Positions 1 to 39,520 of a stretch of DNA of 39,520 bases are shown here, in pieces. Made by a program: the position numbers and the translations under genes. The notes under the pieces were generated by a model. The model searched no databases and had not been told where the DNA came from. It saw nothing but the letters and a program-made list of their open reading frames with translations. Source of the stretch: a virus. Location of the stretch: UHGV virus genome UHGV-0819691; one strand, 5' to 3'. Numbering within the stretch: the stretch's first letter is position 1; each line of letters opens with the position of its first letter.

Positions 1-582
1 AGTTATATAACTGATGGCGACGGTAGTTCTTTAAGCATTAATGGTAGTGCGGGTAGTTCATGGGAGTTTAAAGTAGCTGGCAGGACTATGAAATTTACTA
101 GTGACGGTATGCTAACGTTGCCAGGTTGTTTTTTTGGTTCATGGGAAGATGGGAAACTTGCAAGGTTTGAACAATCAACGGTACAAGTATATAAAGATTT
201 TACTGTTAGAGGTACTAAAAACTCAACTGTACCGACAGAACATTATGGACAACGACTATTGAACGCTTATGAAACTCCAGAATATTATTTCGCTGATTAT
301 GGGGAAGCCGTCACAGGTGATGATGGTAAAGTTCGTGTTGATATTGACCCCATGTTTGCTGAGACAGTAAATCTAAGTCGATATATGACACATGTGACAC
401 CTACAGAACTAGTTTTGTGTGCTGTTACTCATGAAGATATTGACCATTTCATCATTGAAACTAGTAAGCCAAACGTATTAGTTAGATGGAATTTAGTGGC
501 ACACCGTCTAGGGTATGAAGATATTAGATTAAAAGAGGATACAGCATATGATAGCACAGTGCTTGACCAAAAACGTTTTTAA
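1..582 (+). CDS. C-terminal part of a phage tail structural protein (Tal-like, tail-associated) running in from the left edge
   Basis: Frame 1 is open from base 1 with no upstream stop; the annotated Met at 88 is internal. It immediately precedes the tail-fibre gene. Beta-rich composition. Confidence 0.45.
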   Translation, partial: SYITDGDGSSLSINGSAGSSWEFKVAGRTMKFTSDGMLTLPGCFFGSWEDGKLARFEQSTVQVYKDFTVRGTKNSTVPTEHYGQRLLNAYETPEYYFADYGEAVTGDDGKVRVDIDPMFAETVNLSRYMTHVTPTELVLCAVTHEDIDHFIIETSKPNVLVRWNLVAHRLGYEDIRLKEDTAYDSTVLDQKRF

Positions 583-605
583 AACGAAGACAAGGAGGTA
601 TATAA

Positions 606-2798
606 ATGGCTAGCAGTTTATATAATTTGGCTTTAGATTTCAGCAAAGAATTAAACTACACCAAAGCTATTATGGCTCGTCAAGGTGATAAAGGGATTAC
701 GGTGACTGTTAAACCGTTTCTAAATGGCTTGCAGATGGATACGAGTGGCGGAACATTTACTTTAAAAGGAACAACACCATCTAACCGTTACGTAGATAGT
801 GTGGCAACTAGTGTAACTAGTGAAGAAGTCACGTTTTCTCTTAATGGAACATTTATGAGTGAAGCAGGATATTATAAACACTGCTATGTAGAATATAGAA
901 AAGACAATCAAATTTTAACAACGCAAGATATCATTTTTTTCTCACTAGGAGTGTCTGACATTTCGCAAGGCCAAGCCGATGAATATGTTTCGCAATTAGA
1001 AGAGTTGATTCGAAAGTATAACGAAACTTTTGATGCTTTTATGGCTGAAATCGAAGGTAGAGTGGATAGCTTAAATCAACAGATTACTGATTTAACTGGT
1101 CAAGCTAAAACGCTACAAGACAAGTTAGATGCTCTGAAAGAAGAAATTTCTAAATTAGGTAACTTACAAGTGATGTACAGTAACAGCATCGACTTCGGGG
1201 GCTATGATTATTCGGGGAACCCTAATATTGCGCCTAATGTAGGTTTTAATGATTTTTACAACAATGGCTCTCAAACTGGTTACACCGCTAAAGATGGAGT
1301 AGACCACATTGCGGTTACAAGAACTGCAGATGCGCCTCCGGCTGGAAAACTATTAAACCTCCGCACATTGTTACCAAACAAAACTTATTCTCTCAGCGTT
1401 GATATATGGGCGGATATGGAAGTGCCATCTGGCGCGATATCTTGTAATATTCGATTAAGAGAGGGAACAGAAGTAAGGTCTGTTTGGGCGCTTATAAACA
1501 AACCTGTGGGTACCAATAGAACGACCTATAGCGTTACGTTTACTACAGCTGCTAATTTTGTGACTACAGAAGAGTCTAGAATATCTTTGTGGTTTAATGA
1601 TTCAGCTGGTGCATGTACAGGCTATTTAGGCTATAACATCAAAATCGAAGAAGGCTCAACAGCCACCCCGTACCAGCCTAACTTACTTGATGCACCATAT
1701 TATTTGAGTAAGATGGCTTTGGGAGAAAATATTGCTAATAAAACTATTAATTATCCTATTAAAACAAGTGCTTATGCAACATATACAGCTTCCAATATAG
1801 AAAATTATCAGGCTAACCAAACTTACACAGTAACTATGAAAGCTACTAAACCAGCTACACAAACTTTTGGTGTTTATATAAAAGGTGGAACTCTTGGTGT
1901 TGGTAATATGATACCAGTTGAAGGTAAAACAGACGAATGGTCATTATCTTTTACAGTTACACAAGCCCATATTAACGCAGGGGTAACTCATGACTTAAGT
2001 ATTTATCAATTGCCACAAGCTACAGTAGGAGCATGTCAAATTGACTGGCTCAAGATCGAAAAAGGGGACACCCGAACCCCGAATATTGAGCAATATAAAT
2101 ACCGAGGAATCGGTATGCGAGACTCAAACAACCCAAAAGATTATGTATGGGATCTAGCACCAGAATATGTCGAAGACAATCTTGCTACAGATGTTAAAAT
2201 TTCTGAAATCACAGGCAAAGCAAACAATTATACCGATGGGAAAGTATCGGAGATTAATTCGCAGTTGACAGCTTCAATTAATGAAGTTGATAAAAAAGTA
2301 ACTGCCAATACTTCTAAGATAGCCACTAACATAACTAACATTAAAACTATTAGTGATGCAATGCCACTATACGCTATTTACAGTGAAGGTAGAGACTTAA
2401 CAGATTCACCAGATGGGACAAAAATACCAATAGGGGCTCTTGTAGCTACGGACTTTGCTCACACAGCTAGTGATTTACCATATACGATAAGTAGGGATGG
2501 GATTACCTTAACCGCAACTAGAAACTGTGTTTTATTTTTCGAAGGTTCTGTAAAATTGCATGGAAACAATACGTTCAAATTTGCTTATGTAAAAATTAGA
2601 AAAAATGGAAGTGATACTAACTTTGCTAATGTAGGTAGTAGTGCCAATTTAAACTATATGACATCTCAAGCTGGTCAGTACGTTCACACTTTAGTCGCAG
2701 GAGATAAAGTAGAATTTACTTTAGGGATAGATGCCGCAGCAAAGATGTTCCATCTACAACTATTATCCTTAAAAATATCAGAAGTAAAACCTGTATAA
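606..2798 (+). CDS. Phage tail fibre / receptor-binding protein (730 aa) with coiled-coil segments
   Basis: Strong RBS AAGGAGG 8 nt upstream. Heptad-like coiled coil (residues ~120-190 and ~540-590) flanked by Thr/Asn/Tyr-rich beta regions. Sits between a Tal-like protein and the holin. Confidence 0.55.
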   Translation: MASSLYNLALDFSKELNYTKAIMARQGDKGITVTVKPFLNGLQMDTSGGTFTLKGTTPSNRYVDSVATSVTSEEVTFSLNGTFMSEAGYYKHCYVEYRKDNQILTTQDIIFFSLGVSDISQGQADEYVSQLEELIRKYNETFDAFMAEIEGRVDSLNQQITDLTGQAKTLQDKLDALKEEISKLGNLQVMYSNSIDFGGYDYSGNPNIAPNVGFNDFYNNGSQTGYTAKDGVDHIAVTRTADAPPAGKLLNLRTLLPNKTYSLSVDIWADMEVPSGAISCNIRLREGTEVRSVWALINKPVGTNRTTYSVTFTTAANFVTTEESRISLWFNDSAGACTGYLGYNIKIEEGSTATPYQPNLLDAPYYLSKMALGENIANKTINYPIKTSAYATYTASNIENYQANQTYTVTMKATKPATQTFGVYIKGGTLGVGNMIPVEGKTDEWSLSFTVTQAHINAGVTHDLSIYQLPQATVGACQIDWLKIEKGDTRTPNIEQYKYRGIGMRDSNNPKDYVWDLAPEYVEDNLATDVKISEITGKANNYTDGKVSEINSQLTASINEVDKKVTANTSKIATNITNIKTISDAMPLYAIYSEGRDLTDSPDGTKIPIGALVATDFAHTASDLPYTISRDGITLTATRNCVLFFEGSVKLHGNNTFKFAYVKIRKNGSDTNFANVGSSANLNYMTSQAGQYVHTLVAGDKVEFTLGIDAAAKMFHLQLLSLKISEVKPV

Positions 2799-2872
2799 AA
2801 TACTAATTTTGCTACCAACACGCTCAAAGGAGGGTGTTTTTATTGTGCAATGAAAGGGGTGAGTGATGAAGC

Positions 2873-3079
2873 ATGGATAAATTGTTGGAGTCGTTGCTTT
2901 CAAATCCTGAACAAATAAGTTTTGCAGTATTGTTTGTCGGCTTACTTGTTTGGGTAATGAAACAGAACAATACAAGAGAAGAACGGTATCAAGATACTAT
3001 CGACAAATTAACGAACGCTTTGGGTGATGTAGAGACAATCAAGAGTACCGTAGAGAAGATTCACGAGAAATTACAATAG
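2873..3079 (+). CDS. Holin-like small membrane protein (68 aa, single TM plus charged coiled C-terminus)
   Basis: Hydrophobic segment FAVLFVGLLVWVM followed by a charged tail. Located between tail fibre and lysin. Confidence 0.45.
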   Translation: MDKLLESLLSNPEQISFAVLFVGLLVWVMKQNNTREERYQDTIDKLTNALGDVETIKSTVEKIHEKLQ

Positions 3080-3198
3080 GAGAAATAAATGGACTAAACT
3101 GAACATTCAGATATAGAAAATCATTTGATGGATAAGTGCTACTTGATTTGAAAAATAGTACAAATTATTTGTTGGAATATATATTCTGTATGCTTTAA

Positions 3199-3227
3199 TT
3201 TGACGCTGCCAAATAATAAATTTATGT
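3199..3227 (+). promoter_or_regulatory. Sigma-A-like promoter (TTGACG-17-TATGTT) upstream of the membrane-protein moron
   Basis: -35 at 3199-3204, 17-nt spacer, -10 at 3222-3227, inside an AT-rich 180-nt gap after the holin. Confidence 0.35.
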
Positions 3228-3263
3228 TATACTAAGTTATATTTTGAAATAAAGAGGAGCTAA

Positions 3264-4622
3264 TTGTTTGGTATGATTAAAAAAATTAAGAGCGACAGAC
3301 ATTTATTTATTGTTTTATTTTGTATTTTTGTATTTATGCTTATTTTGAATAGTATGTCCCCTTTGGTACACGACGATTATTCTTATTTTGTAAAAACCTC
3401 AAGTATAAAAACAATTTTATCTGACGAATATCAACAATATATGACATGGACTGGTAGATCAGTAGTCCACGTTATTTTTCGCTTTTTTACTAAACTACCA
3501 AAAATATATTTTAATATATATAATTCTTGCATGTTTTCTATATTGGTTTATCAAATTATTATGTTTTCTTCCATAATAAAAGATCGGGCTACTAAAAATG
3601 TTTATCTAAAAGGGTTTATCATATTTTCATTAATGTGGATATTTACTCCAGCTTTCAATAATGTTTACTTGTGGATGGCTGGTTCTGTGAATTATCTCAC
3701 TGCAATGGTCATTATGTTATCTTTTATTCTGGTTTACCATCGATATATAACAGAATCTAAAGAACAAAATAATAGTTTTTTTAAGACAATAGGGATGCTT
3801 CTTTTGGGAATAATAGCTGGTTGGTGTAATGAAAATACCTCTGGAGGCACATTGTTCATTGTTGTAGCATATACTGCTCTTTCGTATTTTTATAAGAATA
3901 AAAAAATAGAAAAATGGATGATTGCTGGTATTGTTGGAAATATTGTAGGTTTTCTTTTTATGGTAATGGCACCTGGCAACGACATCAGGGCTACTTATTT
4001 TGATAGAAGTAATCTTTCAATCTTTTGGAAAATTCTTGATGCAATACCTGCAATCAGTCGTGCATTACAGGAAAATGCAATGTTTCCTCTAACGATAGCA
4101 TTAGCTTTGATTGTTTTATCATACTTAAATAGTAGTTTAACAATTAGTAATATTTTAAGTTCATTGTTTTTCGTTGGTGGCATATTGACAATAGGAGTTC
4201 TTACTATTTCTCCAACCGCGTTATCTTGGTCTAGGTCTTATTTTGGGGGGATTATTTTTATTTTCATATCTATAGTAATTAGTCTTTTTGAATTGCTAAC
4301 AAATTTTGATAAAATCAATAAAGTTGTTTTTTCTATGATCTTCAGTTATTTAATGATTAGTTTTTTATTACTTTTTTTCAATGGAACTGCTGACATATAT
4401 AAAAACTATGTAAGTTACAATAATCAAAATGAATCTATTAAAAGGCAAATTAAGAATGGTGAAATGGATATAGTTGTTCCACCATTAAATTACAAGCCAC
4501 AAACTATTTATCCAGTTTACAATGGTAATGATATTACTTCAGATAAAAATAATGAGAGAAATAGAAGTGTTGCTGCATATTGGGGAGTGGACTCTATTAG
4601 GGTAGAAGAAAAAGAAAAATAG
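3264..4622 (+). CDS. Polytopic membrane protein (452 aa, ~11-13 TM), GT-C-fold-like putative glycosyltransferase; lysogenic-conversion moron
   Basis: RBS AAGAGGAG. First TM is followed by an extracytoplasmic HDDYSY (DD motif), as in GT-C glycosyltransferases (ArnT/PMT/GtrC-like). Very AT-rich relative to neighbours, with its own promoter. Inserted between holin and endolysin. Confidence 0.4.
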   Translation: MFGMIKKIKSDRHLFIVLFCIFVFMLILNSMSPLVHDDYSYFVKTSSIKTILSDEYQQYMTWTGRSVVHVIFRFFTKLPKIYFNIYNSCMFSILVYQIIMFSSIIKDRATKNVYLKGFIIFSLMWIFTPAFNNVYLWMAGSVNYLTAMVIMLSFILVYHRYITESKEQNNSFFKTIGMLLLGIIAGWCNENTSGGTLFIVVAYTALSYFYKNKKIEKWMIAGIVGNIVGFLFMVMAPGNDIRATYFDRSNLSIFWKILDAIPAISRALQENAMFPLTIALALIVLSYLNSSLTISNILSSLFFVGGILTIGVLTISPTALSWSRSYFGGIIFIFISIVISLFELLTNFDKINKVVFSMIFSYLMISFLLLFFNGTADIYKNYVSYNNQNESIKRQIKNGEMDIVVPPLNYKPQTIYPVYNGNDITSDKNNERNRSVAAYWGVDSIRVEEKEK

Positions 4623-4746
4623 CAAAATCAAATATTTTTATTTTCATAATATATTAATGTTTAGACACGATTTATATCGTGTCTTTTTGTTTAAGTATAA
4701 TTTAGTTTTTGATAAAAAAACTAATAATTAAAGGAGTAGATGATCA

Positions 4747-5766
4747 ATGAAAAAGAAAATTACTATTACTGCGATGAGCCTATTAATGGCTCTTTTTTTA
4801 TTGCCAATTAATGGATTTGCCTATACGATCAACAATGAATTTAATTTAGGTGTAAATGAAGGTAGCTCACAAGTAGCAAATAATCAGTATATTTTACTGC
4901 ATGAAACGGCTAATGAAACAGCAACAGGACGCAATGAAGCGCAATATATGCAACGTTCATGGACTAGTGCTTATACTGCTTATATTGTGGGAGACGGTGG
5001 AATTGTTTACCAAGTTGGACAACCTGGTTATGTACAGTACGGTGCTGGTTCGTATGCTAATGCTAACAGTCCCGTGCAGATTGAGTTACAACACACACAT
5101 GATAAAGCGACGTTTGAGAAAAACTACAAGGCATACGTTGAATTGGCTAGATATTCAGCAATAAAATATGGTATTCCACTAACATTGGACACGCCTTATA
5201 ACCAACCAGGAATCAAATCGCATTTATGGGTAACACAAAATATTTGGGGCGATCATACAGATCCTTACGGTTATCTTTCTGAAATGGGCGTAAGTAAAGA
5301 AAAATTAGCATATGATTTAGCTCATGGATTTACCGATGAAAATCCGACAACTTCAGATGATAAACCAGTCATTGATCCAACTCGAGCAGGTGCTGCAAAT
5401 TCTACGCTGACAGATGGAACAAATTACGCCCACATTGATCAGTTTGGAGAAATCGAAAACGCAAACTTGCATGTGGCTGGATGGCACATTGCTAACTATA
5501 AATACGAGTATATTTTCATTATGGACTACAATACTGGGAAAGAATTAGCTCGAGTAAGAGCTGATGGAATTTATAGACCAGATGTAAACCAAGCTTATAA
5601 TACTTCTGGAAATGTTGGTTATCATGTATCTTTCAATATGCGTAATTTTCCTAATAAGAAAGTCTATGTAATGATGCGGGCAACGAATGATCCAGAAGGG
5701 AACACTAAAGGCGGAGCACAAGATTTTCATGATAAACGCTGGTATTTAAATATTCCGCAACGATAA
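4747..5766 (+). CDS. Endolysin: N-acetylmuramoyl-L-alanine amidase (Amidase_2 / T7-lysozyme fold) with an N-terminal signal peptide and a C-terminal cell-wall-binding region
   Basis: RBS AAAGGAG. N-terminus MKKKITITAMSLLMALFLLPINGFA is a Sec signal. Catalytic block LLHETAN...SPVQIELQHTHD...WGDHTDP aligns motif-by-motif with PlyG/T7 lysozyme (ITVHNTYN...ISVEICY...HQSWSGKYCPHR). Follows the holin. Confidence 0.75.
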   Translation: MKKKITITAMSLLMALFLLPINGFAYTINNEFNLGVNEGSSQVANNQYILLHETANETATGRNEAQYMQRSWTSAYTAYIVGDGGIVYQVGQPGYVQYGAGSYANANSPVQIELQHTHDKATFEKNYKAYVELARYSAIKYGIPLTLDTPYNQPGIKSHLWVTQNIWGDHTDPYGYLSEMGVSKEKLAYDLAHGFTDENPTTSDDKPVIDPTRAGAANSTLTDGTNYAHIDQFGEIENANLHVAGWHIANYKYEYIFIMDYNTGKELARVRADGIYRPDVNQAYNTSGNVGYHVSFNMRNFPNKKVYVMMRATNDPEGNTKGGAQDFHDKRWYLNIPQR

Positions 5767-5772
5767 AAAAAA

Positions 5773-5789
5773 GCCCCTCGATGAGGGGC
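5773..5789. terminator. GC-rich hairpin GCCCCTC-gat-GAGGGGC preceded by an A8 run; transcript boundary after the lysin
   Basis: 7-bp perfect stem. The A-run lies on the 5' side, so it is a classical terminator for leftward transcription and a weaker stop for the + strand. Confidence 0.4.
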
Positions 5790-6022
5790 GGTACTTGGAA
5801 TCATATATAACATTTTTGTTACAAATTTATTGTCATATAAATTAAAAAGTGTTGTTTTAATATCATAAACGTTTAACTTGAACTTACGTTCCCTATGTGT
5901 TAAAGTAACTCCATAATCCTCAAAGATTATATTTGCCGATGGAAGCCTTAGGACCCTTGTTTTTAAGGCTTTCTTTTGATTTAATTAAAAGGGCAAATAT
6001 ATTAATTTTGGAGGTAATTGTT

Positions 6023-6961
6023 ATGACAACAAAAACAAAAAATTTACATTTTTTTCGATTGGAATTATTGAGATTAACTGAAGATAGAAATGGAGATTCT
6101 GTGATGTCTCCACTAAGTATTAAGGAAAAAAATATATATTTAGATGATTTAGTTAAGAATCATTTAAATAGTAATAATGCCTTGAAAGTAAAAAGGTATG
6201 ATAGCAATTCAACAAAAGAAAAATTTGCTTCTGTTGAAATAATTACTTCAAATGAATATTATGTTTTTGGTAAGATGGGAAAAGAACAAGATATTAATCA
6301 ATTTCAAATTAGAAAAAACGATTCTTTAGAATCAAGGTTAATTTCGAAAGAATCTGATGAATTATTTGAAGCATTTTCATATTTCCTTATTGATAAAAAA
6401 ACTTTTGCTGTAACATATATTAAAGAAAAAGTGGCTCCAAACATTTCTTATTTAAGTGATATGTTTACACAAGAATTTAAAGATAGTAATAAAATATGGG
6501 GGAAAACAATTGTATTAATGGATGAAGATGCAATTGATAAACTAAGCCGAAAAAAAGTTATTGGTACTATTGAGTATGAATTAACTCTTCCAGCCGGTAC
6601 TCACAAAGAAATAACAGGTCTGAGTGAAGACGAATATATCTTATTACAAAATCAAAAACATATTAAAACATGTGTAAAATTAGTAACTGATAGCAGGAAG
6701 AATTCTGTGTTTGATAGTTATGAAAAAGCTAAAGAATTCTTTAGTAAATTTAAAAGTAAAAATATTAATCTTAAAGTAAAAGCTAAAGACGACGAAGATG
6801 ATATAATGCAAGAGTTCAAATTATTAAATGATAATTTTACAAAAAAAGCAAAATTTAATTATGATACAAGCAAAACTGCAAATGATTTGCAAGAAGAAAT
6901 TGAAAGTCAGATGTGGATTCAGTTCAAGAAAAACGAGTCGGATATATTGAGTTATATATAA
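6023..6961 (+). CDS. Hypothetical cytoplasmic protein (312 aa, Lys/Glu-rich, no TM); first gene of a two-gene moron
   Basis: RBS GGAGGT 7 nt before ATG 6023. The annotated 5933 start lacks an RBS. AT-rich. No recognisable catalytic motif. Confidence 0.5.
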   Translation: MTTKTKNLHFFRLELLRLTEDRNGDSVMSPLSIKEKNIYLDDLVKNHLNSNNALKVKRYDSNSTKEKFASVEIITSNEYYVFGKMGKEQDINQFQIRKNDSLESRLISKESDELFEAFSYFLIDKKTFAVTYIKEKVAPNISYLSDMFTQEFKDSNKIWGKTIVLMDEDAIDKLSRKKVIGTIEYELTLPAGTHKEITGLSEDEYILLQNQKHIKTCVKLVTDSRKNSVFDSYEKAKEFFSKFKSKNINLKVKAKDDEDDIMQEFKLLNDNFTKKAKFNYDTSKTANDLQEEIESQMWIQFKKNESDILSYI

Positions 6962-6979
6962 GGCAGGAGGGAATATCAA

Positions 6980-7426
6980 ATGGAGAGAAGGAGGAAGGAT
7001 CGAGACAAAATTAGTTGGGGAATAACTATTATAAGTATAATTATAGCTACTATAGTTTTTTTCTGCAGAAAAAAAGTAACTATACGAGAACTTGACGAAT
7101 TATATAACTTGCTTACTATAAATACTATATTTGCTGGTTTCTTATATTCCATGCTTGGCAATATGGTAGAATTTTCAATGAGACCTGAGGTTAAAGAAAG
7201 AGACAAAGCGGGATATATAGAATCTTACTTCTCACCTATATATTTTGGTTTATTTTTCTTTTTATTTTCTATAGTGATTGAAGTTTTACTAATATTTTTT
7301 AATTTTAAATTCTTTATGTCGTTTTTTATCTATGCCCAAACTTGTACCTCGTTAATAGGTATAGTATTTTTTATATATAGTACAATACGTTTAAGAAAAA
7401 TGATAAATAACGTTCGTAACCACTAA
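6980..7426 (+). CDS. Small membrane protein (148 aa, four predicted TM helices); second gene of the moron
   Basis: RBS AGGAGGG 6 nt upstream, 18 nt after the previous stop, so translationally coupled. TM segments near residues 13-30, 44-63, 86-108 and 122-135. Confidence 0.5.
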   Translation: MERRRKDRDKISWGITIISIIIATIVFFCRKKVTIRELDELYNLLTINTIFAGFLYSMLGNMVEFSMRPEVKERDKAGYIESYFSPIYFGLFFFLFSIVIEVLLIFFNFKFFMSFFIYAQTCTSLIGIVFFIYSTIRLRKMINNVRNH

Positions 7427-7436
7427 AAAAGACCTC

Positions 7437-7470
7437 AACCAATCATCCTTGGCTGAGGTTTTTTCATTTT
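7437..7470 (+). terminator. Rho-independent terminator closing the moron operon
   Basis: ACCTCAACC...GGCTGAGGT stem (one mismatch) followed by TTTTTTCATTTTTT. Confidence 0.55.
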
Positions 7471-7510
7471 TTCTGAAAAAGTTAAGCAAATAATAGACTA
7501 AAAAAAACTA

Positions 7511-7593
7511 TGTGAGATAATAAACATAGAAAAAAGCTTCAGATACCTCCTAACCCTAGAGTCTTTCCCCAAAAGATAAGTATCTGAAGCTTT
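7511..7593 (+). repeat. Hairpin element copy 1: TGTGAGATAATAA motif plus a 14-bp perfect stem with a 33-nt loop containing TCCCCAAAA, followed by a T-run
   Basis: Motif at 7511-7523. Stem AAAGCTTCAGATAC (7533-7546) pairs with GTATCTGAAGCTTT (7580-7593). A-run before and T-run after. Paralogous to 8056-8134. Confidence 0.5.
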
Positions 7594-7776
7594 TTCTTTT
7601 TATGACTTAGAAATAATAGCATAAAATAATATATTCTACAAAGAATAAGTACAACCTAGTTTTTTGCTATTAAATATGTAATAATAAAGATGCCACCGCA
7701 ACGTAAAGAATGAAAAAAATAATTTATCTTTTCTCAGGTCCATTCTTTTTGTTTGCAGGAGTTGTGGTGGCTTTCC

Positions 7777-7850
7777 GTACCCTTAACTCAGTTGGTTAGA
7801 GCAGACGGCTCATAACCGTCCGGTCGTAGGCTCGAGTCCTACAGGGTACA
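7777..7850 (+). tRNA. tRNA with CAT anticodon (elongator Met or Ile2-lysidine type), 74 nt, CCA not encoded
   Basis: Manual cloverleaf: acceptor GTACCCT/AGGGTAC; D-arm ACTC-AGTTGGTTA-GAGC (one A·C mismatch at the first D-stem pair); anticodon arm GACGG-CTCATAA-CCGTC; variable CGGTC; T-arm GTAGG-CTCGAGT-CCTAC; discriminator A. G1-C72 is paired, so not an initiator. Confidence 0.8.
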
Positions 7851-7925
7851 TTAATGTAGCCAATTGAATCGTTCTGTGTTAGAATTTTTTGAAGAGTATT
7901 ATACAAGCTAAAGCTTTTCTTCATT

Positions 7926-7949
7926 GCCACTCAAATGAGTGGCTTTTTT
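7926..7949 (+). terminator. Rho-independent terminator downstream of the tRNA
   Basis: GCCACTC-aaat-GAGTGGC followed by TTTTTT. Confidence 0.65.
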
Positions 7950-8055
7950 ATGTATCCTTTTATGGATTAATGAAAGGATGTTTCACATAGTTATACTTCT
8001 GTATATTTGAAAAGTTTTACTTTGATTTTTAAATAGAAAGACATTTGGGTTATAT

Positions 8056-8134
8056 TGTGAGATAATAATAAAGAAGAGTTTAAAGCGTTCCCCAAAAACC
8101 ACTCCCCAATAAGTGTGTTACGCTTTAAACTCTT
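8056..8134 (+). repeat. Hairpin element copy 2: TGTGAGATAATAA motif plus a 15-bp perfect stem with a 31-nt loop containing TCCCCAAAA, followed by a T-rich tract
   Basis: Motif at 8056-8068. Stem AAGAGTTTAAAGCGT (8074-8088) pairs with ACGCTTTAAACTCTT (8120-8134). Stem sequence is unrelated to copy 1, but the loop motif and leader are conserved. Confidence 0.5.
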
Positions 8135-8365
8135 TTATATTTGAAGCCATTAAAAAGCATACCATATAACTGTAAAAAATAATGGGAAAAAGACTTATAA
8201 TTGGAGTGATAGTTAATTAGTGACTTATTTTTGATTTTATAGCACTGATACTATAAAATATAGATATCATCATATTACACAATCTTAATACTAACTTAAA
8301 AAATATCTCCTTTCATAAGTATGGTGATAAAATCCGTTCCGGGCTACCTTTTTAGGTAGCCTACT

Positions 8366-8775
8366 TTAATCTTTATACCTTTCTGGATCAACGAAAGTAT
8401 ACTTTATATAGTCATAACGCCGATGATCGCTTCGTGCGTCTGGCACGTCAGTCACGACATCAAACAAAAAATATACGTCTTTCTTCATTCTCGTTTTCGC
8501 AGCAGGGATTTTAAAGTAGTTCTTATTAGAATAGTAGAGATTGATTAATAAGCTATCTTCGATTGCTAAAAAGAAAACTTCTGAATCCCACACCTTATAA
8601 AAATCTTTGACAAATCTATTCGAAGGATCAAATTTAAACCATAATTGTGTCTTTCCTTCTATTAAAATATCTTGGTTATACGCATCTTCTTTGAAATTTA
8701 AGGTAATTGATATGTATCCCGACCAAATATTAGGGTTGTTAGAAATTAAAGATCCTAGTCCTAGTGATAATAAAA
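8366..8775 (-). pseudogene. Start-less open frame (~136 codons) on the minus strand; probable 3' remnant of a disrupted gene
   Basis: The frame is open from the stop at 8366 up to an in-frame TAA near 8776. The only start-like codon is a GTG at 8593, far downstream of the frame opening, with no ATG/TTG upstream. Codon-like composition throughout. Confidence 0.35.
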
Positions 8776-8945
8776 TACCAGATAATTATACAGCGCAACA
8801 GTATATTGAAGATATTTACAATGTTAGATCTGAAATACAAAGAGTTCTAGATAGAATTGAAAATGAAATTGGTAAGATAATGATGTAAATGGAAAGATCG
8901 TGATAAAGTTTTTGTTACTATTTTTAATAATGCAGCAAAAAAATA

Positions 8946-8964
8946 TTGCCACCATTTTGCCACC
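8946..8964 (+). repeat. Two direct TTGCCACC repeats (cluster 1)
   Basis: TTGCCACC at 8946-8953 and 8957-8964. The same 8-mer recurs twice more plus once inverted at 9205-9246, next to the integrase 3' end. Confidence 0.4.
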
Positions 8965-9204
8965 GATGACTGAGGTTTTCTCAGGTGTTTTGAAATGACC
9001 TAAAGATAGAAGAGATTATTTAGTTCCTTTATAACCTTTAATACTAGAAGCTTAGAGACTATCTTAGATTAATAGAGAATAGTACAGTTAGATTATTGCG
9101 AAAAGAAGCCTTCATGGCCGTTCTGAAAATGGATGAGGACGAACCGAAGAAATAGCAAGGTTTGTTTGAAAACAGTGTAAAAAATAAACCATGTTTACAT
9201 GGAT

Positions 9205-9246
9205 TTGCCACCGGTTTGCCACCGGTGGTTTTTTTTCGGTGGCAAA
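9205..9246 (+). terminator. TTGCCACC x2 plus inverted GGTGGCAA, forming a CCACCGG-tttgcca-CCGGTGG hairpin followed by T8
   Basis: Stem 9208-9214 / 9222-9228, T8 at 9229-9236. Convergent with the integrase stop at 9249, so it blocks rightward read-through into int antisense. The repeats are candidate integrase arm-type sites. Confidence 0.5.
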
Positions 9247-9248
9247 AC

Positions 9249-10385
9249 TTACGAATTCTTTCTCAGATTTTCCATGATATCGACCGTTTCATTTCTCATC
9301 TTATCTGTTACATGCGAGTAAGTATCCATCGTAATTGAAATTCTGCTGTGGCCCAATCGTTCAGAGATTTCTTTCATTTTTGCGCCATTTTCGAGAAGAA
9401 GTGTAGCATGAGTATGTCTGAGAGAATGGAAGTTAAAAGAGAGGGAGAGTGCATTCGATATCCTCCTAGTATTCCATTTCACTACACTTGGCGTAACTAG
9501 CTCACCGTCTTCCTTCGTACATACTGCATTTGAATCAATGTAGAGCTTTCCATACTTCATTCGATTTTCTAATTGTTGTTTCTTATGTTTTTTCAGAATT
9601 GCTAGCAAGGTTTGTCCAATAAAAATCGTTCGATTGGAACTGCTTGTCTTTGGCGTACCATATACCCATGCGCCGTCATTCTTTACCATTTGTTTCTCTA
9701 CAGTAATTGTTCCATTTGAAAAATCGACATCATCCCACGTCAGACCACAAACTTCGCCAACGCGCATTCCCGTATAAAATCCAACATTCAAAGGAATATA
9801 GAAAGGATGTCCTTCAGGAGTAATTTCTAGCATATGATCAAAGTCCTCAAGAGAAATGATTTTTAGATCTTTTTTAGTCGTTGGTCGTTCTTCGTATTTT
9901 GGTATCTTTACATACAGCATAGGATTTTGCTTGATTAACCCCCAAGGATAAACCGCCATATTCAGCGCATTCTTAAGGACAGAGTGAGTAATAGTCATTG
10001 TTTTCTTCGAGTAACCCTTTTTAAATTCATCATTGATGAAATTTTGCAAAAGAGCAGGGGAGAGATCCGTAAGTTTTTTCTTTCCTAAATAACCATCTAT
10101 ATGATTTTTGATGGTAAATCGGTAGTTTTCATAGGTATTGTATTTTAGATTTAGTTTAACGTATTCCTCCATCCAAAAATCAAGGTATTGTTTTACTCGA
10201 GTATCTGTACCTAAAAAATATTGTCCTGTTTCGTCAATATCTGATAAAATTTTTCGTAAAGTAGCTTCTGCATCTGCTCTAGTATCTCCACCAACTTTTT
10301 CCACTTTTTTTCTTGAGCCATCATCATTGATGTCTTCAAAATAATAATACCAACGTTTCCCGCGTTTTCTCACACCGCCACGCAT
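9249..10385 (-). CDS. int: Tyrosine site-specific integrase (378 aa)
   Basis: C-terminal catalytic signature (R near residue 207), HSLRHTHAT (HxxR), and LGHSRISITMDTYSHV with the nucleophilic Tyr. N-terminal SAM-like/arm-binding region. Confidence 0.9.
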   Translation of the reverse strand: MRGGVRKRGKRWYYYFEDINDDGSRKKVEKVGGDTRADAEATLRKILSDIDETGQYFLGTDTRVKQYLDFWMEEYVKLNLKYNTYENYRFTIKNHIDGYLGKKKLTDLSPALLQNFINDEFKKGYSKKTMTITHSVLKNALNMAVYPWGLIKQNPMLYVKIPKYEERPTTKKDLKIISLEDFDHMLEITPEGHPFYIPLNVGFYTGMRVGEVCGLTWDDVDFSNGTITVEKQMVKNDGAWVYGTPKTSSSNRTIFIGQTLLAILKKHKKQQLENRMKYGKLYIDSNAVCTKEDGELVTPSVVKWNTRRISNALSLSFNFHSLRHTHATLLLENGAKMKEISERLGHSRISITMDTYSHVTDKMRNETVDIMENLRKNS

Positions 10386-10517
10386 AAAATCAGTCCTTTC
10401 ATAGTGCTATGTCATTAGTACGATAATTAAATTTTTTTGGTACATATAGAGAGGGAATAGATGTAAAATCCGTATTTTTAATAGAAGTGTACGAACTTAC
10501 GTTCTTTTGTGTTTAAA

Positions 10518-10545
10518 AAGAAAAGCCCGAAGGCTGATCTTTTTA
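10518..10545 (-). terminator. Small minus-strand terminator AGCC-TTCG-GGCT plus T-run; one of two 25-bp direct repeats
   Basis: Revcomp reads aaaaagatcAGCCttcgGGCTtttcttttt. A near-identical copy is at 11257-11285. Confidence 0.35.
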
Positions 10546-10581
10546 TATTCTAATAAATTAATCTTTTAAAGATAATTTTTA

Positions 10582-11202
10582 TTAATTAGGTAAGTTATCG
10601 ATAGCATATTGTGCTTGCTCGGTCGTATATTTTTCATATACCAATTGGTCATAAAGACCATCTTTAGAAAAAGCAGAATAATCTAAATAGTCTTTAGCAG
10701 CTTGAAGTGCATTCTCGTTCCAATCTGCGTTAACATTATCAATAGCATATTGAGCTGCATCAGCAGGGTACTTTTCATATATCAATTGATCATAAAGTCC
10801 CTGCTGAGAAAAAGCAGAATAATCTAAATAGTCTTTAGCAGCTTGAAGTGCATTTGAAGATTCAAGCGATACATCGTTAGAAGTTGATGATTCCACTGAT
10901 GAATCAGAAGAAATGGATGGATTGCTACTTTCTTCTAATGTAACTGATGTAGAAGTTGATGAGTATTGTGATTCGCTTAAACTAGAATATTCAGTATCGG
11001 AGATATTTTCCGATGTGGATGACTCGGTTTGGCTTTTAACAGTATTATCATCTCCACCACTTAATGCACCACCAACGATGAATACAACCAGAACCACAAG
11101 AATCCAAAACCAAACTCTTTTATAAAAAGGTTTTTTCTCCTTCATTACGTAAGTTTTTCCATCTTCCCCTGTAACTTTTTTCTTCACCATTTTTTCCTCC
11201 AA
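10582..11202 (-). CDS. Ltp-like superinfection-exclusion protein (206 aa): N-terminal TM anchor, Ser/Thr-rich linker, two tandem Ltp-type repeats
   Basis: Two ~48-aa repeats ALQAAKDYLDYSAFSxxGLYDQLxYEKY..AQYAIDN match the repeat-domain pattern of the Streptococcus thermophilus TP-J34 Ltp family. A TM helix (WFWILVVLVVFIVGGALSG) replaces the usual lipobox Cys. Canonical position between int and repressor. Confidence 0.65.
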   Translation of the reverse strand: MEEKMVKKKVTGEDGKTYVMKEKKPFYKRVWFWILVVLVVFIVGGALSGGDDNTVKSQTESSTSENISDTEYSSLSESQYSSTSTSVTLEESSNPSISSDSSVESSTSNDVSLESSNALQAAKDYLDYSAFSQQGLYDQLIYEKYPADAAQYAIDNVNADWNENALQAAKDYLDYSAFSKDGLYDQLVYEKYTTEQAQYAIDNLPN

Positions 11203-11256
11203 AAATTAAATGATTTACTCCCATTTAAAGGCAGGCAGTGATAGTCGCCATTAATA

Positions 11257-11285
11257 AAAAGAAAAGCCCGAAGGCTGATCTTCAA
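11257..11285 (-). terminator. Second copy of the AGCC-TTCG-GGCT minus-strand terminator repeat
   Basis: AAAAGAAAAGCCCGAAGGCTGATCTT shared with 10518-10543. Confidence 0.35.
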
Positions 11286-11320
11286 TGTAATAATTCAGTC
11301 ATTTTTTTTCGAACAAAAGT

Positions 11321-12385
11321 CTATAGAAATTTTTGAACTATATCAGTAATTTGTTTTGAATAGCTATAAATGTCTATAGGCTCTTTCAACTCATAAACTG
11401 TATGATTATCATCGTTTAATTCAATTTTCATTCCATTTGTATTGAAACGAACTCTTAGAATCCATTTTCTGATATTGTCATCTAATAATATATTGAAGTA
11501 ACTTCTGTTGTCTCGATAGAATAATCGGTCTAAAGGAATAGTATCTACTAAAACAACTTTACAAATAGTATAGGCCTCTAATTCTTCAGGAGTGGTAACA
11601 ATTTCACTATCAGTTTCATCTGTTGTATCAGAATCTGATTTAGTTTCTGTATCCTCAACAGTAACCGATGTTTTCAAAGCAGCGCTTAATTTATCATTAA
11701 CTTTTTCAGCGATAAATTGGTTTAATCCTTTTTTTATAATTGGTTTAAATTTTTCAATAGTTTGCTTTGTTTTCATTCCGTCATAAATTTCGCCAAGAAG
11801 ATATTTGACAAAATTTTCCGTTGGTTCGTTTAGCTCAGAAGACAGGTAAGCCTTTAATGAATTTAAGTATTTAAGTTCTGCTGCAGAACTTGTAATCTTG
11901 TCTACGTCGAAATTGTCTTTATGAAATTTTGCTAACTCTGGAAGTTGGCTGTCTTTAATTTTTGTAATATTAATAGTTAAAAAAGGAGTAAGATCCATTT
12001 TATTTGGTTCGTCTAAATCAGTAAAGAACTTGTATTCCTCGCCGTTCGTCAATATACCAAATTTAGAAGTAGTGGTTCCAAAATATCTAAATAGTTGAGA
12101 ATCATGTTTTGTTAACTTTTCATTGATCGATTTTGCTTCTATAAGTATAGTTGGTTGCCCGTCAAGAACAATTGCATAATCAACTTTTTCGCCTTTCTTT
12201 ATACCTACATCAGCAGTAAACTCTGGTACAAACTCTGTAGGATTAAACAAGTCATAACCAAGTGCAACAAAGAAGGGCATAATTAATGAGGTTTTTGTTG
12301 CTTCTTCTGTACCAATACTATCTTTTAATTCAACCACTCTTTTACCTAATTGTTTCAAGCTATCTTGAAATTTTTCCATTTCCAT
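11321..12385 (-). CDS. PD-(D/E)xK nuclease-fold protein (HsdR_N / Mrr-like N-terminal domain) with an uncharacterised C-terminal domain (~355 aa)
   Basis: RBS AGGAGG 7 nt before ATG 12385, with a second ATG 2 codons later; the annotated 12496 start has no RBS. Motif ...VDYAIVLDGQPTILIEAKS (D...E-A-K) is the PD-(D/E)xK core, as in the type I HsdR N-terminal domain. Confidence 0.5.
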   Translation of the reverse strand: MEMEKFQDSLKQLGKRVVELKDSIGTEEATKTSLIMPFFVALGYDLFNPTEFVPEFTADVGIKKGEKVDYAIVLDGQPTILIEAKSINEKLTKHDSQLFRYFGTTTSKFGILTNGEEYKFFTDLDEPNKMDLTPFLTINITKIKDSQLPELAKFHKDNFDVDKITSSAAELKYLNSLKAYLSSELNEPTENFVKYLLGEIYDGMKTKQTIEKFKPIIKKGLNQFIAEKVNDKLSAALKTSVTVEDTETKSDSDTTDETDSEIVTTPEELEAYTICKVVLVDTIPLDRLFYRDNRSYFNILLDDNIRKWILRVRFNTNGMKIELNDDNHTVYELKEPIDIYSYSKQITDIVQKFL

Positions 12386-12523
12386 GATGAAACCTCCTAA
12401 TAGTATTGCTCCCACTAAGGCAGGGAGCGATAGTCTTCCCAACAAAAAGTATTTGAATTTATGTAATCGCTTTCCCCGCAAAGTCAAAAAATTCAATACT
12501 TAATTATTCAAACATTAAAAATT

Positions 12524-12961
12524 TCAAATTAAAAATTTATAAGCATCTTTCGGAAGTCCATATAGTTTAGTCAATAAATCAACTTCTCTTGGAAATTGAT
12601 CCGTGTCATCTTTGTAAAGAGAAACGATGAGATTAGCAGCAAAGCAATTTGCCTCACTCTCTGATTTGCTCCTAGATAATCGTGTAGAGACGTAATAGCT
12701 AGATAGTTCTTTGTGAAAAAGGGCATGGCCAAGTTCGTGGGCGCAAATATAGAAACGCTCTTCGGAGTACTTAAGACTGTCATTTAAAAAGATAATAGGT
12801 TCGTCTAAAATTTCCTGAAATTGTCCTTTTGGGTTATTTAGAAAAAGAACAAATTCTACGCTTATGCCCATTTTTTCACAAATTATAAAAGGATTAGCGG
12901 ATTGATATTTCCGCTTTAAATCTCCAACTAGATTTACTACATCCAACTCCATACAAATCAC
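12524..12961 (-). CDS. ImmA/IrrE-family metalloprotease (anti-repressor protease of the lysogeny switch)
   Basis: HEXXH motif CAHELGHALFH. Immediately downstream of, and co-oriented with, the XRE repressor, as in the ImmR/ImmA pair. Confidence 0.75.
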   Translation of the reverse strand: MICMELDVVNLVGDLKRKYQSANPFIICEKMGISVEFVLFLNNPKGQFQEILDEPIIFLNDSLKYSEERFYICAHELGHALFHKELSSYYVSTRLSRSKSESEANCFAANLIVSLYKDDTDQFPREVDLLTKLYGLPKDAYKFLI

Positions 12962-12972
12962 TTCACTTCACT

Positions 12973-13356
12973 TTACTTTTTCTTCCTTTTTTTTATATCC
13001 CAGAATGTCGCTGTAAGGATATCTTTTACTCGTTGAATTTCTTCAGGTGTTAAAGTTTCACCACCGTAAGCCATGTTCACGTTTGATTCTAATAATTTAT
13101 CTAGCTCGATTAAATCATTCTCATTAGCCCAATCAGGGATAAGCTCCACGTTAACGGGTGAATTCTCTTCGAAGTAGGAAATAGACACACCTAAAGCAAC
13201 TGATAGTTTTTTTAAAGTTTCTAAAGTTGGATCTTTTCGTTCACCTTTTTCAAATCTAGATATTTGAGAAGCGCTTACTCCAGATTTTAATGCTAACTGA
13301 TTAACTCCTAATCCTCTAGAGGTTCTCAATTCTTTTAGTTTTTCTCCAAACTCCAT
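12973..13356 (-). CDS. XRE-family HTH repressor (CI/ImmR-like, 127 aa)
   Basis: HTH_3 signature LKELRTSRGLGVNQLALKSGVSASQISRFEKGER. Divergent from the cro-like gene. Confidence 0.8.
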   Translation of the reverse strand: MEFGEKLKELRTSRGLGVNQLALKSGVSASQISRFEKGERKDPTLETLKKLSVALGVSISYFEENSPVNVELIPDWANENDLIELDKLLESNVNMAYGGETLTPEEIQRVKDILTATFWDIKKRKKK

Positions 13357-13379
13357 GATAAAACCCCTTTCTTAAATAA

Positions 13380-13466
13380 ATGATATAGCCCTTTGGCAAC
13401 AAATGCAAAAAGAATTGCAATTTAGCAACAAAAAGTGTTGCCAAATGACAAAAATAGTATTATAGT
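13380..13466. promoter_or_regulatory. Divergent lysogeny-switch promoters with GCAAC/GTTGC operator half-sites
   Basis: Rightward TTGCCA (13438-13443), 17-nt spacer, TATAGT (13461-13466). Leftward TTGCAT-17-TATCAT on the minus strand (+ coords 13403-13408 / 13380-13385). Operator repeats TTGGCAAC 13393-13400, TTAGCAAC 13422-13429, inverted GTTGCCAA 13437-13444, palindrome ATTGCAAT 13413-13420. Confidence 0.55.
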
Positions 13467-13495
13467 GTTGTCATAAGGCAATGGAGGTGTGAAAA

Positions 13496-13750
13496 ATGAA
13501 AACATTACTTAAACAAGACGAACTTAATTCCTTAATGCAATCAAAAGGTGATGATCCATATTCATTGGCTAGAAGAATGGATGTAGCTCCATCAACGGTC
13601 TATAGAATATTGAATGGAGATCGTGGGATTGGCGGAGAATTGATTCCTAAACTGCTCAACGCTTTTGAACTTTCTGAAAAAGATTTTGATAAGCTTTTTA
13701 TTTTTAGTGAAGTGTTGCCAAAAAACAAAAACGAGGGGATTGCCAAATGA
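13496..13750 (+). CDS. Cro-like / early HTH regulator (84 aa)
   Basis: RBS GGAGGTG. HTH SLARRMDVAPSTVYRILNG. First gene of the rightward early operon. Confidence 0.6.
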   Translation: MKTLLKQDELNSLMQSKGDDPYSLARRMDVAPSTVYRILNGDRGIGGELIPKLLNAFELSEKDFDKLFIFSEVLPKNKNEGIAK

Positions 13751-13899
13751 CACGACAAGAAAAAATAAACATCGTACTTGATGTTAGACCTAGACTAGTT
13801 CACATCATCAAGTGTGCTACAGATGATCAACTTGATCGTTTAGTTGAAGAAGTTCAAAAAGAGCTTGAACGTGAACTAGATGAAGCAGCTTTCGTTTGA
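13747..13899 (+). CDS. Small hypothetical protein (50 aa), start overlapping the previous stop (ATGA)
   Basis: Open frame MTRQEKINIVLDVRPRLVHIIKCATDDQLDRLVEEVQKELERELDEAAFV, below the ORF-track cutoff. Coding-like charged composition. Confidence 0.3.
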   Translation: MTRQEKINIVLDVRPRLVHIIKCATDDQLDRLVEEVQKELERELDEAAFV

Positions 13900-13962
13900 T
13901 TCTTTAAATTAATAGTATAAAAAAATTGCTCGTATTGATATACGGGCGAATAAGAATATGAG

Positions 13963-14508
13963 GTGTTTAAACTGTTAAAAAAATCAAGTGTTATTCGAGA
14001 ATCGTTAGTCGAAGTAATTAATAAGAGTGGTGAGACCAAAAAGGAAATAGCAAGACAAATCAACGTCTCTCAACAGTCATTAAGCGATTGGACAACATTG
14101 TTTAATACGAAGCCCGTGACGTTGGAAAATGCTCAGGCGTTAACGGATCATTTTAGAGATTCTGATTTTACTCTTCAAGTGATCCATGAATTTTTCGGTT
14201 TATTCAAATCAATTGATGGAGACGTTTATAGAAGAGATCCATCTTCATTAGACAAGTTGCAAATGATTGAATCAGATGAGCGGAAACAGAAGAAGCAAGA
14301 AGTAGAAAAAATTCTTCTTAAACAAGTAAATTACTTAACTGTTGATGATCGTCAACAAATCATTGCATATGCTTATGAATTTTTAGACGAGATCATGGTT
14401 GAAGTCACACTAATAAGTGCATTATGCGAAATACTTGGAATCGATATTCGCAAGCTTAGTGAGGAACGGCTGTCGTACTGGGTAGTACAAGGATATATGA
14501 AAGGATGA
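13963..14508 (+). CDS. HTH-domain early protein (181 aa), possible second regulator/antirepressor; start uncertain
   Basis: N-terminal HTH ETKKEIARQINVSQQSLSDW. No obvious ATG start; GTG at 13963 overlaps a GAGGTG RBS-like sequence. Confidence 0.45.
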   Translation: MFKLLKKSSVIRESLVEVINKSGETKKEIARQINVSQQSLSDWTTLFNTKPVTLENAQALTDHFRDSDFTLQVIHEFFGLFKSIDGDVYRRDPSSLDKLQMIESDERKQKKQEVEKILLKQVNYLTVDDRQQIIAYAYEFLDEIMVEVTLISALCEILGIDIRKLSEERLSYWVVQGYMKG

Positions 14509-14792
14509 TGGAAATGGAAACATTGGAAAATATTTTTCCAAAAAAAGTTGTCTTGAAGCGCAACAATAAAAGAAACATTGAAAAATTAACATACTCAGTT
14601 ACTGAAGCGGCATTAGCTATAACAACAAATCCACAAAACGTAAAAGCTTTGATCGATATGGGGTACTTGGGTTGCTTAAAGATTGGAGAGATACGGATAC
14701 CCAAAGCTGAAGTTAACCGTTTTTTAAACAATTATATGAACCGAGATTTGGCTAGTGAAATTGCTAAATATAGAGAGGAGAGAAAGAAATGA
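14505..14792 (+). CDS. Excisionase-family (HTH_17 / MerR-like) DNA-binding protein; candidate Xis
   Basis: LTYSVTEAALAI...ALIDMGYLGCLKIGEIRIPKAEVNRFL matches the HTH_17 excisionase DNA-binding pattern (LxxxEAAxxLGVS...IGRxxRIP). Confidence 0.5.
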   Translation: MMEMETLENIFPKKVVLKRNNKRNIEKLTYSVTEAALAITTNPQNVKALIDMGYLGCLKIGEIRIPKAEVNRFLNNYMNRDLASEIAKYREERKK

Positions 14793-14974
14793 AAACTGTA
14801 TTTAAAATGACTGTCAAGAGCGCTTTGCTTATGAGCCTAGTAGCAATCGTACTGGCAAGTATTAATCCAGCATATGCACTTATTTATTGGGGAACCTTAG
14901 TAGCGGTTACTGCTGTAAGAGAAAGTTTCAAAATGCCAACACAAAAAAGACCGACCAGCGACGGCAATCGCTAA
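14789..14974 (+). CDS. Small membrane protein (61 aa, 2 TM)
   Basis: Overlapping stop/start ATGA. Two hydrophobic helices. Confidence 0.4.
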   Translation: MKTVFKMTVKSALLMSLVAIVLASINPAYALIYWGTLVAVTAVRESFKMPTQKRPTSDGNR

Positions 14975-15110
14975 TCGGCAGCATAACAAAATATCTTATC
15001 TGTATTTTAGCATGAAAGGAAGGCTAAAACAATGAACGATTTTGGACAAGCATTAGATCAGTATTTAACTACTCCTGAATGGGGCACGCCACATAAAGAG
15101 GAGGAAGACG

Positions 15111-16052
15111 ATGAGTAAATCTACCTTAGAAATGAGCCATCAAGAATGGCTTGAAGATCGTCAAAAAGGTATTGGCGGCTCTGATGTTGGAACGATTTTA
15201 GGGTTGAACAAATGGAAATCACCTTATCAATTATGGCTTGAAAAAACAGGACAAGTTGTACTTGAAGAAACAGCAAGCGAGCCAGCTTATTGGGGCAATA
15301 TCTTAGAAGAAGTAGTTGCTAAAGAGTTTCAAGAACGTACAGGTAAAAAGGTTCGCAGAAGAAACCAAGTCTTTGAACATCCATTGCATCCGTTTCTAAG
15401 AGCGAATATTGATCGTGATGTAGTGGGAGAAAATGCCATTCTGGAATGCAAAACAGCCAATCAATTTCTCGGCAAAGAGTGGGAAGGTGAAGAAGTACCA
15501 CTCAGTTATCTCTGCCAAGTTCAACATTACATGAACGTTTTAAACAAAGACTATTGTTATATCGCTGTTTTGATCGGTGGACAAAAATTCATTTGGAAGC
15601 GAATCGCGAGAGATCAAGAATTGATCGATACAATTACAGAACGCTTGGTTGAATTTTGGGAAACAAATGTAGTTGAAGGTATCGAGCCTGTAATTGACGG
15701 AAGTGAAGCGACTGCTGACTTCTTAAAAGAAAAATATGCAGATGTAGAAGAAAATCAAACAGCTCTACCATCGCGTTTTGATGAACTTATCGAGCAAAAA
15801 AGAGAACTTAAGCGGATGAAAAAAGAAATTGAATCATCTATTCGTCAAGTAGACAACGAGATCATCAGTGAGCTAGGTAAACGTGAAGCTAGTATCGGTA
15901 TCACACAAAGAAACATTATCAGTTGGAAACTTGTTCGTACAAGACGTATGAACTCGAAGAAACTAGCAGAGAAATATCCAGATGTCGCAAATGATGAAGA
16001 GATTTATAACGTTACTGAATCAAGAAGGCTAACCGAAAAGGAGATCAAATAA
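15111..16052 (+). CDS. YqaJ-family phage exonuclease (lambda-Exo-like PD-(D/E)xK)
   Basis: N-terminal WLEDRQKGIGGSDVGTILGLNKWKSPYQLW is the canonical YqaJ signature. Paired with RecT. Confidence 0.8.
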   Translation: MSKSTLEMSHQEWLEDRQKGIGGSDVGTILGLNKWKSPYQLWLEKTGQVVLEETASEPAYWGNILEEVVAKEFQERTGKKVRRRNQVFEHPLHPFLRANIDRDVVGENAILECKTANQFLGKEWEGEEVPLSYLCQVQHYMNVLNKDYCYIAVLIGGQKFIWKRIARDQELIDTITERLVEFWETNVVEGIEPVIDGSEATADFLKEKYADVEENQTALPSRFDELIEQKRELKRMKKEIESSIRQVDNEIISELGKREASIGITQRNIISWKLVRTRRMNSKKLAEKYPDVANDEEIYNVTESRRLTEKEIK

Positions 16053-16053
16053 T

Positions 16054-16944
16054 ATGGCAACAAATGAATCGTTAAAAAATCAATTGGCAGCAAAGCCACA
16101 GAAACAAGTTGCACCAGGTCAATTAGGACTTAAAGCTTTGATGAATACACCAACAATGAGAAAGAAGTTTGAAGAGGTGCTTCATGACAATGCTAATGCT
16201 TTTATGTCGAATGTTATGACTCTTGTATCTAATGACAGTTATCTTGCAGATAGTGAACCGATGTCTATCATGAGCGGCGCGTTAACTGCTGCAACATTAA
16301 ATCTTGGGCTAGATAAGAATTTAGGTTATGCATATTTAGTTCCATTCAATAGTAAAAACAAGCAAACAGGAAAATGGGAAAAGAAAGCTCAATTCATGCT
16401 TGGCTATAAAGGATATATCCAATTAGCCCAACGATCAGGTAAATACAAAGCATTAAATGTGATTGAAGTTTACGAAGGAGAACTAAAAAGCTGGAACCGA
16501 CTGACAGAAGAGTTTGAGTTTAATCCAAATGGTAGAACATCTGATGAAGTCATTGGATATGTTGGCTATTTTGAATTACTGAATGGATTCAAGAAAACTG
16601 TCTATTGGACCAAACAAGAAATTGAAGCTCATCGAATTGCTAACAATAAAGATCGAGATAAGACAAAGTTAAGTGGTGTGTGGGCATCTGATTACAATGC
16701 AATGGCACGAAAAACTGTTTTGAGAAATCTTCTTTCTAAATGGGGGATCTTATCCATTGAAATGCAAGAAGCTACCACATCGGATGAGAGAGTCCAAAGA
16801 GTTCAAGAAGATGGCAGCATTATTGCTGAAACAGAAGTTGAGGAAGATATTCCTGAAAGAAAAGAAGCAGAGGTTATTTCTGAAAAAAACGAAGATGTAC
16901 AAACTGGATTATTTGATGCATCAAATCCACCATTAAATAAATAG
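16054..16944 (+). CDS. recT: RecT-family single-strand annealing recombinase
   Basis: GYKGYIQLAQRSGKYKALNVIEVYEGE and surrounding RecT core. Immediately downstream of the YqaJ exonuclease. Confidence 0.8.
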   Translation: MATNESLKNQLAAKPQKQVAPGQLGLKALMNTPTMRKKFEEVLHDNANAFMSNVMTLVSNDSYLADSEPMSIMSGALTAATLNLGLDKNLGYAYLVPFNSKNKQTGKWEKKAQFMLGYKGYIQLAQRSGKYKALNVIEVYEGELKSWNRLTEEFEFNPNGRTSDEVIGYVGYFELLNGFKKTVYWTKQEIEAHRIANNKDRDKTKLSGVWASDYNAMARKTVLRNLLSKWGILSIEMQEATTSDERVQRVQEDGSIIAETEVEEDIPERKEAEVISEKNEDVQTGLFDASNPPLNK

Positions 16945-16992
16945 TGAGGGAGTTATCTCCCTCTTAACATCAAAACGAAAGGAGGAACACAA

Positions 16993-17883
16993 TTGGATTA
17001 CATCGGACAGCTTAATGCTTTTGACAATTGGCTTGAATATAACGAGCTTGGCGCTGGTCCCCAACTGCTTTGGTATAAGCTAATGGCTATAGCAAACAAA
17101 AGTGGATGGCAGAGCGAATTATCGATTGCCAATACAAGGCTACAAGCAATGACTAAAACGTCTGAAAAAACATTGATTAACAATCGTAATCAATTGATCC
17201 AAAACGGACTCCTTCAATATAAAAAGAGAGGTCGTACAAAAGCTGGTGTTTATATCCTTTCTGATTTAACTGGAAAATTTACAGTAAAAACTACAGTGGA
17301 TAATACGGTAGAAAACTCCGCTACTGGAAATATTCCAGTAGATAGTAAAGTAAATCCGAAAGTAAATAGGGAAGTAAATCCTTCAGTAGATCCTACAGTA
17401 AATCCTTCAGCTTATATAAACAATACAAAACAAAACAAGACAAATAAAGAAGATGATATAGGCGTGTATGAGTTCATCCAAAAAAACTGGGGGAAAGCAC
17501 CTACTGGACTTTTGCAAGGAGCATTAGGACCGATGATTAAAACTTGGGGAGCAGATATGATTCTCTTTGCTTTTAAATTAGCTTTCGAAAACAACGTTGA
17601 GATGACAGGATTGAAAAAATACGTTGAAGCGATATTAAATTCATGGAGTAATCAAGGAATTAAGACAAGGGAATCAGCGGAAAAAGCCCAAGAAGCTTTT
17701 AAAAACAAGAAAAAACAAAACTATCTTCCTAAACGTCAAAACAATGTACGGCGTGAAAAGTTGCCTGATTGGGTCAACAAACCTCAAGAAGAAAAGACGC
17801 TAGATCCTGATAAAAAAGCAGAATTAGAAGCCCGCTTTGCCGCTTATCAGGCTAAGAAGGAGGCGCTTCTTGAGAATGAATAA
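16993..17883 (+). CDS. Phage replisome organizer (N-terminal Rep-organizer domain plus C-terminal DnaD-like domain) with internal iteron repeats
   Basis: N-terminal QLLWYKLMAIANKSGWQSELSIANTRL pattern. C-terminal DnaD-like NWGKAPTGLLQGALGPMIKTWGADMILFAFKLAFENN...ILNSW. Central VNPxVNPx repeat region. Confidence 0.7.
   Translation: MDYIGQLNAFDNWLEYNELGAGPQLLWYKLMAIANKSGWQSELSIANTRLQAMTKTSEKTLINNRNQLIQNGLLQYKKRGRTKAGVYILSDLTGKFTVKTTVDNTVENSATGNIPVDSKVNPKVNREVNPSVDPTVNPSAYINNTKQNKTNKEDDIGVYEFIQKNWGKAPTGLLQGALGPMIKTWGADMILFAFKLAFENNVEMTGLKKYVEAILNSWSNQGIKTRESAEKAQEAFKNKKKQNYLPKRQNNVRREKLPDWVNKPQEEKTLDPDKKAELEARFAAYQAKKEALLENE
17345..17410 (+). repeat. Iteron-like 12-bp direct repeats ((A/C)AGTAAATCC(G/T)) x5 inside the replisome organizer gene; candidate origin of replication
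   Basis: AAGTAAATCCG, AAGTAAATAGG, AAGTAAATCCT, CAGTAGATCCT and CAGTAAATCCT in tandem. Confidence 0.5.
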
Positions 17884-18235
17884 ATATCGTAATCGAAAAA
17901 CTATCCATCGAGGTATCAAGTTCGATTCTATCGCAGAAGCGAAGTACTACGATCTAGCTTTGTGGCAAGCGGAAGCGAACGGCTGGAAAGTAAAACTTCA
18001 GGAACGATTTGAGCTGATGCCGAAATTTGAACTAGACGGAAAGAAGTATCGCAAGATCGAGTATATTCCCGACTTCACATTTTATAAAAACGGCAAACTT
18101 GTCAAAGTCGTAGATGTCAAAGGAATGCAGACAAAAGACTTTAAGATCAAGGCAAAGTTGTTCTGTCATCAATATCAAGTGCCATTGATTTTAGCTAAAA
18201 AATATCGGAATACGTTCAAGGAAGAGCGTTTTTAA
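17875..18235 (+). CDS. DUF1064-family protein (replication-module associated)
   Basis: MNKYRNRKTIHRGIKFDSIAEAKYYDLALWQ...KIEYIPDFTF..NGKLVKVVDVKG is the DUF1064 pattern. ATG 17875 overlaps the upstream stop. Confidence 0.5.
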
Positions 18236-18249
18236 CGAGGTGGTCCATC

Positions 18250-18411
18250 ATGACAACAGAAGAAGTGATTCAAATGCGAATTCGAAGCATTCAACGTGAA
18301 ATTGACGATCTGGAACGAACAAAGGCAGTGATGGTCAATGAAACGGCGAGAAAGGCAATCGATTTGCACATAGAGAATTTAAGAAGGGAAATTCGTAGAT
18401 TGGAGGAATGA
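18250..18411 (+). CDS. Small coiled-coil protein (53 aa)
   Basis: Uninterrupted frame with heptad-like Leu/Ile/Arg pattern. Below ORF-track size cutoff. Confidence 0.3.
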   Translation: MTTEEVIQMRIRSIQREIDDLERTKAVMVNETARKAIDLHIENLRREIRRLEE

Positions 18412-18413
18412 TC

Positions 18414-18713
18414 GTGGATAAGAAAGCAGCAATGAAACGAATTGCTGAATTAACCAAGTCAGAATCTTGGCAGGAAGACAAAGAAATAGTTGCAGAAGTC
18501 CAAAAGCTCGGTAAATCAATGTGGGCTGAAAAAACCAATCGGAAAACGCCGAGAAAAATTGCAATCTGGCATGGTGATCGAATTCTAGTAACAGGTACTG
18601 CTGAACAGTTATCTGAAATTACTGGATTAAGCAAAAACATTATTTGGGATAGAGCTAGGAGCTTATGGATTGATTCAAAAGGACGACAGTTTAGGTATGT
18701 GGAGGAGAAATAA
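18414..18713 (+). CDS. Hypothetical early protein (~99 aa)
   Basis: GGAGGA RBS 8 nt before GTG 18414; the ATG at 18408 is too close to the RBS. Confidence 0.4.
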   Translation: MDKKAAMKRIAELTKSESWQEDKEIVAEVQKLGKSMWAEKTNRKTPRKIAIWHGDRILVTGTAEQLSEITGLSKNIIWDRARSLWIDSKGRQFRYVEEK

Positions 18714-19024
18714 TGGACGAACTAATCACAAAAGTAGAGCAGTGGGCTAAAGATAAGGGATTGGATCAAACTGATTCCAGCAAGCAAATGTTAAAAACGA
18801 TCGAAGAGATTGGGGAAGTTGCCGCTTCTCTAGCTAGAAAAGATGAACATGGTTTAAGAGACGGAATTGGAGACGTAGTAGTAACCTTGATTATTTTAGC
18901 TATGCAAAATGATATGGATTTGTACGAGTGTCTGAACCAAGCATACAACGAAATCAAAGGACGCACAGGGAAGATGGTAGATGGTGTGTTCGTGAAGTCG
19001 AGTGATTTGGAGGACAGCAAATGA
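18713..19024 (+). CDS. MazG-like nucleotide pyrophosphohydrolase
   Basis: EEIGEVAASL....DGIGDVVVTLIILA matches the MazG/NTP-PPase helix pair. Confidence 0.6.
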   Translation: MDELITKVEQWAKDKGLDQTDSSKQMLKTIEEIGEVAASLARKDEHGLRDGIGDVVVTLIILAMQNDMDLYECLNQAYNEIKGRTGKMVDGVFVKSSDLEDSK

Positions 19025-19407
19025 TACCGAGATTTCGAGCGTGGTACACACCATTTAAAGGTAAAACAATTGGACAAGAAATGAAATATGGGCAAGCAGG
19101 AAGGTTGATCACTCATGCTGAAATGGCTCCAGATAAATATGTCCTCATGCAATCAACAGGGCTGAAAGATAAAAATGGTGTGGAGATATTTGAAGGAGAT
19201 GTAGTACTTTTCAGTGTAAGTGATGGTTTTGATCATTTAGTCGACGAAAAAGCTATTGTTCAATCCTCTGAGTGCCATTCTGGCTTAATTTGTAAGCTAG
19301 TAGACTTGGACTTAGAATATCGAATTTATTATGATCCAGTATTTCACACTGACTATGAAGTTATCGGGAATATATACGAGAATAAAGAGTTATTAGAGGT
19401 AGAGTAA
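19021..19407 (+). CDS. YopX-family phage protein
   Basis: FRAWYTP...MQSTGLKDKNGVEIFEGDVV is the YopX signature. Confidence 0.65.
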   Translation: MIPRFRAWYTPFKGKTIGQEMKYGQAGRLITHAEMAPDKYVLMQSTGLKDKNGVEIFEGDVVLFSVSDGFDHLVDEKAIVQSSECHSGLICKLVDLDLEYRIYYDPVFHTDYEVIGNIYENKELLEVE

Positions 19408-19869
19408 TTGACTAAAATATTAGATGCATGTTGTGGTAGTCGAATGTTTTGGTTTGATAAACAGAATCCAAACGTAATTTTTATGGACATTCGGAAACAA
19501 TACGAAGAACTAAATAGCGGACATGTCGTTGATATCAATCCTAATGTCATTGGAGATTTCAGAGATATGCCATTTGAAGATGAATCATTTTATCATGTAG
19601 TATTTGATCCGCCACACTTGCTTAAAGCAGGCGAGAATAGCTGGTTGGTCAAAAAGTATGGAAAATTAAATCCCGAAACTTGGAAAGAAGATTTAGCATT
19701 AGGATTCAAAGAATGTTTCAGAGTATTAAAGCCAAATGGAACTCTTGTATTTAAATGGAACGAGGATCAAATCAAGCTATCAGAAATATTGAATGCAATT
19801 GATTATGTGCCATTATATGGAAATAAGAGAGCTAAAACACACTGGTTAGTATTTATGAAGAGTATCTAG
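19408..19869 (+). CDS. Small orphan DNA N6-adenine (or N4-cytosine) methyltransferase (153 aa, TTG start)
   Basis: Motif IV FDPPH (DPPY-type) plus upstream LDACCGS (SAM-binding motif I-like). No adjacent restriction gene. Confidence 0.5.
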   Translation: MTKILDACCGSRMFWFDKQNPNVIFMDIRKQYEELNSGHVVDINPNVIGDFRDMPFEDESFYHVVFDPPHLLKAGENSWLVKKYGKLNPETWKEDLALGFKECFRVLKPNGTLVFKWNEDQIKLSEILNAIDYVPLYGNKRAKTHWLVFMKSI

Positions 19870-19890
19870 CTACCTCGTGAAATTGTAGGA

Positions 19891-20268
19891 TCAATTTTGA
19901 TTAAATATGTAATTTCTGAATTTACCAGATAATGGGAAGGTAAACATGCAAATTAAAAGTATCGTTTGGAAAATTAAAACTATAGTTAATTCTGTAGCGT
20001 TGAATTTTAAGTACAAGCTTAAATGTATTCCCCATTCAATCAAATTTAATCCAATTAAATAAAAGTAGTATCTCTTTTTAATCTTACAGTTTTTAAGAAA
20101 ATAGTAGCTAATATAATAATCTAATAAGACAAGTATAACCAATATATGTTTATCTATAGTGACTATAGTGTCATGTTTTTCTGAGAGTCTATGGAAATAC
20201 ATTAATAATGTTGGTAAAGGAATATATATTGTTAATAATGATATAAAGAAAAAGACTATAAATGGCAT
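19891..20268 (-). CDS. Opposite-strand small membrane protein (125 aa, ~4 TM), AT-rich moron
   Basis: RBS GGGAGTG 5 nt before ATG (minus strand). Very AT-rich. Sits antisense inside the rightward early operon, with a 120-bp promoter-bearing gap on its 5' side. Confidence 0.5.
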   Translation of the reverse strand: MPFIVFFFISLLTIYIPLPTLLMYFHRLSEKHDTIVTIDKHILVILVLLDYYISYYFLKNCKIKKRYYFYLIGLNLIEWGIHLSLYLKFNATELTIVLIFQTILLICMFTFPLSGKFRNYIFNQN

Positions 20269-20387
20269 TTCGTCACTCCCATATAAATAAAACTATGTAA
20301 AAAATATCACAATATTGTGTTGTGGTCAAATATTTTCATGTTATCTATTTTGTTATTATCGTCAATAAATGAAAAGGAGGAGGTAGA

Positions 20388-20597
20388 ATGATGGGTTTCA
20401 AAAAGAGTGACAAAGTAGTTACTAAAATAGGATCAGGCGTGTCATTATACTTCTTGGACAACGAATATTATATAGTTCAAGATGCTTCGATGCCTGGCAG
20501 AATCGTTTTGATTGACGAAGATAAACAGCGTTTGAGTTGGCCATCTAGTAAATTCGAATTATATGAGGAGGTGGCGGAAGGATCAGCAAGGCGTTGA
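20388..20597 (+). CDS. Hypothetical small early protein (69 aa)
   Basis: RBS AAAGGAGGAGG. Coding-like. Confidence 0.4.
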   Translation: MMGFKKSDKVVTKIGSGVSLYFLDNEYYIVQDASMPGRIVLIDEDKQRLSWPSSKFELYEEVAEGSARR

Positions 20598-20956
20598 AAT
20601 GGCTAGAAGCTGAAGCAGATAGACTCGAAAAAGAGTACATTGAAAATGATGATCCGAATAAAACAGTAAATCATAGCTTTATAGAAGGCTTCAATTATGC
20701 GTTAGTAAATTTACAGGCGATAGAAGAGCTAGAACTCAACGACAACCAGAAAATCGTGTTGGAGTGGTTGAAAAGCGAGACAATTTTAACTAGAGAAGCA
20801 CCAATATTATCTGTTAATGCTTTTTCTGATAAAAATTTACTAGGAAAATTACCTGATAAAGTACGCAAAGCTTATAAACTATTGGATTGTAAACAAGAAT
20901 ATGAAGTCCTAGCAGCATTCGCGCAATGGGGATTGGGACAGGAGGAAGCGGAATGA
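20594..20956 (+). CDS. Hypothetical early protein (120 aa)
   Basis: Overlapping stop/start. Acidic. Confidence 0.4.
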   Translation: MKWLEAEADRLEKEYIENDDPNKTVNHSFIEGFNYALVNLQAIEELELNDNQKIVLEWLKSETILTREAPILSVNAFSDKNLLGKLPDKVRKAYKLLDCKQEYEVLAAFAQWGLGQEEAE

Positions 20957-21186
20957 TCCACGAACTAAAAATACTACCAGAATATTTTGAAGCAGTCACA
21001 AGCGGACGCAAACAATTCGAGACCCGCAGGAATGATCGTAATTTTAAAGTTGGTAGTCAGTTAATTTTGAGAGAGTGGACTGGCGAAAAATATACAGGCG
21101 ACTCATACAAAGCAGAAATTACTTATATTACTGATTATGCTCAGCAAGATGGATATGTAGTTCTAGGAATTAGAGGGGTAAAGTAG
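20953..21186 (+). CDS. DUF3850 / ASCH(PUA)-like small protein
   Basis: MIHELKILPEYFEAVTSGRKQFETRRNDRNFKVGSQLILREW matches the DUF3850 pattern. RBS GGAGGAAG before ATG 20953. Confidence 0.45.
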   Translation: MIHELKILPEYFEAVTSGRKQFETRRNDRNFKVGSQLILREWTGEKYTGDSYKAEITYITDYAQQDGYVVLGIRGVK

Positions 21187-21546
21187 ATGAGTTTAATTGA
21201 AAAGATACAAGAAACACAAAATGAATCATTCGATAAATGGTTTGAACGTTGGTACGAAAAACAAAATTTAGAAGATACTATCATCAAGTCAGCAGCAAAA
21301 GGTTATAAAGGTTATTGTATTTCTATCAAAGAAACATGGGAATCCGCATCTAATTGGGATGAAAAACAAAAATATCTTGTAAGACGACTAAGAGACAAAA
21401 GAACTGTTAAAAAAATCCAAGAGAAACTAGGCGAAGGATTAAAAGTGAAATACGTCAATGATGATAAAACATATGATACTTTTTTTGGACTTAAAAGACA
21501 TGAACAATCGGAATATATATCAATTGAGTGGGGAGAAGCGGAATGA
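21187..21546 (+). CDS. Hypothetical early protein (119 aa)
   Basis: ORF with coding-like composition in the operon context. Confidence 0.35.
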   Translation: MSLIEKIQETQNESFDKWFERWYEKQNLEDTIIKSAAKGYKGYCISIKETWESASNWDEKQKYLVRRLRDKRTVKKIQEKLGEGLKVKYVNDDKTYDTFFGLKRHEQSEYISIEWGEAE

Positions 21547-21764
21547 GGAAAGCCATAAAAGAAAATTTTAAGTATATCTATCTAATGATGTCCTTAATCA
21601 TGGTCATTATATTTGGGCTCAATAATGAGTTTGTTAAAGCAGCAGTTACAGGGATTTTCGCATTTGAATACATCAAAATAATGATGTTATCTGAGCTATC
21701 AGAATATTTGAAAACATCAGTAATAATTTTGTATAAGGGCGACGAAAGCGAGGTCTCAGAATGA
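21528..21764 (+). CDS. Small membrane protein (78 aa)
   Basis: One to two hydrophobic helices. Overlapping starts. Confidence 0.3.
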   Translation: MGRSGMRKAIKENFKYIYLMMSLIMVIIFGLNNEFVKAAVTGIFAFEYIKIMMLSELSEYLKTSVIILYKGDESEVSE

Positions 21765-21964
21765 ACAACAGACACCGCAGAGTAGCCAAACTAAGAAAAC
21801 AAGAATTGAATGTGTTAAAGGCAAAGTTTGAAAAAGAATACGGAGTTTCTGTAGAAGAAGTATATAAAGTGGCAAGTCAGTGTGTTGCTATTGCAAGTAA
21901 GGCTATTCGTAAGTTTGGGATTTCGATATTAAATGATGATCGTAAATGGGAGGAAATGAGATGA
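21761..21964 (+). CDS. Hypothetical basic small protein (67 aa)
   Basis: Lys/Arg-rich. Operon context. Confidence 0.3.
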   Translation: MNNRHRRVAKLRKQELNVLKAKFEKEYGVSVEEVYKVASQCVAIASKAIRKFGISILNDDRKWEEMR

Positions 21965-22257
21965 AAATAAAAGACGGATTTTACGCTAGTAGTCATGGTA
22001 TCGGCGGTTTAATGCTAGACATGCCGATAAAGAACCCTAAAACACGTCAGAAATCAAAATTCAAAATCGGTGACATGGTCCGATGTAAAGCAGAAGAGTT
22101 CATCTATCCGTTTCGTGGATATGTAGAGCATGTCTATAATCATTCAGCAATCATTCACATTGAAAACACGATGGAATGCGATAAGTGGTTAGCGAAAAGC
22201 AAAGATAATTTAGCAGTGGCTCGTTTGGTGGATATGGAACTAATCAATGACAAATAA
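21961..22257 (+). CDS. Hypothetical protein (~98 aa)
   Basis: RBS GGGAGGAAATGAG before ATG 21961. Confidence 0.35.
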   Translation: MKIKDGFYASSHGIGGLMLDMPIKNPKTRQKSKFKIGDMVRCKAEEFIYPFRGYVEHVYNHSAIIHIENTMECDKWLAKSKDNLAVARLVDMELINDK

Positions 22258-22332
22258 AAAAGCCGGATCGCTCCGACTGATTCAATAAATCCAACACATT
22301 TATTATATCACATAAAGGAGCGGTTTGACTTG

Positions 22333-22746
22333 ATGCAATTGTTACGAGAGGTAGATTTCAAACAGACAAGATGTAATGCGAGAGATGTGCTGAAGAACTT
22401 TCGGCGTTTGGAGCGGATGGCAGGTCGCTCTTTGATAGATATTAAGTCGCCGATTATTACGGATATGCCGAAGGCACCGAAGCACGGCAATAAGGCAGAA
22501 GACGCGATCATTCAGATGATGGATATAGAAGCGGAGAGAGACGCGATTTTAGCAGCCTTGATGGCTCTTAGTCTGATTAGCCGTCAGATACTCTACTACA
22601 GCTTTTGTGTGCCAGATAGCTTCTCAAACTACAGAATTAGCCGTGAAGTGGGTTATTCAGAAAGAAGTATACAACGGATGAAGTCGGAAGCTCTAATAGA
22701 GTTTGCAGAAGCATATAAACACGGAAGAATAATTGCTTATAAATAA
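22333..22746 (+). CDS. ArpU-family late-gene transcriptional regulator
   Basis: Sigma-region-4-like C-terminus ...YSFCVPDSFSNYRISREVGYSERSIQRMKSEALIEFAEAY, typical of ArpU/Ltr late activators. Positioned just before the packaging genes. Confidence 0.7.
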   Translation: MQLLREVDFKQTRCNARDVLKNFRRLERMAGRSLIDIKSPIITDMPKAPKHGNKAEDAIIQMMDIEAERDAILAALMALSLISRQILYYSFCVPDSFSNYRISREVGYSERSIQRMKSEALIEFAEAYKHGRIIAYK

Positions 22747-22985
22747 TTTGGCGGTTTTTTGGCGGAATGATGGCGGTTTTTAGCTATTTACCAGTGATAT
22801 TATGGTAGTGTCGAAAGATTAGTGATAGGTCTGAGACAAAATAATAATAAAAGGAACATCGTTTTATTATTGTTTCACAATTAAGCTTCGATAGACAGCA
22901 GCGGAAATATTAAGAATAAGGATGTGAATTCCAACTCCTTCTAAATTGTTCTTATTATCTATCATCCGTTGCTGTCTATTAATTT

Positions 22986-23222
22986 ATGTATTGGAGGGTA
23001 TATAAAATGAATAACGCTTCCGAAAAAATTGATCAACTAACTATTTTAGTAAACCAAAGAATCGAAGATATTATCAAGGAATTCGAAGGTGAAAAGATTA
23101 AGAACATAAAGCTTACTTTAATGGATCATAAGTTCGAACTAAATTCGACAAAAAGGAAGATCGTTGAGCTTATAGAAGAAGAAATTGCTGTCCAGATCAA
23201 TGAGCAACAATTAACTAATTAA
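22986..23222 (+). CDS. Hypothetical small protein (78 aa)
   Basis: RBS TGGAGGG. Charged, coiled-coil-like. Confidence 0.35.
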   Translation: MYWRVYKMNNASEKIDQLTILVNQRIEDIIKEFEGEKIKNIKLTLMDHKFELNSTKRKIVELIEEEIAVQINEQQLTN

Positions 23223-23245
23223 TTTATGCATCGGAGGAAAAACGA

Positions 23246-23458
23246 ATGGATAAAGAAAGTGCACGAGAACATTATTTGAGTAAATTCAAACGTAACAACA
23301 AACCAGAAGAAGTTTTTGGATCAAGCGTTAAAGAGGTTGGAGAAAAACTAACTCAATTATTAAAAGAAGAAGACTTAACATATGATGAAGCATACGCAAG
23401 CCTTCAATATAGTTATAATTTATTAAAGTATGAGTCTAATTTCATAAAAGTAAAATAG
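23246..23458 (+). CDS. Hypothetical small protein (70 aa)
   Basis: RBS GGAGGAAAA. Confidence 0.35.
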   Translation: MDKESAREHYLSKFKRNNKPEEVFGSSVKEVGEKLTQLLKEEDLTYDEAYASLQYSYNLLKYESNFIKVK

Positions 23459-23469
23459 ATAATTATGTT

Positions 23470-23860
23470 ACTGTGGCGGAAAGGGTAGACGCTATATCTG
23501 GTAGGTATGCTTGAAGACCAGAGAAACAAGAGCTAAGCGCAACCATGCAAGGTTCGATTCCTTGCCAGTGACTTAAGGAACCTACGGAAACAATCAATCT
23601 TATCGGATGCCGATTGGTTGGCTGAATTAACCAGCGTGCCTGGAAATCAGTTAATAGGCATAAAATACTAGCGCAGACGTGCGCCACTCTCAGGTGTAGG
23701 TTAGGAGAGAAACATTAAGTTGGACTTGCTAGGAACACGGCAAGTTGCCTGTGTGAGGCTTTGTATCATTGCGTAGGTCTTGGCTAGAGACGGTATTCTA
23801 GTCCAGTGTTCACATAGGGTTATAACTGCATCTCATTGCTGAGGTGTAGTTTTTTACATA
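23470..23860 (+). ncRNA. Candidate structured non-coding RNA island (GC-richer, ORF-free) containing a tRNA-like T-arm
   Basis: About 400 nt with no convincing ORF on either strand. GC is visibly higher than the flanks. Contains GCAAGG-TTCGATT-CCTTGC (perfect T-stem/T-loop consensus) and several local hairpins (e.g. ATCGG-atg-CCGAT). Ends in terminator GATCACT-cctta-AGTGGTC plus T6. Confidence 0.25.
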
Positions 23861-23914
23861 TGAGATCACTCCTTAAGTGGTCTTTTTTATTTTACATAAA
23901 GGAGGAATGAACTC

Positions 23915-24097
23915 ATGAAAGAATATACTACTAAAGAATTTGAAGAAATGAAGCGATTAAAGAAGGACTTTGAAGAAGTTGGTCAAGGACAATCATTTAC
24001 GATTGGAACTATTCAACGTAGATTACGTTTCGGGAAGGAACGAGCTACTGCTCTTTATAATGATCTGATCTCAGATAGAGAGAAGGACTTCCAATGA
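23915..24097 (+). CDS. Hypothetical small protein (60 aa)
   Basis: RBS AAAGGAGGAATG. Confidence 0.35.
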   Translation: MKEYTTKEFEEMKRLKKDFEEVGQGQSFTIGTIQRRLRFGKERATALYNDLISDREKDFQ

Positions 24098-24147
24098 GAA
24101 ACTACCGCTGAGTGGTCTTTTTATTTGCGCAAAGGAGGTTAACAACA

Positions 24148-24315
24148 ATGTATAGACCACAATATTTAGAACAGAAGTATGAAGTAATCACTGTGCAAAA
24201 CGGTAACGGTGAGATAGTACGAAAGTATAGAAGACCAATAAAGAGCGATACATACAAACGAAAGGAAAGCAATGAAGTTATTCCATTGTATGGCAAAAGA
24301 AGAGCGAAGCATTAA
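24148..24315 (+). CDS. Hypothetical small basic protein (55 aa)
   Basis: RBS AAAGGAGG 10 nt before ATG 24148. Confidence 0.35.
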   Translation: MYRPQYLEQKYEVITVQNGNGEIVRKYRRPIKSDTYKRKESNEVIPLYGKRRAKH

Positions 24316-24340
24316 ATAAGATTGTGAAAGGAGACGGATC

Positions 24341-24685
24341 ATGACCGAGGAATTCTATAGATGGCTATTACAGTTGATAAGAGAAGATCGTTTGGTTAAG
24401 TTCTATCAGTCTCCTAAATGGCGCAGGCTTAGAGAGAAAGCGATGAAACGAGATCACTATGAATGCCAAGAGTGTAGAAGACTAGGCAAGTATCATAGAG
24501 TAGAGAACGTTCATCATATAAAGGAAGTCAAGGATAGACCTGACTTAGCTTTAGATTTAGATAATCTTATTTGTTTATGTGTTGAACATCATAATGAAGT
24601 TCATGGTAGATATCTTACAGCACTAGATAAACAAGAGAAGAAGATAGAAAGCTTTGCTAACTTCGATGCAAGTGAAAGGTGGTAA
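24341..24685 (+). CDS. HNH endonuclease (packaging-associated)
   Basis: CQECRRLGK...HHIKEV...CLCVEHHNEVH is a Zn-finger HNH motif. Located just upstream of terS/terL, as in cos-type HK97-like phages. Confidence 0.8.
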   Translation: MTEEFYRWLLQLIREDRLVKFYQSPKWRRLREKAMKRDHYECQECRRLGKYHRVENVHHIKEVKDRPDLALDLDNLICLCVEHHNEVHGRYLTALDKQEKKIESFANFDASERW

Positions 24686-24689
24686 GTGC

Positions 24690-24971
24690 ATGATCATCAA
24701 TGACAATGGCAGAGAGTATGACACAGAAAAGATTGAAGAGTATTCATCTTATACTCAGGGATTGATTAAACGTTTGATATACGTTCGCTATGTAGGTATT
24801 AGGGATCTGTTATCAGATAACTGTTGTAGCAAATACAAAGTGAATCAAGTAAGAGAAGCGTTGAATAAAGATAATAATGTTGAAAGAATAAAAAATGTTT
24901 TCGGATATAGCATTGAAGAGATTAATTATTACATTGACTTCGCTGAAGCTTTCATTCCGATGGTGAGATAA
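24690..24971 (+). CDS. Hypothetical protein (~93 aa)
   Basis: RBS AGGTGG before ATG 24690. Confidence 0.35.
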   Translation: MIINDNGREYDTEKIEEYSSYTQGLIKRLIYVRYVGIRDLLSDNCCSKYKVNQVREALNKDNNVERIKNVFGYSIEEINYYIDFAEAFIPMVR

Positions 24972-24974
24972 CCC

Positions 24975-25035
24975 CCCCTTAAAATAAATCGCAAATTTTT
25001 TGGGGGTGATGAAACGGAGGGGGCTGTCAGGAAAA
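24975..25035. other. Candidate cos site / packaging-initiation region (C8 ... G5 ... GAGGGGG tracts)
   Basis: AACCCCCCCCTTAAAATAAATCGCAAATTTTTTGGGGGTGATGAAACGGAGGGGGCT lies between the HNH-adjacent gene and terS. G/C tracts form an imperfect palindrome. Confidence 0.35.
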
Positions 25036-25073
25036 GAGATTTTTTCGAACTTTATCATGAAAGGAGGGCTAAA

Positions 25074-25388
25074 ATGTTTAAAAACGAATTGTCTCAAAAT
25101 CGCTACAGAGAAAAATTACGCCGCTCTTTAATAAGCCAATTGGAAAGTCAGAAAACAAATATTGAGCCATTCTTAGATAATGTTGATCGTTATATCAGTT
25201 TATGGGAAACGGCGATATCACTGGAAGAAGATATATCCGAGAACGGCATTAGATTGGAGAATGGTAAAAAGAATGAATCAGTAGCGTTGCTTGTTTCTGT
25301 CAACAAACAAATGGGATTGATGTTGGATAAACTTGCCATTACTCCTGAATTGGTAGGTGAAGCAAATGAATCAATTCCTGAGTTATAA
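25074..25388 (+). CDS. terS: Terminase small subunit (P27-family-like)
   Basis: 104 aa directly upstream of and overlapping terL. Pattern ...RYISLWETAISLEEDISENGIRLENGKKNES..LVSVNKQMGLMLDKLAITPE is typical of P27-type TerS. Confidence 0.65.
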   Translation: MFKNELSQNRYREKLRRSLISQLESQKTNIEPFLDNVDRYISLWETAISLEEDISENGIRLENGKKNESVALLVSVNKQMGLMLDKLAITPELVGEANESIPEL

Positions 25389-27060
25389 GCATATTGAAAA
25401 TTGGTTCAAAGCTATAGAAGAAGGCACTATCAAGGTATGCAAAGAGCAATTATTGCTAAAAAATTATCTAGAAGAAAGAGTCTTTACTAGAGAAGATATT
25501 TACTTCGATAAGCAGATGGTAGAGGATTCAATCAATATACCAGCACAATACTTTCCATTCGAATTAATTCCGTGGGAAAAATTTCTACAATGTTTTATTT
25601 ATGGTGTTCGATGGAAAAAAGATAAAACACTAGTGTTCAATAGATATCTTTCATTAATGGGACGTGGTAATGGTAAAACTGGTTTTGCTTCTTGGAACAA
25701 CTTCTTTCTACTCACCGCTAAACACGGTATTAAAAATTATGATATTGATATCTATGCCAATAATGAAAGCCAAGCAAAGACTAGTTTTGATGATGTATTT
25801 AAAGTAATTAAAGATCATCCTGATTTAGATAAAAAAGTATTTAAAGCTACGAAGGAAGTTATTCAAAATATCGCTACAAATAGCAAACTTCGTTATAACA
25901 CGGCAAACGCTAGAACAAAAGACGGGAAGCGACCAGGTGCAAACCGCTTTGATGAAATTCACGAAAATGAAGATTATTCAATGATAAATGTGGCTACTTC
26001 TGGTGGTGGTAAAATTCGAGATTATAGAGAATTTTATGATACAACTAATGGTCATGTTCGTGGTGGTCCGCTTGATGACATTATAGAAGAATCAAAAATG
26101 ATTCTTTCTGGAGAACTTGGAATTGACAAGGATGGAGCAGAATTTTCTAGTTTGTTTCCATTTATTTGTCGCTTGGATAACGATAATGAAGTTGATGATC
26201 CCGACATGTGGGAAAAAGCTTGTCCAACTATTAATTACAATGCAGATTTAAAACGGAAAATGTTTCAAGAATACTCTCAAATGCAACGTAATGCTGGTTT
26301 AAGACTTACGTTCATGACAAAACGAATGAACAGACCTATGGAAGATACACGATTTGCTGTTGCTTCATATGATGATGTTCTGCATACGAAAGAAAAAGAA
26401 TTTCCTGAAAAAATGGATGAAGTGATAGGAACAGTCGATTTTGCTGATAGACGAGATTTTGCCAGTGTTGGGTTGCTAGGAAAATATGATAAAGATGTGT
26501 ATTTTACCCAACATACTTTTATCCACGAATCAGCTCTTCGATTACAGAACATAAAACGAGAGGTTATAGATATTTCTATAGATCAAGGAAAATCACAAAT
26601 CGTTCATGGGAAAAATATAGAAGCTGATTATATTGTAGGTTGGTTTCTTGAAATGAGTAATAAATATTATATTAAAAAAATCGCTATGGATATGTACCGT
26701 GCAAAAATATTGAAGCCCGCTTTAGAAGAAGCAGGTTTTACTGTGGAAATTGTTCGAAGCGGATCTGTTACACATGGTATGTTAAAAGATCTGGTTGATG
26801 ACCTTTTTATTAATCAACGTTTATTTTTTGGTGACGATGCGATTATGCGTTGGTATTGCATGAATGTATATGAAGAGCATATTTCTAATGGAAATATACG
26901 CTATGAAAAAATAGAACCTGAAACTAGAAAAACGGATGGCTTTTTTTCATTCCTTCATGGTTTGAATTTTTTAGATGATATTTATGATTCTGCTCCTGTA
27001 ACAGTCACAAATAGCTCAGTAGAAAATACAGGAACTGGATTTACTCCTCTAGTATTCTAA
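25357..27060 (+). CDS. terL: Terminase large subunit
   Basis: Walker-A-like LMGRGNGKTGFAS, length 567 aa. Followed by the portal. Confidence 0.8.
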   Translation: MKQMNQFLSYKHIENWFKAIEEGTIKVCKEQLLLKNYLEERVFTREDIYFDKQMVEDSINIPAQYFPFELIPWEKFLQCFIYGVRWKKDKTLVFNRYLSLMGRGNGKTGFASWNNFFLLTAKHGIKNYDIDIYANNESQAKTSFDDVFKVIKDHPDLDKKVFKATKEVIQNIATNSKLRYNTANARTKDGKRPGANRFDEIHENEDYSMINVATSGGGKIRDYREFYDTTNGHVRGGPLDDIIEESKMILSGELGIDKDGAEFSSLFPFICRLDNDNEVDDPDMWEKACPTINYNADLKRKMFQEYSQMQRNAGLRLTFMTKRMNRPMEDTRFAVASYDDVLHTKEKEFPEKMDEVIGTVDFADRRDFASVGLLGKYDKDVYFTQHTFIHESALRLQNIKREVIDISIDQGKSQIVHGKNIEADYIVGWFLEMSNKYYIKKIAMDMYRAKILKPALEEAGFTVEIVRSGSVTHGMLKDLVDDLFINQRLFFGDDAIMRWYCMNVYEEHISNGNIRYEKIEPETRKTDGFFSFLHGLNFLDDIYDSAPVTVTNSSVENTGTGFTPLVF

Positions 27061-27079
27061 CTTGAAAGGAGGTGAGAAA

Positions 27080-28258
27080 GTGGGGATTTTTCAAAAGGCG
27101 GTAGGATACTTCACAAAAAAAGCAACAGTTCCTTTAGAAGAATATTTTTGTAAATTGCAAGTTGATTTTGTGTATCGAAAATTTGCAATTGAAACTTGTA
27201 TTGATTTGATTGCAAATGCGATGAGCAAAGCGGAATTCAAGTCATATGAAGATGGAAAAAATAAAAAGAATGATCTTTACTATAGGCTAAATGTAGCTCC
27301 TAATAAGAAAAATAATGCAACAGAATTTAGAAAAAAACTGATCAGGAGATTAATATTCTACAATGAAGTATTGATCGTTTCTCCGTCTAATAATTCTAGC
27401 GAAATATTTATTGCGGATAGTTGGGATATCACAGAGTATGCATTAAAAGATGATGTGTTTTCTCAAGTGCAAATTAACAACATAGTCCTTGATAGAGAAT
27501 TTCTAGAAAGTGATGTTATCTATATAAAATACGCAGATCAACAAATTAGGCAACTAGTCGATGCGTATTATCAAGCGTATGGGAAACTCATTTCTAGTGC
27601 CATGAATGTTTACAAGCGTTCTAACGCTCGTAGATACGTACTGAAAGGGAATTTATTCCGACCGCAAGACAATACAACACAAGACCAAATCAATAAAATG
27701 ATGACATCGCAGTTCAAACCATTCATGGAAGCGGACAATGCAGGGGCAGTATTCCAACTACAAGAAGGATTCAATTTAGAAGATTTCAGCGGAAACTTCC
27801 AAAGCAATTCAAGAGATATAAAAAACTTAATAGACGACATCTTTGAGATGACAGCAGCAGCGTTTCACGTTCCGAAAAACCTACTAAAGGGAGACATGAG
27901 TGGGTTATCGGATCAAGTGGACGCTTTTTTAATGTTCGAAATCATTCCAATTGCTGAACTTATTCAGGATGCGTTTAACGCTAGTCTCTATGAAGCAGAA
28001 GAATACTTGTCAGGGAATTTTGTACGTGTTGATACAACTATGATCAAGATTACTAGCTTCAAAGATTTGGTTGACGCTATTGATGTAGGCATTAGAAATG
28101 GGGTATTTACAATCAACGAAGGAAGAGAACGCGTTGGAAGTGATCGCTCTGATAAGGCGATGGCAGATGAAATATTTATAACTAAAAACAACCAACAAGT
28201 ATCGAAAGGAGGTGAGGCGAATGACGACAATGAAAACATTTCTAGCGGTAAAGAATGA
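27080..28258 (+). CDS. Portal protein (HK97-family-like)
   Basis: ~390 aa directly after terL and before the prohead protease. GGAGGTG RBS before GTG 27080; the TTG at 27062 is the alternative start. Confidence 0.6.
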   Translation: MGIFQKAVGYFTKKATVPLEEYFCKLQVDFVYRKFAIETCIDLIANAMSKAEFKSYEDGKNKKNDLYYRLNVAPNKKNNATEFRKKLIRRLIFYNEVLIVSPSNNSSEIFIADSWDITEYALKDDVFSQVQINNIVLDREFLESDVIYIKYADQQIRQLVDAYYQAYGKLISSAMNVYKRSNARRYVLKGNLFRPQDNTTQDQINKMMTSQFKPFMEADNAGAVFQLQEGFNLEDFSGNFQSNSRDIKNLIDDIFEMTAAAFHVPKNLLKGDMSGLSDQVDAFLMFEIIPIAELIQDAFNASLYEAEEYLSGNFVRVDTTMIKITSFKDLVDAIDVGIRNGVFTINEGRERVGSDRSDKAMADEIFITKNNQQVSKGGEANDDNENISSGKE

Positions 28259-28907
28259 AGGAACAGTACCGCAAATTTTTATTCAGGGATTTATTGGCTC
28301 TAGTTGGTTCTTTGAAGGGAATACTGATAAGGGAATCAAAAATATTTTGGATAGTCTAGGTGATCAAGAAGAAATTGAAGTAGTGATTAATTCAAACGGT
28401 GGAGACGTATTTCAAGGGATTGCTATTGGGAACTTACTTAAGTCAAATAAAGCAAAAGTTAACGTTGTGATTAACGGCTTAGCCGCTAGTGCTGCTTCAA
28501 TTATCGCAATGGCTGGCGATACTATAAAAATTTACAACAATGCACAATTGATGATTCACCGCGCTTCCACATATGGAGAAGGAAATGTCGATGACTTCCG
28601 CACGATTGCTGATCAATTGGAATCAATTGATAAATCGGTAAAGGCTTCATATAAAACACGATTCAACGGTACAGATGAAGCATTGCAAGAACTTCTTGAA
28701 AAAGAATCGTTTATGGATGCAGAAACAGCTTTGAGTTATGGATTGGTCGATGAAATTATCGATGCAGAAAATAGCGCAGGTACTGAAGCTAAGAAAGAAC
28801 AAAGCGTTGAAGAAATTTTGAATGACGTTGAAGAAAAAAGAGCAGAAAAAATTGCTGCATTTACAGCAGCATTAAATAAAACATTTGGACAAGGAGATGC
28901 AAAATAA
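28212..28907 (+). CDS. ClpP-like (S14) prohead maturation protease
   Basis: NSNGGDVFQGIAIGNLLKS...INGLAASAASIIAMAGD...MIHRAS is the ClpP-fold serine protease pattern. Confidence 0.7.
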   Translation: MRRMTTMKTFLAVKNEGTVPQIFIQGFIGSSWFFEGNTDKGIKNILDSLGDQEEIEVVINSNGGDVFQGIAIGNLLKSNKAKVNVVINGLAASAASIIAMAGDTIKIYNNAQLMIHRASTYGEGNVDDFRTIADQLESIDKSVKASYKTRFNGTDEALQELLEKESFMDAETALSYGLVDEIIDAENSAGTEAKKEQSVEEILNDVEEKRAEKIAAFTAALNKTFGQGDAK

Positions 28908-30067
28908 TGACAGTTAAAAATTTAAAAGGTGTAACAGCTGCAAGCGACCAATTGATGAAAGCTTTTAAAGATGGTAACGAAGAATCTTTTAGCGCAGCTA
29001 TGGTAAGTTTATCTAAGGAAATTCAGGATAAAATTTTAGAAGAAGCAACAGCAAAAAATCAAGATCAATTAGTATTAATGAACCGTGGTCAGCGTGTACT
29101 AACTACACAAGAAACAAAATTCTATAACGAAGTAGTGAATAACGAAGGTTTTGCAGGAGTTGAAGAATTAGTACCAGCTACTGTATTTGAACGCGTATTT
29201 GAAGATCTAGAACAATCTCATCCACTATTGCAAAAAATTACTTTTGTTAACACAACTGGTGTAACAGAATGGATTGTGTCACGTGGAGTCAATCCAGCAT
29301 GGTGGGGTAAACTTTGCGAAGCTGTTAAAAAAGTTTTAGATAATGGCTTTGACGTAATTAACATGAAGCAGTTCAAGCTATCAGGTTATATTCCTGTATG
29401 TAAGGCAATGCTTGACTTAGGTCCAGTATGGTTAGATCGTTATGTCCGTACTGTTTTAGTAGAATCATTGAGAATTGCATTAGAACAAGCAATCGTTGAT
29501 GGTACTGGTAAAGATATGCCAGTCGGAATGATGCGTGATATGAGCAAACAAACTAGCGGAGAATATGCTGAAAAAACAGCAGAACCTATTACAGCTTTAG
29601 ATGCTGCAACTATGGGCGGTTTGATGGCACGACTATCAAAATTCAATATCGAAGGCGTAGATGATCCGATTTATCGTAATGTAAATCCTTCTGATGTGGT
29701 CCTAATTGTGAATCCAACAGATTACTGGTCTAAAGTTTTCCCAGCTAAAACCGTACTAACTGCTAATGGAGAATATGTACAAGTATTGCCAGTACCAGTT
29801 TCAGACTTGCAGTCAACAGCTGTGCCAGAAGGAAAAGCAGTTATTGGGGTAGCTTCAGATTACTTCATGGGTGTAGGATCTACGCTAAAAATTGAAGCTT
29901 CAGATGAATACCATTTTGTTGAAGACGAACGCATTTATCTAGCTAAACAATATGCAAACGGACAACCTAAACGTAATGATAGTTTCATTGTATTAGATAT
30001 TAGCGCTTTGGGAACTACTACTACAACTACAAAACCAACAACCACAACAACTACAACACAAGCGTAG
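28907..30067 (+). CDS. Major capsid protein (HK97 fold) with C-terminal T6-KP-T7-QA tail
   Basis: Position after the protease, 386 aa. The C-terminus ...LGTTTTTTKPTTTTTTTQA* is encoded at 30014-30064. Confidence 0.7.
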   Translation: MTVKNLKGVTAASDQLMKAFKDGNEESFSAAMVSLSKEIQDKILEEATAKNQDQLVLMNRGQRVLTTQETKFYNEVVNNEGFAGVEELVPATVFERVFEDLEQSHPLLQKITFVNTTGVTEWIVSRGVNPAWWGKLCEAVKKVLDNGFDVINMKQFKLSGYIPVCKAMLDLGPVWLDRYVRTVLVESLRIALEQAIVDGTGKDMPVGMMRDMSKQTSGEYAEKTAEPITALDAATMGGLMARLSKFNIEGVDDPIYRNVNPSDVVLIVNPTDYWSKVFPAKTVLTANGEYVQVLPVPVSDLQSTAVPEGKAVIGVASDYFMGVGSTLKIEASDEYHFVEDERIYLAKQYANGQPKRNDSFIVLDISALGTTTTTTKPTTTTTTTQA

Positions 30068-30076
30068 GTGATCAGA

Positions 30077-30952
30077 ATGAAGTATATTCTTTGTCAGCCG
30101 GCAATCAATCGGTTTAAATGGGAGCTTGAAGTTTGTTTAACTAATCTGAAGAAACTAGGAATCAAAGATATCGTATTGCTTTTCAGCAGACACGATGATC
30201 AGATTCCTATTTTTTTTGAGAAGGAATATGGCGTTGAAGTTCATGTGTACGATGATCTGCGGGACGACAAAGAGTATATTCCTTCGATTAAACCATATTT
30301 ATGGTGGAAATATTTAGAAGAAGATCATTCGCGTGAGGACGACCGATATTTCTATATCGATTCGGATGTCATTTTCAATAAAAGAATTAATTTGCGCAAA
30401 TTGCCTTCTAAAGATGATGTTTGGTATTGTAGCGACTGCTGTAGTTATCTAAGTCTTGATTATATTAGAAGCTGTGAAAACGGAGAAAATATTCTAAAAG
30501 ATATGGCAAATATTGTAAATGTTAGAGTAGAATCTTTGGAAACTATAAACACTAATTCAGGAGGCGCACAGTGGGTTATTAACCGTCCTAAAGCGAATTA
30601 TTGGAAAAAGGTTTATCTGGATTCTAATCGGCTATATCGCTACCTTAGAGGGCAAAAAACAAATGTACAGATTTGGACAGCCGAGATGTGGGCACAGCTT
30701 TGGAACATGATGTATTTCAATATTGGTCCTAAAGTTCACGAGGAATTAAACTTTTGTTTTGCTACTGATCCAATAGAAAAATTTAAAGAAGTAAAAATCT
30801 TGCATAACGCTGGAGTAACAACAAATGATGAAGATTTATTTTTCAAAGGGAGATACGTTACTTCCACGCCTTTTGATGAAGATTTATCATTTGTAAACAA
30901 GAAAAAATGCTCTTACGCATATGTTAAAGCAATTAAGGCGGTGGTTAGATGA
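30077..30952 (+). CDS. Putative GT-A-fold glycosyltransferase (DxD motif) embedded in the head module
   Basis: AGGTGA RBS overlapping the capsid-gene stop; ATG 30077 (or GTG 30068). hhhhDxD context RYFYIDSDVIF (nt ~30341-30373). Cytoplasmic, no TM. No head-module role known for this position. Confidence 0.35.
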   Translation: MKYILCQPAINRFKWELEVCLTNLKKLGIKDIVLLFSRHDDQIPIFFEKEYGVEVHVYDDLRDDKEYIPSIKPYLWWKYLEEDHSREDDRYFYIDSDVIFNKRINLRKLPSKDDVWYCSDCCSYLSLDYIRSCENGENILKDMANIVNVRVESLETINTNSGGAQWVINRPKANYWKKVYLDSNRLYRYLRGQKTNVQIWTAEMWAQLWNMMYFNIGPKVHEELNFCFATDPIEKFKEVKILHNAGVTTNDEDLFFKGRYVTSTPFDEDLSFVNKKKCSYAYVKAIKAVVR

Positions 30953-31260
30953 CGCCTGAACAAGTGACTGAAGAATTGCTAATAGCTGTGAAGGATAATA
31001 TTTACGTTACCTGGAACGAAGAAGATGAGTCAATTAAAAAGATGATAGCTAAAAATGCTGTTTATCTTCAAAGTAAAGTGAGTACAACACTTTCTTTTTC
31101 TCCTGAAAGCTTAGAATACGGATTGCTAATCGAAAGATGTAGATACGACTGGAATCGTGCTTTAGATGAGTTTGAACAAAATTTCGCTAGTGAGTTATTA
31201 GGTTTCATTCAACATTATGCGCTACAAGAATATATTGCAGGTGATGGGAATGGCGAATAA
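30949..31260 (+). CDS. Head-tail connector (gp6-like)
   Basis: ~100 aa acidic protein in the canonical position. Pattern EELLIAVKDNIYVTWNEEDESIKKMIAKNAVYL. Confidence 0.5.
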   Translation: MTPEQVTEELLIAVKDNIYVTWNEEDESIKKMIAKNAVYLQSKVSTTLSFSPESLEYGLLIERCRYDWNRALDEFEQNFASELLGFIQHYALQEYIAGDGNGE

Positions 31261-31603
31261 TCGTAGACTCGAAGAAACATTCAACGATGGTTGGTTAAAG
31301 ATTTTGACGCAAACTACCAAAAGAAATGAACTAGGAAAAAAGATTGGTGTAGAAGATACAGAAATCACTTCTTTAAAATTTAGAAATCTTTCCATGAGAG
31401 ATAGTGATATAACAGCTATGGATGCGATGGGATCGAAATTAACTAAGAAAGTAAAGACTCCATTTCATCCGATCGCCAAGAAATTTAATAAAGATCAATA
31501 TTTTATCGTAATCGATAGTATGCGTTACAACGTTATCTATGCCGATTACGATAATTTTTATATCTATTTTTATCTTGAAAGTGTGGGTGAATATGGTTAT
31601 TGA
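31250..31603 (+). CDS. Head-tail adaptor / head closure protein
   Basis: ~117 aa. ...TKRNELGKKIGVED...F..I.SMRYN... matches the Phage_H_T_join pattern. Confidence 0.45.
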   Translation: MANNRRLEETFNDGWLKILTQTTKRNELGKKIGVEDTEITSLKFRNLSMRDSDITAMDAMGSKLTKKVKTPFHPIAKKFNKDQYFIVIDSMRYNVIYADYDNFYIYFYLESVGEYGY

Positions 31604-31994
31604 TAATTCTAAAGAAAAAGAACGTTTAAATAAGCAAATTTCTGCTATCAAAACTTCCTTAGAAGAACATTTTAAGCTCAAACTCTTTCAAGACTCTGTT
31701 GGCGAGGATGAGCTACCTGATGATTTTAATTACTTCATTCTCGAAACAGGAGAAATAGAAATGATCACTGAACCAAAATATAGCGTGGGTCAAAATCTAT
31801 ATCTAACTTTCTATTCAGAAAATAGAGAAGATTTAACAGGAGATTCACTAGATATTATTTCATTGATTCAAAATCGTTCGATTCGTTTTCAGAGAATGGA
31901 TCCCAACCATTTAAAACTAGAAAATCAAGATCGCTATATCGATCAATTGGTATTTACGTTTAGACGATTATTGAAGAGTGATTGTCATGGCTAA
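31593..31994 (+). CDS. Tail component (gp10-like), hypothetical
   Basis: Position between adaptor and tail-completion genes. Confidence 0.3.
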   Translation: MVIDNSKEKERLNKQISAIKTSLEEHFKLKLFQDSVGEDELPDDFNYFILETGEIEMITEPKYSVGQNLYLTFYSENREDLTGDSLDIISLIQNRSIRFQRMDPNHLKLENQDRYIDQLVFTFRRLLKSDCHG

Positions 31995-32391
31995 AAATAG
32001 TTGGGAGCTAAAAATAAATGGGCATGATGAACTTCTTGTGCGGATGGAACGCTATTCAAGCGAGAGTGAACGACTGATCAATGAAGCATTGAAATCGAAG
32101 GGTTCGGCTATTGCAGTGGATAGGATTACAGAAAAAATTCCTGTTTCTGAAGCAGATTTAAGAAGAGGACACCAACACGCAAAAAATAGTCGTCCACTTA
32201 AGACTCAATATATTAATTTGGGTTTCATCATTAGACCTACAAGAAAATTTGAGTATTTAAAATATCCTGATTTGGGGATAGGTACTTCTAAAAGAAATCA
32301 GCCAGACGAATTCATGAGAAGAGGATTAGGTCTTGCACTTGATCCAATTACAGAACTTCTGATTCGTCAATTCGATAAATTAAATAAATAG
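31987..32391 (+). CDS. Tail completion protein (HK97 gp10/gp11-like)
   Basis: Position immediately upstream of the major tail protein. ~135 aa. Confidence 0.35.
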   Translation: MAKNSWELKINGHDELLVRMERYSSESERLINEALKSKGSAIAVDRITEKIPVSEADLRRGHQHAKNSRPLKTQYINLGFIIRPTRKFEYLKYPDLGIGTSKRNQPDEFMRRGLGLALDPITELLIRQFDKLNK

Positions 32392-32402
32392 GAGGAACAA
32401 CA

Positions 32403-33008
32403 ATGGCTAAAACAACAACTGTAGTAACAACGTTCGATAACGTGAGTATCAAACGAATTGCTTTTAATTTTAAGAATGCAGAAAATGCAATCGCAACAGA
32501 TTGTAACGGACAATTAGATGGCGAAACAGAAATGCAAACGGTGGTTAAAAAATGTGGAGCGACAGAAGTAAAATCAAAATCTAAACCAATCAATATGACG
32601 GTAACAATTACTGCACATGTACCGATGGAAGTTTATCGACGTTTCAATGGGTTGAAACAAGATGAACGTATTAAACCAGGCATTTACTCTTACGGTCCTG
32701 ATTCCGTAGGCGAAGATTTCTCACTTGCTGCAGAGATCGTGGATGACTTCGAAGAAAATAGCAAGTTAGTTGGTATGTTAGCATGCACTTCGAATACAGG
32801 ATTAACATTCTCTATTGAAAATGGTGCGGATGAAGTAGCTGCTTTAGAACTAGAAACAAAAGTTATGCAAGATGAATTTGGTAAATTCTATCATGAAGCA
32901 ATTGTTGCAGAACTTGAAGAAGACTTAACAGATCAATGGATGACGAATCTATCTGCTGATGTGATTAAAAAGAGTTCAACAACCACTACTACAACGACTC
33001 AAGCTTAA
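32403..33008 (+). CDS. Major tail (tube) protein with C-terminal SS-T7-QA tail
   Basis: RBS TAGGAGGAACAACA. 201 aa, immediately before the G/GT chaperone pair. The C-terminus ...KKSSTTTTTTTQA* is encoded at 32973-33005. Confidence 0.6.
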   Translation: MAKTTTVVTTFDNVSIKRIAFNFKNAENAIATDCNGQLDGETEMQTVVKKCGATEVKSKSKPINMTVTITAHVPMEVYRRFNGLKQDERIKPGIYSYGPDSVGEDFSLAAEIVDDFEENSKLVGMLACTSNTGLTFSIENGADEVAALELETKVMQDEFGKFYHEAIVAELEEDLTDQWMTNLSADVIKKSSTTTTTTTQA

Positions 33009-33029
33009 ACATAAAACGGAGGTAGCAAA

Positions 33030-33392
33030 ATGAACGAAGATTACTCAAAAATTGAACTAAACGATGGAACAATTTTGAATTTAGAACCTAAACTGAATAT
33101 CAAGAAATTATTGATGATCAATAGAGATTTTAACACAGACGAGTTTGCAAAAATGACTGTGGGAAAAGGATCCATGGATATTTCTGTTATTCAAGGTGCA
33201 AAGGCTGTGTATATTGCTTACCGCCAAGCGAACATGACTGATTATATTTCATTCGATGAATTTATCGATAAATGGGATTTTGATATGGCTACTGCCAGCT
33301 ATATTTATCAATTGATGATGTTCAAACAAGCACGAGATGCCTATCAAAAAGAATTCGAAAAAGCAAATAAGGAAAAAAAGCTTCAAAAGTAA
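33030..33392 (+). CDS. Tail assembly chaperone G
   Basis: 120 aa between the major tail protein and tape measure. Followed by an overlapping -1-frame ORF. Confidence 0.6.
   Translation: MNEDYSKIELNDGTILNLEPKLNIKKLLMINRDFNTDEFAKMTVGKGSMDISVIQGAKAVYIAYRQANMTDYISFDEFIDKWDFDMATASYIYQLMMFKQARDAYQKEFEKANKEKKLQK
33374..33380 (+). other. Programmed -1 ribosomal frameshift slippery heptamer A_AAA_AAG (G to GT fusion)
   Basis: Zero-frame codons AAA(33375) AAG(33378) preceded by A33374. The -1 frame from 33380 is continuous with ORF 33395-33577, giving a ~183-aa GT product. Confidence 0.6.
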
Positions 33393-33394
33393 AA

Positions 33395-33577
33395 ATGCCA
33401 AAGCTCTTAGTTGAAACGTGGGTCGATGTCTATTCGATGTTGACCGACGTTTTTTCTATGCCTTCAGATTTGGTTTTAAGCGATATCTGTTTAGATGACA
33501 TTTTGCAAATGGCTTACAACAAGAGTGCTTATGAAGGATGGAAAAACTATGCAATAAACCAATCCCATAAAAACTAA
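33395..33577 (+). CDS. T portion of the tail assembly chaperone GT (-1 frame extension)
   Basis: 60-aa ORF in the -1 frame relative to G, ending just before the tape measure RBS. Confidence 0.5.
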   Translation: MPKLLVETWVDVYSMLTDVFSMPSDLVLSDICLDDILQMAYNKSAYEGWKNYAINQSHKN

Positions 33578-33593
33578 AGAAAGGAGGTAAAAA

Positions 33594-36500
33594 ATGGCTA
33601 AAAAGAGAACAGAAGCAGAAGTAACTTTCATAGCTAACGATGACGGATTGAAATCTACGTTAAAAGAAATCAGTGCTGAATTAACTAAAAATAGAGCAGA
33701 ATTAAAACTAGAACAAGCTCAATTGCAACAGACTGGTTCTGAATTAGACAAGTTAGGAAGTAAATTATCTTCTTTAGAAAAGCAGTATGAATTACAAAGT
33801 CAAAAAGTTGAAGTAACTAGTCAACGTTTAGCCAATGCCAAAAAATATTATGGAGAAAATTCCACCGAAGTTCAGAAACTTGAAAGAGAACTGATTAATC
33901 AACAAACAGCACAACAACGTTTGTCAAACGAAATTGATAAAACGAGTAATGCACTAGCTCAAGCAAAAGGCGAAATACAGACGTACGAGTCTACAATGCA
34001 ACAGTTGGACAGTGAACAGAAAAATGTTCAAGCTAGTGCTTCTCTGATTGAATCAGAATATAAAAAATGGCAAGCAACTGCTGGTCAATCAGCTTCTGAA
34101 TCCGAGAAATTAGCGAAAGCCCAAGAATTTGTTTCTCAACAATCTGAAAATGCGGAGAAAACGATAGATATCCTAAGACGACAGTTAGAAGCTACACAGT
34201 CTGAATTTGGCGCTACATCCACAGAAGCAATGCAGATGGAAGCGAAGCTTAATGATGCTGAACGTGAATTTGAAGAGTTAGGACAAGCTGCTAAAAATGT
34301 AGATACAACTAACTTGGACGATATCGGAAGCAAAATAGATATGAATAATTTAATGGAAGCTTCTGACGTTTTAAGCGACATTGGCGATAAGCTTACAGAA
34401 TTAGGGAAACAAGCAGTGGACTCAGCTAACAGTGTAGGTAGTTCCCAGAGTAAGATACAAGCTAATTTTGGTTTGACTAAACAAGAGGCTGAAGAATTAA
34501 CGAATGTAGCCAGAGACATTTATTATAAAGGTTTTGGAGAATCGTTAGATCAGTCCACAGATGCATTGATTTTGGTAAAGCGTAATTTAGGCGATTTAAA
34601 TAATCAAGATTTACAAAATATCACGGAACAAGCTATGGTCCTAGAAAACACCATGGGCGCTGATATGGATGAAACGTTACGTGGTGTAAATGGCTTAATG
34701 GTCAATTTCGGCTTGAGTGCTCAAGATGCAATGGATTTAATGGTTTCGGGTACTCAAAACGGTTTAGATAAAACGCACGAATTAGGCGACAATATGGCAG
34801 AATATAGCCAATTATGGAGTCAAATGGGATATTCAGCTGATGAAACGTTCGGAATGCTTCAAAATGGTTTAGATGCGGGTGCTTATAACCTTGATAAAGT
34901 CAATGACTTAGTTAAGGAAATGGGAATATCGTTAACAGATGGTCGATTTGAGCAAAACATGGATATGTTTAGTGAAAGTACTAGAAAAGCTTTTGAAGAG
35001 TGGAAAAATGGCGGAGGAACACAAAAAGACGTTATTAATTCCATGATTCAAGATTTTAGCAATATGGATGGTCAATACGACCAATTAAATAAAGCTTCGA
35101 CAATTTGGTCTGCGCTTGGCGAAGATAATGCGATGAAAGTTGTCCAATCTTTAACTGATGTTAACCATACATTTGATGATGTTAGTGGATCTGCACAAAA
35201 AATGAATGAAGATTCTACTACTCCGTTGCAAGAGTTGAACGGGAAAATAGCTGAATTAAAGGATTCATTAGCTCCTATAGGCAACACAATCATAGATGCA
35301 CTCGAACCAGTAATTGATTTTCTAGGAAAGATGGCTGATGCGTTTAATAATCTTCCACAACCAGTACAGGATTATGCCGTAGCAATTGGCGGATTGACTG
35401 CTGCATTTACTTTATTAATGCCAATAATAGTTGGCTTCATGGCTCTAGGTGGTCCTACTACATTAATAATAGGAGCAGTTATTACTGCTATTGCTGGAGT
35501 TATAGCAATTATAAAAAACTGGGGTGCAATTACTGACTGGTTTAAGGGAATATGGAGTAAATTCACTGATTGGTTGGGTGGTACTTTGGAAAGTATAAAA
35601 GAAGGTGCCTCATCAGTTTGGGATGGAGTCAAAGAAACCTGGTCTGGATTTGTAGATTGGGTTCAAGAAATTTGGCAAGGAGTTTCTGATTGGTTTGGAG
35701 AGTTATGGAGCGGATTAGTTGAAGGAGCTTCCAACATCTGGCAAGGAGTCCAAGAGACTTGGCAAGCATTCGTTGATTGGGTTTCAAATATTTGGAACGG
35801 AGTCAAAGAAGTATGGTCGATTATTTGGGCAGACATTGTAGGAATTGTTCAAATACCATGGACATTAATAACGTCATTGATTCAAGCTGGTATTAATATT
35901 ATCGTGGGTATTTTTGATGTAGCTGGACAGTTATTAGGCACAGCTTGGCAAGCTGTTTGGACACCTATTTCTGATTTCCTTAAAAATATTTGGGATACTA
36001 TGACACAATGGGTAAGCATCGCCTGGAATGGAATTGTAACTACATTCCATACTATATTTGATCCAATTGTGGCATGGTGGAACGGTATATGGACATCCAT
36101 TAGTACTACGGCTTCAAATATTTGGAATTCAATTAGTGCAACAGCTTCTAGTATTTGGAACAGTATCAAGAATACAATCACTAGCTTGGTACAAGCAGCT
36201 GCTACAGTAATTCAAAATATTTGGTCAACTGTATCTAGTTGGTTAGGTGGAATTTGGAATTCAATCAGCTCTACAGCATCAAATATCTGGAATAGTGTGA
36301 CAAGCAGTATAAGCAATGCTATAAATGCAGCTAAAAGTGCCATTCAAAGTGTTTGGAATAGCATATCTTCGTGGATTAGTGGAATTTGGAACGGTATCAA
36401 AAACACTGCTTTAAACCTTTGGAATGGAATTACAAGCACTATTAGCTCTAAAGTAAACGACGGAAAAAATGCAATTTCAAGCGGTTGGTCCAATCTAACA

Positions 36501-37013
36501 AGTATTGTTTCCGGCATATTCAATAATGTTAAAAGTACAATTGCTAACATTTGGGAAGGTATCAAAAAGACTGTTAGCGCTCCAATTGATTGGATTAGAG
36601 ATAAAATCAGCAGCCTTTTTGATAATTTGAATATTTCGATACCACATATTCCGTTACCACATTTTAAATTGAGTGGGGAATTCAATCCATTGAAGGGAAA
36701 AATCCCAACGTTGGGTGTTGATTGGTATGCGAAAGGTAGTGTGTTTAATTCTCCGAATATTATCGGTGTCGGTGAAGCAGGGCCTGAAGCAGTTTTACCT
36801 TTGAAAAGATCTGTGCTGCAAGAAATTGGTGATCGTATCTTGAGTAGCACCTCAGTTTCATCTAGGGCACAAACGGTTCAACCTGTGAACAATTACGAAT
36901 TCAATTTCACAATTGATGGTAACGCAGATGAAGTTACTATGAAGCAAACAACTCAACAAATCATTGATAACATTACAAAAGTTCAAAATGATAATGCTTC
37001 GGCATGGCGTTAA
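33594..37013 (+). CDS. Tail tape measure protein (1139 aa)
   Basis: N-terminal long coiled coil, central TM-like segment, then a long Trp-rich ~11-residue tandem repeat region (xxIWNxISxxAS...). Confidence 0.85.
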   Translation: MAKKRTEAEVTFIANDDGLKSTLKEISAELTKNRAELKLEQAQLQQTGSELDKLGSKLSSLEKQYELQSQKVEVTSQRLANAKKYYGENSTEVQKLERELINQQTAQQRLSNEIDKTSNALAQAKGEIQTYESTMQQLDSEQKNVQASASLIESEYKKWQATAGQSASESEKLAKAQEFVSQQSENAEKTIDILRRQLEATQSEFGATSTEAMQMEAKLNDAEREFEELGQAAKNVDTTNLDDIGSKIDMNNLMEASDVLSDIGDKLTELGKQAVDSANSVGSSQSKIQANFGLTKQEAEELTNVARDIYYKGFGESLDQSTDALILVKRNLGDLNNQDLQNITEQAMVLENTMGADMDETLRGVNGLMVNFGLSAQDAMDLMVSGTQNGLDKTHELGDNMAEYSQLWSQMGYSADETFGMLQNGLDAGAYNLDKVNDLVKEMGISLTDGRFEQNMDMFSESTRKAFEEWKNGGGTQKDVINSMIQDFSNMDGQYDQLNKASTIWSALGEDNAMKVVQSLTDVNHTFDDVSGSAQKMNEDSTTPLQELNGKIAELKDSLAPIGNTIIDALEPVIDFLGKMADAFNNLPQPVQDYAVAIGGLTAAFTLLMPIIVGFMALGGPTTLIIGAVITAIAGVIAIIKNWGAITDWFKGIWSKFTDWLGGTLESIKEGASSVWDGVKETWSGFVDWVQEIWQGVSDWFGELWSGLVEGASNIWQGVQETWQAFVDWVSNIWNGVKEVWSIIWADIVGIVQIPWTLITSLIQAGINIIVGIFDVAGQLLGTAWQAVWTPISDFLKNIWDTMTQWVSIAWNGIVTTFHTIFDPIVAWWNGIWTSISTTASNIWNSISATASSIWNSIKNTITSLVQAAATVIQNIWSTVSSWLGGIWNSISSTASNIWNSVTSSISNAINAAKSAIQSVWNSISSWISGIWNGIKNTALNLWNGITSTISSKVNDGKNAISSGWSNLTSIVSGIFNNVKSTIANIWEGIKKTVSAPIDWIRDKISSLFDNLNISIPHIPLPHFKLSGEFNPLKGKIPTLGVDWYAKGSVFNSPNIIGVGEAGPEAVLPLKRSVLQEIGDRILSSTSVSSRAQTVQPVNNYEFNFTIDGNADEVTMKQTTQQIIDNITKVQNDNASAWR

Positions 37014-37031
37014 ACAGGAGAGTATTTCTCC
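37004..37031 (+). terminator. Rho-independent terminator between the tape measure and Dit genes
   Basis: ACAGGAG-agtattt-CTCCTGT followed by T7. Confidence 0.6.
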
Positions 37032-37063
37032 TGTTTTTTTAGTATTAAAAAGGATGTGAAAAA

Positions 37064-37801
37064 ATGACTGATTGTATACATTCTATAATCGATGGATTTC
37101 CTGATTATTTGCATAAATTGGCTTTAGCTGAAAGACCAACCATACCTTCTCCAAAAAGACAGAGAGTTGAAACTTCTGTTTTAGGAAGGTTAGGTGGCTT
37201 AGTGCAAGATTACTCGTTTGAAGACATGTCGTTTACATTGCACTATAACTATTTAGAGGATGTGGAAGACCATCAAGCGTTCAAGCAATCGTTTTATATC
37301 ATGCGTCATTGGTTAAACTATGCAAAGAAATTAGAATTCTCTGATGATCCCAATGTCTATTATGTTATCCAGACTATCGATATTGGGGATGCAGAAAACG
37401 ATATCGTTGAATGGGGAGAGTTCGATGTAAACATTACTGCGAAACCATTCGCAAGAGTTCAAGAAGATGTGCCTATAACTGTAGATAAACCACGATCATT
37501 TAGCTTGCTGAATAATAGTTTAGAAGAAAGTTTTCCAAAGATTATCATCACTCCTTCAGCTACTTCATGCCAGTTCATCTTAAATGATTATGTGTTTAGT
37601 TTCGAAGGCTTAGTAGTAGGAACTGACGTAGTCATTGATAGTGATTTAATGCTTTGCTACGAAGAGCAATTGGACGGAGATATTTTAGATCGGTCCAATA
37701 AAATGAAGACCATGCAATATCCGACATTGCAAGTGGATATTAATCATTTTAATTGTACTGGTTTGAGCAAAATACAAATTTATCGTAACGGGTTAAGGTA
37801 G
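37064..37801 (+). CDS. Distal tail protein (Dit)
   Basis: 245 aa directly after the tape measure. Siphovirus Dit size and position. Confidence 0.6.
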   Translation: MTDCIHSIIDGFPDYLHKLALAERPTIPSPKRQRVETSVLGRLGGLVQDYSFEDMSFTLHYNYLEDVEDHQAFKQSFYIMRHWLNYAKKLEFSDDPNVYYVIQTIDIGDAENDIVEWGEFDVNITAKPFARVQEDVPITVDKPRSFSLLNNSLEESFPKIIITPSATSCQFILNDYVFSFEGLVVGTDVVIDSDLMLCYEEQLDGDILDRSNKMKTMQYPTLQVDINHFNCTGLSKIQIYRNGLR

Positions 37802-37810
37802 GTGAAATAG

Positions 37811-39520
37811 ATGATCGATAATTTAATAACTATTTACGATAAAAATGACGCGAATAATTTAGCTGAACATTTATATGATACGCAAGGTTTAGGTGCTTTA
37901 TCAGACTGGTTAACAGCTACTGTTAGCAATAAACTAAACGGAGCCGAGATATTTCAGGGTACTTATCCAATAAGCGGAACTAATGCAGATTTGATTGTAG
38001 AAGGACGTATAATTCAGTGTTATGTAGATGAAAATCGAGCAAAACAACGTCTACGGATCTATTATGCAAAGACTTCTGTAATAGGAAATACGATAGAAGT
38101 AAAAGCTGAACCTATTTTCAATGATATAAGAAAATCGGTGTTGAATAAATATGACAGCGGAACAGAAAAAATCACTGCTACTCAGGCATGGCAAAATGCA
38201 AAAGTTTTAGCAAAACCAGCTATTCCTTCGCAGTTTTCTTTCTCATCGTTAGTAGATACGCTTGCTAATGTGAAGATAGAAAAAGCGAATTTTTTAGAAT
38301 TCTTTGGTGGAAAAGAGGGATCTATTCTAGATCGATTTCATGGTGAATTTCTAAAAGATAATAACACATTACGTCATGAAAAAAGTCTAGGTACGGATCA
38401 TAAAATCAAAGCGATTTATACTAAAAACTTAACTGGTATTGACTTAGAGATAGATGCTCAAAGTGTTTTAGTTGGAGTTTATCCATTCATTAGCAGCTCT
38501 TCAGAAGGAGAAGACGAGATCACTCTACCAGAAGAAGTTATTTTCACGGATTACGTGGATGATTATCCTGCTGGATATGTTTCTTTTGTTGATTTTAAAG
38601 ACAAAGCGACTGATGTAGCCACATTAAGGGAAGCTGCTAAAGACTGGTTGAAAACAAACATAGATAAACAAAAACCACAAGTGAGTGGTTCGATTGAATT
38701 AGTACCATTGAGGCATCAAAGAGGCTATGAAAAATTTGTTGATCTAGAAAAAGTTTCGATGGGCGACGGAGTAGATGTGTATCATCCACAGTTAAAAGTG
38801 AATATGTCAGCGAGAATCGTGGAATATACGTTTAATGTTTTAACTAATTCATACGATAAATTAGTTGTAGGAAACGTCAAAACAAACTTCTTAGAAAATA
38901 CAGAGAATAATGTAAGCAATTTGATTAATGATGCCATTGATCAATTGAAAAATGGTGGCGAAATCAGTGATTTAATCAATGATATTGTAGATCATCAAAC
39001 TGATATAATTACTGGCCAAGATGGTGGGTATGTTTTATTAGATCCTAAAGAAGCACCTAGTCGTATTTTGATTATGGACACGCCAGATAAGAATACTGCA
39101 CGGAACGTTTTACAAATCAACAACGCTGGTATTGGTTTCTCTAAAACTGGCATTAATGGAACGTATGACACCGCATGGACGTTAGATGGCGGATTCAATG
39201 CCTCGTTTATTACAGCTGGTGAGATAGTAGGGATTACTATTAGAGGTACTACATTAATTAGTGATGGCACTGATTATAGAACAAGTATTGCTAATGGCAA
39301 AATGACTTGGTATTCAAAAAAAGTTAACAAAGATATTATGGAGCTAGAAGCACGTGATTATGTAAGTGCTGATGCCGGTATTGTATCATACACCATGAAA
39401 ACTGGTGGTGGTTTCATGATTAGAAATCCACAAGGTAACTTGGTTTTTAGTACGTGGGATAATGGCAATAACAGACCGTTTTTATCTTTTGGTGCGCCCA
39501 ATTTCAGGTATAGCAACGCT
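37811..39520 (+). CDS. Tail-associated lysin / prophage tail endopeptidase (Tal), N-terminal ~570 aa, runs off the right edge
   Basis: RBS AGGTGAAATAG before ATG 37811. No stop in the window. N-terminal region resembles the phage minor structural protein / tail endopeptidase family. Confidence 0.6.
   Translation, partial: MIDNLITIYDKNDANNLAEHLYDTQGLGALSDWLTATVSNKLNGAEIFQGTYPISGTNADLIVEGRIIQCYVDENRAKQRLRIYYAKTSVIGNTIEVKAEPIFNDIRKSVLNKYDSGTEKITATQAWQNAKVLAKPAIPSQFSFSSLVDTLANVKIEKANFLEFFGGKEGSILDRFHGEFLKDNNTLRHEKSLGTDHKIKAIYTKNLTGIDLEIDAQSVLVGVYPFISSSSEGEDEITLPEEVIFTDYVDDYPAGYVSFVDFKDKATDVATLREAAKDWLKTNIDKQKPQVSGSIELVPLRHQRGYEKFVDLEKVSMGDGVDVYHPQLKVNMSARIVEYTFNVLTNSYDKLVVGNVKTNFLENTENNVSNLINDAIDQLKNGGEISDLINDIVDHQTDIITGQDGGYVLLDPKEAPSRILIMDTPDKNTARNVLQINNAGIGFSKTGINGTYDTAWTLDGGFNASFITAGEIVGITIRGTTLISDGTDYRTSIANGKMTWYSKKVNKDIMELEARDYVSADAGIVSYTMKTGGGFMIRNPQGNLVFSTWDNGNNRPFLSFGAPNFRYSNA

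What the first reader, a model, noticed from the sequence alone, without database searches (positions are those of the whole stretch)
5800..7470. RexAB-like two-gene moron at the lysis/junction boundary: 312-aa cytoplasmic protein plus 148-aa four-TM protein
An AT-rich, terminator-bounded operon (own promoter candidate TTGATT-16-TATATT near 5976-6003; terminators at 5773-5789 and 7437-7470) lies after the endolysin. It encodes a Lys/Glu-rich soluble protein (6023-6961) translationally coupled to a small protein with four predicted TM helices (6980-7426). Size, order and topology mirror lambda RexA (279 aa) / RexB (144 aa, 4 TM) and other sensor plus membrane-effector abortive-infection pairs. 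Neither protein has a motif I can assign to a known family. The position, between lysin and the prophage junction, is a hotspot for prophage-encoded defence.
Basis: inference. Interest (0 to 1): 0.75.

Follow-up and report, generated by a model that had tools for sequence, protein, structure and literature searches.

The report
Rex-like defence pair, Enterococcus phage
A temperate Enterococcus phage carries a self-contained two-gene cassette whose first protein is a distant relative of phage lambda's RexA and whose second is a RexB-sized four-helix membrane protein, so it is most likely an unannotated Gram-positive version of the classic Rex phage-exclusion system.

Summary
The two genes are real: A is 6023-6961 (312 aa, soluble) and B is 6980-7426 (148 aa, four TM helices). 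They form an AT-rich cassette between the endolysin and the tRNA-Met/attP/integrase region of a complete, circularly permuted 39.5-kb temperate Enterococcus phage.

B shows no detectable homology to RexB but has a near-identical size and hydropathy layout.

A and B are always adjacent and co-diverge (Mantel r 0.95). They move as one unit between two prophage moron hotspots.

A conserved promoter lies at 5878-5906, followed by a covarying, terminator-containing structured leader (5908-6008) that has no Rfam match.

Verdict: a new, unannotated Bacillota-phage member of the known RexAB-type class. The defence function is inferred, not shown.

The parts
5795..7650 (+). Extent of the exchangeable cargo cassette: promoter, leader, A, B and terminator.
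   Evidence: Phages with other cargo (L001-L003) are homologous to the window only up to 5794 and again from 7650/7777. L012 carries 5767-7995 at 96% identity behind a different endolysin.
5878..5906 (+). Probable sigma-A promoter, TTGAAC-17-TAAAGT. It is a weakened copy of the TTGACC-17-TATAAT found in other cassette copies.
   Evidence: It is positionally conserved in 9 distinct cassette copies (alignments A8 and A9). The L004 copy scores 11/12. This is inferred from conservation; no transcript data exist.
5908..6008 (+). Conserved structured 5' leader. P0 is 5913-5918/5925-5930. The outer stem P1 is 5931-5938/5991-5998. The inner hairpin P2 is 5941-5954/5959-5974 and is terminator-like, followed by a U-run.
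   Evidence: RNAalifold plus pair counts: 92.7% of cells paired vs 83.3% in shuffles (0/500) and 40-50% when partners are slid; 11 pairs change on both sides. The covariance model hits once per cassette (78-98 bits) and nowhere else significantly in 417 kb. No Rfam family matches. The P2 region folds at -15.4 kcal/mol, z -3.2.
6023..6961 (+). Gene A: a 312-aa cytoplasmic RexA-fold protein, the predicted DNA-binding sensor/activator. The KAKD motif is at residues 253-256.
6980..7426 (+). Gene B: a 148-aa four-TM inner-membrane protein, the predicted effector. TM2 and the central loop are invariant.
   Evidence: AF2 pLDDT 83.1 with four long helices. The hydropathy layout superimposes on lambda RexB. 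The invariant motif is shown in alignment A2. It is always immediately downstream of A homologs.
7432..7472 (+). Intrinsic terminator closing the A-B unit: a hairpin at 7432-7459 with a T-run, and an A-run on the 5' side, so it is potentially bidirectional.
   Evidence: -16.9 kcal/mol, z -3.9, 0 of 200 shuffles fold as well.
5773..5789 (.). GC-rich hairpin directly after the endolysin stop codon. It marks the left edge of the slot and belongs to the endolysin module.
   Evidence: The T-run is on the minus strand only. Homology with L001-L003 extends through it to 5794.

Best explanation
This is a RexAB-type two-component phage-exclusion (abortive-infection) cassette carried as a moron by a temperate Enterococcus phage.

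SHOWN:
- A is a remote homolog of lambda RexA. It shares the split globular domain and dimerisation-domain fold, and RexA's DNA-binding basic pair is conserved.
- B is a 148-aa four-TM protein with the size and hydropathy layout of RexB.
- The two genes are always adjacent, co-oriented and co-diverging.
- They travel together with their own conserved promoter, a structured leader and a terminator, and they move between prophage moron hotspots.

INFERRED, by analogy with lambda RexAB and the experimentally tested P. putida, Sbash and CarolAnn systems:
- In a lysogen the cassette is transcribed at a low level, with most transcripts stopping at the leader hairpin.
- A sits in the cytoplasm as a DNA-binding dimer.
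- When a superinfecting phage produces a trigger (a replication or recombination intermediate, or a phage protein), A changes state and activates B.
- B then opens or damages the membrane, the cell loses membrane potential and ATP, and the infection aborts.
- The polar face of B's invariant TM2 (N43, T46, N48, N61, E64) is the candidate pore lining.
- The invariant cytoplasmic loop of B (R68...D75-x-A-G-Y79) is the candidate A-docking site.

For: Partner. B has four TM helices with basic, probably cytoplasmic termini. A B-family gene lies -8 to +45 nt downstream of A in 10 loci, down to 28% A identity. Mantel r is 0.946, with 0 of 5000 permutations reaching it. Both the A-like and the B-like structural hits in BFVD come from the same uncultured phage, ctylc9.

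Moron behaviour. GC is low and the cassette boundaries are sharp. Relatives carry alternative TA-like cargo in the same slot. The pair sits behind three unrelated endolysin types, or before the terminase.

Against: - Neither protein reaches any curated family threshold: Pfam RexA/RexB, NCBIfam and PADLOC give nothing for this sequence.
- The hhalign probability is only 65%.
- B has no detectable sequence similarity to RexB (hhalign probability 0.07%; phmmer). No structural comparison with RexB was possible because there is no RexB structure in the PDB and AFDB was unavailable. RexA did not appear among A's BFVD hits either, so the BFVD negative for B is uninformative.
- Unlike lambda, the genes are not next to the repressor. 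The repressor is at 12973-13356 on the minus strand, on the far side of attP.
- In lambda, DNA binding by RexA does not correlate with exclusion (PMC11077077 abstract), so conservation of the DNA-binding motif does not by itself argue for defence.
- No expression, toxicity or plaque data exist for this system.
Confidence: 0.6

Rival explanations
1. Butters-type reversed logic. The soluble RexA-like protein A is the toxic or antiviral effector. The membrane protein B only sequesters and silences it until infection releases it.
For: The mycobacteriophage Butters gp30/gp31 Rex-like pair works this way, according to the discussion in PMC12894663. Strict co-inheritance of A and B fits a toxin/keeper pair equally well.
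Against: Four of the five described Rex-like systems use the membrane protein as the effector. The most conserved parts of B are a polar transmembrane helix and a loop, which suits a channel better than a passive anchor. Nothing here discriminates directly between the two models.
Confidence: 0.13
2. The pair serves the phage's own development rather than defence. A acts as a non-specific DNA-binding modulator of the lysogeny/lysis switch or of recombination, which would be RexA's second function or an RdgC-like anti-RecA activity. B acts as an accessory.
For: The RexA/RdgC fold and the conserved DNA-binding motif. Lambda RexA biases the switch towards lytic growth independently of RexB (PMC11077077). 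In many E. faecium prophages the pair sits between the early and late genes.
Against: The genes are insulated from neighbouring operons by their own promoter, leader and terminator. They are not linked to the repressor. They are dispensable cargo, replaced by toxin-antitoxin-like genes in close relatives. The membrane partner is never lost except in one decayed copy.
Confidence: 0.1
3. The pair is a lysis accessory or an addiction module. B is a holin/antiholin-like or toxic membrane protein and A is its regulator or antitoxin. The function would be lysis timing or prophage stabilisation.
For: The position directly after the endolysin in the window and in L025, L027 and L018. B is a small multi-TM protein. 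The same slot holds RelE/XRE/SecB-type toxin-antitoxin genes in relatives.
Against: Dedicated holins are already present upstream of the endolysin in near-identical prophages (Holin_BhlA, Phage_holin_Dp1). In hundreds of E. faecium contigs the pair lies far from the lysis genes, upstream of the terminase. Its separate promoter and terminator uncouple it from late transcription. The RexA fold of A is not known in lysis regulation.
Confidence: 0.07

Closest known systems
Bacteriophage lambda RexA/RexB exclusion system (Pfam PF15969/PF15968; RexA structure PDB 8TWQ)
   Same: - Gene order is soluble protein then membrane protein, of similar sizes (312/148 vs 279/144 aa).
- The A model's best PDB match is RexA, with collinear profile alignment.
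- RexA's R219/K221 DNA-binding pair is conserved as K253/K255.
- B has the same four-TM hydropathy layout, with a charged central loop containing 'GY'.
- Both are carried by a temperate phage.
   Different: - About 13% identity to RexA, and no curated HMM hit.
- B is not detectably homologous to RexB.
- The pair is not in the immunity region and not co-transcribed with the repressor.
- It has its own promoter and a structured, terminator-containing leader.
- The host is a low-GC Gram-positive bacterium.
- The pair occupies the post-endolysin or pre-terminase slots.
Pseudomonas putida prophage P1 RexABpp (PP_5643/PP_5644), Sci Rep 2026, PMC12894663
   Different: It is proteobacterial and lies two genes downstream of a CI-like repressor. 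No structured leader is reported for it.
Actinobacteriophage Rex-like pairs: Sbash gp30/gp31, CarolAnn gp44/gp43, Butters gp30/gp31
   Same: They are prophage-encoded pairs of a soluble RexA-like protein and a four-TM protein in Gram-positive hosts. Their RexA-like proteins dimerise and bind DNA non-specifically (PMC11077077). They lack obvious sequence similarity to lambda Rex.
   Different: Their hosts are high-GC Actinobacteria. Their RexA-like proteins are larger (337-372 aa). Several lie beside the immunity repressor. Butters uses the soluble protein as the effector. They were not compared with A/B here.
RdgC recombination-associated protein (PDB 2OWL)
   Different: It scores lower than RexA, and A has no Pfam RdgC hit. 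RdgC is a chromosomal housekeeping gene with no membrane partner and no phage context.

Membership tests
RexA (Pfam PF15969 / PADLOC RexA) | The sequence matches the curated family HMM. | tested here: not met
   A has no Pfam, NCBIfam or PADLOC hit. None of 84 family members hits Pfam RexA at E<=0.01. One of the 84 hits PADLOC RexA at 1.7e-5. The control, lambda RexA, hits PF15969 at 1e-97.
RexA (Pfam PF15969 / PADLOC RexA) | The two-domain RexA/RdgC fold: a split globular beta-sheet domain, a four-strand/four-helix dimerisation domain, and a kinked C-terminal helix. | tested here: met
RexA (Pfam PF15969 / PADLOC RexA) | Detectable profile-level sequence homology to lambda RexA. | tested here: met
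RexA (Pfam PF15969 / PADLOC RexA) | The basic residues needed for DNA binding (R219, K221) are conserved. | tested here: met
   Both alignments place RAKD (219-222) on KAKD (253-256). Ala occurs in 64/84 and Lys/Arg in 76/84 family members.
RexA (Pfam PF15969 / PADLOC RexA) | Homodimer that binds DNA non-specifically. | not testable with these tools
   No multimer prediction or biochemistry was available.
RexB (Pfam PF15968) | The sequence matches the family HMM or a RexB profile. | tested here: not met
   No Pfam or PADLOC hit. hhalign of A2 against RexB gives probability 0.07%. phmmer finds nothing.
RexB (Pfam PF15968) | An inner-membrane protein of about 145 aa with four TM helices. | tested here: met
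   B is 148 aa with four long helices. Its hydropathy pattern superimposes on that of RexB, and its termini are basic.
RexB (Pfam PF15968) | Fold similarity to RexB. | tested here: inconclusive
   There is no RexB structure in the PDB. The BFVD search returned only uncharacterised proteins, and RexA was likewise absent from A's BFVD hits. AFDB was unavailable.
RexAB-type two-gene system (operational definition used in PMC12894663) | A RexA-like gene immediately followed by a co-oriented four-TM gene, with the pairing conserved across homologs. | tested here: met
   10 of 10 intact loci have a gap of -8 to +45 nt. The B HMM hits the downstream gene at 4e-12 to 1.5e-62. Mantel r is 0.946.
RexAB-type two-gene system (operational definition used in PMC12894663) | Located next to, or co-transcribed with, the CI-type repressor. 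| tested here: not met
   The XRE repressor is at 12973-13356 (-) and ImmA at 12524-12961 (-), beyond attP and the integrase. The pair has its own promoter.
RexAB-type two-gene system (operational definition used in PMC12894663) | Excludes superinfecting phage through membrane depolarisation or damage. | not testable with these tools
   This needs plaque assays and membrane-potential assays.
Moron (autonomous, exchangeable transcription unit in a prophage) | Its own promoter and terminator, deviant base composition, and presence or absence among otherwise homologous phages. | tested here: met
   GC is 24-29%. The promoter is conserved. The terminator is supported. The boundaries are sharp and relatives carry other cargo in the slot.
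Kiwa (KwaA four-TM + KwaB DUF4868) | KwaA/KwaB HMM matches, with the membrane gene first. | tested here: not met

The most novel reading that the evidence does not exclude
The pair represents a large, so far unrecognised Bacillota-phage branch of the Rex superfamily (about 190 clusters at 50% identity). In this branch a RexA-fold sensor is wired to a membrane effector family of independent origin. Its expression is gated by a previously undescribed structured leader RNA containing an intrinsic terminator. That would make it a riboregulated abortive-infection switch rather than a repressor-coupled one.
Probability: 0.3. Interest if true: 0.65.

Novelty: new member of a known kind. Interest (0 to 1): 0.52.

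Why it matters
According to the 2026 P. putida paper, only five Rex-like systems have been described, and all are in Proteobacteria or Actinobacteria. This family would be the first in low-GC Gram-positives.

It is common. One allele, P0020, is indexed in 953 blocks of the sequence collection, and all six places examined were E. faecium-type prophages. It is also invisible to Pfam, NCBIfam and PADLOC. Defence censuses of enterococci, and predictions of phage-therapy host range against VRE, are therefore likely to miss it.

It gives the 70-year-old Rex problem a second, very divergent, sequence-rich family:
- The A family has near-invariant R97, E116, P139 and P190, plus the conserved AK motif at 254-255.
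- The B family has an invariant TM2 and central loop.
These point to specific residues for mutagenesis.

The conserved, covarying leader is a candidate new cis-regulatory RNA controlling a toxic module.

Tried and rejected
- Curated libraries. Pfam, NCBIfam and PADLOC gave nothing for A or B. PHROGs gave nothing for A and only a weak hit for B to the uncharacterised phrog_17119.
- PDB by sequence. Profiles of A and B found nothing meaningful.
- Kiwa and lactococcal Abi pairs. I considered these because they combine a 4-TM protein with a soluble protein of about 310 aa. There is no HMM support, and the gene order is wrong for Kiwa.
- B against RexB. hhalign, phmmer and BFVD were all negative. 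AFDB was unavailable. No RexB structure exists in the PDB.
- Window context. I first suspected that the finding lay outside the prophage, because the integrase is to its right. I rejected this when a 763-aa tail gene proved to span the window's end-to-start junction: the window is a circular permutation.
Rejected as a chance-level match that lies inside the conserved leader.
- Broad locus searches. The search for related loci with the broad alignments failed for lack of conserved stretches. Single distant members were used instead, and one of those found nothing.
- Rfam. No family matches the leader.
- 'Rex-like' in an E. faecium paper. This refers to the redox regulator and is irrelevant.
- DUF6731. 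It matches 7 of 84 distant A relatives but appears in no paper in the library, so it adds no functional information.

Full report
1. WHAT IS IN THE SEQUENCE

The two ORFs are as described.
- A is 6023-6961 (312 aa), with an ATG eight bases after GGAGG. Its conserved N-terminus, MxxKxKxIHFF, is shared by all close homologs.
- B is 6980-7426 (148 aa), with its own GGAGGG.
- A is Lys-rich and has no hydrophobic segment.
- B has four hydrophobic stretches.
- GC falls to 24-29% across the pair, against about 35% elsewhere in the window.
- A strong hairpin with a T-run follows B (7432-7472; -16.9 kcal/mol, z -3.9).
- The hairpin at 5773-5789 also exists, but its T-run is on the minus strand.

2. WHERE IT SITS

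The window is not a chromosome segment with a prophage end. It is a complete temperate phage genome in circular permutation.
- A 763-aa tail gene runs off the right end of the window and continues at position 1. The joined sequence is 99.9% identical to contiguous prophage DNA in L015.
- The gene order is: tail, Holin_BhlA-type holin (called in the 99.9%-identical L015), DUF6056 membrane protein (3264-4622), endolysin with an Amidase_2 domain (4747-5766), A, B, tRNA-Met (7777-7850), a break in homology to integrated copies at about 9158 (the attP side), then integrase (9249-10385, minus strand).
- Beyond the integrase lie an Ltp lipoprotein, an HSDR_N/PD-(D/E)XK protein, ImmA, the XRE repressor, and then YqaJ/RecT, terminase, portal, capsid and tape measure.
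- The identical A protein occurs in integrated prophages of several Enterococcus genomes. It is always followed by the 148-aa gene, and it lies at the host-proximal end of the prophage after the endolysin.

3. IT IS EXCHANGEABLE CARGO

- Enterococcus phages vB_ElaS_B1578, EH-TP1 and 4995_1 share the endolysin (homology up to 5794) and the tRNA region (from 7650 or 7777). Between these they carry other genes or nothing. Two of them carry a RelE/XRE/SecB-like set.
- L012 has 5767-7995 at 96% identity behind a different endolysin, with the breakpoint at the endolysin stop codon.
- The pair also sits behind an Amidase_3+CW_7 endolysin (L025) and behind a Glucosaminidase endolysin beside a serine integrase (L027).
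- In E. faecium and Carnobacterium prophages it occupies a different hotspot, between RusA or the late regulator and the small terminase. The P0020 allele found there is indexed in 953 blocks of the collection.

4. THE TWO GENES ARE ONE UNIT

- In ten loci the gene immediately downstream of the A homolog is a 150-162-aa multi-TM protein that matches the B-family HMM (E 4e-12 to 1.5e-62). The gap is -8 to +45 nt, and A identity to the window goes down to 28%.
- One further copy, in L018, has a decayed B.
- Pairwise identities of A and B across loci correlate tightly (Mantel r 0.946; 0 of 5000 permutations reach it).
- In the viral predicted-structure library, the second-best match to A and the best match to B both come from the same uncultured phage, ctylc9.

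5. WHAT A IS

- Curated libraries give nothing for A, and PDB sequence search gives nothing.
- An exhaustive profile search shows that A belongs to a sizeable family: 190 clusters at 50% identity with E<=1e-3, nearly all 300-330 aa. All named members are Bacillota or their phages: Enterococcus, Carnobacterium, Exiguobacterium, Criibacterium, Peptococcaceae and Caudoviricetes.
- The predicted secondary structure reproduces RexA's four-strand/four-helix dimerisation domain and its kinked C-terminal helix.
- At the sequence level, hhalign of the 84-member family profile against a single RexA sequence gives E 6e-5 over 206 collinear columns. HMMER gives E 8e-8 in a one-target test. One family member hits PADLOC's RexA model at 1.7e-5.
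- Both alignments put RexA's R219-A-K221-D on A's K253-A254-K255-D256, one of the best-conserved motifs in the family. The double mutant of R219 and K221 abolishes DNA binding.
- I therefore treat A as a remote RexA homolog, with confidence of about 0.9.

6. WHAT B IS

- The AF2 model (pLDDT 83) is a four-helix bundle. The charge distribution suggests that both termini are cytoplasmic.
- TM2 and the following loop are almost invariant: YNLLT-N-xF-GF-Y-MLGNMVEF-x2-R...D-x-AGY...SP-YF.
- Its hydropathy layout superimposes on that of lambda RexB: TM1, a gap of about 15 aa, TM2, a charged loop of about 20 aa containing 'GY', then TM3-TM4 back to back.
- No sequence homology to RexB is detectable.
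- No structural test was possible.
- The same was true of the experimentally validated P. putida RexB-type protein.

7. REGULATION: A CORRECTION AND AN EXTRA FINDING

- An alignment of nine distinct cassette copies from different phages and slots shows a conserved promoter about 100 nt further upstream. It reads TTGACC-17-TATAAT in most copies (11/12 in L004) and TTGAAC-17-TAAAGT at 5878-5906 in the window.
- A conserved leader follows the promoter. It has a small invariant hairpin and an outer stem whose arms change together (TTTGCC/GGCAAA, TCTGCTA/TAGCAGA, TAAGCT/AGCTTA). The outer stem encloses a variable-sequence hairpin followed by a U-run.
- Pair counts: 92.7% of cells are paired, against 83% in shuffles (0/500) and 40-50% when partners are slid. 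Eleven pairs change on both sides.
- Caveat: the structure was derived from the same nine sequences that were used to test it.
- A covariance model finds the leader once upstream of every A homolog with at least 36% identity. It finds nothing significant elsewhere in 417 kb, including the phages with other cargo in the same slot.
- Rfam has no matching family.
- The leader hairpin looks like an intrinsic terminator. I infer that it attenuates transcription into A-B, which would keep a potentially toxic pair at low, fixed dosage. This is inference only.

8. MECHANISM

- Best-supported model (0.6): a RexAB-type abortive-infection module. A is a cytoplasmic DNA-binding dimer that senses an infection cue and activates B. 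B then depolarises or damages the membrane. This follows lambda RexAB and the tested P. putida, Sbash and CarolAnn systems.
- Shown: homology and fold of A, topology of B, linkage and co-divergence, and moron behaviour.
- Inferred: dimerisation, DNA binding, activation, membrane effect and defence.
- Rivals: Butters-type reversed roles (0.13), a role in the phage's own switch or recombination (0.10), and a lysis accessory or addiction module (0.07).

9. COMPARISON AND NOVELTY

- It fails strict membership tests for Pfam RexA and RexB, and for linkage to the repressor.
- It meets the fold, profile-homology, motif, topology and pairing criteria.
- These are the same criteria used to define the P. 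putida 'RexAB-type' system, which states that only five such systems have been described.
- I found no description of a Rex-like pair in enterococci or other Bacillota in the searchable literature.
- Verdict: a new member of a known kind, with variant features. These are its own promoter and structured leader, different genomic slots, and a B family without detectable RexB homology.
- Interest is moderate (0.52). It is not surprising in principle. It is, however, common in a clinically important genus, missed by current annotation and defence-finding tools, and directly testable.

Noticed in passing
window 5908-6008 (+), promoter at 5878-5906: A conserved, covarying structured 5' leader lies upstream of gene A. 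It has an invariant small hairpin, an outer stem and an inner terminator-like hairpin with a U-run. It is specific to this cassette clade and has no Rfam match. The promoter spacer contains a GAACGTTC palindrome in L004, L010 and L018, which could be an operator.
   Followed up: yes
window 37811-39520 joined to 1-582: A 763-aa Prophage_tail-type gene spans the window ends. The window is therefore a complete 39,520-bp phage genome in circular permutation. Homology to integrated copies breaks at about 9158, which is the attP side.
   Followed up: yes
L001 4940-6645; L002 5232-6640 (the same slot in phages vB_ElaS_B1578 and EH-TP1): Close relatives fill the endolysin-to-tRNA slot with a RelE/ParE toxin, an XRE regulator and a SecB-like chaperone. 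This looks like a toxin-antitoxin-chaperone cassette and confirms the slot as a hotspot for accessory modules.
   Followed up: partly
window 3264-4622 (+): A 452-aa polytopic membrane protein (DUF6056 / GT_STM0557_N, with a weak PHROG link to GtrB-type O-antigen conversion) sits between the holin and the endolysin. It is also AT-rich (28-29% GC). It may be a cell-surface-modifying moron.
   Followed up: no
window 4747-5766 (+): The endolysin (Amidase_2; phrog_2338 at 9e-84) starts with a signal-peptide-like hydrophobic segment, MKKKITITAMSLLMALFLLPINGFA. This suggests a secreted or signal-anchored endolysin.
   Followed up: no
window 10582-12496 (-): A second accessory island lies between the integrase and ImmA/repressor. 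It holds an Ltp-type surface lipoprotein (PF07553, 9e-36), the family of known superinfection-exclusion proteins. It also holds a 391-aa HSDR_N/PD-(D/E)XK nuclease-like protein.
   Followed up: partly
window 7777-7850 (+); L003 5217-5290: A phage-borne tRNA-Met lies just downstream of the cassette and is conserved in related phages. Phage 4995_1 is annotated with tRNA-Ile at the homologous position.
   Followed up: partly
L018 5969-6612: One homologous cassette, sitting behind an Amidase_2+GW endolysin, has an intact A gene. Only a 58-aa fragment of its B gene matches the B HMM (4e-22). This is a decayed copy, the only A without an intact B that I saw.
   Followed up: partly
window B residues 73-82 vs lambda RexB residues 74-83: The only stretch that hhalign aligns between B and RexB is ERDKAGYIES against KIREYGYMTS. 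Both lie in the central cytoplasmic loop just before TM3. The match is not significant (E 0.68) but is topologically equivalent.
   Followed up: no
window A residues 90-109 (nt about 6290-6349): The only low-confidence region of the A model (pLDDT below 50) contains the family's most conserved residue, R97 (81 of 84 members), along with D90 and L102. It is a conserved but flexible loop and a candidate interaction surface.
   Followed up: no

What the first reader, a model, noticed from the sequence alone, without database searches (positions are those of the whole stretch)
23460..23900. ORF-free GC-richer structured island with a perfect tRNA T-arm motif between the ArpU-regulated small genes and the HNH/terminase block
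About 400 nt with no credible ORF on either strand (the only ORF is a 74-codon minus-strand frame with no RBS). GC is visibly above the surrounding ~35%. There are many short hairpins and the sequence GCAAGG-TTCGATT-CCTTGC, which is exactly the tRNA T-stem/T-loop consensus (T54-Psi55-C56-R57-A58). No full cloverleaf can be completed: the complementary acceptor strand TCACTGG is absent. It is therefore not a tRNA but may be a tRNA-like domain of a larger RNA (tmRNA-like, viral tRNA-like structure, or a ribozyme/intron remnant). It terminates in a clean hairpin plus T6 at ~23866-23890.
Basis: seen in the sequence. Interest (0 to 1): 0.65.

Follow-up and report, generated by a model that had tools for sequence, protein, structure and literature searches.

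The report
tRNA-capped structured RNA island in phage
This ORF-free stretch of an Enterococcus prophage encodes a 422-nt, highly folded noncoding RNA that starts with a degenerate tRNA-Leu look-alike and ends in terminators; it belongs to an unannotated, modular RNA family shared by unrelated Enterococcus phages, and in the large lytic ones it sits right behind the enigmatic ROOL RNA.

Summary
Window 23467-23890 (+) lies between real phage genes, has no ORF, is richer in GC (0.47 against about 0.31) and is structured.

The acceptor strand is present: GTTACTG (23467-73) pairs with CAGTGAC (23566-72), and the first 108 nt fold into a four-arm cloverleaf. It is not a decoding tRNA. Its central arm has a 14-nt loop, and ARAGORN and Rfam both reject it.

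It is a tRNA-Leu-derived tRNA-like cap (TLS). I found 85 unique versions in Enterococcus phages. Stems are 99% paired with compensatory changes, D- and T-loops co-vary, and T follows the discriminator in 84 of 85.

Behind the cap come structured modules with covariation. In this window they are a four-way junction ("core1"), a pseudoknotted module ("X") and two terminators.

I found 62 unique "TLS ... conserved terminator" islands of 213-801 nt with swappable cargo. Core1 is about 95% identical in lytic Schiekviruses. There the island lies in the tRNA cluster, 13 nt after a ROOL RNA.

No Rfam family, record annotation or paper covers it.

Best reading (0.5): an accessory stable ncRNA cassette, cut out by RNase P and RNase Z at the tRNA-like cap. 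What the cargo does is unknown.

The parts
23467..23573 (+). tRNA-Leu-derived tRNA-like cap (TLS). Acceptor stem 23467-73 / 23566-72. U8-G9 at 23474-75. D arm 23476-92, with the sequence GGCGGAAAGGGTAGACGC typical of tRNA-Leu. Central hairpin 23497-23522 (6 bp, 14-nt loop). Variable stretch 23523-46. T arm 23547-65 (6-bp stem, loop TTCGATT). Discriminator U at 23573.
   Evidence: The cloverleaf is the minimum-energy fold. Across 43 distinct acceptor/T-arm combinations, 99.3% of cells are paired and 5 of 13 pairs show compensatory changes. One-sided changes are G.U on this strand, apart from an A.C mismatch in four variants. There are 85 unique versions in which D-loop and T-arm flavours co-vary. 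A true tRNA-Leu(UAA) in L122 has the same acceptor stem and matches the window's first 26 nt at 22 positions. ARAGORN and Rfam do not call it a tRNA.
23574..23578 (+). Short linker. It starts with the T that follows the discriminator in 84 of 85 unique TLSs. Inferred RNase Z cleavage site, between 23573 and 23574.
   Evidence: T at this position: 84 of 85 TLSs, 44 of 64 true tRNAs in the same loci, and 31% T in the loci overall. RNase Z of Firmicutes cuts CCA-less precursors just after the discriminator (PMC1874595, PMC8549757). Cleavage here is inferred, not shown.
23577..23713 (+). Module 'core1', a multi-helix junction closed by P1. P1 is 23579-86 / 23695-702, P2 is 23591-99 / 23612-20, and P4 is 23671-75 / 23680-84 with loop GACG. 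A variable hairpin region (P3) lies at about 23621-61.
   Evidence: RNAalifold on 19 unique sequences gives 30 pairs, 5 of them with compensatory changes in P2 and P4. The module alone folds with z = -2.1. It is about 95% identical in the lytic Schiekviruses and is the only part of window 20000-30000 that they share. About 47 IMG/VR contigs carry it. P1 never varies, so it is untested.
23714..23815 (+). Module 'X'. Hairpin Xa is 23723-29 / 23740-46. Hairpin Xc is 23782-88 / 23797-803. A pseudoknot joins the Xa loop GAACAC (23733-38) to GUGUUC (23806-11). A middle hairpin carries the conserved loop GGCUUUGUA.
   Evidence: On 7 distinct variants, 97.9% of cells are paired and 9 of 20 pairs show compensatory changes, 2 of them in the pseudoknot. 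Slid controls give 28-46% paired. I derived the structure by eye from these same sequences, which inflates the contrast somewhat.
23824..23857 (+). First terminator-like hairpin (T1): 12-bp stem, 4-nt loop, then a T-run.
   Evidence: Terminator scan. This hairpin together with T2 folds with z = -4.7. It is present in 6 of 62 unique islands, including those of the Schiekviruses.
23862..23890 (+). Conserved 3' boundary and intrinsic terminator (T2): GAGATCACTCCTTAAGTGGTCTTTTTT. The ribosome-binding site of the next gene follows directly.
   Evidence: Terminator scan. The 50-nt block 23854-23905 is found at 84-94% identity in about 90 of the loci collected. It closes all 62 islands by construction of the search.
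23246..23458 (+). Upstream flanking gene (70 aa, phrog_17280), ending 9 nt before the RNA.
   Evidence: No sigma-70-type promoter is seen between this gene and the RNA, so co-transcription is likely. That is an inference.
23915..24097 (+). Downstream flanking gene (60 aa, phrog_13806). It travels with the identical island in locus L018.
   Evidence: Pfam FtsK_gamma matches only at E = 0.015, below its cut-off.

Best explanation
The region is a gene for a noncoding RNA of about 422 nt (23467-23888/90, plus strand). It is an accessory cassette of an Enterococcus prophage.

Architecture (shown): a tRNA-Leu-derived cap that has lost its anticodon arm, then two structured modules, then two intrinsic terminators.
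- The cap keeps the acceptor stem, the D arm, the T arm and C56 at the tRNA elbow.
- Core1 is a multi-helix junction. X is three hairpins plus a pseudoknot.

Inferred mechanism:
1. The island is transcribed with the genes upstream of it. In many relatives it is transcribed from a conserved region of about 70 nt directly in front of the cap, at the head of the late operon.
2. Host RNase P cuts at the 5' end of the cap and RNase Z cuts after its discriminator, as they do for the host's CCA-less pre-tRNAs.
3. This separates the RNA from its neighbours. Each piece keeps base-paired ends, which in Firmicutes protect against RNase J1 and 3' exonucleases (the protection is my own inference from general knowledge of RNA decay, not something tested or cited here). 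In the Schiekviruses the 5' cut would also make the 3' end of the ROOL RNA.
4. The released, terminator-ended structured cargo then acts in trans.

The cargo's biochemical role is not known. From its company (tRNAs, ROOL) and from its being dispensable and swappable, I expect a role in host take-over or counter-defence, not an essential step of phage gene expression.
For: It is a real, selected RNA on the plus strand.
- Compensatory changes occur in the cap, core1 and X including its pseudoknot.
- One-sided changes are nearly all G.U on the plus strand.
- There is no conserved ORF.
- Core1 is about 95% identical between this temperate phage and 150-kb lytic Herelleviridae that share nothing else in the 10 kb tested.

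The cap is tRNA-derived and shaped like a processing substrate.
- It folds de novo into a cloverleaf.
- A true tRNA-Leu has the same acceptor stem and a near-identical D arm.
- D-loop and T-arm flavours co-vary, and C56 is kept in all flavours.
- CCA is never encoded. T follows the discriminator in 84 of 85 caps, against 69% of true tRNAs in the same loci.
- A second slot shows the same decay. It holds a true tRNA-Lys(UUU) in L003 and L008, and a derivative without an anticodon arm but with intact acceptor and T arms in L004 and L011.
- RNase P and RNase Z handle CCA-less precursors this way in Firmicutes (PMC1874595, PMC8549757).

Cassette logic.
- 62 unique islands of 213-801 nt have a conserved cap, a conserved terminator and variable cargo.

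It is accessory rather than essential.
- The closest phage, 4995_1 (95% identical), keeps the activator gene and the HNH/terminase genes.
- It replaces window 22988-24105 with unrelated DNA.

It is not a leader of protein genes in the Schiekviruses.
- There the island lies inside the tRNA cluster, 13 nt after ROOL.
Against: - There are no expression data. Transcription, RNA ends and cleavage by RNase P and RNase Z are all inferred.
- The acceptor/T-arm stack is 13 bp (7 + 6), not the canonical 12. One cap flavour has a non-canonical T loop (GGCAGUR) and no GG in the D loop. Recognition by the processing enzymes is therefore not guaranteed.
- In the temperate phages the island always points the same way as the late genes, and its terminator is followed at once by the next gene's ribosome-binding site. 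That also fits a leader or attenuator.
- The window's island lacks the module that is commonest in the family (Y, in 50 of 62 islands). It could be a crippled copy.
- Sequence diversity is low, with mean column identity of 90% in core1. P1 of core1 is invariant and so untested.
Confidence: 0.5

Rival explanations
1. Late-operon leader or attenuator. The island is the 5' leader of the late transcript. Its terminator(s) limit read-through into the HNH, terminase and structural genes, much as the lambda pR'-tR' 6S transcript does. Alternatively the folded RNA acts in cis on RNA polymerase to suppress terminators, like HK022 put RNA.
For: - In many relatives a divergent gene starts about 95 nt upstream of the cap. 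The promoter for the island and for all downstream late genes must therefore lie in that conserved stretch.
- The terminator is followed directly by the next gene's ribosome-binding site.
- Position and orientation are constant between the ArpU-like activator and the packaging genes.
- Three terminator-like sites precede HNH in the window.
Against: - Phage 4995_1 has the same activator, the same intergenic region and 97%-identical HNH/terminase genes, but no island.
- In the Schiekviruses the island sits among RNA genes, behind ROOL and ahead of a promoter-like sequence and tRNAs, not ahead of protein genes.
- The cargo is freely swapped, which is unexpected for a dedicated cis-regulator.
- The island occurs with both the HNH/cos-type and another type of packaging module.
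Confidence: 0.17
2. tRNA mimic or decoy. The cap itself is the active part. It would bind or titrate a host factor that recognises the tRNA elbow or top half, such as a tRNA-targeting defence nuclease, a modification enzyme or the CCA-adding enzyme. The cargo modules would be further decoys. The island would then be a counter-defence RNA locus.
For: - The whole top half plus the elbow is conserved, not just a 5' helix.
- Islands also carry true tRNAs, notably tRNA-Lys(UUU). From my own knowledge, tRNA-Lys is a known target of anticodon nucleases.
- The island is accessory and sits in a variable slot. Relatives carry a type I toxin-antitoxin pair or an unrelated 309-aa ORF in the same slot.
Against: - No defence or anti-defence gene is linked to it, and no experiment exists.
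- The discriminator is U in 58 of 85 caps. From my own knowledge, bacterial LeuRS requires A73, so charging by LeuRS is unlikely.
- This reading is compatible with the best explanation rather than exclusive of it.
Confidence: 0.15
3. Decaying remnant of a phage tRNA array with no present function. The tRNA-like piece would be a pseudogene and the rest recombination debris.
For: - The anticodon arm is lost.
- Islands are mosaic.
- The window copy lacks the family's commonest module.
- The whole cassette is dispensable.
Against: - 99% of cap stem positions stay paired through compensatory changes.
- There is covariation in core1 and in X, including a pseudoknot.
- Unrelated phage families share core1 at about 95% identity.
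- T after the discriminator is kept in 84 of 85 caps.
- Pseudogenes would not keep these features.
Confidence: 0.06
4. A DNA-level site: cos or pac packaging site, replication origin, or attachment site carrying a tRNA 3' fragment.
For: - It lies just upstream of the packaging genes.
- It is richer in GC and full of inverted repeats.
- Attachment sites of phages often contain tRNA 3' halves.
Against: - The prophage's own attachment site is beside tRNA-Met 7777-7850, near the integrase-sized ORF.
- The island occurs with different packaging modules and, in the Schiekviruses, far from the terminase genes.
- Wobble pairs are G.U on one strand only. On the other strand, or in duplex DNA, they would be A.C mismatches.
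- A complete cloverleaf is present, not a 3' fragment.
Confidence: 0.03

Closest known systems
ROOL RNA (Rfam RF03087) and GOLLD RNA, the large ornate phage/prophage RNAs of unknown function
   Same: - It is phage-borne and found in Lactobacillales, and it is noncoding with multiple junctions and a pseudoknot.
- It is associated with tRNA genes. The literature describes ROOL and GOLLD as 'often near tRNA islands', with tRNAs sometimes inside the GOLLD linker (PMC12286853, PMC5737381).
- It is not essential.
- In the Schiekviruses this island begins 13 nt after the ROOL RNA. Some relatives embed true tRNAs between modules, as GOLLD does.
   Different: - Neither covariance model matches the window or the larger relatives, even at E <= 10.
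- It is smaller (213-801 nt) and mosaic, with swappable modules.
- It always starts with a tRNA-derived cap.
- It is so far essentially confined to Enterococcus phages.
- Multimer or cage formation is untested.
MALAT1/MEN-beta with mascRNA, and the mitochondrial 'tRNA punctuation' model
   Same: - A tRNA-like cloverleaf that does not decode is embedded in a longer transcript.
- RNase P and RNase Z cuts at it would define the ends of the neighbouring RNAs.
- The Schiekvirus layout, ROOL then a 13-nt spacer then the cap, mirrors lncRNA followed by mascRNA.
   Different: - Those systems are eukaryotic or organellar, whereas this is in phages of Firmicutes.
- Processing is inferred from anatomy only.
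- The comparison rests on my own knowledge of those systems, not on a tool result.
True phage tRNA-Leu, such as tRNA-Leu(UAA) at L122 10233-10317
   Same: - The acceptor stem is the same (GTCACTG / CAGTGAC).
- The D arm is of the tRNA-Leu type (GGCGGAA..GGTAGAC).
- The T loop is TTCGA-type.
- 22 of the first 26 nt are identical to the window.
   Different: - The anticodon arm and long variable arm are replaced by 30-200 nt of variable hairpins.
- The T stem has 6 bp instead of 5.
- The discriminator is mostly U, not A.
- CCA is not encoded.
- tRNA finders do not detect it.
tmRNA tRNA-like domain, plant-virus 3' tRNA-like structures, and bacterial YrlA (Y RNA-like) RNAs
   Same: An acceptor/T-arm mimic is joined to non-tRNA structure.
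   Different: - In tmRNA the mimic is formed by the two termini and there is a tag reading frame. ARAGORN finds none.
- Viral tRNA-like structures sit at the 3' end and are aminoacylated.
- No Rfam model of any of these families matches.
Stable RNAs 'species 1 and 2' of the phage T4 tRNA gene cluster
   Same: These are small stable RNAs of unknown function, encoded among phage tRNA genes and matured by the tRNA-processing machinery (my own knowledge).
   Different: There is no sequence relationship. The T4 RNAs are about 140 nt and are not modular. This was not tested here.

Membership tests
tRNA (Rfam RF00005 / ARAGORN) | 7-bp acceptor stem closed by the 5' and 3' ends | tested here: met
   23467-73 pairs with 23566-72 (one U.G pair). 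Across 43 variants 99.3% of cells are paired.
tRNA (Rfam RF00005 / ARAGORN) | T arm with T-Psi-C-R-A loop, and D arm with GG | tested here: met
   In the window the T loop is TTCGATT and the D loop is AAAGGGTAGA. The T stem has 6 bp, not 5. Other family flavours depart from the consensus.
tRNA (Rfam RF00005 / ARAGORN) | 5-bp anticodon stem with a 7-nt loop (U33, anticodon) | tested here: not met
   The central arm has a 6-bp stem and a 14-nt loop. In relatives this region varies from about 30 to 200 nt.
tRNA (Rfam RF00005 / ARAGORN) | Detected by the family's covariance model or by ARAGORN | tested here: not met
   No hit at 23350-24000, even at E <= 10. ARAGORN reports only tRNA-Met at 7777-7850.
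tmRNA | tRNA-like domain formed by the RNA's two termini, plus a tag-peptide reading frame | tested here: not met
   ARAGORN finds no tmRNA. Both acceptor strands lie within the first 108 nt.
ROOL RNA (RF03087) | Match to the ROOL covariance model | tested here: not met
   No hit in the window. The same search finds ROOL at 263-268 bits just upstream of the homologous island in the Schiekviruses.
GOLLD RNA | Match to the Rfam GOLLD model (conserved 3' domain) | tested here: not met
   No hit in the window at E <= 10, nor in the 680-nt relative within L003 3000-5600.
GOLLD/ROOL-like kind (phage large ncRNA near tRNAs) | Phage-borne, ORF-free, covarying multi-junction structure, next to or containing tRNAs | tested here: met
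GOLLD/ROOL-like kind (phage large ncRNA near tRNAs) | Homo-oligomeric assembly (nanocage) | not testable with these tools
   This needs native gels, SEC-MALS or cryo-EM.
RNase P / RNase Z substrate (CCA-less pre-tRNA-like) | Acceptor/T-arm stack, an elbow, no encoded CCA, and U after the discriminator | tested here: met
   The stack is 13 bp, not 12.
RNase P / RNase Z substrate (CCA-less pre-tRNA-like) | Actual cleavage at the predicted sites | not testable with these tools
   This needs in vitro cleavage assays or end mapping.
Intrinsic terminator | GC-containing hairpin followed by a T-run | tested here: met
   Sites at 23824-23851 and 23862-23884. Folding z = -4.7.
Group I intron in tRNA-Leu | Group I core (P3-P9) inserted in the anticodon loop | tested here: not met
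   No Rfam intron hit. The insert in the window is 54 nt of simple hairpin and single strand.

The most novel reading that the evidence does not exclude
Enterococcus phages carry a previously undescribed modular RNA cassette system. tRNA genes have been converted into non-decoding processing caps, independently from tRNA-Leu and tRNA-Lys lineages. These caps frame swappable structured RNA domains. The released domains would work in trans, either as partners of ROOL (for example by joining or regulating its RNA assemblies) or as decoys against host defences. That would give the first functional handle on the ROOL/GOLLD class of phage RNAs.
Probability: 0.25. Interest if true: 0.85.

Novelty: new variant of a known kind. 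Interest (0 to 1): 0.66.

Why it matters
Phage-encoded large structured RNAs (ROOL, GOLLD) are abundant and form striking RNA-only cages, yet they still have no known function. This island is a third, unannotated RNA family from the same niche.

- It is physically coupled to ROOL in one phage group.
- It stands alone in temperate phages, where it can be deleted or swapped. That makes the question experimentally approachable in a genetically tractable pathogen, E. faecium or E. faecalis.
- It shows tRNA genes being recycled into anticodon-less "punctuation" elements, in two independent lineages. That is a concrete and testable case of tRNA-like processing signals in bacteria.
- If processing works as inferred, the cap-and-terminator frame would be a ready-made natural design for expressing stable RNAs in Firmicutes.
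- For annotation, about 100 viral contigs and several reference phage genomes carry it unannotated, or covered by spurious "hypothetical protein" calls.

Tried and rejected
- Rfam at gathering threshold and at E <= 10 gave only noise here (snoRNA, mcrA). tRNA, tmRNA, ROOL, GOLLD, Y RNA-like, viral tRNA-like structures, introns and ribozymes are therefore all rejected as memberships.
- An rli28 (Rfam) hit lies 340 nt downstream of a cap in L058. It proved to be a neighbouring type I toxin-antitoxin pair (rli28/RatA), not part of the island (PMC9484302).
- A covariance model of core1, searched over about 100 loci that have a cap but no core1 motif, found no divergent copies. Core1 is one cargo among several, not a hidden universal core.
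- A scan of viral contigs anchored on core1's single-stranded motifs, meant to free P1 and P5 for covariation, added only 3 near-identical loci. P1 therefore remains invariant and untested.
- A proposed P5 helix (CTCTC/GAGAG, a pseudoknot with P1) is not supported. One variant, seen, breaks it.
- Promoter search. No convincing sigma-70 promoter lies directly upstream in the window. Reading the upstream contexts by eye was inconclusive.
- Protein coding. The minus-strand 74-codon frame looked conserved between the window and L009, but it is broken in 11 of 19 variants.
- Literature. No paper contains the sequences. Searches on tRNA-like elements, Enterococcus phage, ROOL and Schiekvirus found no description. 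Fremin et al. 2023 (PMC10690425) predicted 8,495 candidate structured RNAs from the same IMG/VR collection. Their models are not held, so overlap could not be checked.
- Complementarity between the cap's central loop (UAUGCUU) and core1's AGGCAUA was noted. I dismissed it because the same cap allele occurs with cargo that lacks core1 (L098).
Full report
**1. The observation**

Window 23459-23914 lies between two real phage genes: 23246-23458 (phrog_17280) and 23915-24097 (phrog_13806).
- The only ORFs in it are minus-strand frames of 74 and 38 codons.
- GC is 0.47 at 23500-23800, against 0.30-0.33 on either side.
- The plus strand folds better than shuffled sequence (z = -3.2). The minus strand does so less (z = -2.7).
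- The T-arm sequence GCAAGG-TTCGATT-CCTTGC is at 23547-23565.
- Two terminator-like hairpins with T-runs lie at 23824-23857 and 23862-23890. The region 22700-24400 has four such sites, against 0.6 expected.
- The context is as described. An ArpU-like activator is at 22330-22746 (phrog_248, E = 4e-46). HNH is at 24341-24685, TerS at 25074-25388 and TerL at 25357-27060.

One statement is wrong: the acceptor partner is not absent.
- The 3' strand is CAGTGAC (23566-72), and GTTACTG (23467-73) pairs with it through one U.G pair.
- The 108 nt fold on their own into a cloverleaf: 7-bp acceptor stem, D arm, a central hairpin of 6 bp with a 14-nt loop, and a 6-bp T arm.

**2. It is not a tRNA, but it descends from one**

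ARAGORN and Rfam find only tRNA-Met at 7777-7850 in the window. Nothing relevant appears at 23350-24000, even at E <= 10.

The 5' motif GTCACTGTGGCGGAA occurs in more than 119 IMG/VR contigs.
- About 118 of 152 instances are followed, 76-248 nt later, by a 6-bp/7-nt T arm and CAGYGAC.
- I collected 85 unique versions.
- One exact match to the motif is a true tRNA-Leu(UAA), L122 10233-10317.
- The D arm, GGCGGAA..GGTAGACGC, is the classic tRNA-Leu D arm. That identification is from my own knowledge.

I therefore call the element a tRNA-Leu-derived tRNA-like structure (TLS).
- Its centre, where the anticodon arm and long variable arm should be, is replaced by discrete and unrelated "alleles" of 30-200 nt.
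- On 43 distinct acceptor/T-arm combinations, 99.3% of cells are paired and five of 13 pairs show compensatory changes. One-sided changes are G.U on the plus strand, apart from an A.C mismatch in four variants.
- D-loop and T-arm flavours co-vary: AAAGGGTAGA goes with GCAAGG/GCAATG-TTCGATT, AAGTAGAAGA with GAGTGG-GGCAGTR, and AATAGGTAGA with GCAAGG-TGCAAAT.
- C56 of the T loop is kept in all flavours.
- CCA is never encoded.
- The base after the discriminator is T in 84 of 85. It is T in 44 of 64 true tRNAs in the same loci, and T makes up 31% of those loci overall.

**3. The rest of the window's RNA**

*Core1 (23577-23713).*
- It matches seven 150-kb lytic Enterococcus Schiekviruses (Herelleviridae). 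Identity is about 89% over the whole island and about 95% over core1.
- It is the only part of window 20000-30000 that they share.
- Nineteen unique core1 sequences give a junction closed by P1 (23579-86 / 23695-702).
- There are compensatory changes in P2 (CAATCAA/TTGGTTG against CAATTCA/TGAATTG) and in P4 (GCGCA/TGCGC, TCTCA/TGAGA, GCACA/TGTGC).
- P1 itself never varies, so it is untested.

*Module X (23714-23815).*
- Hairpins Xa and Xc have conserved loops and covarying stems.
- A pseudoknot joins the Xa loop GAACAC (23733-38) to GUGUUC (23806-11). In relatives it changes to GAAUAC/GUAUUC and GAUAC/GUAUC.
- 97.9% of cells are paired and nine of 20 pairs are compensatory. Slid controls give 28-46% paired.
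- I drew this structure from the same seven sequences, so the contrast is somewhat flattering.

*Coding potential.* The minus-strand frame that is open in the window is broken by stops or a frameshift in 11 of 19 variants.

**4. The family**

The 50-nt block around the last terminator (23854-23905) is conserved in about 90 of the loci collected. Taking "TLS ... that terminator" as a unit gives 62 unique islands of 213-801 nt, none with a conserved ORF.

| Cargo | Islands (of 62) |
|---|---|
| Y hairpin (GCAACCGAGG...GTAGGTTGC) | 50 |
| core1 | 18 |
| X | 15 |
| true tRNAs (Lys-UUU, Ile, and ARAGORN calls with anticodons UUA and UCA) | 10 |
| first terminator hairpin (T1) | 6 |

Source.
- The smallest islands are TLS + Y + terminator.
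- The window's island (TLS + core1 + X + T1 + T2, 422 nt) lacks Y and is therefore atypical. An identical copy sits in a different upstream context in L018.
- A covariance model of core1 finds no hidden copies in the other islands.
- The slot in front of core1 shows a second decay series. It holds a true tRNA-Lys(UUU) in L003 and L008, and an anticodon-arm-less derivative with intact acceptor and T arms in L004 and L011.
- Hosts: 13 of 16 species-representative genomes with the TLS pattern are Enterococcus, and one is Furfurilactobacillus. Four Enterococcus "plasmids" of 36-58 kb also carry the element.
- In all annotated records the element is unannotated or covered by short "hypothetical protein" calls.

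**5. Context**

*Temperate phages.* The order is always ArpU-like activator, a few small genes, the island, small genes, then the packaging genes.
- In many of them a divergent gene starts about 95 nt upstream of the TLS.
- The promoter for the island and the late genes must therefore lie in that conserved stretch.

*Closest sequenced phage.* Phage 4995_1 (E. faecium, 95% identical) keeps the activator gene, the intergenic region and the HNH/terminase genes.
- It replaces window 22988-24105 with unrelated DNA that encodes a 309-aa ORF.
- The island is therefore an accessory cassette in a variable slot. Another relative carries a type I toxin-antitoxin pair there (PMC9484302).

*Schiekviruses.* The island lies inside the tRNA gene cluster and begins 13 nt after a ROOL RNA (263-268 bits).

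**6. How it most likely works**

Shown:
- It is a conserved, covarying, ORF-free plus-strand RNA structure.
- It has a tRNA-shaped 5' cap and a terminator at its 3' end.
- It is modular and dispensable.

Inferred:
- The cap is treated as a CCA-less pre-tRNA. RNase P would cut at 23467 and RNase Z after 23573.
- In Firmicutes, RNase Z cuts CCA-less precursors immediately 3' of the discriminator, and RNase P acts on such precursors (PMC1874595, PMC8549757).
- The preference for U after the discriminator is from my own recollection of Pellegrini et al. 2003, which I could not read.
- Cleavage would free the structured cargo from the neighbouring RNA. In the Schiekviruses it would also form the 3' end of ROOL, as RNase P does for MALAT1 at mascRNA.
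- Two tRNA lineages lost the anticodon arm but kept the acceptor stem, T arm and elbow. That argues for selection on the processing and shape features, not on decoding.

The function of the cargo is unknown. I assign 0.5 to this reading.

Rivals:

| Reading | Confidence | Main point |
|---|---|---|
| Late-operon leader or attenuator, or put-like antiterminator | 0.17 | Favoured by position. Disfavoured by 4995_1, by the Schiekvirus context and by cargo swapping. |
| tRNA-mimic decoy or counter-defence | 0.15 | Compatible with the main reading. |
| Functionless remnant | 0.06 | Against the covariation. |
| DNA site (cos, pac, att) | 0.03 | Against strand-specific G.U pairs, varied packaging modules, and the att site at tRNA-Met. 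|

**7. Comparison with what is known, and novelty**

It behaves like the ROOL/GOLLD kind: a phage-borne ornate RNA near tRNAs, with unknown function (PMC5737381, PMC12286853). It fails both covariance models, so it is not a member of either family.
- Its cap works like mascRNA-type punctuation, but in a phage of Firmicutes.
- No Rfam family, no record annotation and no paper in the held library contains it.
- I could not check the 8,495 unnamed candidate RNAs of Fremin et al. 2023.

I rate it a new variant of a known kind, with interest 0.66. The main limits are that every step of expression and processing is inferred and that sequence diversity is modest.

Noticed in passing
window 7777-7850 and 9249-10385: tRNA-Met (59 bits) is followed about 1.4 kb later by a 378-aa minus-strand ORF of integrase size. 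Window 1-7850 looks like host chromosome, so the prophage appears to be integrated beside tRNA-Met. The ORF was not searched against any family.
   Followed up: partly
window 23876-23893 and 24108-24125: The 3' half of the island's terminator, (A/G)AGTGGTCTTTTT(T)ATTT followed by ..AAAGGAGG, recurs at the end of the next small gene. It also marks the point where homology with phage 4995_1 resumes (window 24106). It looks like a repeated junction sequence between mosaic cassettes.
   Followed up: partly
L001/L002 2297-2883 (also L013, L015, L019): Enterococcus Schiekviruses carry a ROOL RNA (263-268 bits) inside their tRNA cluster. It is unannotated in the GenBank records, and the homologous island starts 13 nt downstream of it.
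   Followed up: yes
L003 4189-4263, L008 1093-1167, L010 4119-4194, L020 2200-2276; islands of L109 and L147: True tRNAs embedded in related islands include tRNA-Lys(UUU) and tRNA-Ile. ARAGORN also calls tRNAs with anticodons UCA ('SeC') and UUA ('Stop'). These could be suppressor tRNAs, or tRNAs whose anticodon is drifting.
   Followed up: partly
L004 and L011, just upstream of core1: A second tRNA-like element of about 71 nt sits in the slot that holds tRNA-Lys in L003. It has an acceptor stem, a D arm and a canonical T arm but no anticodon arm. It appears to be an independent tRNA-to-mimic conversion.
   Followed up: partly
L170 (phage 4995_1) 1137-2552: In the closest phage the whole cassette (two small ORFs, the RNA and a 60-aa ORF) is replaced. 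The replacement holds a 267-nt ORF and a 309-aa ORF of unknown function, the latter apparently with its own promoter.
   Followed up: partly
L058 10643-10957: A type I toxin-antitoxin pair (rli28 at 143 bits, RatA at 55 bits) lies about 340 nt downstream of a tRNA-like cap, in the same variable slot.
   Followed up: partly
window 23915-24097: The 60-aa ORF after the RNA (phrog_13806) has a weak match to the FtsK gamma winged-helix domain (E = 0.015, below Pfam's cut-off). It accompanies the identical island in L018.
   Followed up: partly
about 70 nt upstream of the cap in L009, L023, L025, L032, L053, L069 and others: A conserved element, TTTCAGCGGACCACTCGCTGATAACTAAAATTATACGCTTAGTATTTATTTTCACAATATTAATTT, lies between a divergent gene and the cap. 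It contains the inverted repeat CAGCG-N7-CGCTG. It probably holds the late promoter or an operator.
   Followed up: no
L001 about 3370-3470: After the island's terminators, phage EFP01 has a good sigma-70-like promoter (TTGACT, 17 nt, TACTAT). A short sequence with another T-arm motif follows (TAAGGTTCGAATCCTTA). It may be a further tRNA-like RNA.
   Followed up: no
L051, L054, L062, L066, L087, L097, L107, L127, L129, L149: Some contigs carry two tRNA-like caps of different flavours in tandem, about 200 nt apart within one island.
   Followed up: no

What the first reader, a model, noticed from the sequence alone, without database searches (positions are those of the whole stretch)
28907..33008. 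Identical poly-Thr-QA C-terminal tags on the major capsid and major tail proteins, with a DxD glycosyltransferase-like gene inside the head module: candidate virion O-glycosylation system
Seen in the sequence: the major capsid protein ends ...GTTTTTTKPTTTTTTTQA* (30014-30067). The major tail protein ends ...KKSSTTTTTTTQA* (32973-33008). The two share the tail T7-Q-A-stop; no other structural protein here has it. Also seen: 30077-30952, translationally coupled to the capsid stop, encodes a 290-aa soluble protein with RYFYIDSDVIF, the hydrophobic-DxD context of GT-A glycosyltransferases. Established knowledge: some mycobacteriophages (Che8-type) O-glycosylate C-terminal extensions of capsid and tail-tube subunits using phage glycosyltransferases, and this alters antibody recognition. 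Nothing equivalent is established for siphophages of low-GC Gram-positives. Inference: a dedicated glycosyltransferase decorates both abundant virion surfaces through a shared acceptor tag.
Basis: partly seen in the sequence, partly recalled or inferred. Interest (0 to 1): 0.85.

Follow-up and report, generated by a model that had tools for sequence, protein, structure and literature searches.

The report
Phage coat sugar-tagging enzyme with poly-threonine tags
This Enterococcus phage carries an unannotated enzyme with a sugar-transferase fold, and its gene always travels with short poly-threonine tails on the main head and tail proteins, so the virus very probably coats itself with sugars, as so far shown only for mycobacterial phages.

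Summary
The major capsid protein (28907-30067) ends GTTTTTTKPTTTTTTTQA* and the major tail protein (32403-33008) ends KKSSTTTTTTTQA*. No other real ORF in the window has such a tail.

All 177 fetched loci carrying the gene (19 of 19 lineages) encode at least one poly-Thr-tailed ORF. Those identified are non-homologous capsid, tail-tube, portal and decoration proteins. None of 24 homologous tail loci lacking the gene has a tail. One syntenic relative (MCP 83%, MTP 84% identical) lacks the gene and both tails together.

It is not proven biochemically. It is analogous to, but not homologous with, the mycobacteriophage Che8 system. I rate it a new variant of a known kind: a new enzyme family, a new acceptor tag and a new host clade.

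The parts
28907..30067 (+). Major capsid protein (HK97-type), 386 aa, carrying the C-terminal poly-Thr tag
   Evidence: Pfam Phage_capsid 2.2e-16; phrog_10 major head protein 1.2e-63; TIGR01554
30014..30064 (+). Capsid acceptor tag TTTTTTKPTTTTTTTQA (13 Thr), directly before the stop codon
   Evidence: It is absent from the 83%-identical MCP of locus L305, which ends NLAPASK* and has no GT gene
30066..30071 (+). Shine-Dalgarno AGGTGA of the GT gene. It overlaps the capsid stop codon TAG and lies 5 nt before the ATG
   Evidence: Read from the sequence
30077..30952 (+). Predicted GT-A fold (GT8-like, probably retaining) glycosyltransferase, 291 aa, with no TM-like segment; phrog_4417
30359..30367 (+). 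Codons for D95-S96-D97, the DxD motif that directly follows beta-strand 90-93
   Evidence: D95 and D97 each conserved in 147 of 148 family representatives at <=50% identity; invariant in A1; strand positions
30803..30805 (+). Codon for H243 (motif H-N-A-G), candidate third metal ligand
   Evidence: H243 in 149/149, G246 in 148/149, K257 in 149/149 representatives. The role is inferred by analogy with GT8 enzymes (own knowledge) and was not checked in model coordinates
32403..33008 (+). Major tail (tube) protein, 201 aa, carrying the C-terminal poly-Thr tag
   Evidence: phrog_117 major tail protein 7.1e-19; position before the putative chaperone genes and the tape-measure gene
32973..33005 (+). 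Tail-tube acceptor tag SSTTTTTTTQA, predicted disordered
   Evidence: AF2 model of the MTP: core mean pLDDT about 80, residues 191-201 below 50. Absent from 24 MTP homologues in loci without the GT

Best explanation
The ORF at 30077-30952 encodes a protein with no predicted membrane segment, so it is presumably cytoplasmic, and its position suggests late expression. It appears to be a metal-dependent GT-A glycosyltransferase with a GT8-like, probably retaining, architecture.

I propose that it uses a host nucleotide sugar (most likely a UDP-hexose) to O-glycosylate the threonines of short, disordered C-terminal poly-Thr tags. In this phage the tags sit on the major capsid protein (13 Thr) and the major tail-tube protein (7 Thr plus 2 Ser). 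Both proteins are present in hundreds of copies, so the result would be a mucin-like sugar coat over head and tail.

Enzyme and tag behave as a portable two-part module. In other Firmicutes phages the same enzyme family sits beside poly-Thr tags on unrelated capsid, tube, portal and decoration proteins.

Shown here: the tags, the fold, the conserved DxD and His, the gene-tag covariation, and co-loss of gene and tags. Inferred: that the tags are the substrate, the sugar and its anomeric linkage, surface exposure of the tags, and the biological pay-off (shielding from antibodies or proteases, or altered adhesion to mucus or cell-wall glycans).

For: 2. Catalytic signature. Among 150 representatives at <=50% identity, D95 and D97 are each conserved in 147/148, H243 in 149/149 and K257 in 149/149. 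The DxD follows strand 90-93.

3. Domain fusions. Longer family members carry Glycos_transf_2, Glyco_transf_7C, Methyltransf_24 or radical SAM/SPASM domains. Methyltransf_24 also occurs in Che8 gp108.

4. Gene implies tag. All 177 fetched loci with a family member, in 19 of 19 clusters at 80% identity, have at least one same-strand ORF of >=60 codons (stop to stop) with T5+ in its last 30 residues. The carriers I identified include bIL285, phiCTP1, VPE25, SA2, iLp84 and Bacchae.

5. The tagged proteins are not homologous to each other. They include MCP phrog_10 and phrog_544, MTP phrog_117, 238, 88 and 6686, portal phrog_64, head protein phrog_909 and the small phrog_14018.

6. No gene, no tag. 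Of 26 genomic loci with MTP homologues, the 2 with a T-tail have the GT and a T-tailed MCP. The other 24 have neither within 10 kb.

7. Paired case. L305 is syntenic (MCP 83%, MTP 84% identical) and lacks the GT; its MCP ends NLAPASK* and its MTP ASTSNP*. L307 (MCP 87%) has the GT and long T-tails on both proteins.

8. Reverse scan. Fourteen of 80 IMG/VR loci picked only for T7-xx-stop carry the family. The base rate is about 560 loci in 2.9 million contigs.

9. The two tags evolve as equivalent units. They are identical at DNA level in L046 and L050 and differ at one synonymous position in L052 (KKA or KKV endings). In the window they differ only at synonymous and stop-codon positions.

10. 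The MTP tag is predicted disordered, and the enzyme has no TM-like segment.
Against: - There is no biochemical evidence. No glycan, mass shift or activity has been shown for any family member.
- No sequence profile (Pfam, NCBIfam, PDB sequences) links the family to a CAZy family. The assignment rests on a predicted structure with moderate global overlap (Foldseek TM about 0.5).
- The metal-site geometry was not inspected in coordinates.
- The 177 loci are phylogenetically redundant, so the effective sample is about 19 lineages.
- About half of the close E. faecium relatives carry a degenerate MTP tail (KKTSVVTTTATQSQ*). One (L019) has the tail frameshifted away while the GT and the MCP tag remain. 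The MTP tag is therefore not strictly required.
- bIL285, VPE25 and SA2 tag the tube protein but not the capsid protein.
- Poly-Thr tails also occur on viral contigs where no family member was found in the short flank held: 34 of 46 such loci. The tag is not exclusive to this enzyme.
Confidence: 0.75

Rival explanations
1. The enzyme glycosylates a host surface polymer (teichoic acid or Epa-type polysaccharide) for lysogenic conversion or superinfection exclusion, as TarP or Gtr systems do. The poly-Thr tails would be unglycosylated hydrophilic spacers.
For: Prophage-encoded GT-A enzymes that modify wall teichoic acid are known (TarP; own knowledge). The window also carries a 9-TM DUF6056 protein with a weak GtrB-family PHROG hit at 3264-4622.
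Against: The gene sits inside the head-tail operon, not in a moron or lysogeny position. The family also occurs in 85-140 kb phages I take to be virulent: VPE25, SA2 and the herelleviruses Bacchae and Lpa804. The protein has no TM-like segment. DUF6056 is absent from all 305 fetched loci, including the 97%-identical phage 4995_1. This reading does not explain the gene-tag covariation or their co-loss.
Confidence: 0.08
2. The protein has a GT-A fold but is not an enzyme acting on the tails. It would be an assembly factor, or a lectin-like or structural protein that binds the poly-Thr tags. Alternatively it only extends sugars first attached by a host enzyme.
For: No activity data exist. The gene lies among structural genes. 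In the serine-rich-repeat adhesin pathway, GT8 enzymes such as GlyE extend a sugar first placed by another enzyme (own knowledge; fold similarity).
Against: DxD, His and Lys are near-invariant over 150 representatives at <=50% identity. That is the pattern expected of a catalytic site, not a binding scaffold. Fusions to further GT and methyltransferase domains point to a glycan-building role. No host priming enzyme is known that would follow the family across Enterococcus, Lactobacillus, Lactococcus, Staphylococcus and Clostridium.
Confidence: 0.1
3. The enzyme glycosylates phage DNA (hydroxymethyl-pyrimidine glycosylation) to evade restriction.
For: Phage GT-A enzymes that glycosylate 5hmC exist and can lie near structural genes (bioRxiv 10.1101/2023.12.21.572611).
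Against: The ORFs scanned show no C5-methyltransferase plus TET/5mYOX pair and no thymidylate-synthase-like hydroxymethylase. The closest structural neighbours are GT8, GT24 and GT6 enzymes, not the TarP/JGT-like fold group that paper reports for its GT-A enzymes. This reading cannot explain the poly-Thr covariation.
Confidence: 0.02

Closest known systems
Mycobacteriophage Che8-type virion glycosylation (Freeman et al. 2023, Cell Host Microbe 31:1216; cited through PMC12363180 and PMC10877033 because the paper itself was not readable here)
   Same: Phage-encoded glycosyltransferases modify both the capsid and the tail-tube subunits. In both systems the two substrates share a C-terminal feature: Che8 capsid ends ...NKTGS* and its tube protein ...YSDGS*. 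The expected consequence is the same, a sugar coat on the two most abundant virion surfaces.
   Different: The enzymes are unrelated. Che8 gp108 is GT2 plus Methyltransf_24/TylF, gp110 is GT25-like and gp109 is an orphan. hhalign probability against this family is below 1%. Che8 has three GT genes at the far right end of its genome. Here a single GT gene sits inside the head module. The acceptor here is a homopolymeric poly-Thr tag, the hosts are Firmicutes and glycosylation is not yet demonstrated.
GT8-type retaining GT-A glycosyltransferases (LgtC, glycogenin, GlyE) and the related GT24 and GT6 enzymes
   Different: There is no detectable sequence relationship: 0 of 50 members hit Glyco_transf_8 or any other GT Pfam family even at E<=5. 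Sequence identity in the structural alignments is 10-13%. The spacing of the H-x-x-G...K motif differs from the GT8 HxxGxxKPW motif (own knowledge).
Chlorovirus PBCV-1 capsid glycosylation (A64R)
   Different: PBCV-1 is a eukaryotic giant virus. Its glycans are attached to Asn within the folded capsid protein (own knowledge), not to a C-terminal tag, and several enzymes take part.
Mucin-type O-glycosylation by ppGalNAc-transferases (GT27)
   Same: A retaining GT-A enzyme decorates dense Thr/Pro-rich disordered stretches. The TTTTTTKPTTTTTTT layout is mucin-like (own knowledge).
   Different: ppGalNAc-transferases are eukaryotic Golgi enzymes with a lectin domain. No homology was tested or claimed here.

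Membership tests
GT-A fold nucleotide-sugar glycosyltransferases | Single Rossmann-like alpha/beta/alpha nucleotide-binding domain | tested here: met
GT-A fold nucleotide-sugar glycosyltransferases | DxD (metal and diphosphate binding) directly after the fourth beta-strand | tested here: met
   D95-S-D97 follows strand 90-93. Each Asp is conserved in 147/148 representatives
GT-A fold nucleotide-sugar glycosyltransferases | Glycosyl transfer from a nucleotide sugar | not testable with these tools
   Needs an enzyme assay
CAZy GT8 (Pfam Glyco_transf_8) | Sequence match to the family profile | tested here: not met
   No Pfam hit for the window protein. 0 of 50 members hit any GT family at E<=5. 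No PDB sequence hit
CAZy GT8 (Pfam Glyco_transf_8) | C-terminal metal-ligand His in an HxxGxxKPW-type motif | tested here: inconclusive
   H243-N-A-G246 and K257 are invariant, but the spacing differs and the coordinates could not be inspected
Che8-type mycobacteriophage virion glycosylation system | Glycosyltransferases homologous to Che8 gp108, gp109 or gp110 | tested here: not met
   hhalign probability 0.02% (gp110) and 0.6% (gp109). Different Pfam content. No Mycobacterium phage among the 77 tblastn hits
Che8-type mycobacteriophage virion glycosylation system | Both capsid and tail-tube subunits carry the acceptor at their C-termini | tested here: met
   Identical T7-Q-A ends on MCP and MTP. 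This is a match at sequence level only
Che8-type mycobacteriophage virion glycosylation system | Glycans demonstrated on virion proteins | not testable with these tools
   Needs MS or glycoprotein staining
Gtr-type or TarP-type lysogenic-conversion glycosylation | A membrane-associated GT2 working with a GT-C partner, or a GT located in a moron position | tested here: not met
   No TM-like segment. GT8-like rather than GT2-like fold. The gene lies in the head operon. The DUF6056 partner candidate is absent from all 305 loci
Phage DNA (5hmC) glycosyltransferases | Co-occurring hydroxymethyl-pyrimidine synthesis genes | tested here: not met
   None found among the window ORFs scanned

The most novel reading that the evidence does not exclude
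A poly-threonine C-terminal tail plus this orphan GT-A enzyme would form a self-contained, horizontally mobile glyco-tagging cassette. Any virion protein that acquires the tail becomes mucin-like. The cassette has spread through siphoviruses and myoviruses of Enterococcus, Lactobacillus, Lactococcus, Staphylococcus, Listeria, Bacillaceae and Clostridium (874 clusters at 50% identity). Its tags can be homogenised within a genome by gene conversion. Poly-Thr tails seen in many other viral contigs may mark the same strategy carried out by other enzymes. If so, virion glycosylation would be a common and overlooked property of gut, dairy and therapeutic Firmicutes phages. The enzyme and its roughly 10-residue tag could also serve as a tool for site-directed protein O-glycosylation.
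Probability: 0.5. Interest if true: 0.85.

Novelty: new variant of a known kind. Interest (0 to 1): 0.72.

Why it matters
To my knowledge, virion glycosylation has been shown experimentally only for a few mycobacteriophages, where it impairs antibody recognition of the virion (summarised in PMC12691614 and PMC12363180).

If this prediction holds, the phenomenon extends to a large group of Firmicutes phages. That group includes phages of E. faecium and E. faecalis (VPE25-like), Staphylococcus (SA2-like), dairy lactococci and lactobacilli, and Clostridium.

A sugar coat on head and tail would bear on several practical questions: immunogenicity and clearance in phage therapy, behaviour in gut mucus, particle stability, and the interpretation of SDS-PAGE, mass-spectrometry and cryo-EM data.

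The work also assigns a testable function to a widespread "hypothetical" family (phrog_4417). It identifies a minimal enzyme-plus-tag pair that could be exploited for glyco-engineering.

The hypothesis can be tested directly with a mass measurement on purified virions and one knockout.

Tried and rejected
- **Sequence annotation of the 291-aa protein gave nothing.** Pfam, NCBIfam and PDB sequence profiles had no hit. PHROGs gave only "unknown function". All 120 listed homologues are named "hypothetical" or "prophage pi2 protein 34", or carry no name.
- **PDB sequence searches** for the MCP and the MTP found nothing. Surface exposure of the tails therefore rests on a disorder prediction and on general knowledge.
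- **The afdb50 fold library** was unavailable.
- **Freeman et al. 2023** could not be read. Its content is cited through secondary papers.
- **Homology to the Che8 enzymes:** rejected.
- **Chance or recent duplication of the tag:** rejected, because the two tails differ at 7 synonymous or stop positions.
- **A Gtr-like pairing with the DUF6056 membrane protein (3264-4622):** rejected, because no homologue occurs in any of 305 loci, including the near-identical phage 4995_1.
- **DNA glycosylation:** rejected, because no hydroxymethylation genes were found.
- **Exclusivity of the tag for this family:** rejected. A wider profile built from 150 representatives found no extra remote members in the 34 tail-bearing loci that lack the gene.
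- **Matching tail endings within a genome:** 23 of 53 distinct tail pairs have identical endings, against a shuffled mean of 7.7. The shuffle ignores lineage, so I treat this as weak evidence.


Full report
**1. What the window is**

The window is a temperate Enterococcus faecium siphophage or prophage. Its head-tail region is 96.9% identical over 6 kb to Enterococcus phage 4995_1 (OP745419). That record annotates the gene of interest and the tail-tube gene as "hypothetical protein". The gene order around the finding is as follows:

| Coordinates | Gene |
|---|---|
| 25357-27060 | terminase large subunit |
| 27062-28258 | portal |
| 28212-28907 | ClpP-like prohead protease |
| 28907-30067 | major capsid protein (MCP) |
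| 30077-30952 | the ORF in question |
| 30949-32391 | four head-tail connector genes |
| 32403-33008 | major tail protein (MTP) |
| 33030-33577 | two small ORFs in the position usual for tail assembly chaperones |
| 33594-37013 | tape measure |
| 37064-37801 | Dit |

**2.

- The MCP ends DISALGTTTTTTKPTTTTTTTQA* and the MTP ends VIKKSSTTTTTTTQA*.
- A six-frame scan for Ser/Thr runs finds no other genuine ORF with such a tail.
- The last nine residues plus stop are encoded by ACAACCACAACAACTACAACACAAGCGTAG in the MCP and ACAACCACTACTACAACGACTCAAGCTTAA in the MTP. That is 7 differences, all synonymous or in the stop codon.
- The shared peptide is therefore maintained at protein level. It is not the residue of a recent duplication, and it cannot be chance.
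- An AF2 model of the MTP has a folded core (mean pLDDT 80). Residues 191-201, which are exactly the tag, fall below pLDDT 50, as expected for a flexible appendage.

**3. The ORF at 30077-30952 has a glycosyltransferase fold**

- Sequence methods are blind to it. Pfam, NCBIfam and PDB sequence profiles give no hit. PHROGs places it in phrog_4417, "unknown function". All 120 listed homologues are named "hypothetical" or "prophage pi2 protein 34", or carry no name, and none has a precomputed Pfam domain. None of 50 diverse members touches any GT Pfam family even at E<=5.
- An AF2 model built on a 50-sequence alignment is very confident (pLDDT 96.7, pTM 0.92).
- Foldseek gives the same picture against the PDB (GT8, GT24 and GT6 enzymes, E of 4e-8 and weaker). 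Against viral models the order is two uncharacterised phage proteins, then viral GT8-type enzymes.
- These neighbours are retaining GT-A enzymes, and several act on proteins or glycoproteins. This classification is from my own knowledge.
By my knowledge of GT-A enzymes, that is where the metal-binding DxD sits.
- Across 150 family representatives at <=50% mutual identity, D95 and D97 are each conserved in 147/148. H243 is conserved in 149/149, G246 in 148/149 and K257 in 149/149. G163, W200 and M204 are conserved in 150/150.
- A crude hydropathy scan finds no TM-like segment. I did not run a signal-peptide predictor, but the N-terminus forms the first strand and helix of the Rossmann fold.

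**4. Size and domain context of the family**

An exhaustive profile search finds 874 clusters (50% identity) at E<=1e-3 and 520 at E<=1e-30. Many members are 500-780 aa long. Of ten examined, one carries a GT2 domain, one Glyco_transf_7C, one Methyltransf_24 and one a radical-SAM/SPASM domain. Che8 gp108 also combines GT2 with Methyltransf_24. These fusions place the domain in glycan-building contexts.

**5.

*5a. Gene present implies tag present.* tblastn finds the protein in 77 phage records. The hosts are Enterococcus, Lactobacillus, Lacticaseibacillus, Staphylococcus, Lactococcus and Clostridium. I fetched six divergent ones (45-64% identity), and each has poly-Thr tails:

| Phage | Tagged proteins |
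|---|---|
| bIL285 | MTP ...KTTTTTTTTTRHD* |
| phiCTP1 | tube ...TTTTTNAPITTTTTTV*; a small head protein ...TTTTTVAPTTTTSTSQG*; portal ...TTTSTTEPITTTTTTMNNNEED* |
| VPE25 | MTP ...TTTDTTTTTTTTTTAGK* |
| SA2 | MTP ...DDSTTTTTTTTP* |
| iLp84 | MCP ...VPTTTTTTTSK*; MTP ...ETTTTTTTSK*; a 125-aa protein made largely of T7-T12 blocks |
| Bacchae (myovirus) | three small T-tailed ORFs flanking the gene |

In IMG/VR every fetched locus with a family member has a tail. Pooled, 177 of 177 loci have at least one same-strand ORF of >=60 codons (stop to stop) with T5+ in its last 30 residues. These loci fall into 19 clusters at 80% GT identity, and all 19 are positive.

The gene's position varies. It lies after the MCP here, after the MTP in phiFL1A-type phages, and between the two elsewhere. 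It always lies next to a tagged gene.

*5b. The tagged proteins are not homologous to one another.* They include MCPs of phrog_10 and phrog_544, and MTPs of phrog_117, 238, 88 and 6686. They also include a portal (phrog_64), a small head protein (phrog_909) and a small phrog_14018 protein. The tag has therefore been acquired repeatedly.

*5c. Gene absent implies tag absent.* I searched one genome per bacterial species with an alignment of MTP homologues and obtained 26 loci. The two with a T-tailed MTP also have the GT and a T-tailed MCP. The other 24 have no family member within 10 kb and no T-tailed ORF.

*5d. A matched pair.* L305 is syntenic from terminase to lysin. Its MCP is 83% and its MTP 84% identical to the window's. 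It has a 77-aa ORF where the GT would be, its MCP ends ...NLAPASK* and its MTP ends ...ASTSNP*. L307 (MCP 87% identical) has the GT. Its MCP ends ...ATTTTTQPTTTTSSTTTTTTTTEAPKK* and its MTP ends ...STTTTTTSTTTTTTTTEAQTK*. Gene, capsid tag and tube tag are gained or lost together.

*5e. Fourteen of them carry the family. The background is about 560 loci in 2.9 million contigs.

The converse is not exclusive. Of 46 loci with a genuine ORF of >=80 aa ending in T7, 34 show no family member in the often short flank held. A broader profile finds no remote members there. Poly-Thr tails are thus more widespread than this enzyme family.

**6. The two tags behave as interchangeable copies**

In three close relatives both tails end KKA or KKV. 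In L046 and L050 the tails are identical at DNA level over the T7 block and ending (ACAACCACAACAACTACAACGAAAAAAGCG or ...GTG). In L052 they differ at one synonymous position. This is best explained by gene conversion between the two genes.

Across 53 distinct tail pairs, the post-Thr endings are identical in 23, against 7.7 expected from shuffling. That control ignores lineage, so it is only suggestive.

**7. Mechanism proposed**

From my knowledge of tailed-phage assembly, capsid and tube subunits fold and assemble in the cytoplasm. An enzyme without a membrane segment, encoded between them, could modify their disordered C-terminal tails there using a host nucleotide sugar. The fold neighbours suggest, but do not prove, a retaining mechanism giving an alpha-linked hexose.

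The window contains only one such GT. I therefore expect single sugars or short chains on up to 13 (MCP) and 9 (MTP) hydroxyls per subunit.

C-termini of HK97-fold capsid proteins and of siphophage tube proteins commonly carry surface-displayed extensions. Examples are T7 gp10B and the Ig-like C-terminal domains of tube proteins (own knowledge). The sugars would therefore face outward.

The biological role is inferred only. It could be shielding from antibodies as in Che8, protection from proteases, colloidal stability, or adhesion to mucus or cell-wall glycans.

**8. Rivals**

- *Lysogenic conversion of host surface glycans.* This is contradicted by the operon position, by the family's presence in large phages I take to be virulent, and by the absence of a membrane segment. 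The window's DUF6056 membrane protein (3264-4622; weak GtrB-family hit, 9 TM-like segments) is absent from all 305 fetched loci, including phage 4995_1.
- *DNA glycosylation.* The window lacks the prerequisite genes (compare).
- *A non-catalytic or only chain-extending role.* This cannot be excluded, but it fits poorly with the invariant DxD, His and Lys.

**9. Comparison with what is known**

The nearest system is mycobacteriophage Che8-type virion glycosylation. Both decorate capsid and tube subunits, and Che8's two substrates also share a C-terminal ending (...TGS* and ...DGS*).

The enzymes, however, are unrelated. Che8 has three GT genes far from its structural genes. The acceptor there is not a poly-Thr tract.

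Ten full-text searches found nothing on poly-Thr tags or virion glycosylation in Firmicutes phages. One study that glycostained ten phages, E. coli JEP7 and B. cereus PBC2 among them, saw no glycoproteins (PMC12894461). I did not check those phages for this gene family.

**10. Caveats**

- All evidence is computational.
- The fetched loci are redundant. About 76 are near-identical E. faecium prophages and 65 are Lacticaseibacillus phages. The real weight lies in the 19 lineages, the non-homologous carriers of the tag and the matched pair.
- Flanks are limited to 10 kb.
- About half of the close relatives carry a degenerate MTP tail (KKTSVVTTTATQSQ*). One (L019) has it frameshifted away in an A7 run.
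- Several phages tag the tube protein but not the capsid protein.

**Verdict**

The finding is a new variant of a known kind, of high but not extreme interest. It is directly testable by mass spectrometry of virions plus one knockout.

Noticed in passing
window 3264-4622 (+): A 452-aa protein with 9 TM-like segments (Pfam DUF6056, 3e-127; weak PHROG hit to a 'GtrB glycosyltransferase for O-antigen conversion' family) sits between a small holin-like ORF and the endolysin (4747-5766). It looks like a lysogenic-conversion moron for cell-surface glycan modification. It is absent from phage 4995_1 and from all 305 fetched loci, so it is not linked to the head-module GT.
   Followed up: partly
L046, L050, L052 (IMG/VR relatives of the window phage): The capsid and tail-tube tags both end KKA or KKV instead of QA. 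In L046 and L050 the two are identical at DNA level, and in L052 they differ at one synonymous position. This indicates gene conversion between two otherwise unrelated genes about 3 kb apart.
   Followed up: partly
L084 19117-19930 (Staphylococcus phage SA2): The MTP ends DDSTTTTTTTTP*. An overlapping ORF in another frame (19667-19930) continues with about 60 residues of Thr/Ser-rich sequence. This may be a programmed frameshift that produces a longer tagged tube protein.
   Followed up: no
L019 12876-12908; about half of L001-L068: One relative has lost the MTP tag through a 1-nt deletion in an A7 run (ending KKLQL*). Many others carry a degenerate MTP tail, KKTSVVTTTATQSQ*, while keeping the GT and the full capsid tag. 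This could be sequencing error, phase variation or relaxed selection on the tube tag.
   Followed up: no
L186, L200, L218, L224, L187, L236 (IMG/VR loci from the T7-xx-stop scan): Poly-Thr C-terminal tails (T7 to T13) also occur on tube-like and fibre-like proteins of unrelated viral contigs, some with 44-53% GC. Examples are ...SPFFTVTFVT13* and ...GDCTPTTTTTTTIP*. No member of this GT family lies in the flank held. The tag may be a general marker of virion glycosylation served by other enzymes.
   Followed up: partly
P0203, P0207, P0220, P0294 (distant family members): The GT domain is fused to Glyco_transf_7C, Glycos_transf_2, radical SAM/SPASM or Methyltransf_24 domains. This suggests that some relatives build or modify longer glycans.
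   Followed up: partly
L086 6504-6881 (iLp84 gp8); L085 19649-19996 (Bacchae): Small phrog_14018 proteins next to the GT consist of a domain of about 60 aa followed by several T7-T12 blocks separated by VKP, VAP or EAP. They are candidate mucin-like decoration fibres.
   Followed up: no
window 10582-11202 (-) and 11321-12496 (-): The lysogeny module encodes an Ltp-type superinfection-exclusion lipoprotein (phrog_4980; Pfam Lipoprotein_Ltp) and a 391-aa HSDR_N-domain endonuclease (phrog_4225), next to the integrase (9249-10385).
   Followed up: no
window 1-9000 versus 37064-39520: The window starts with distal tail and baseplate genes (88-2798), lysis genes and cargo. It ends just after Dit (37064-37801). 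It therefore looks like a circular permutation of one roughly 39.5-kb phage genome, or a prophage read across its ends, not two elements.
   Followed up: no
window 19408-19869 (+): A small (153 aa) class-I SAM methyltransferase-like ORF with marginal Pfam hits lies in the early region. I tested no link to the glycosylation module.
   Followed up: no
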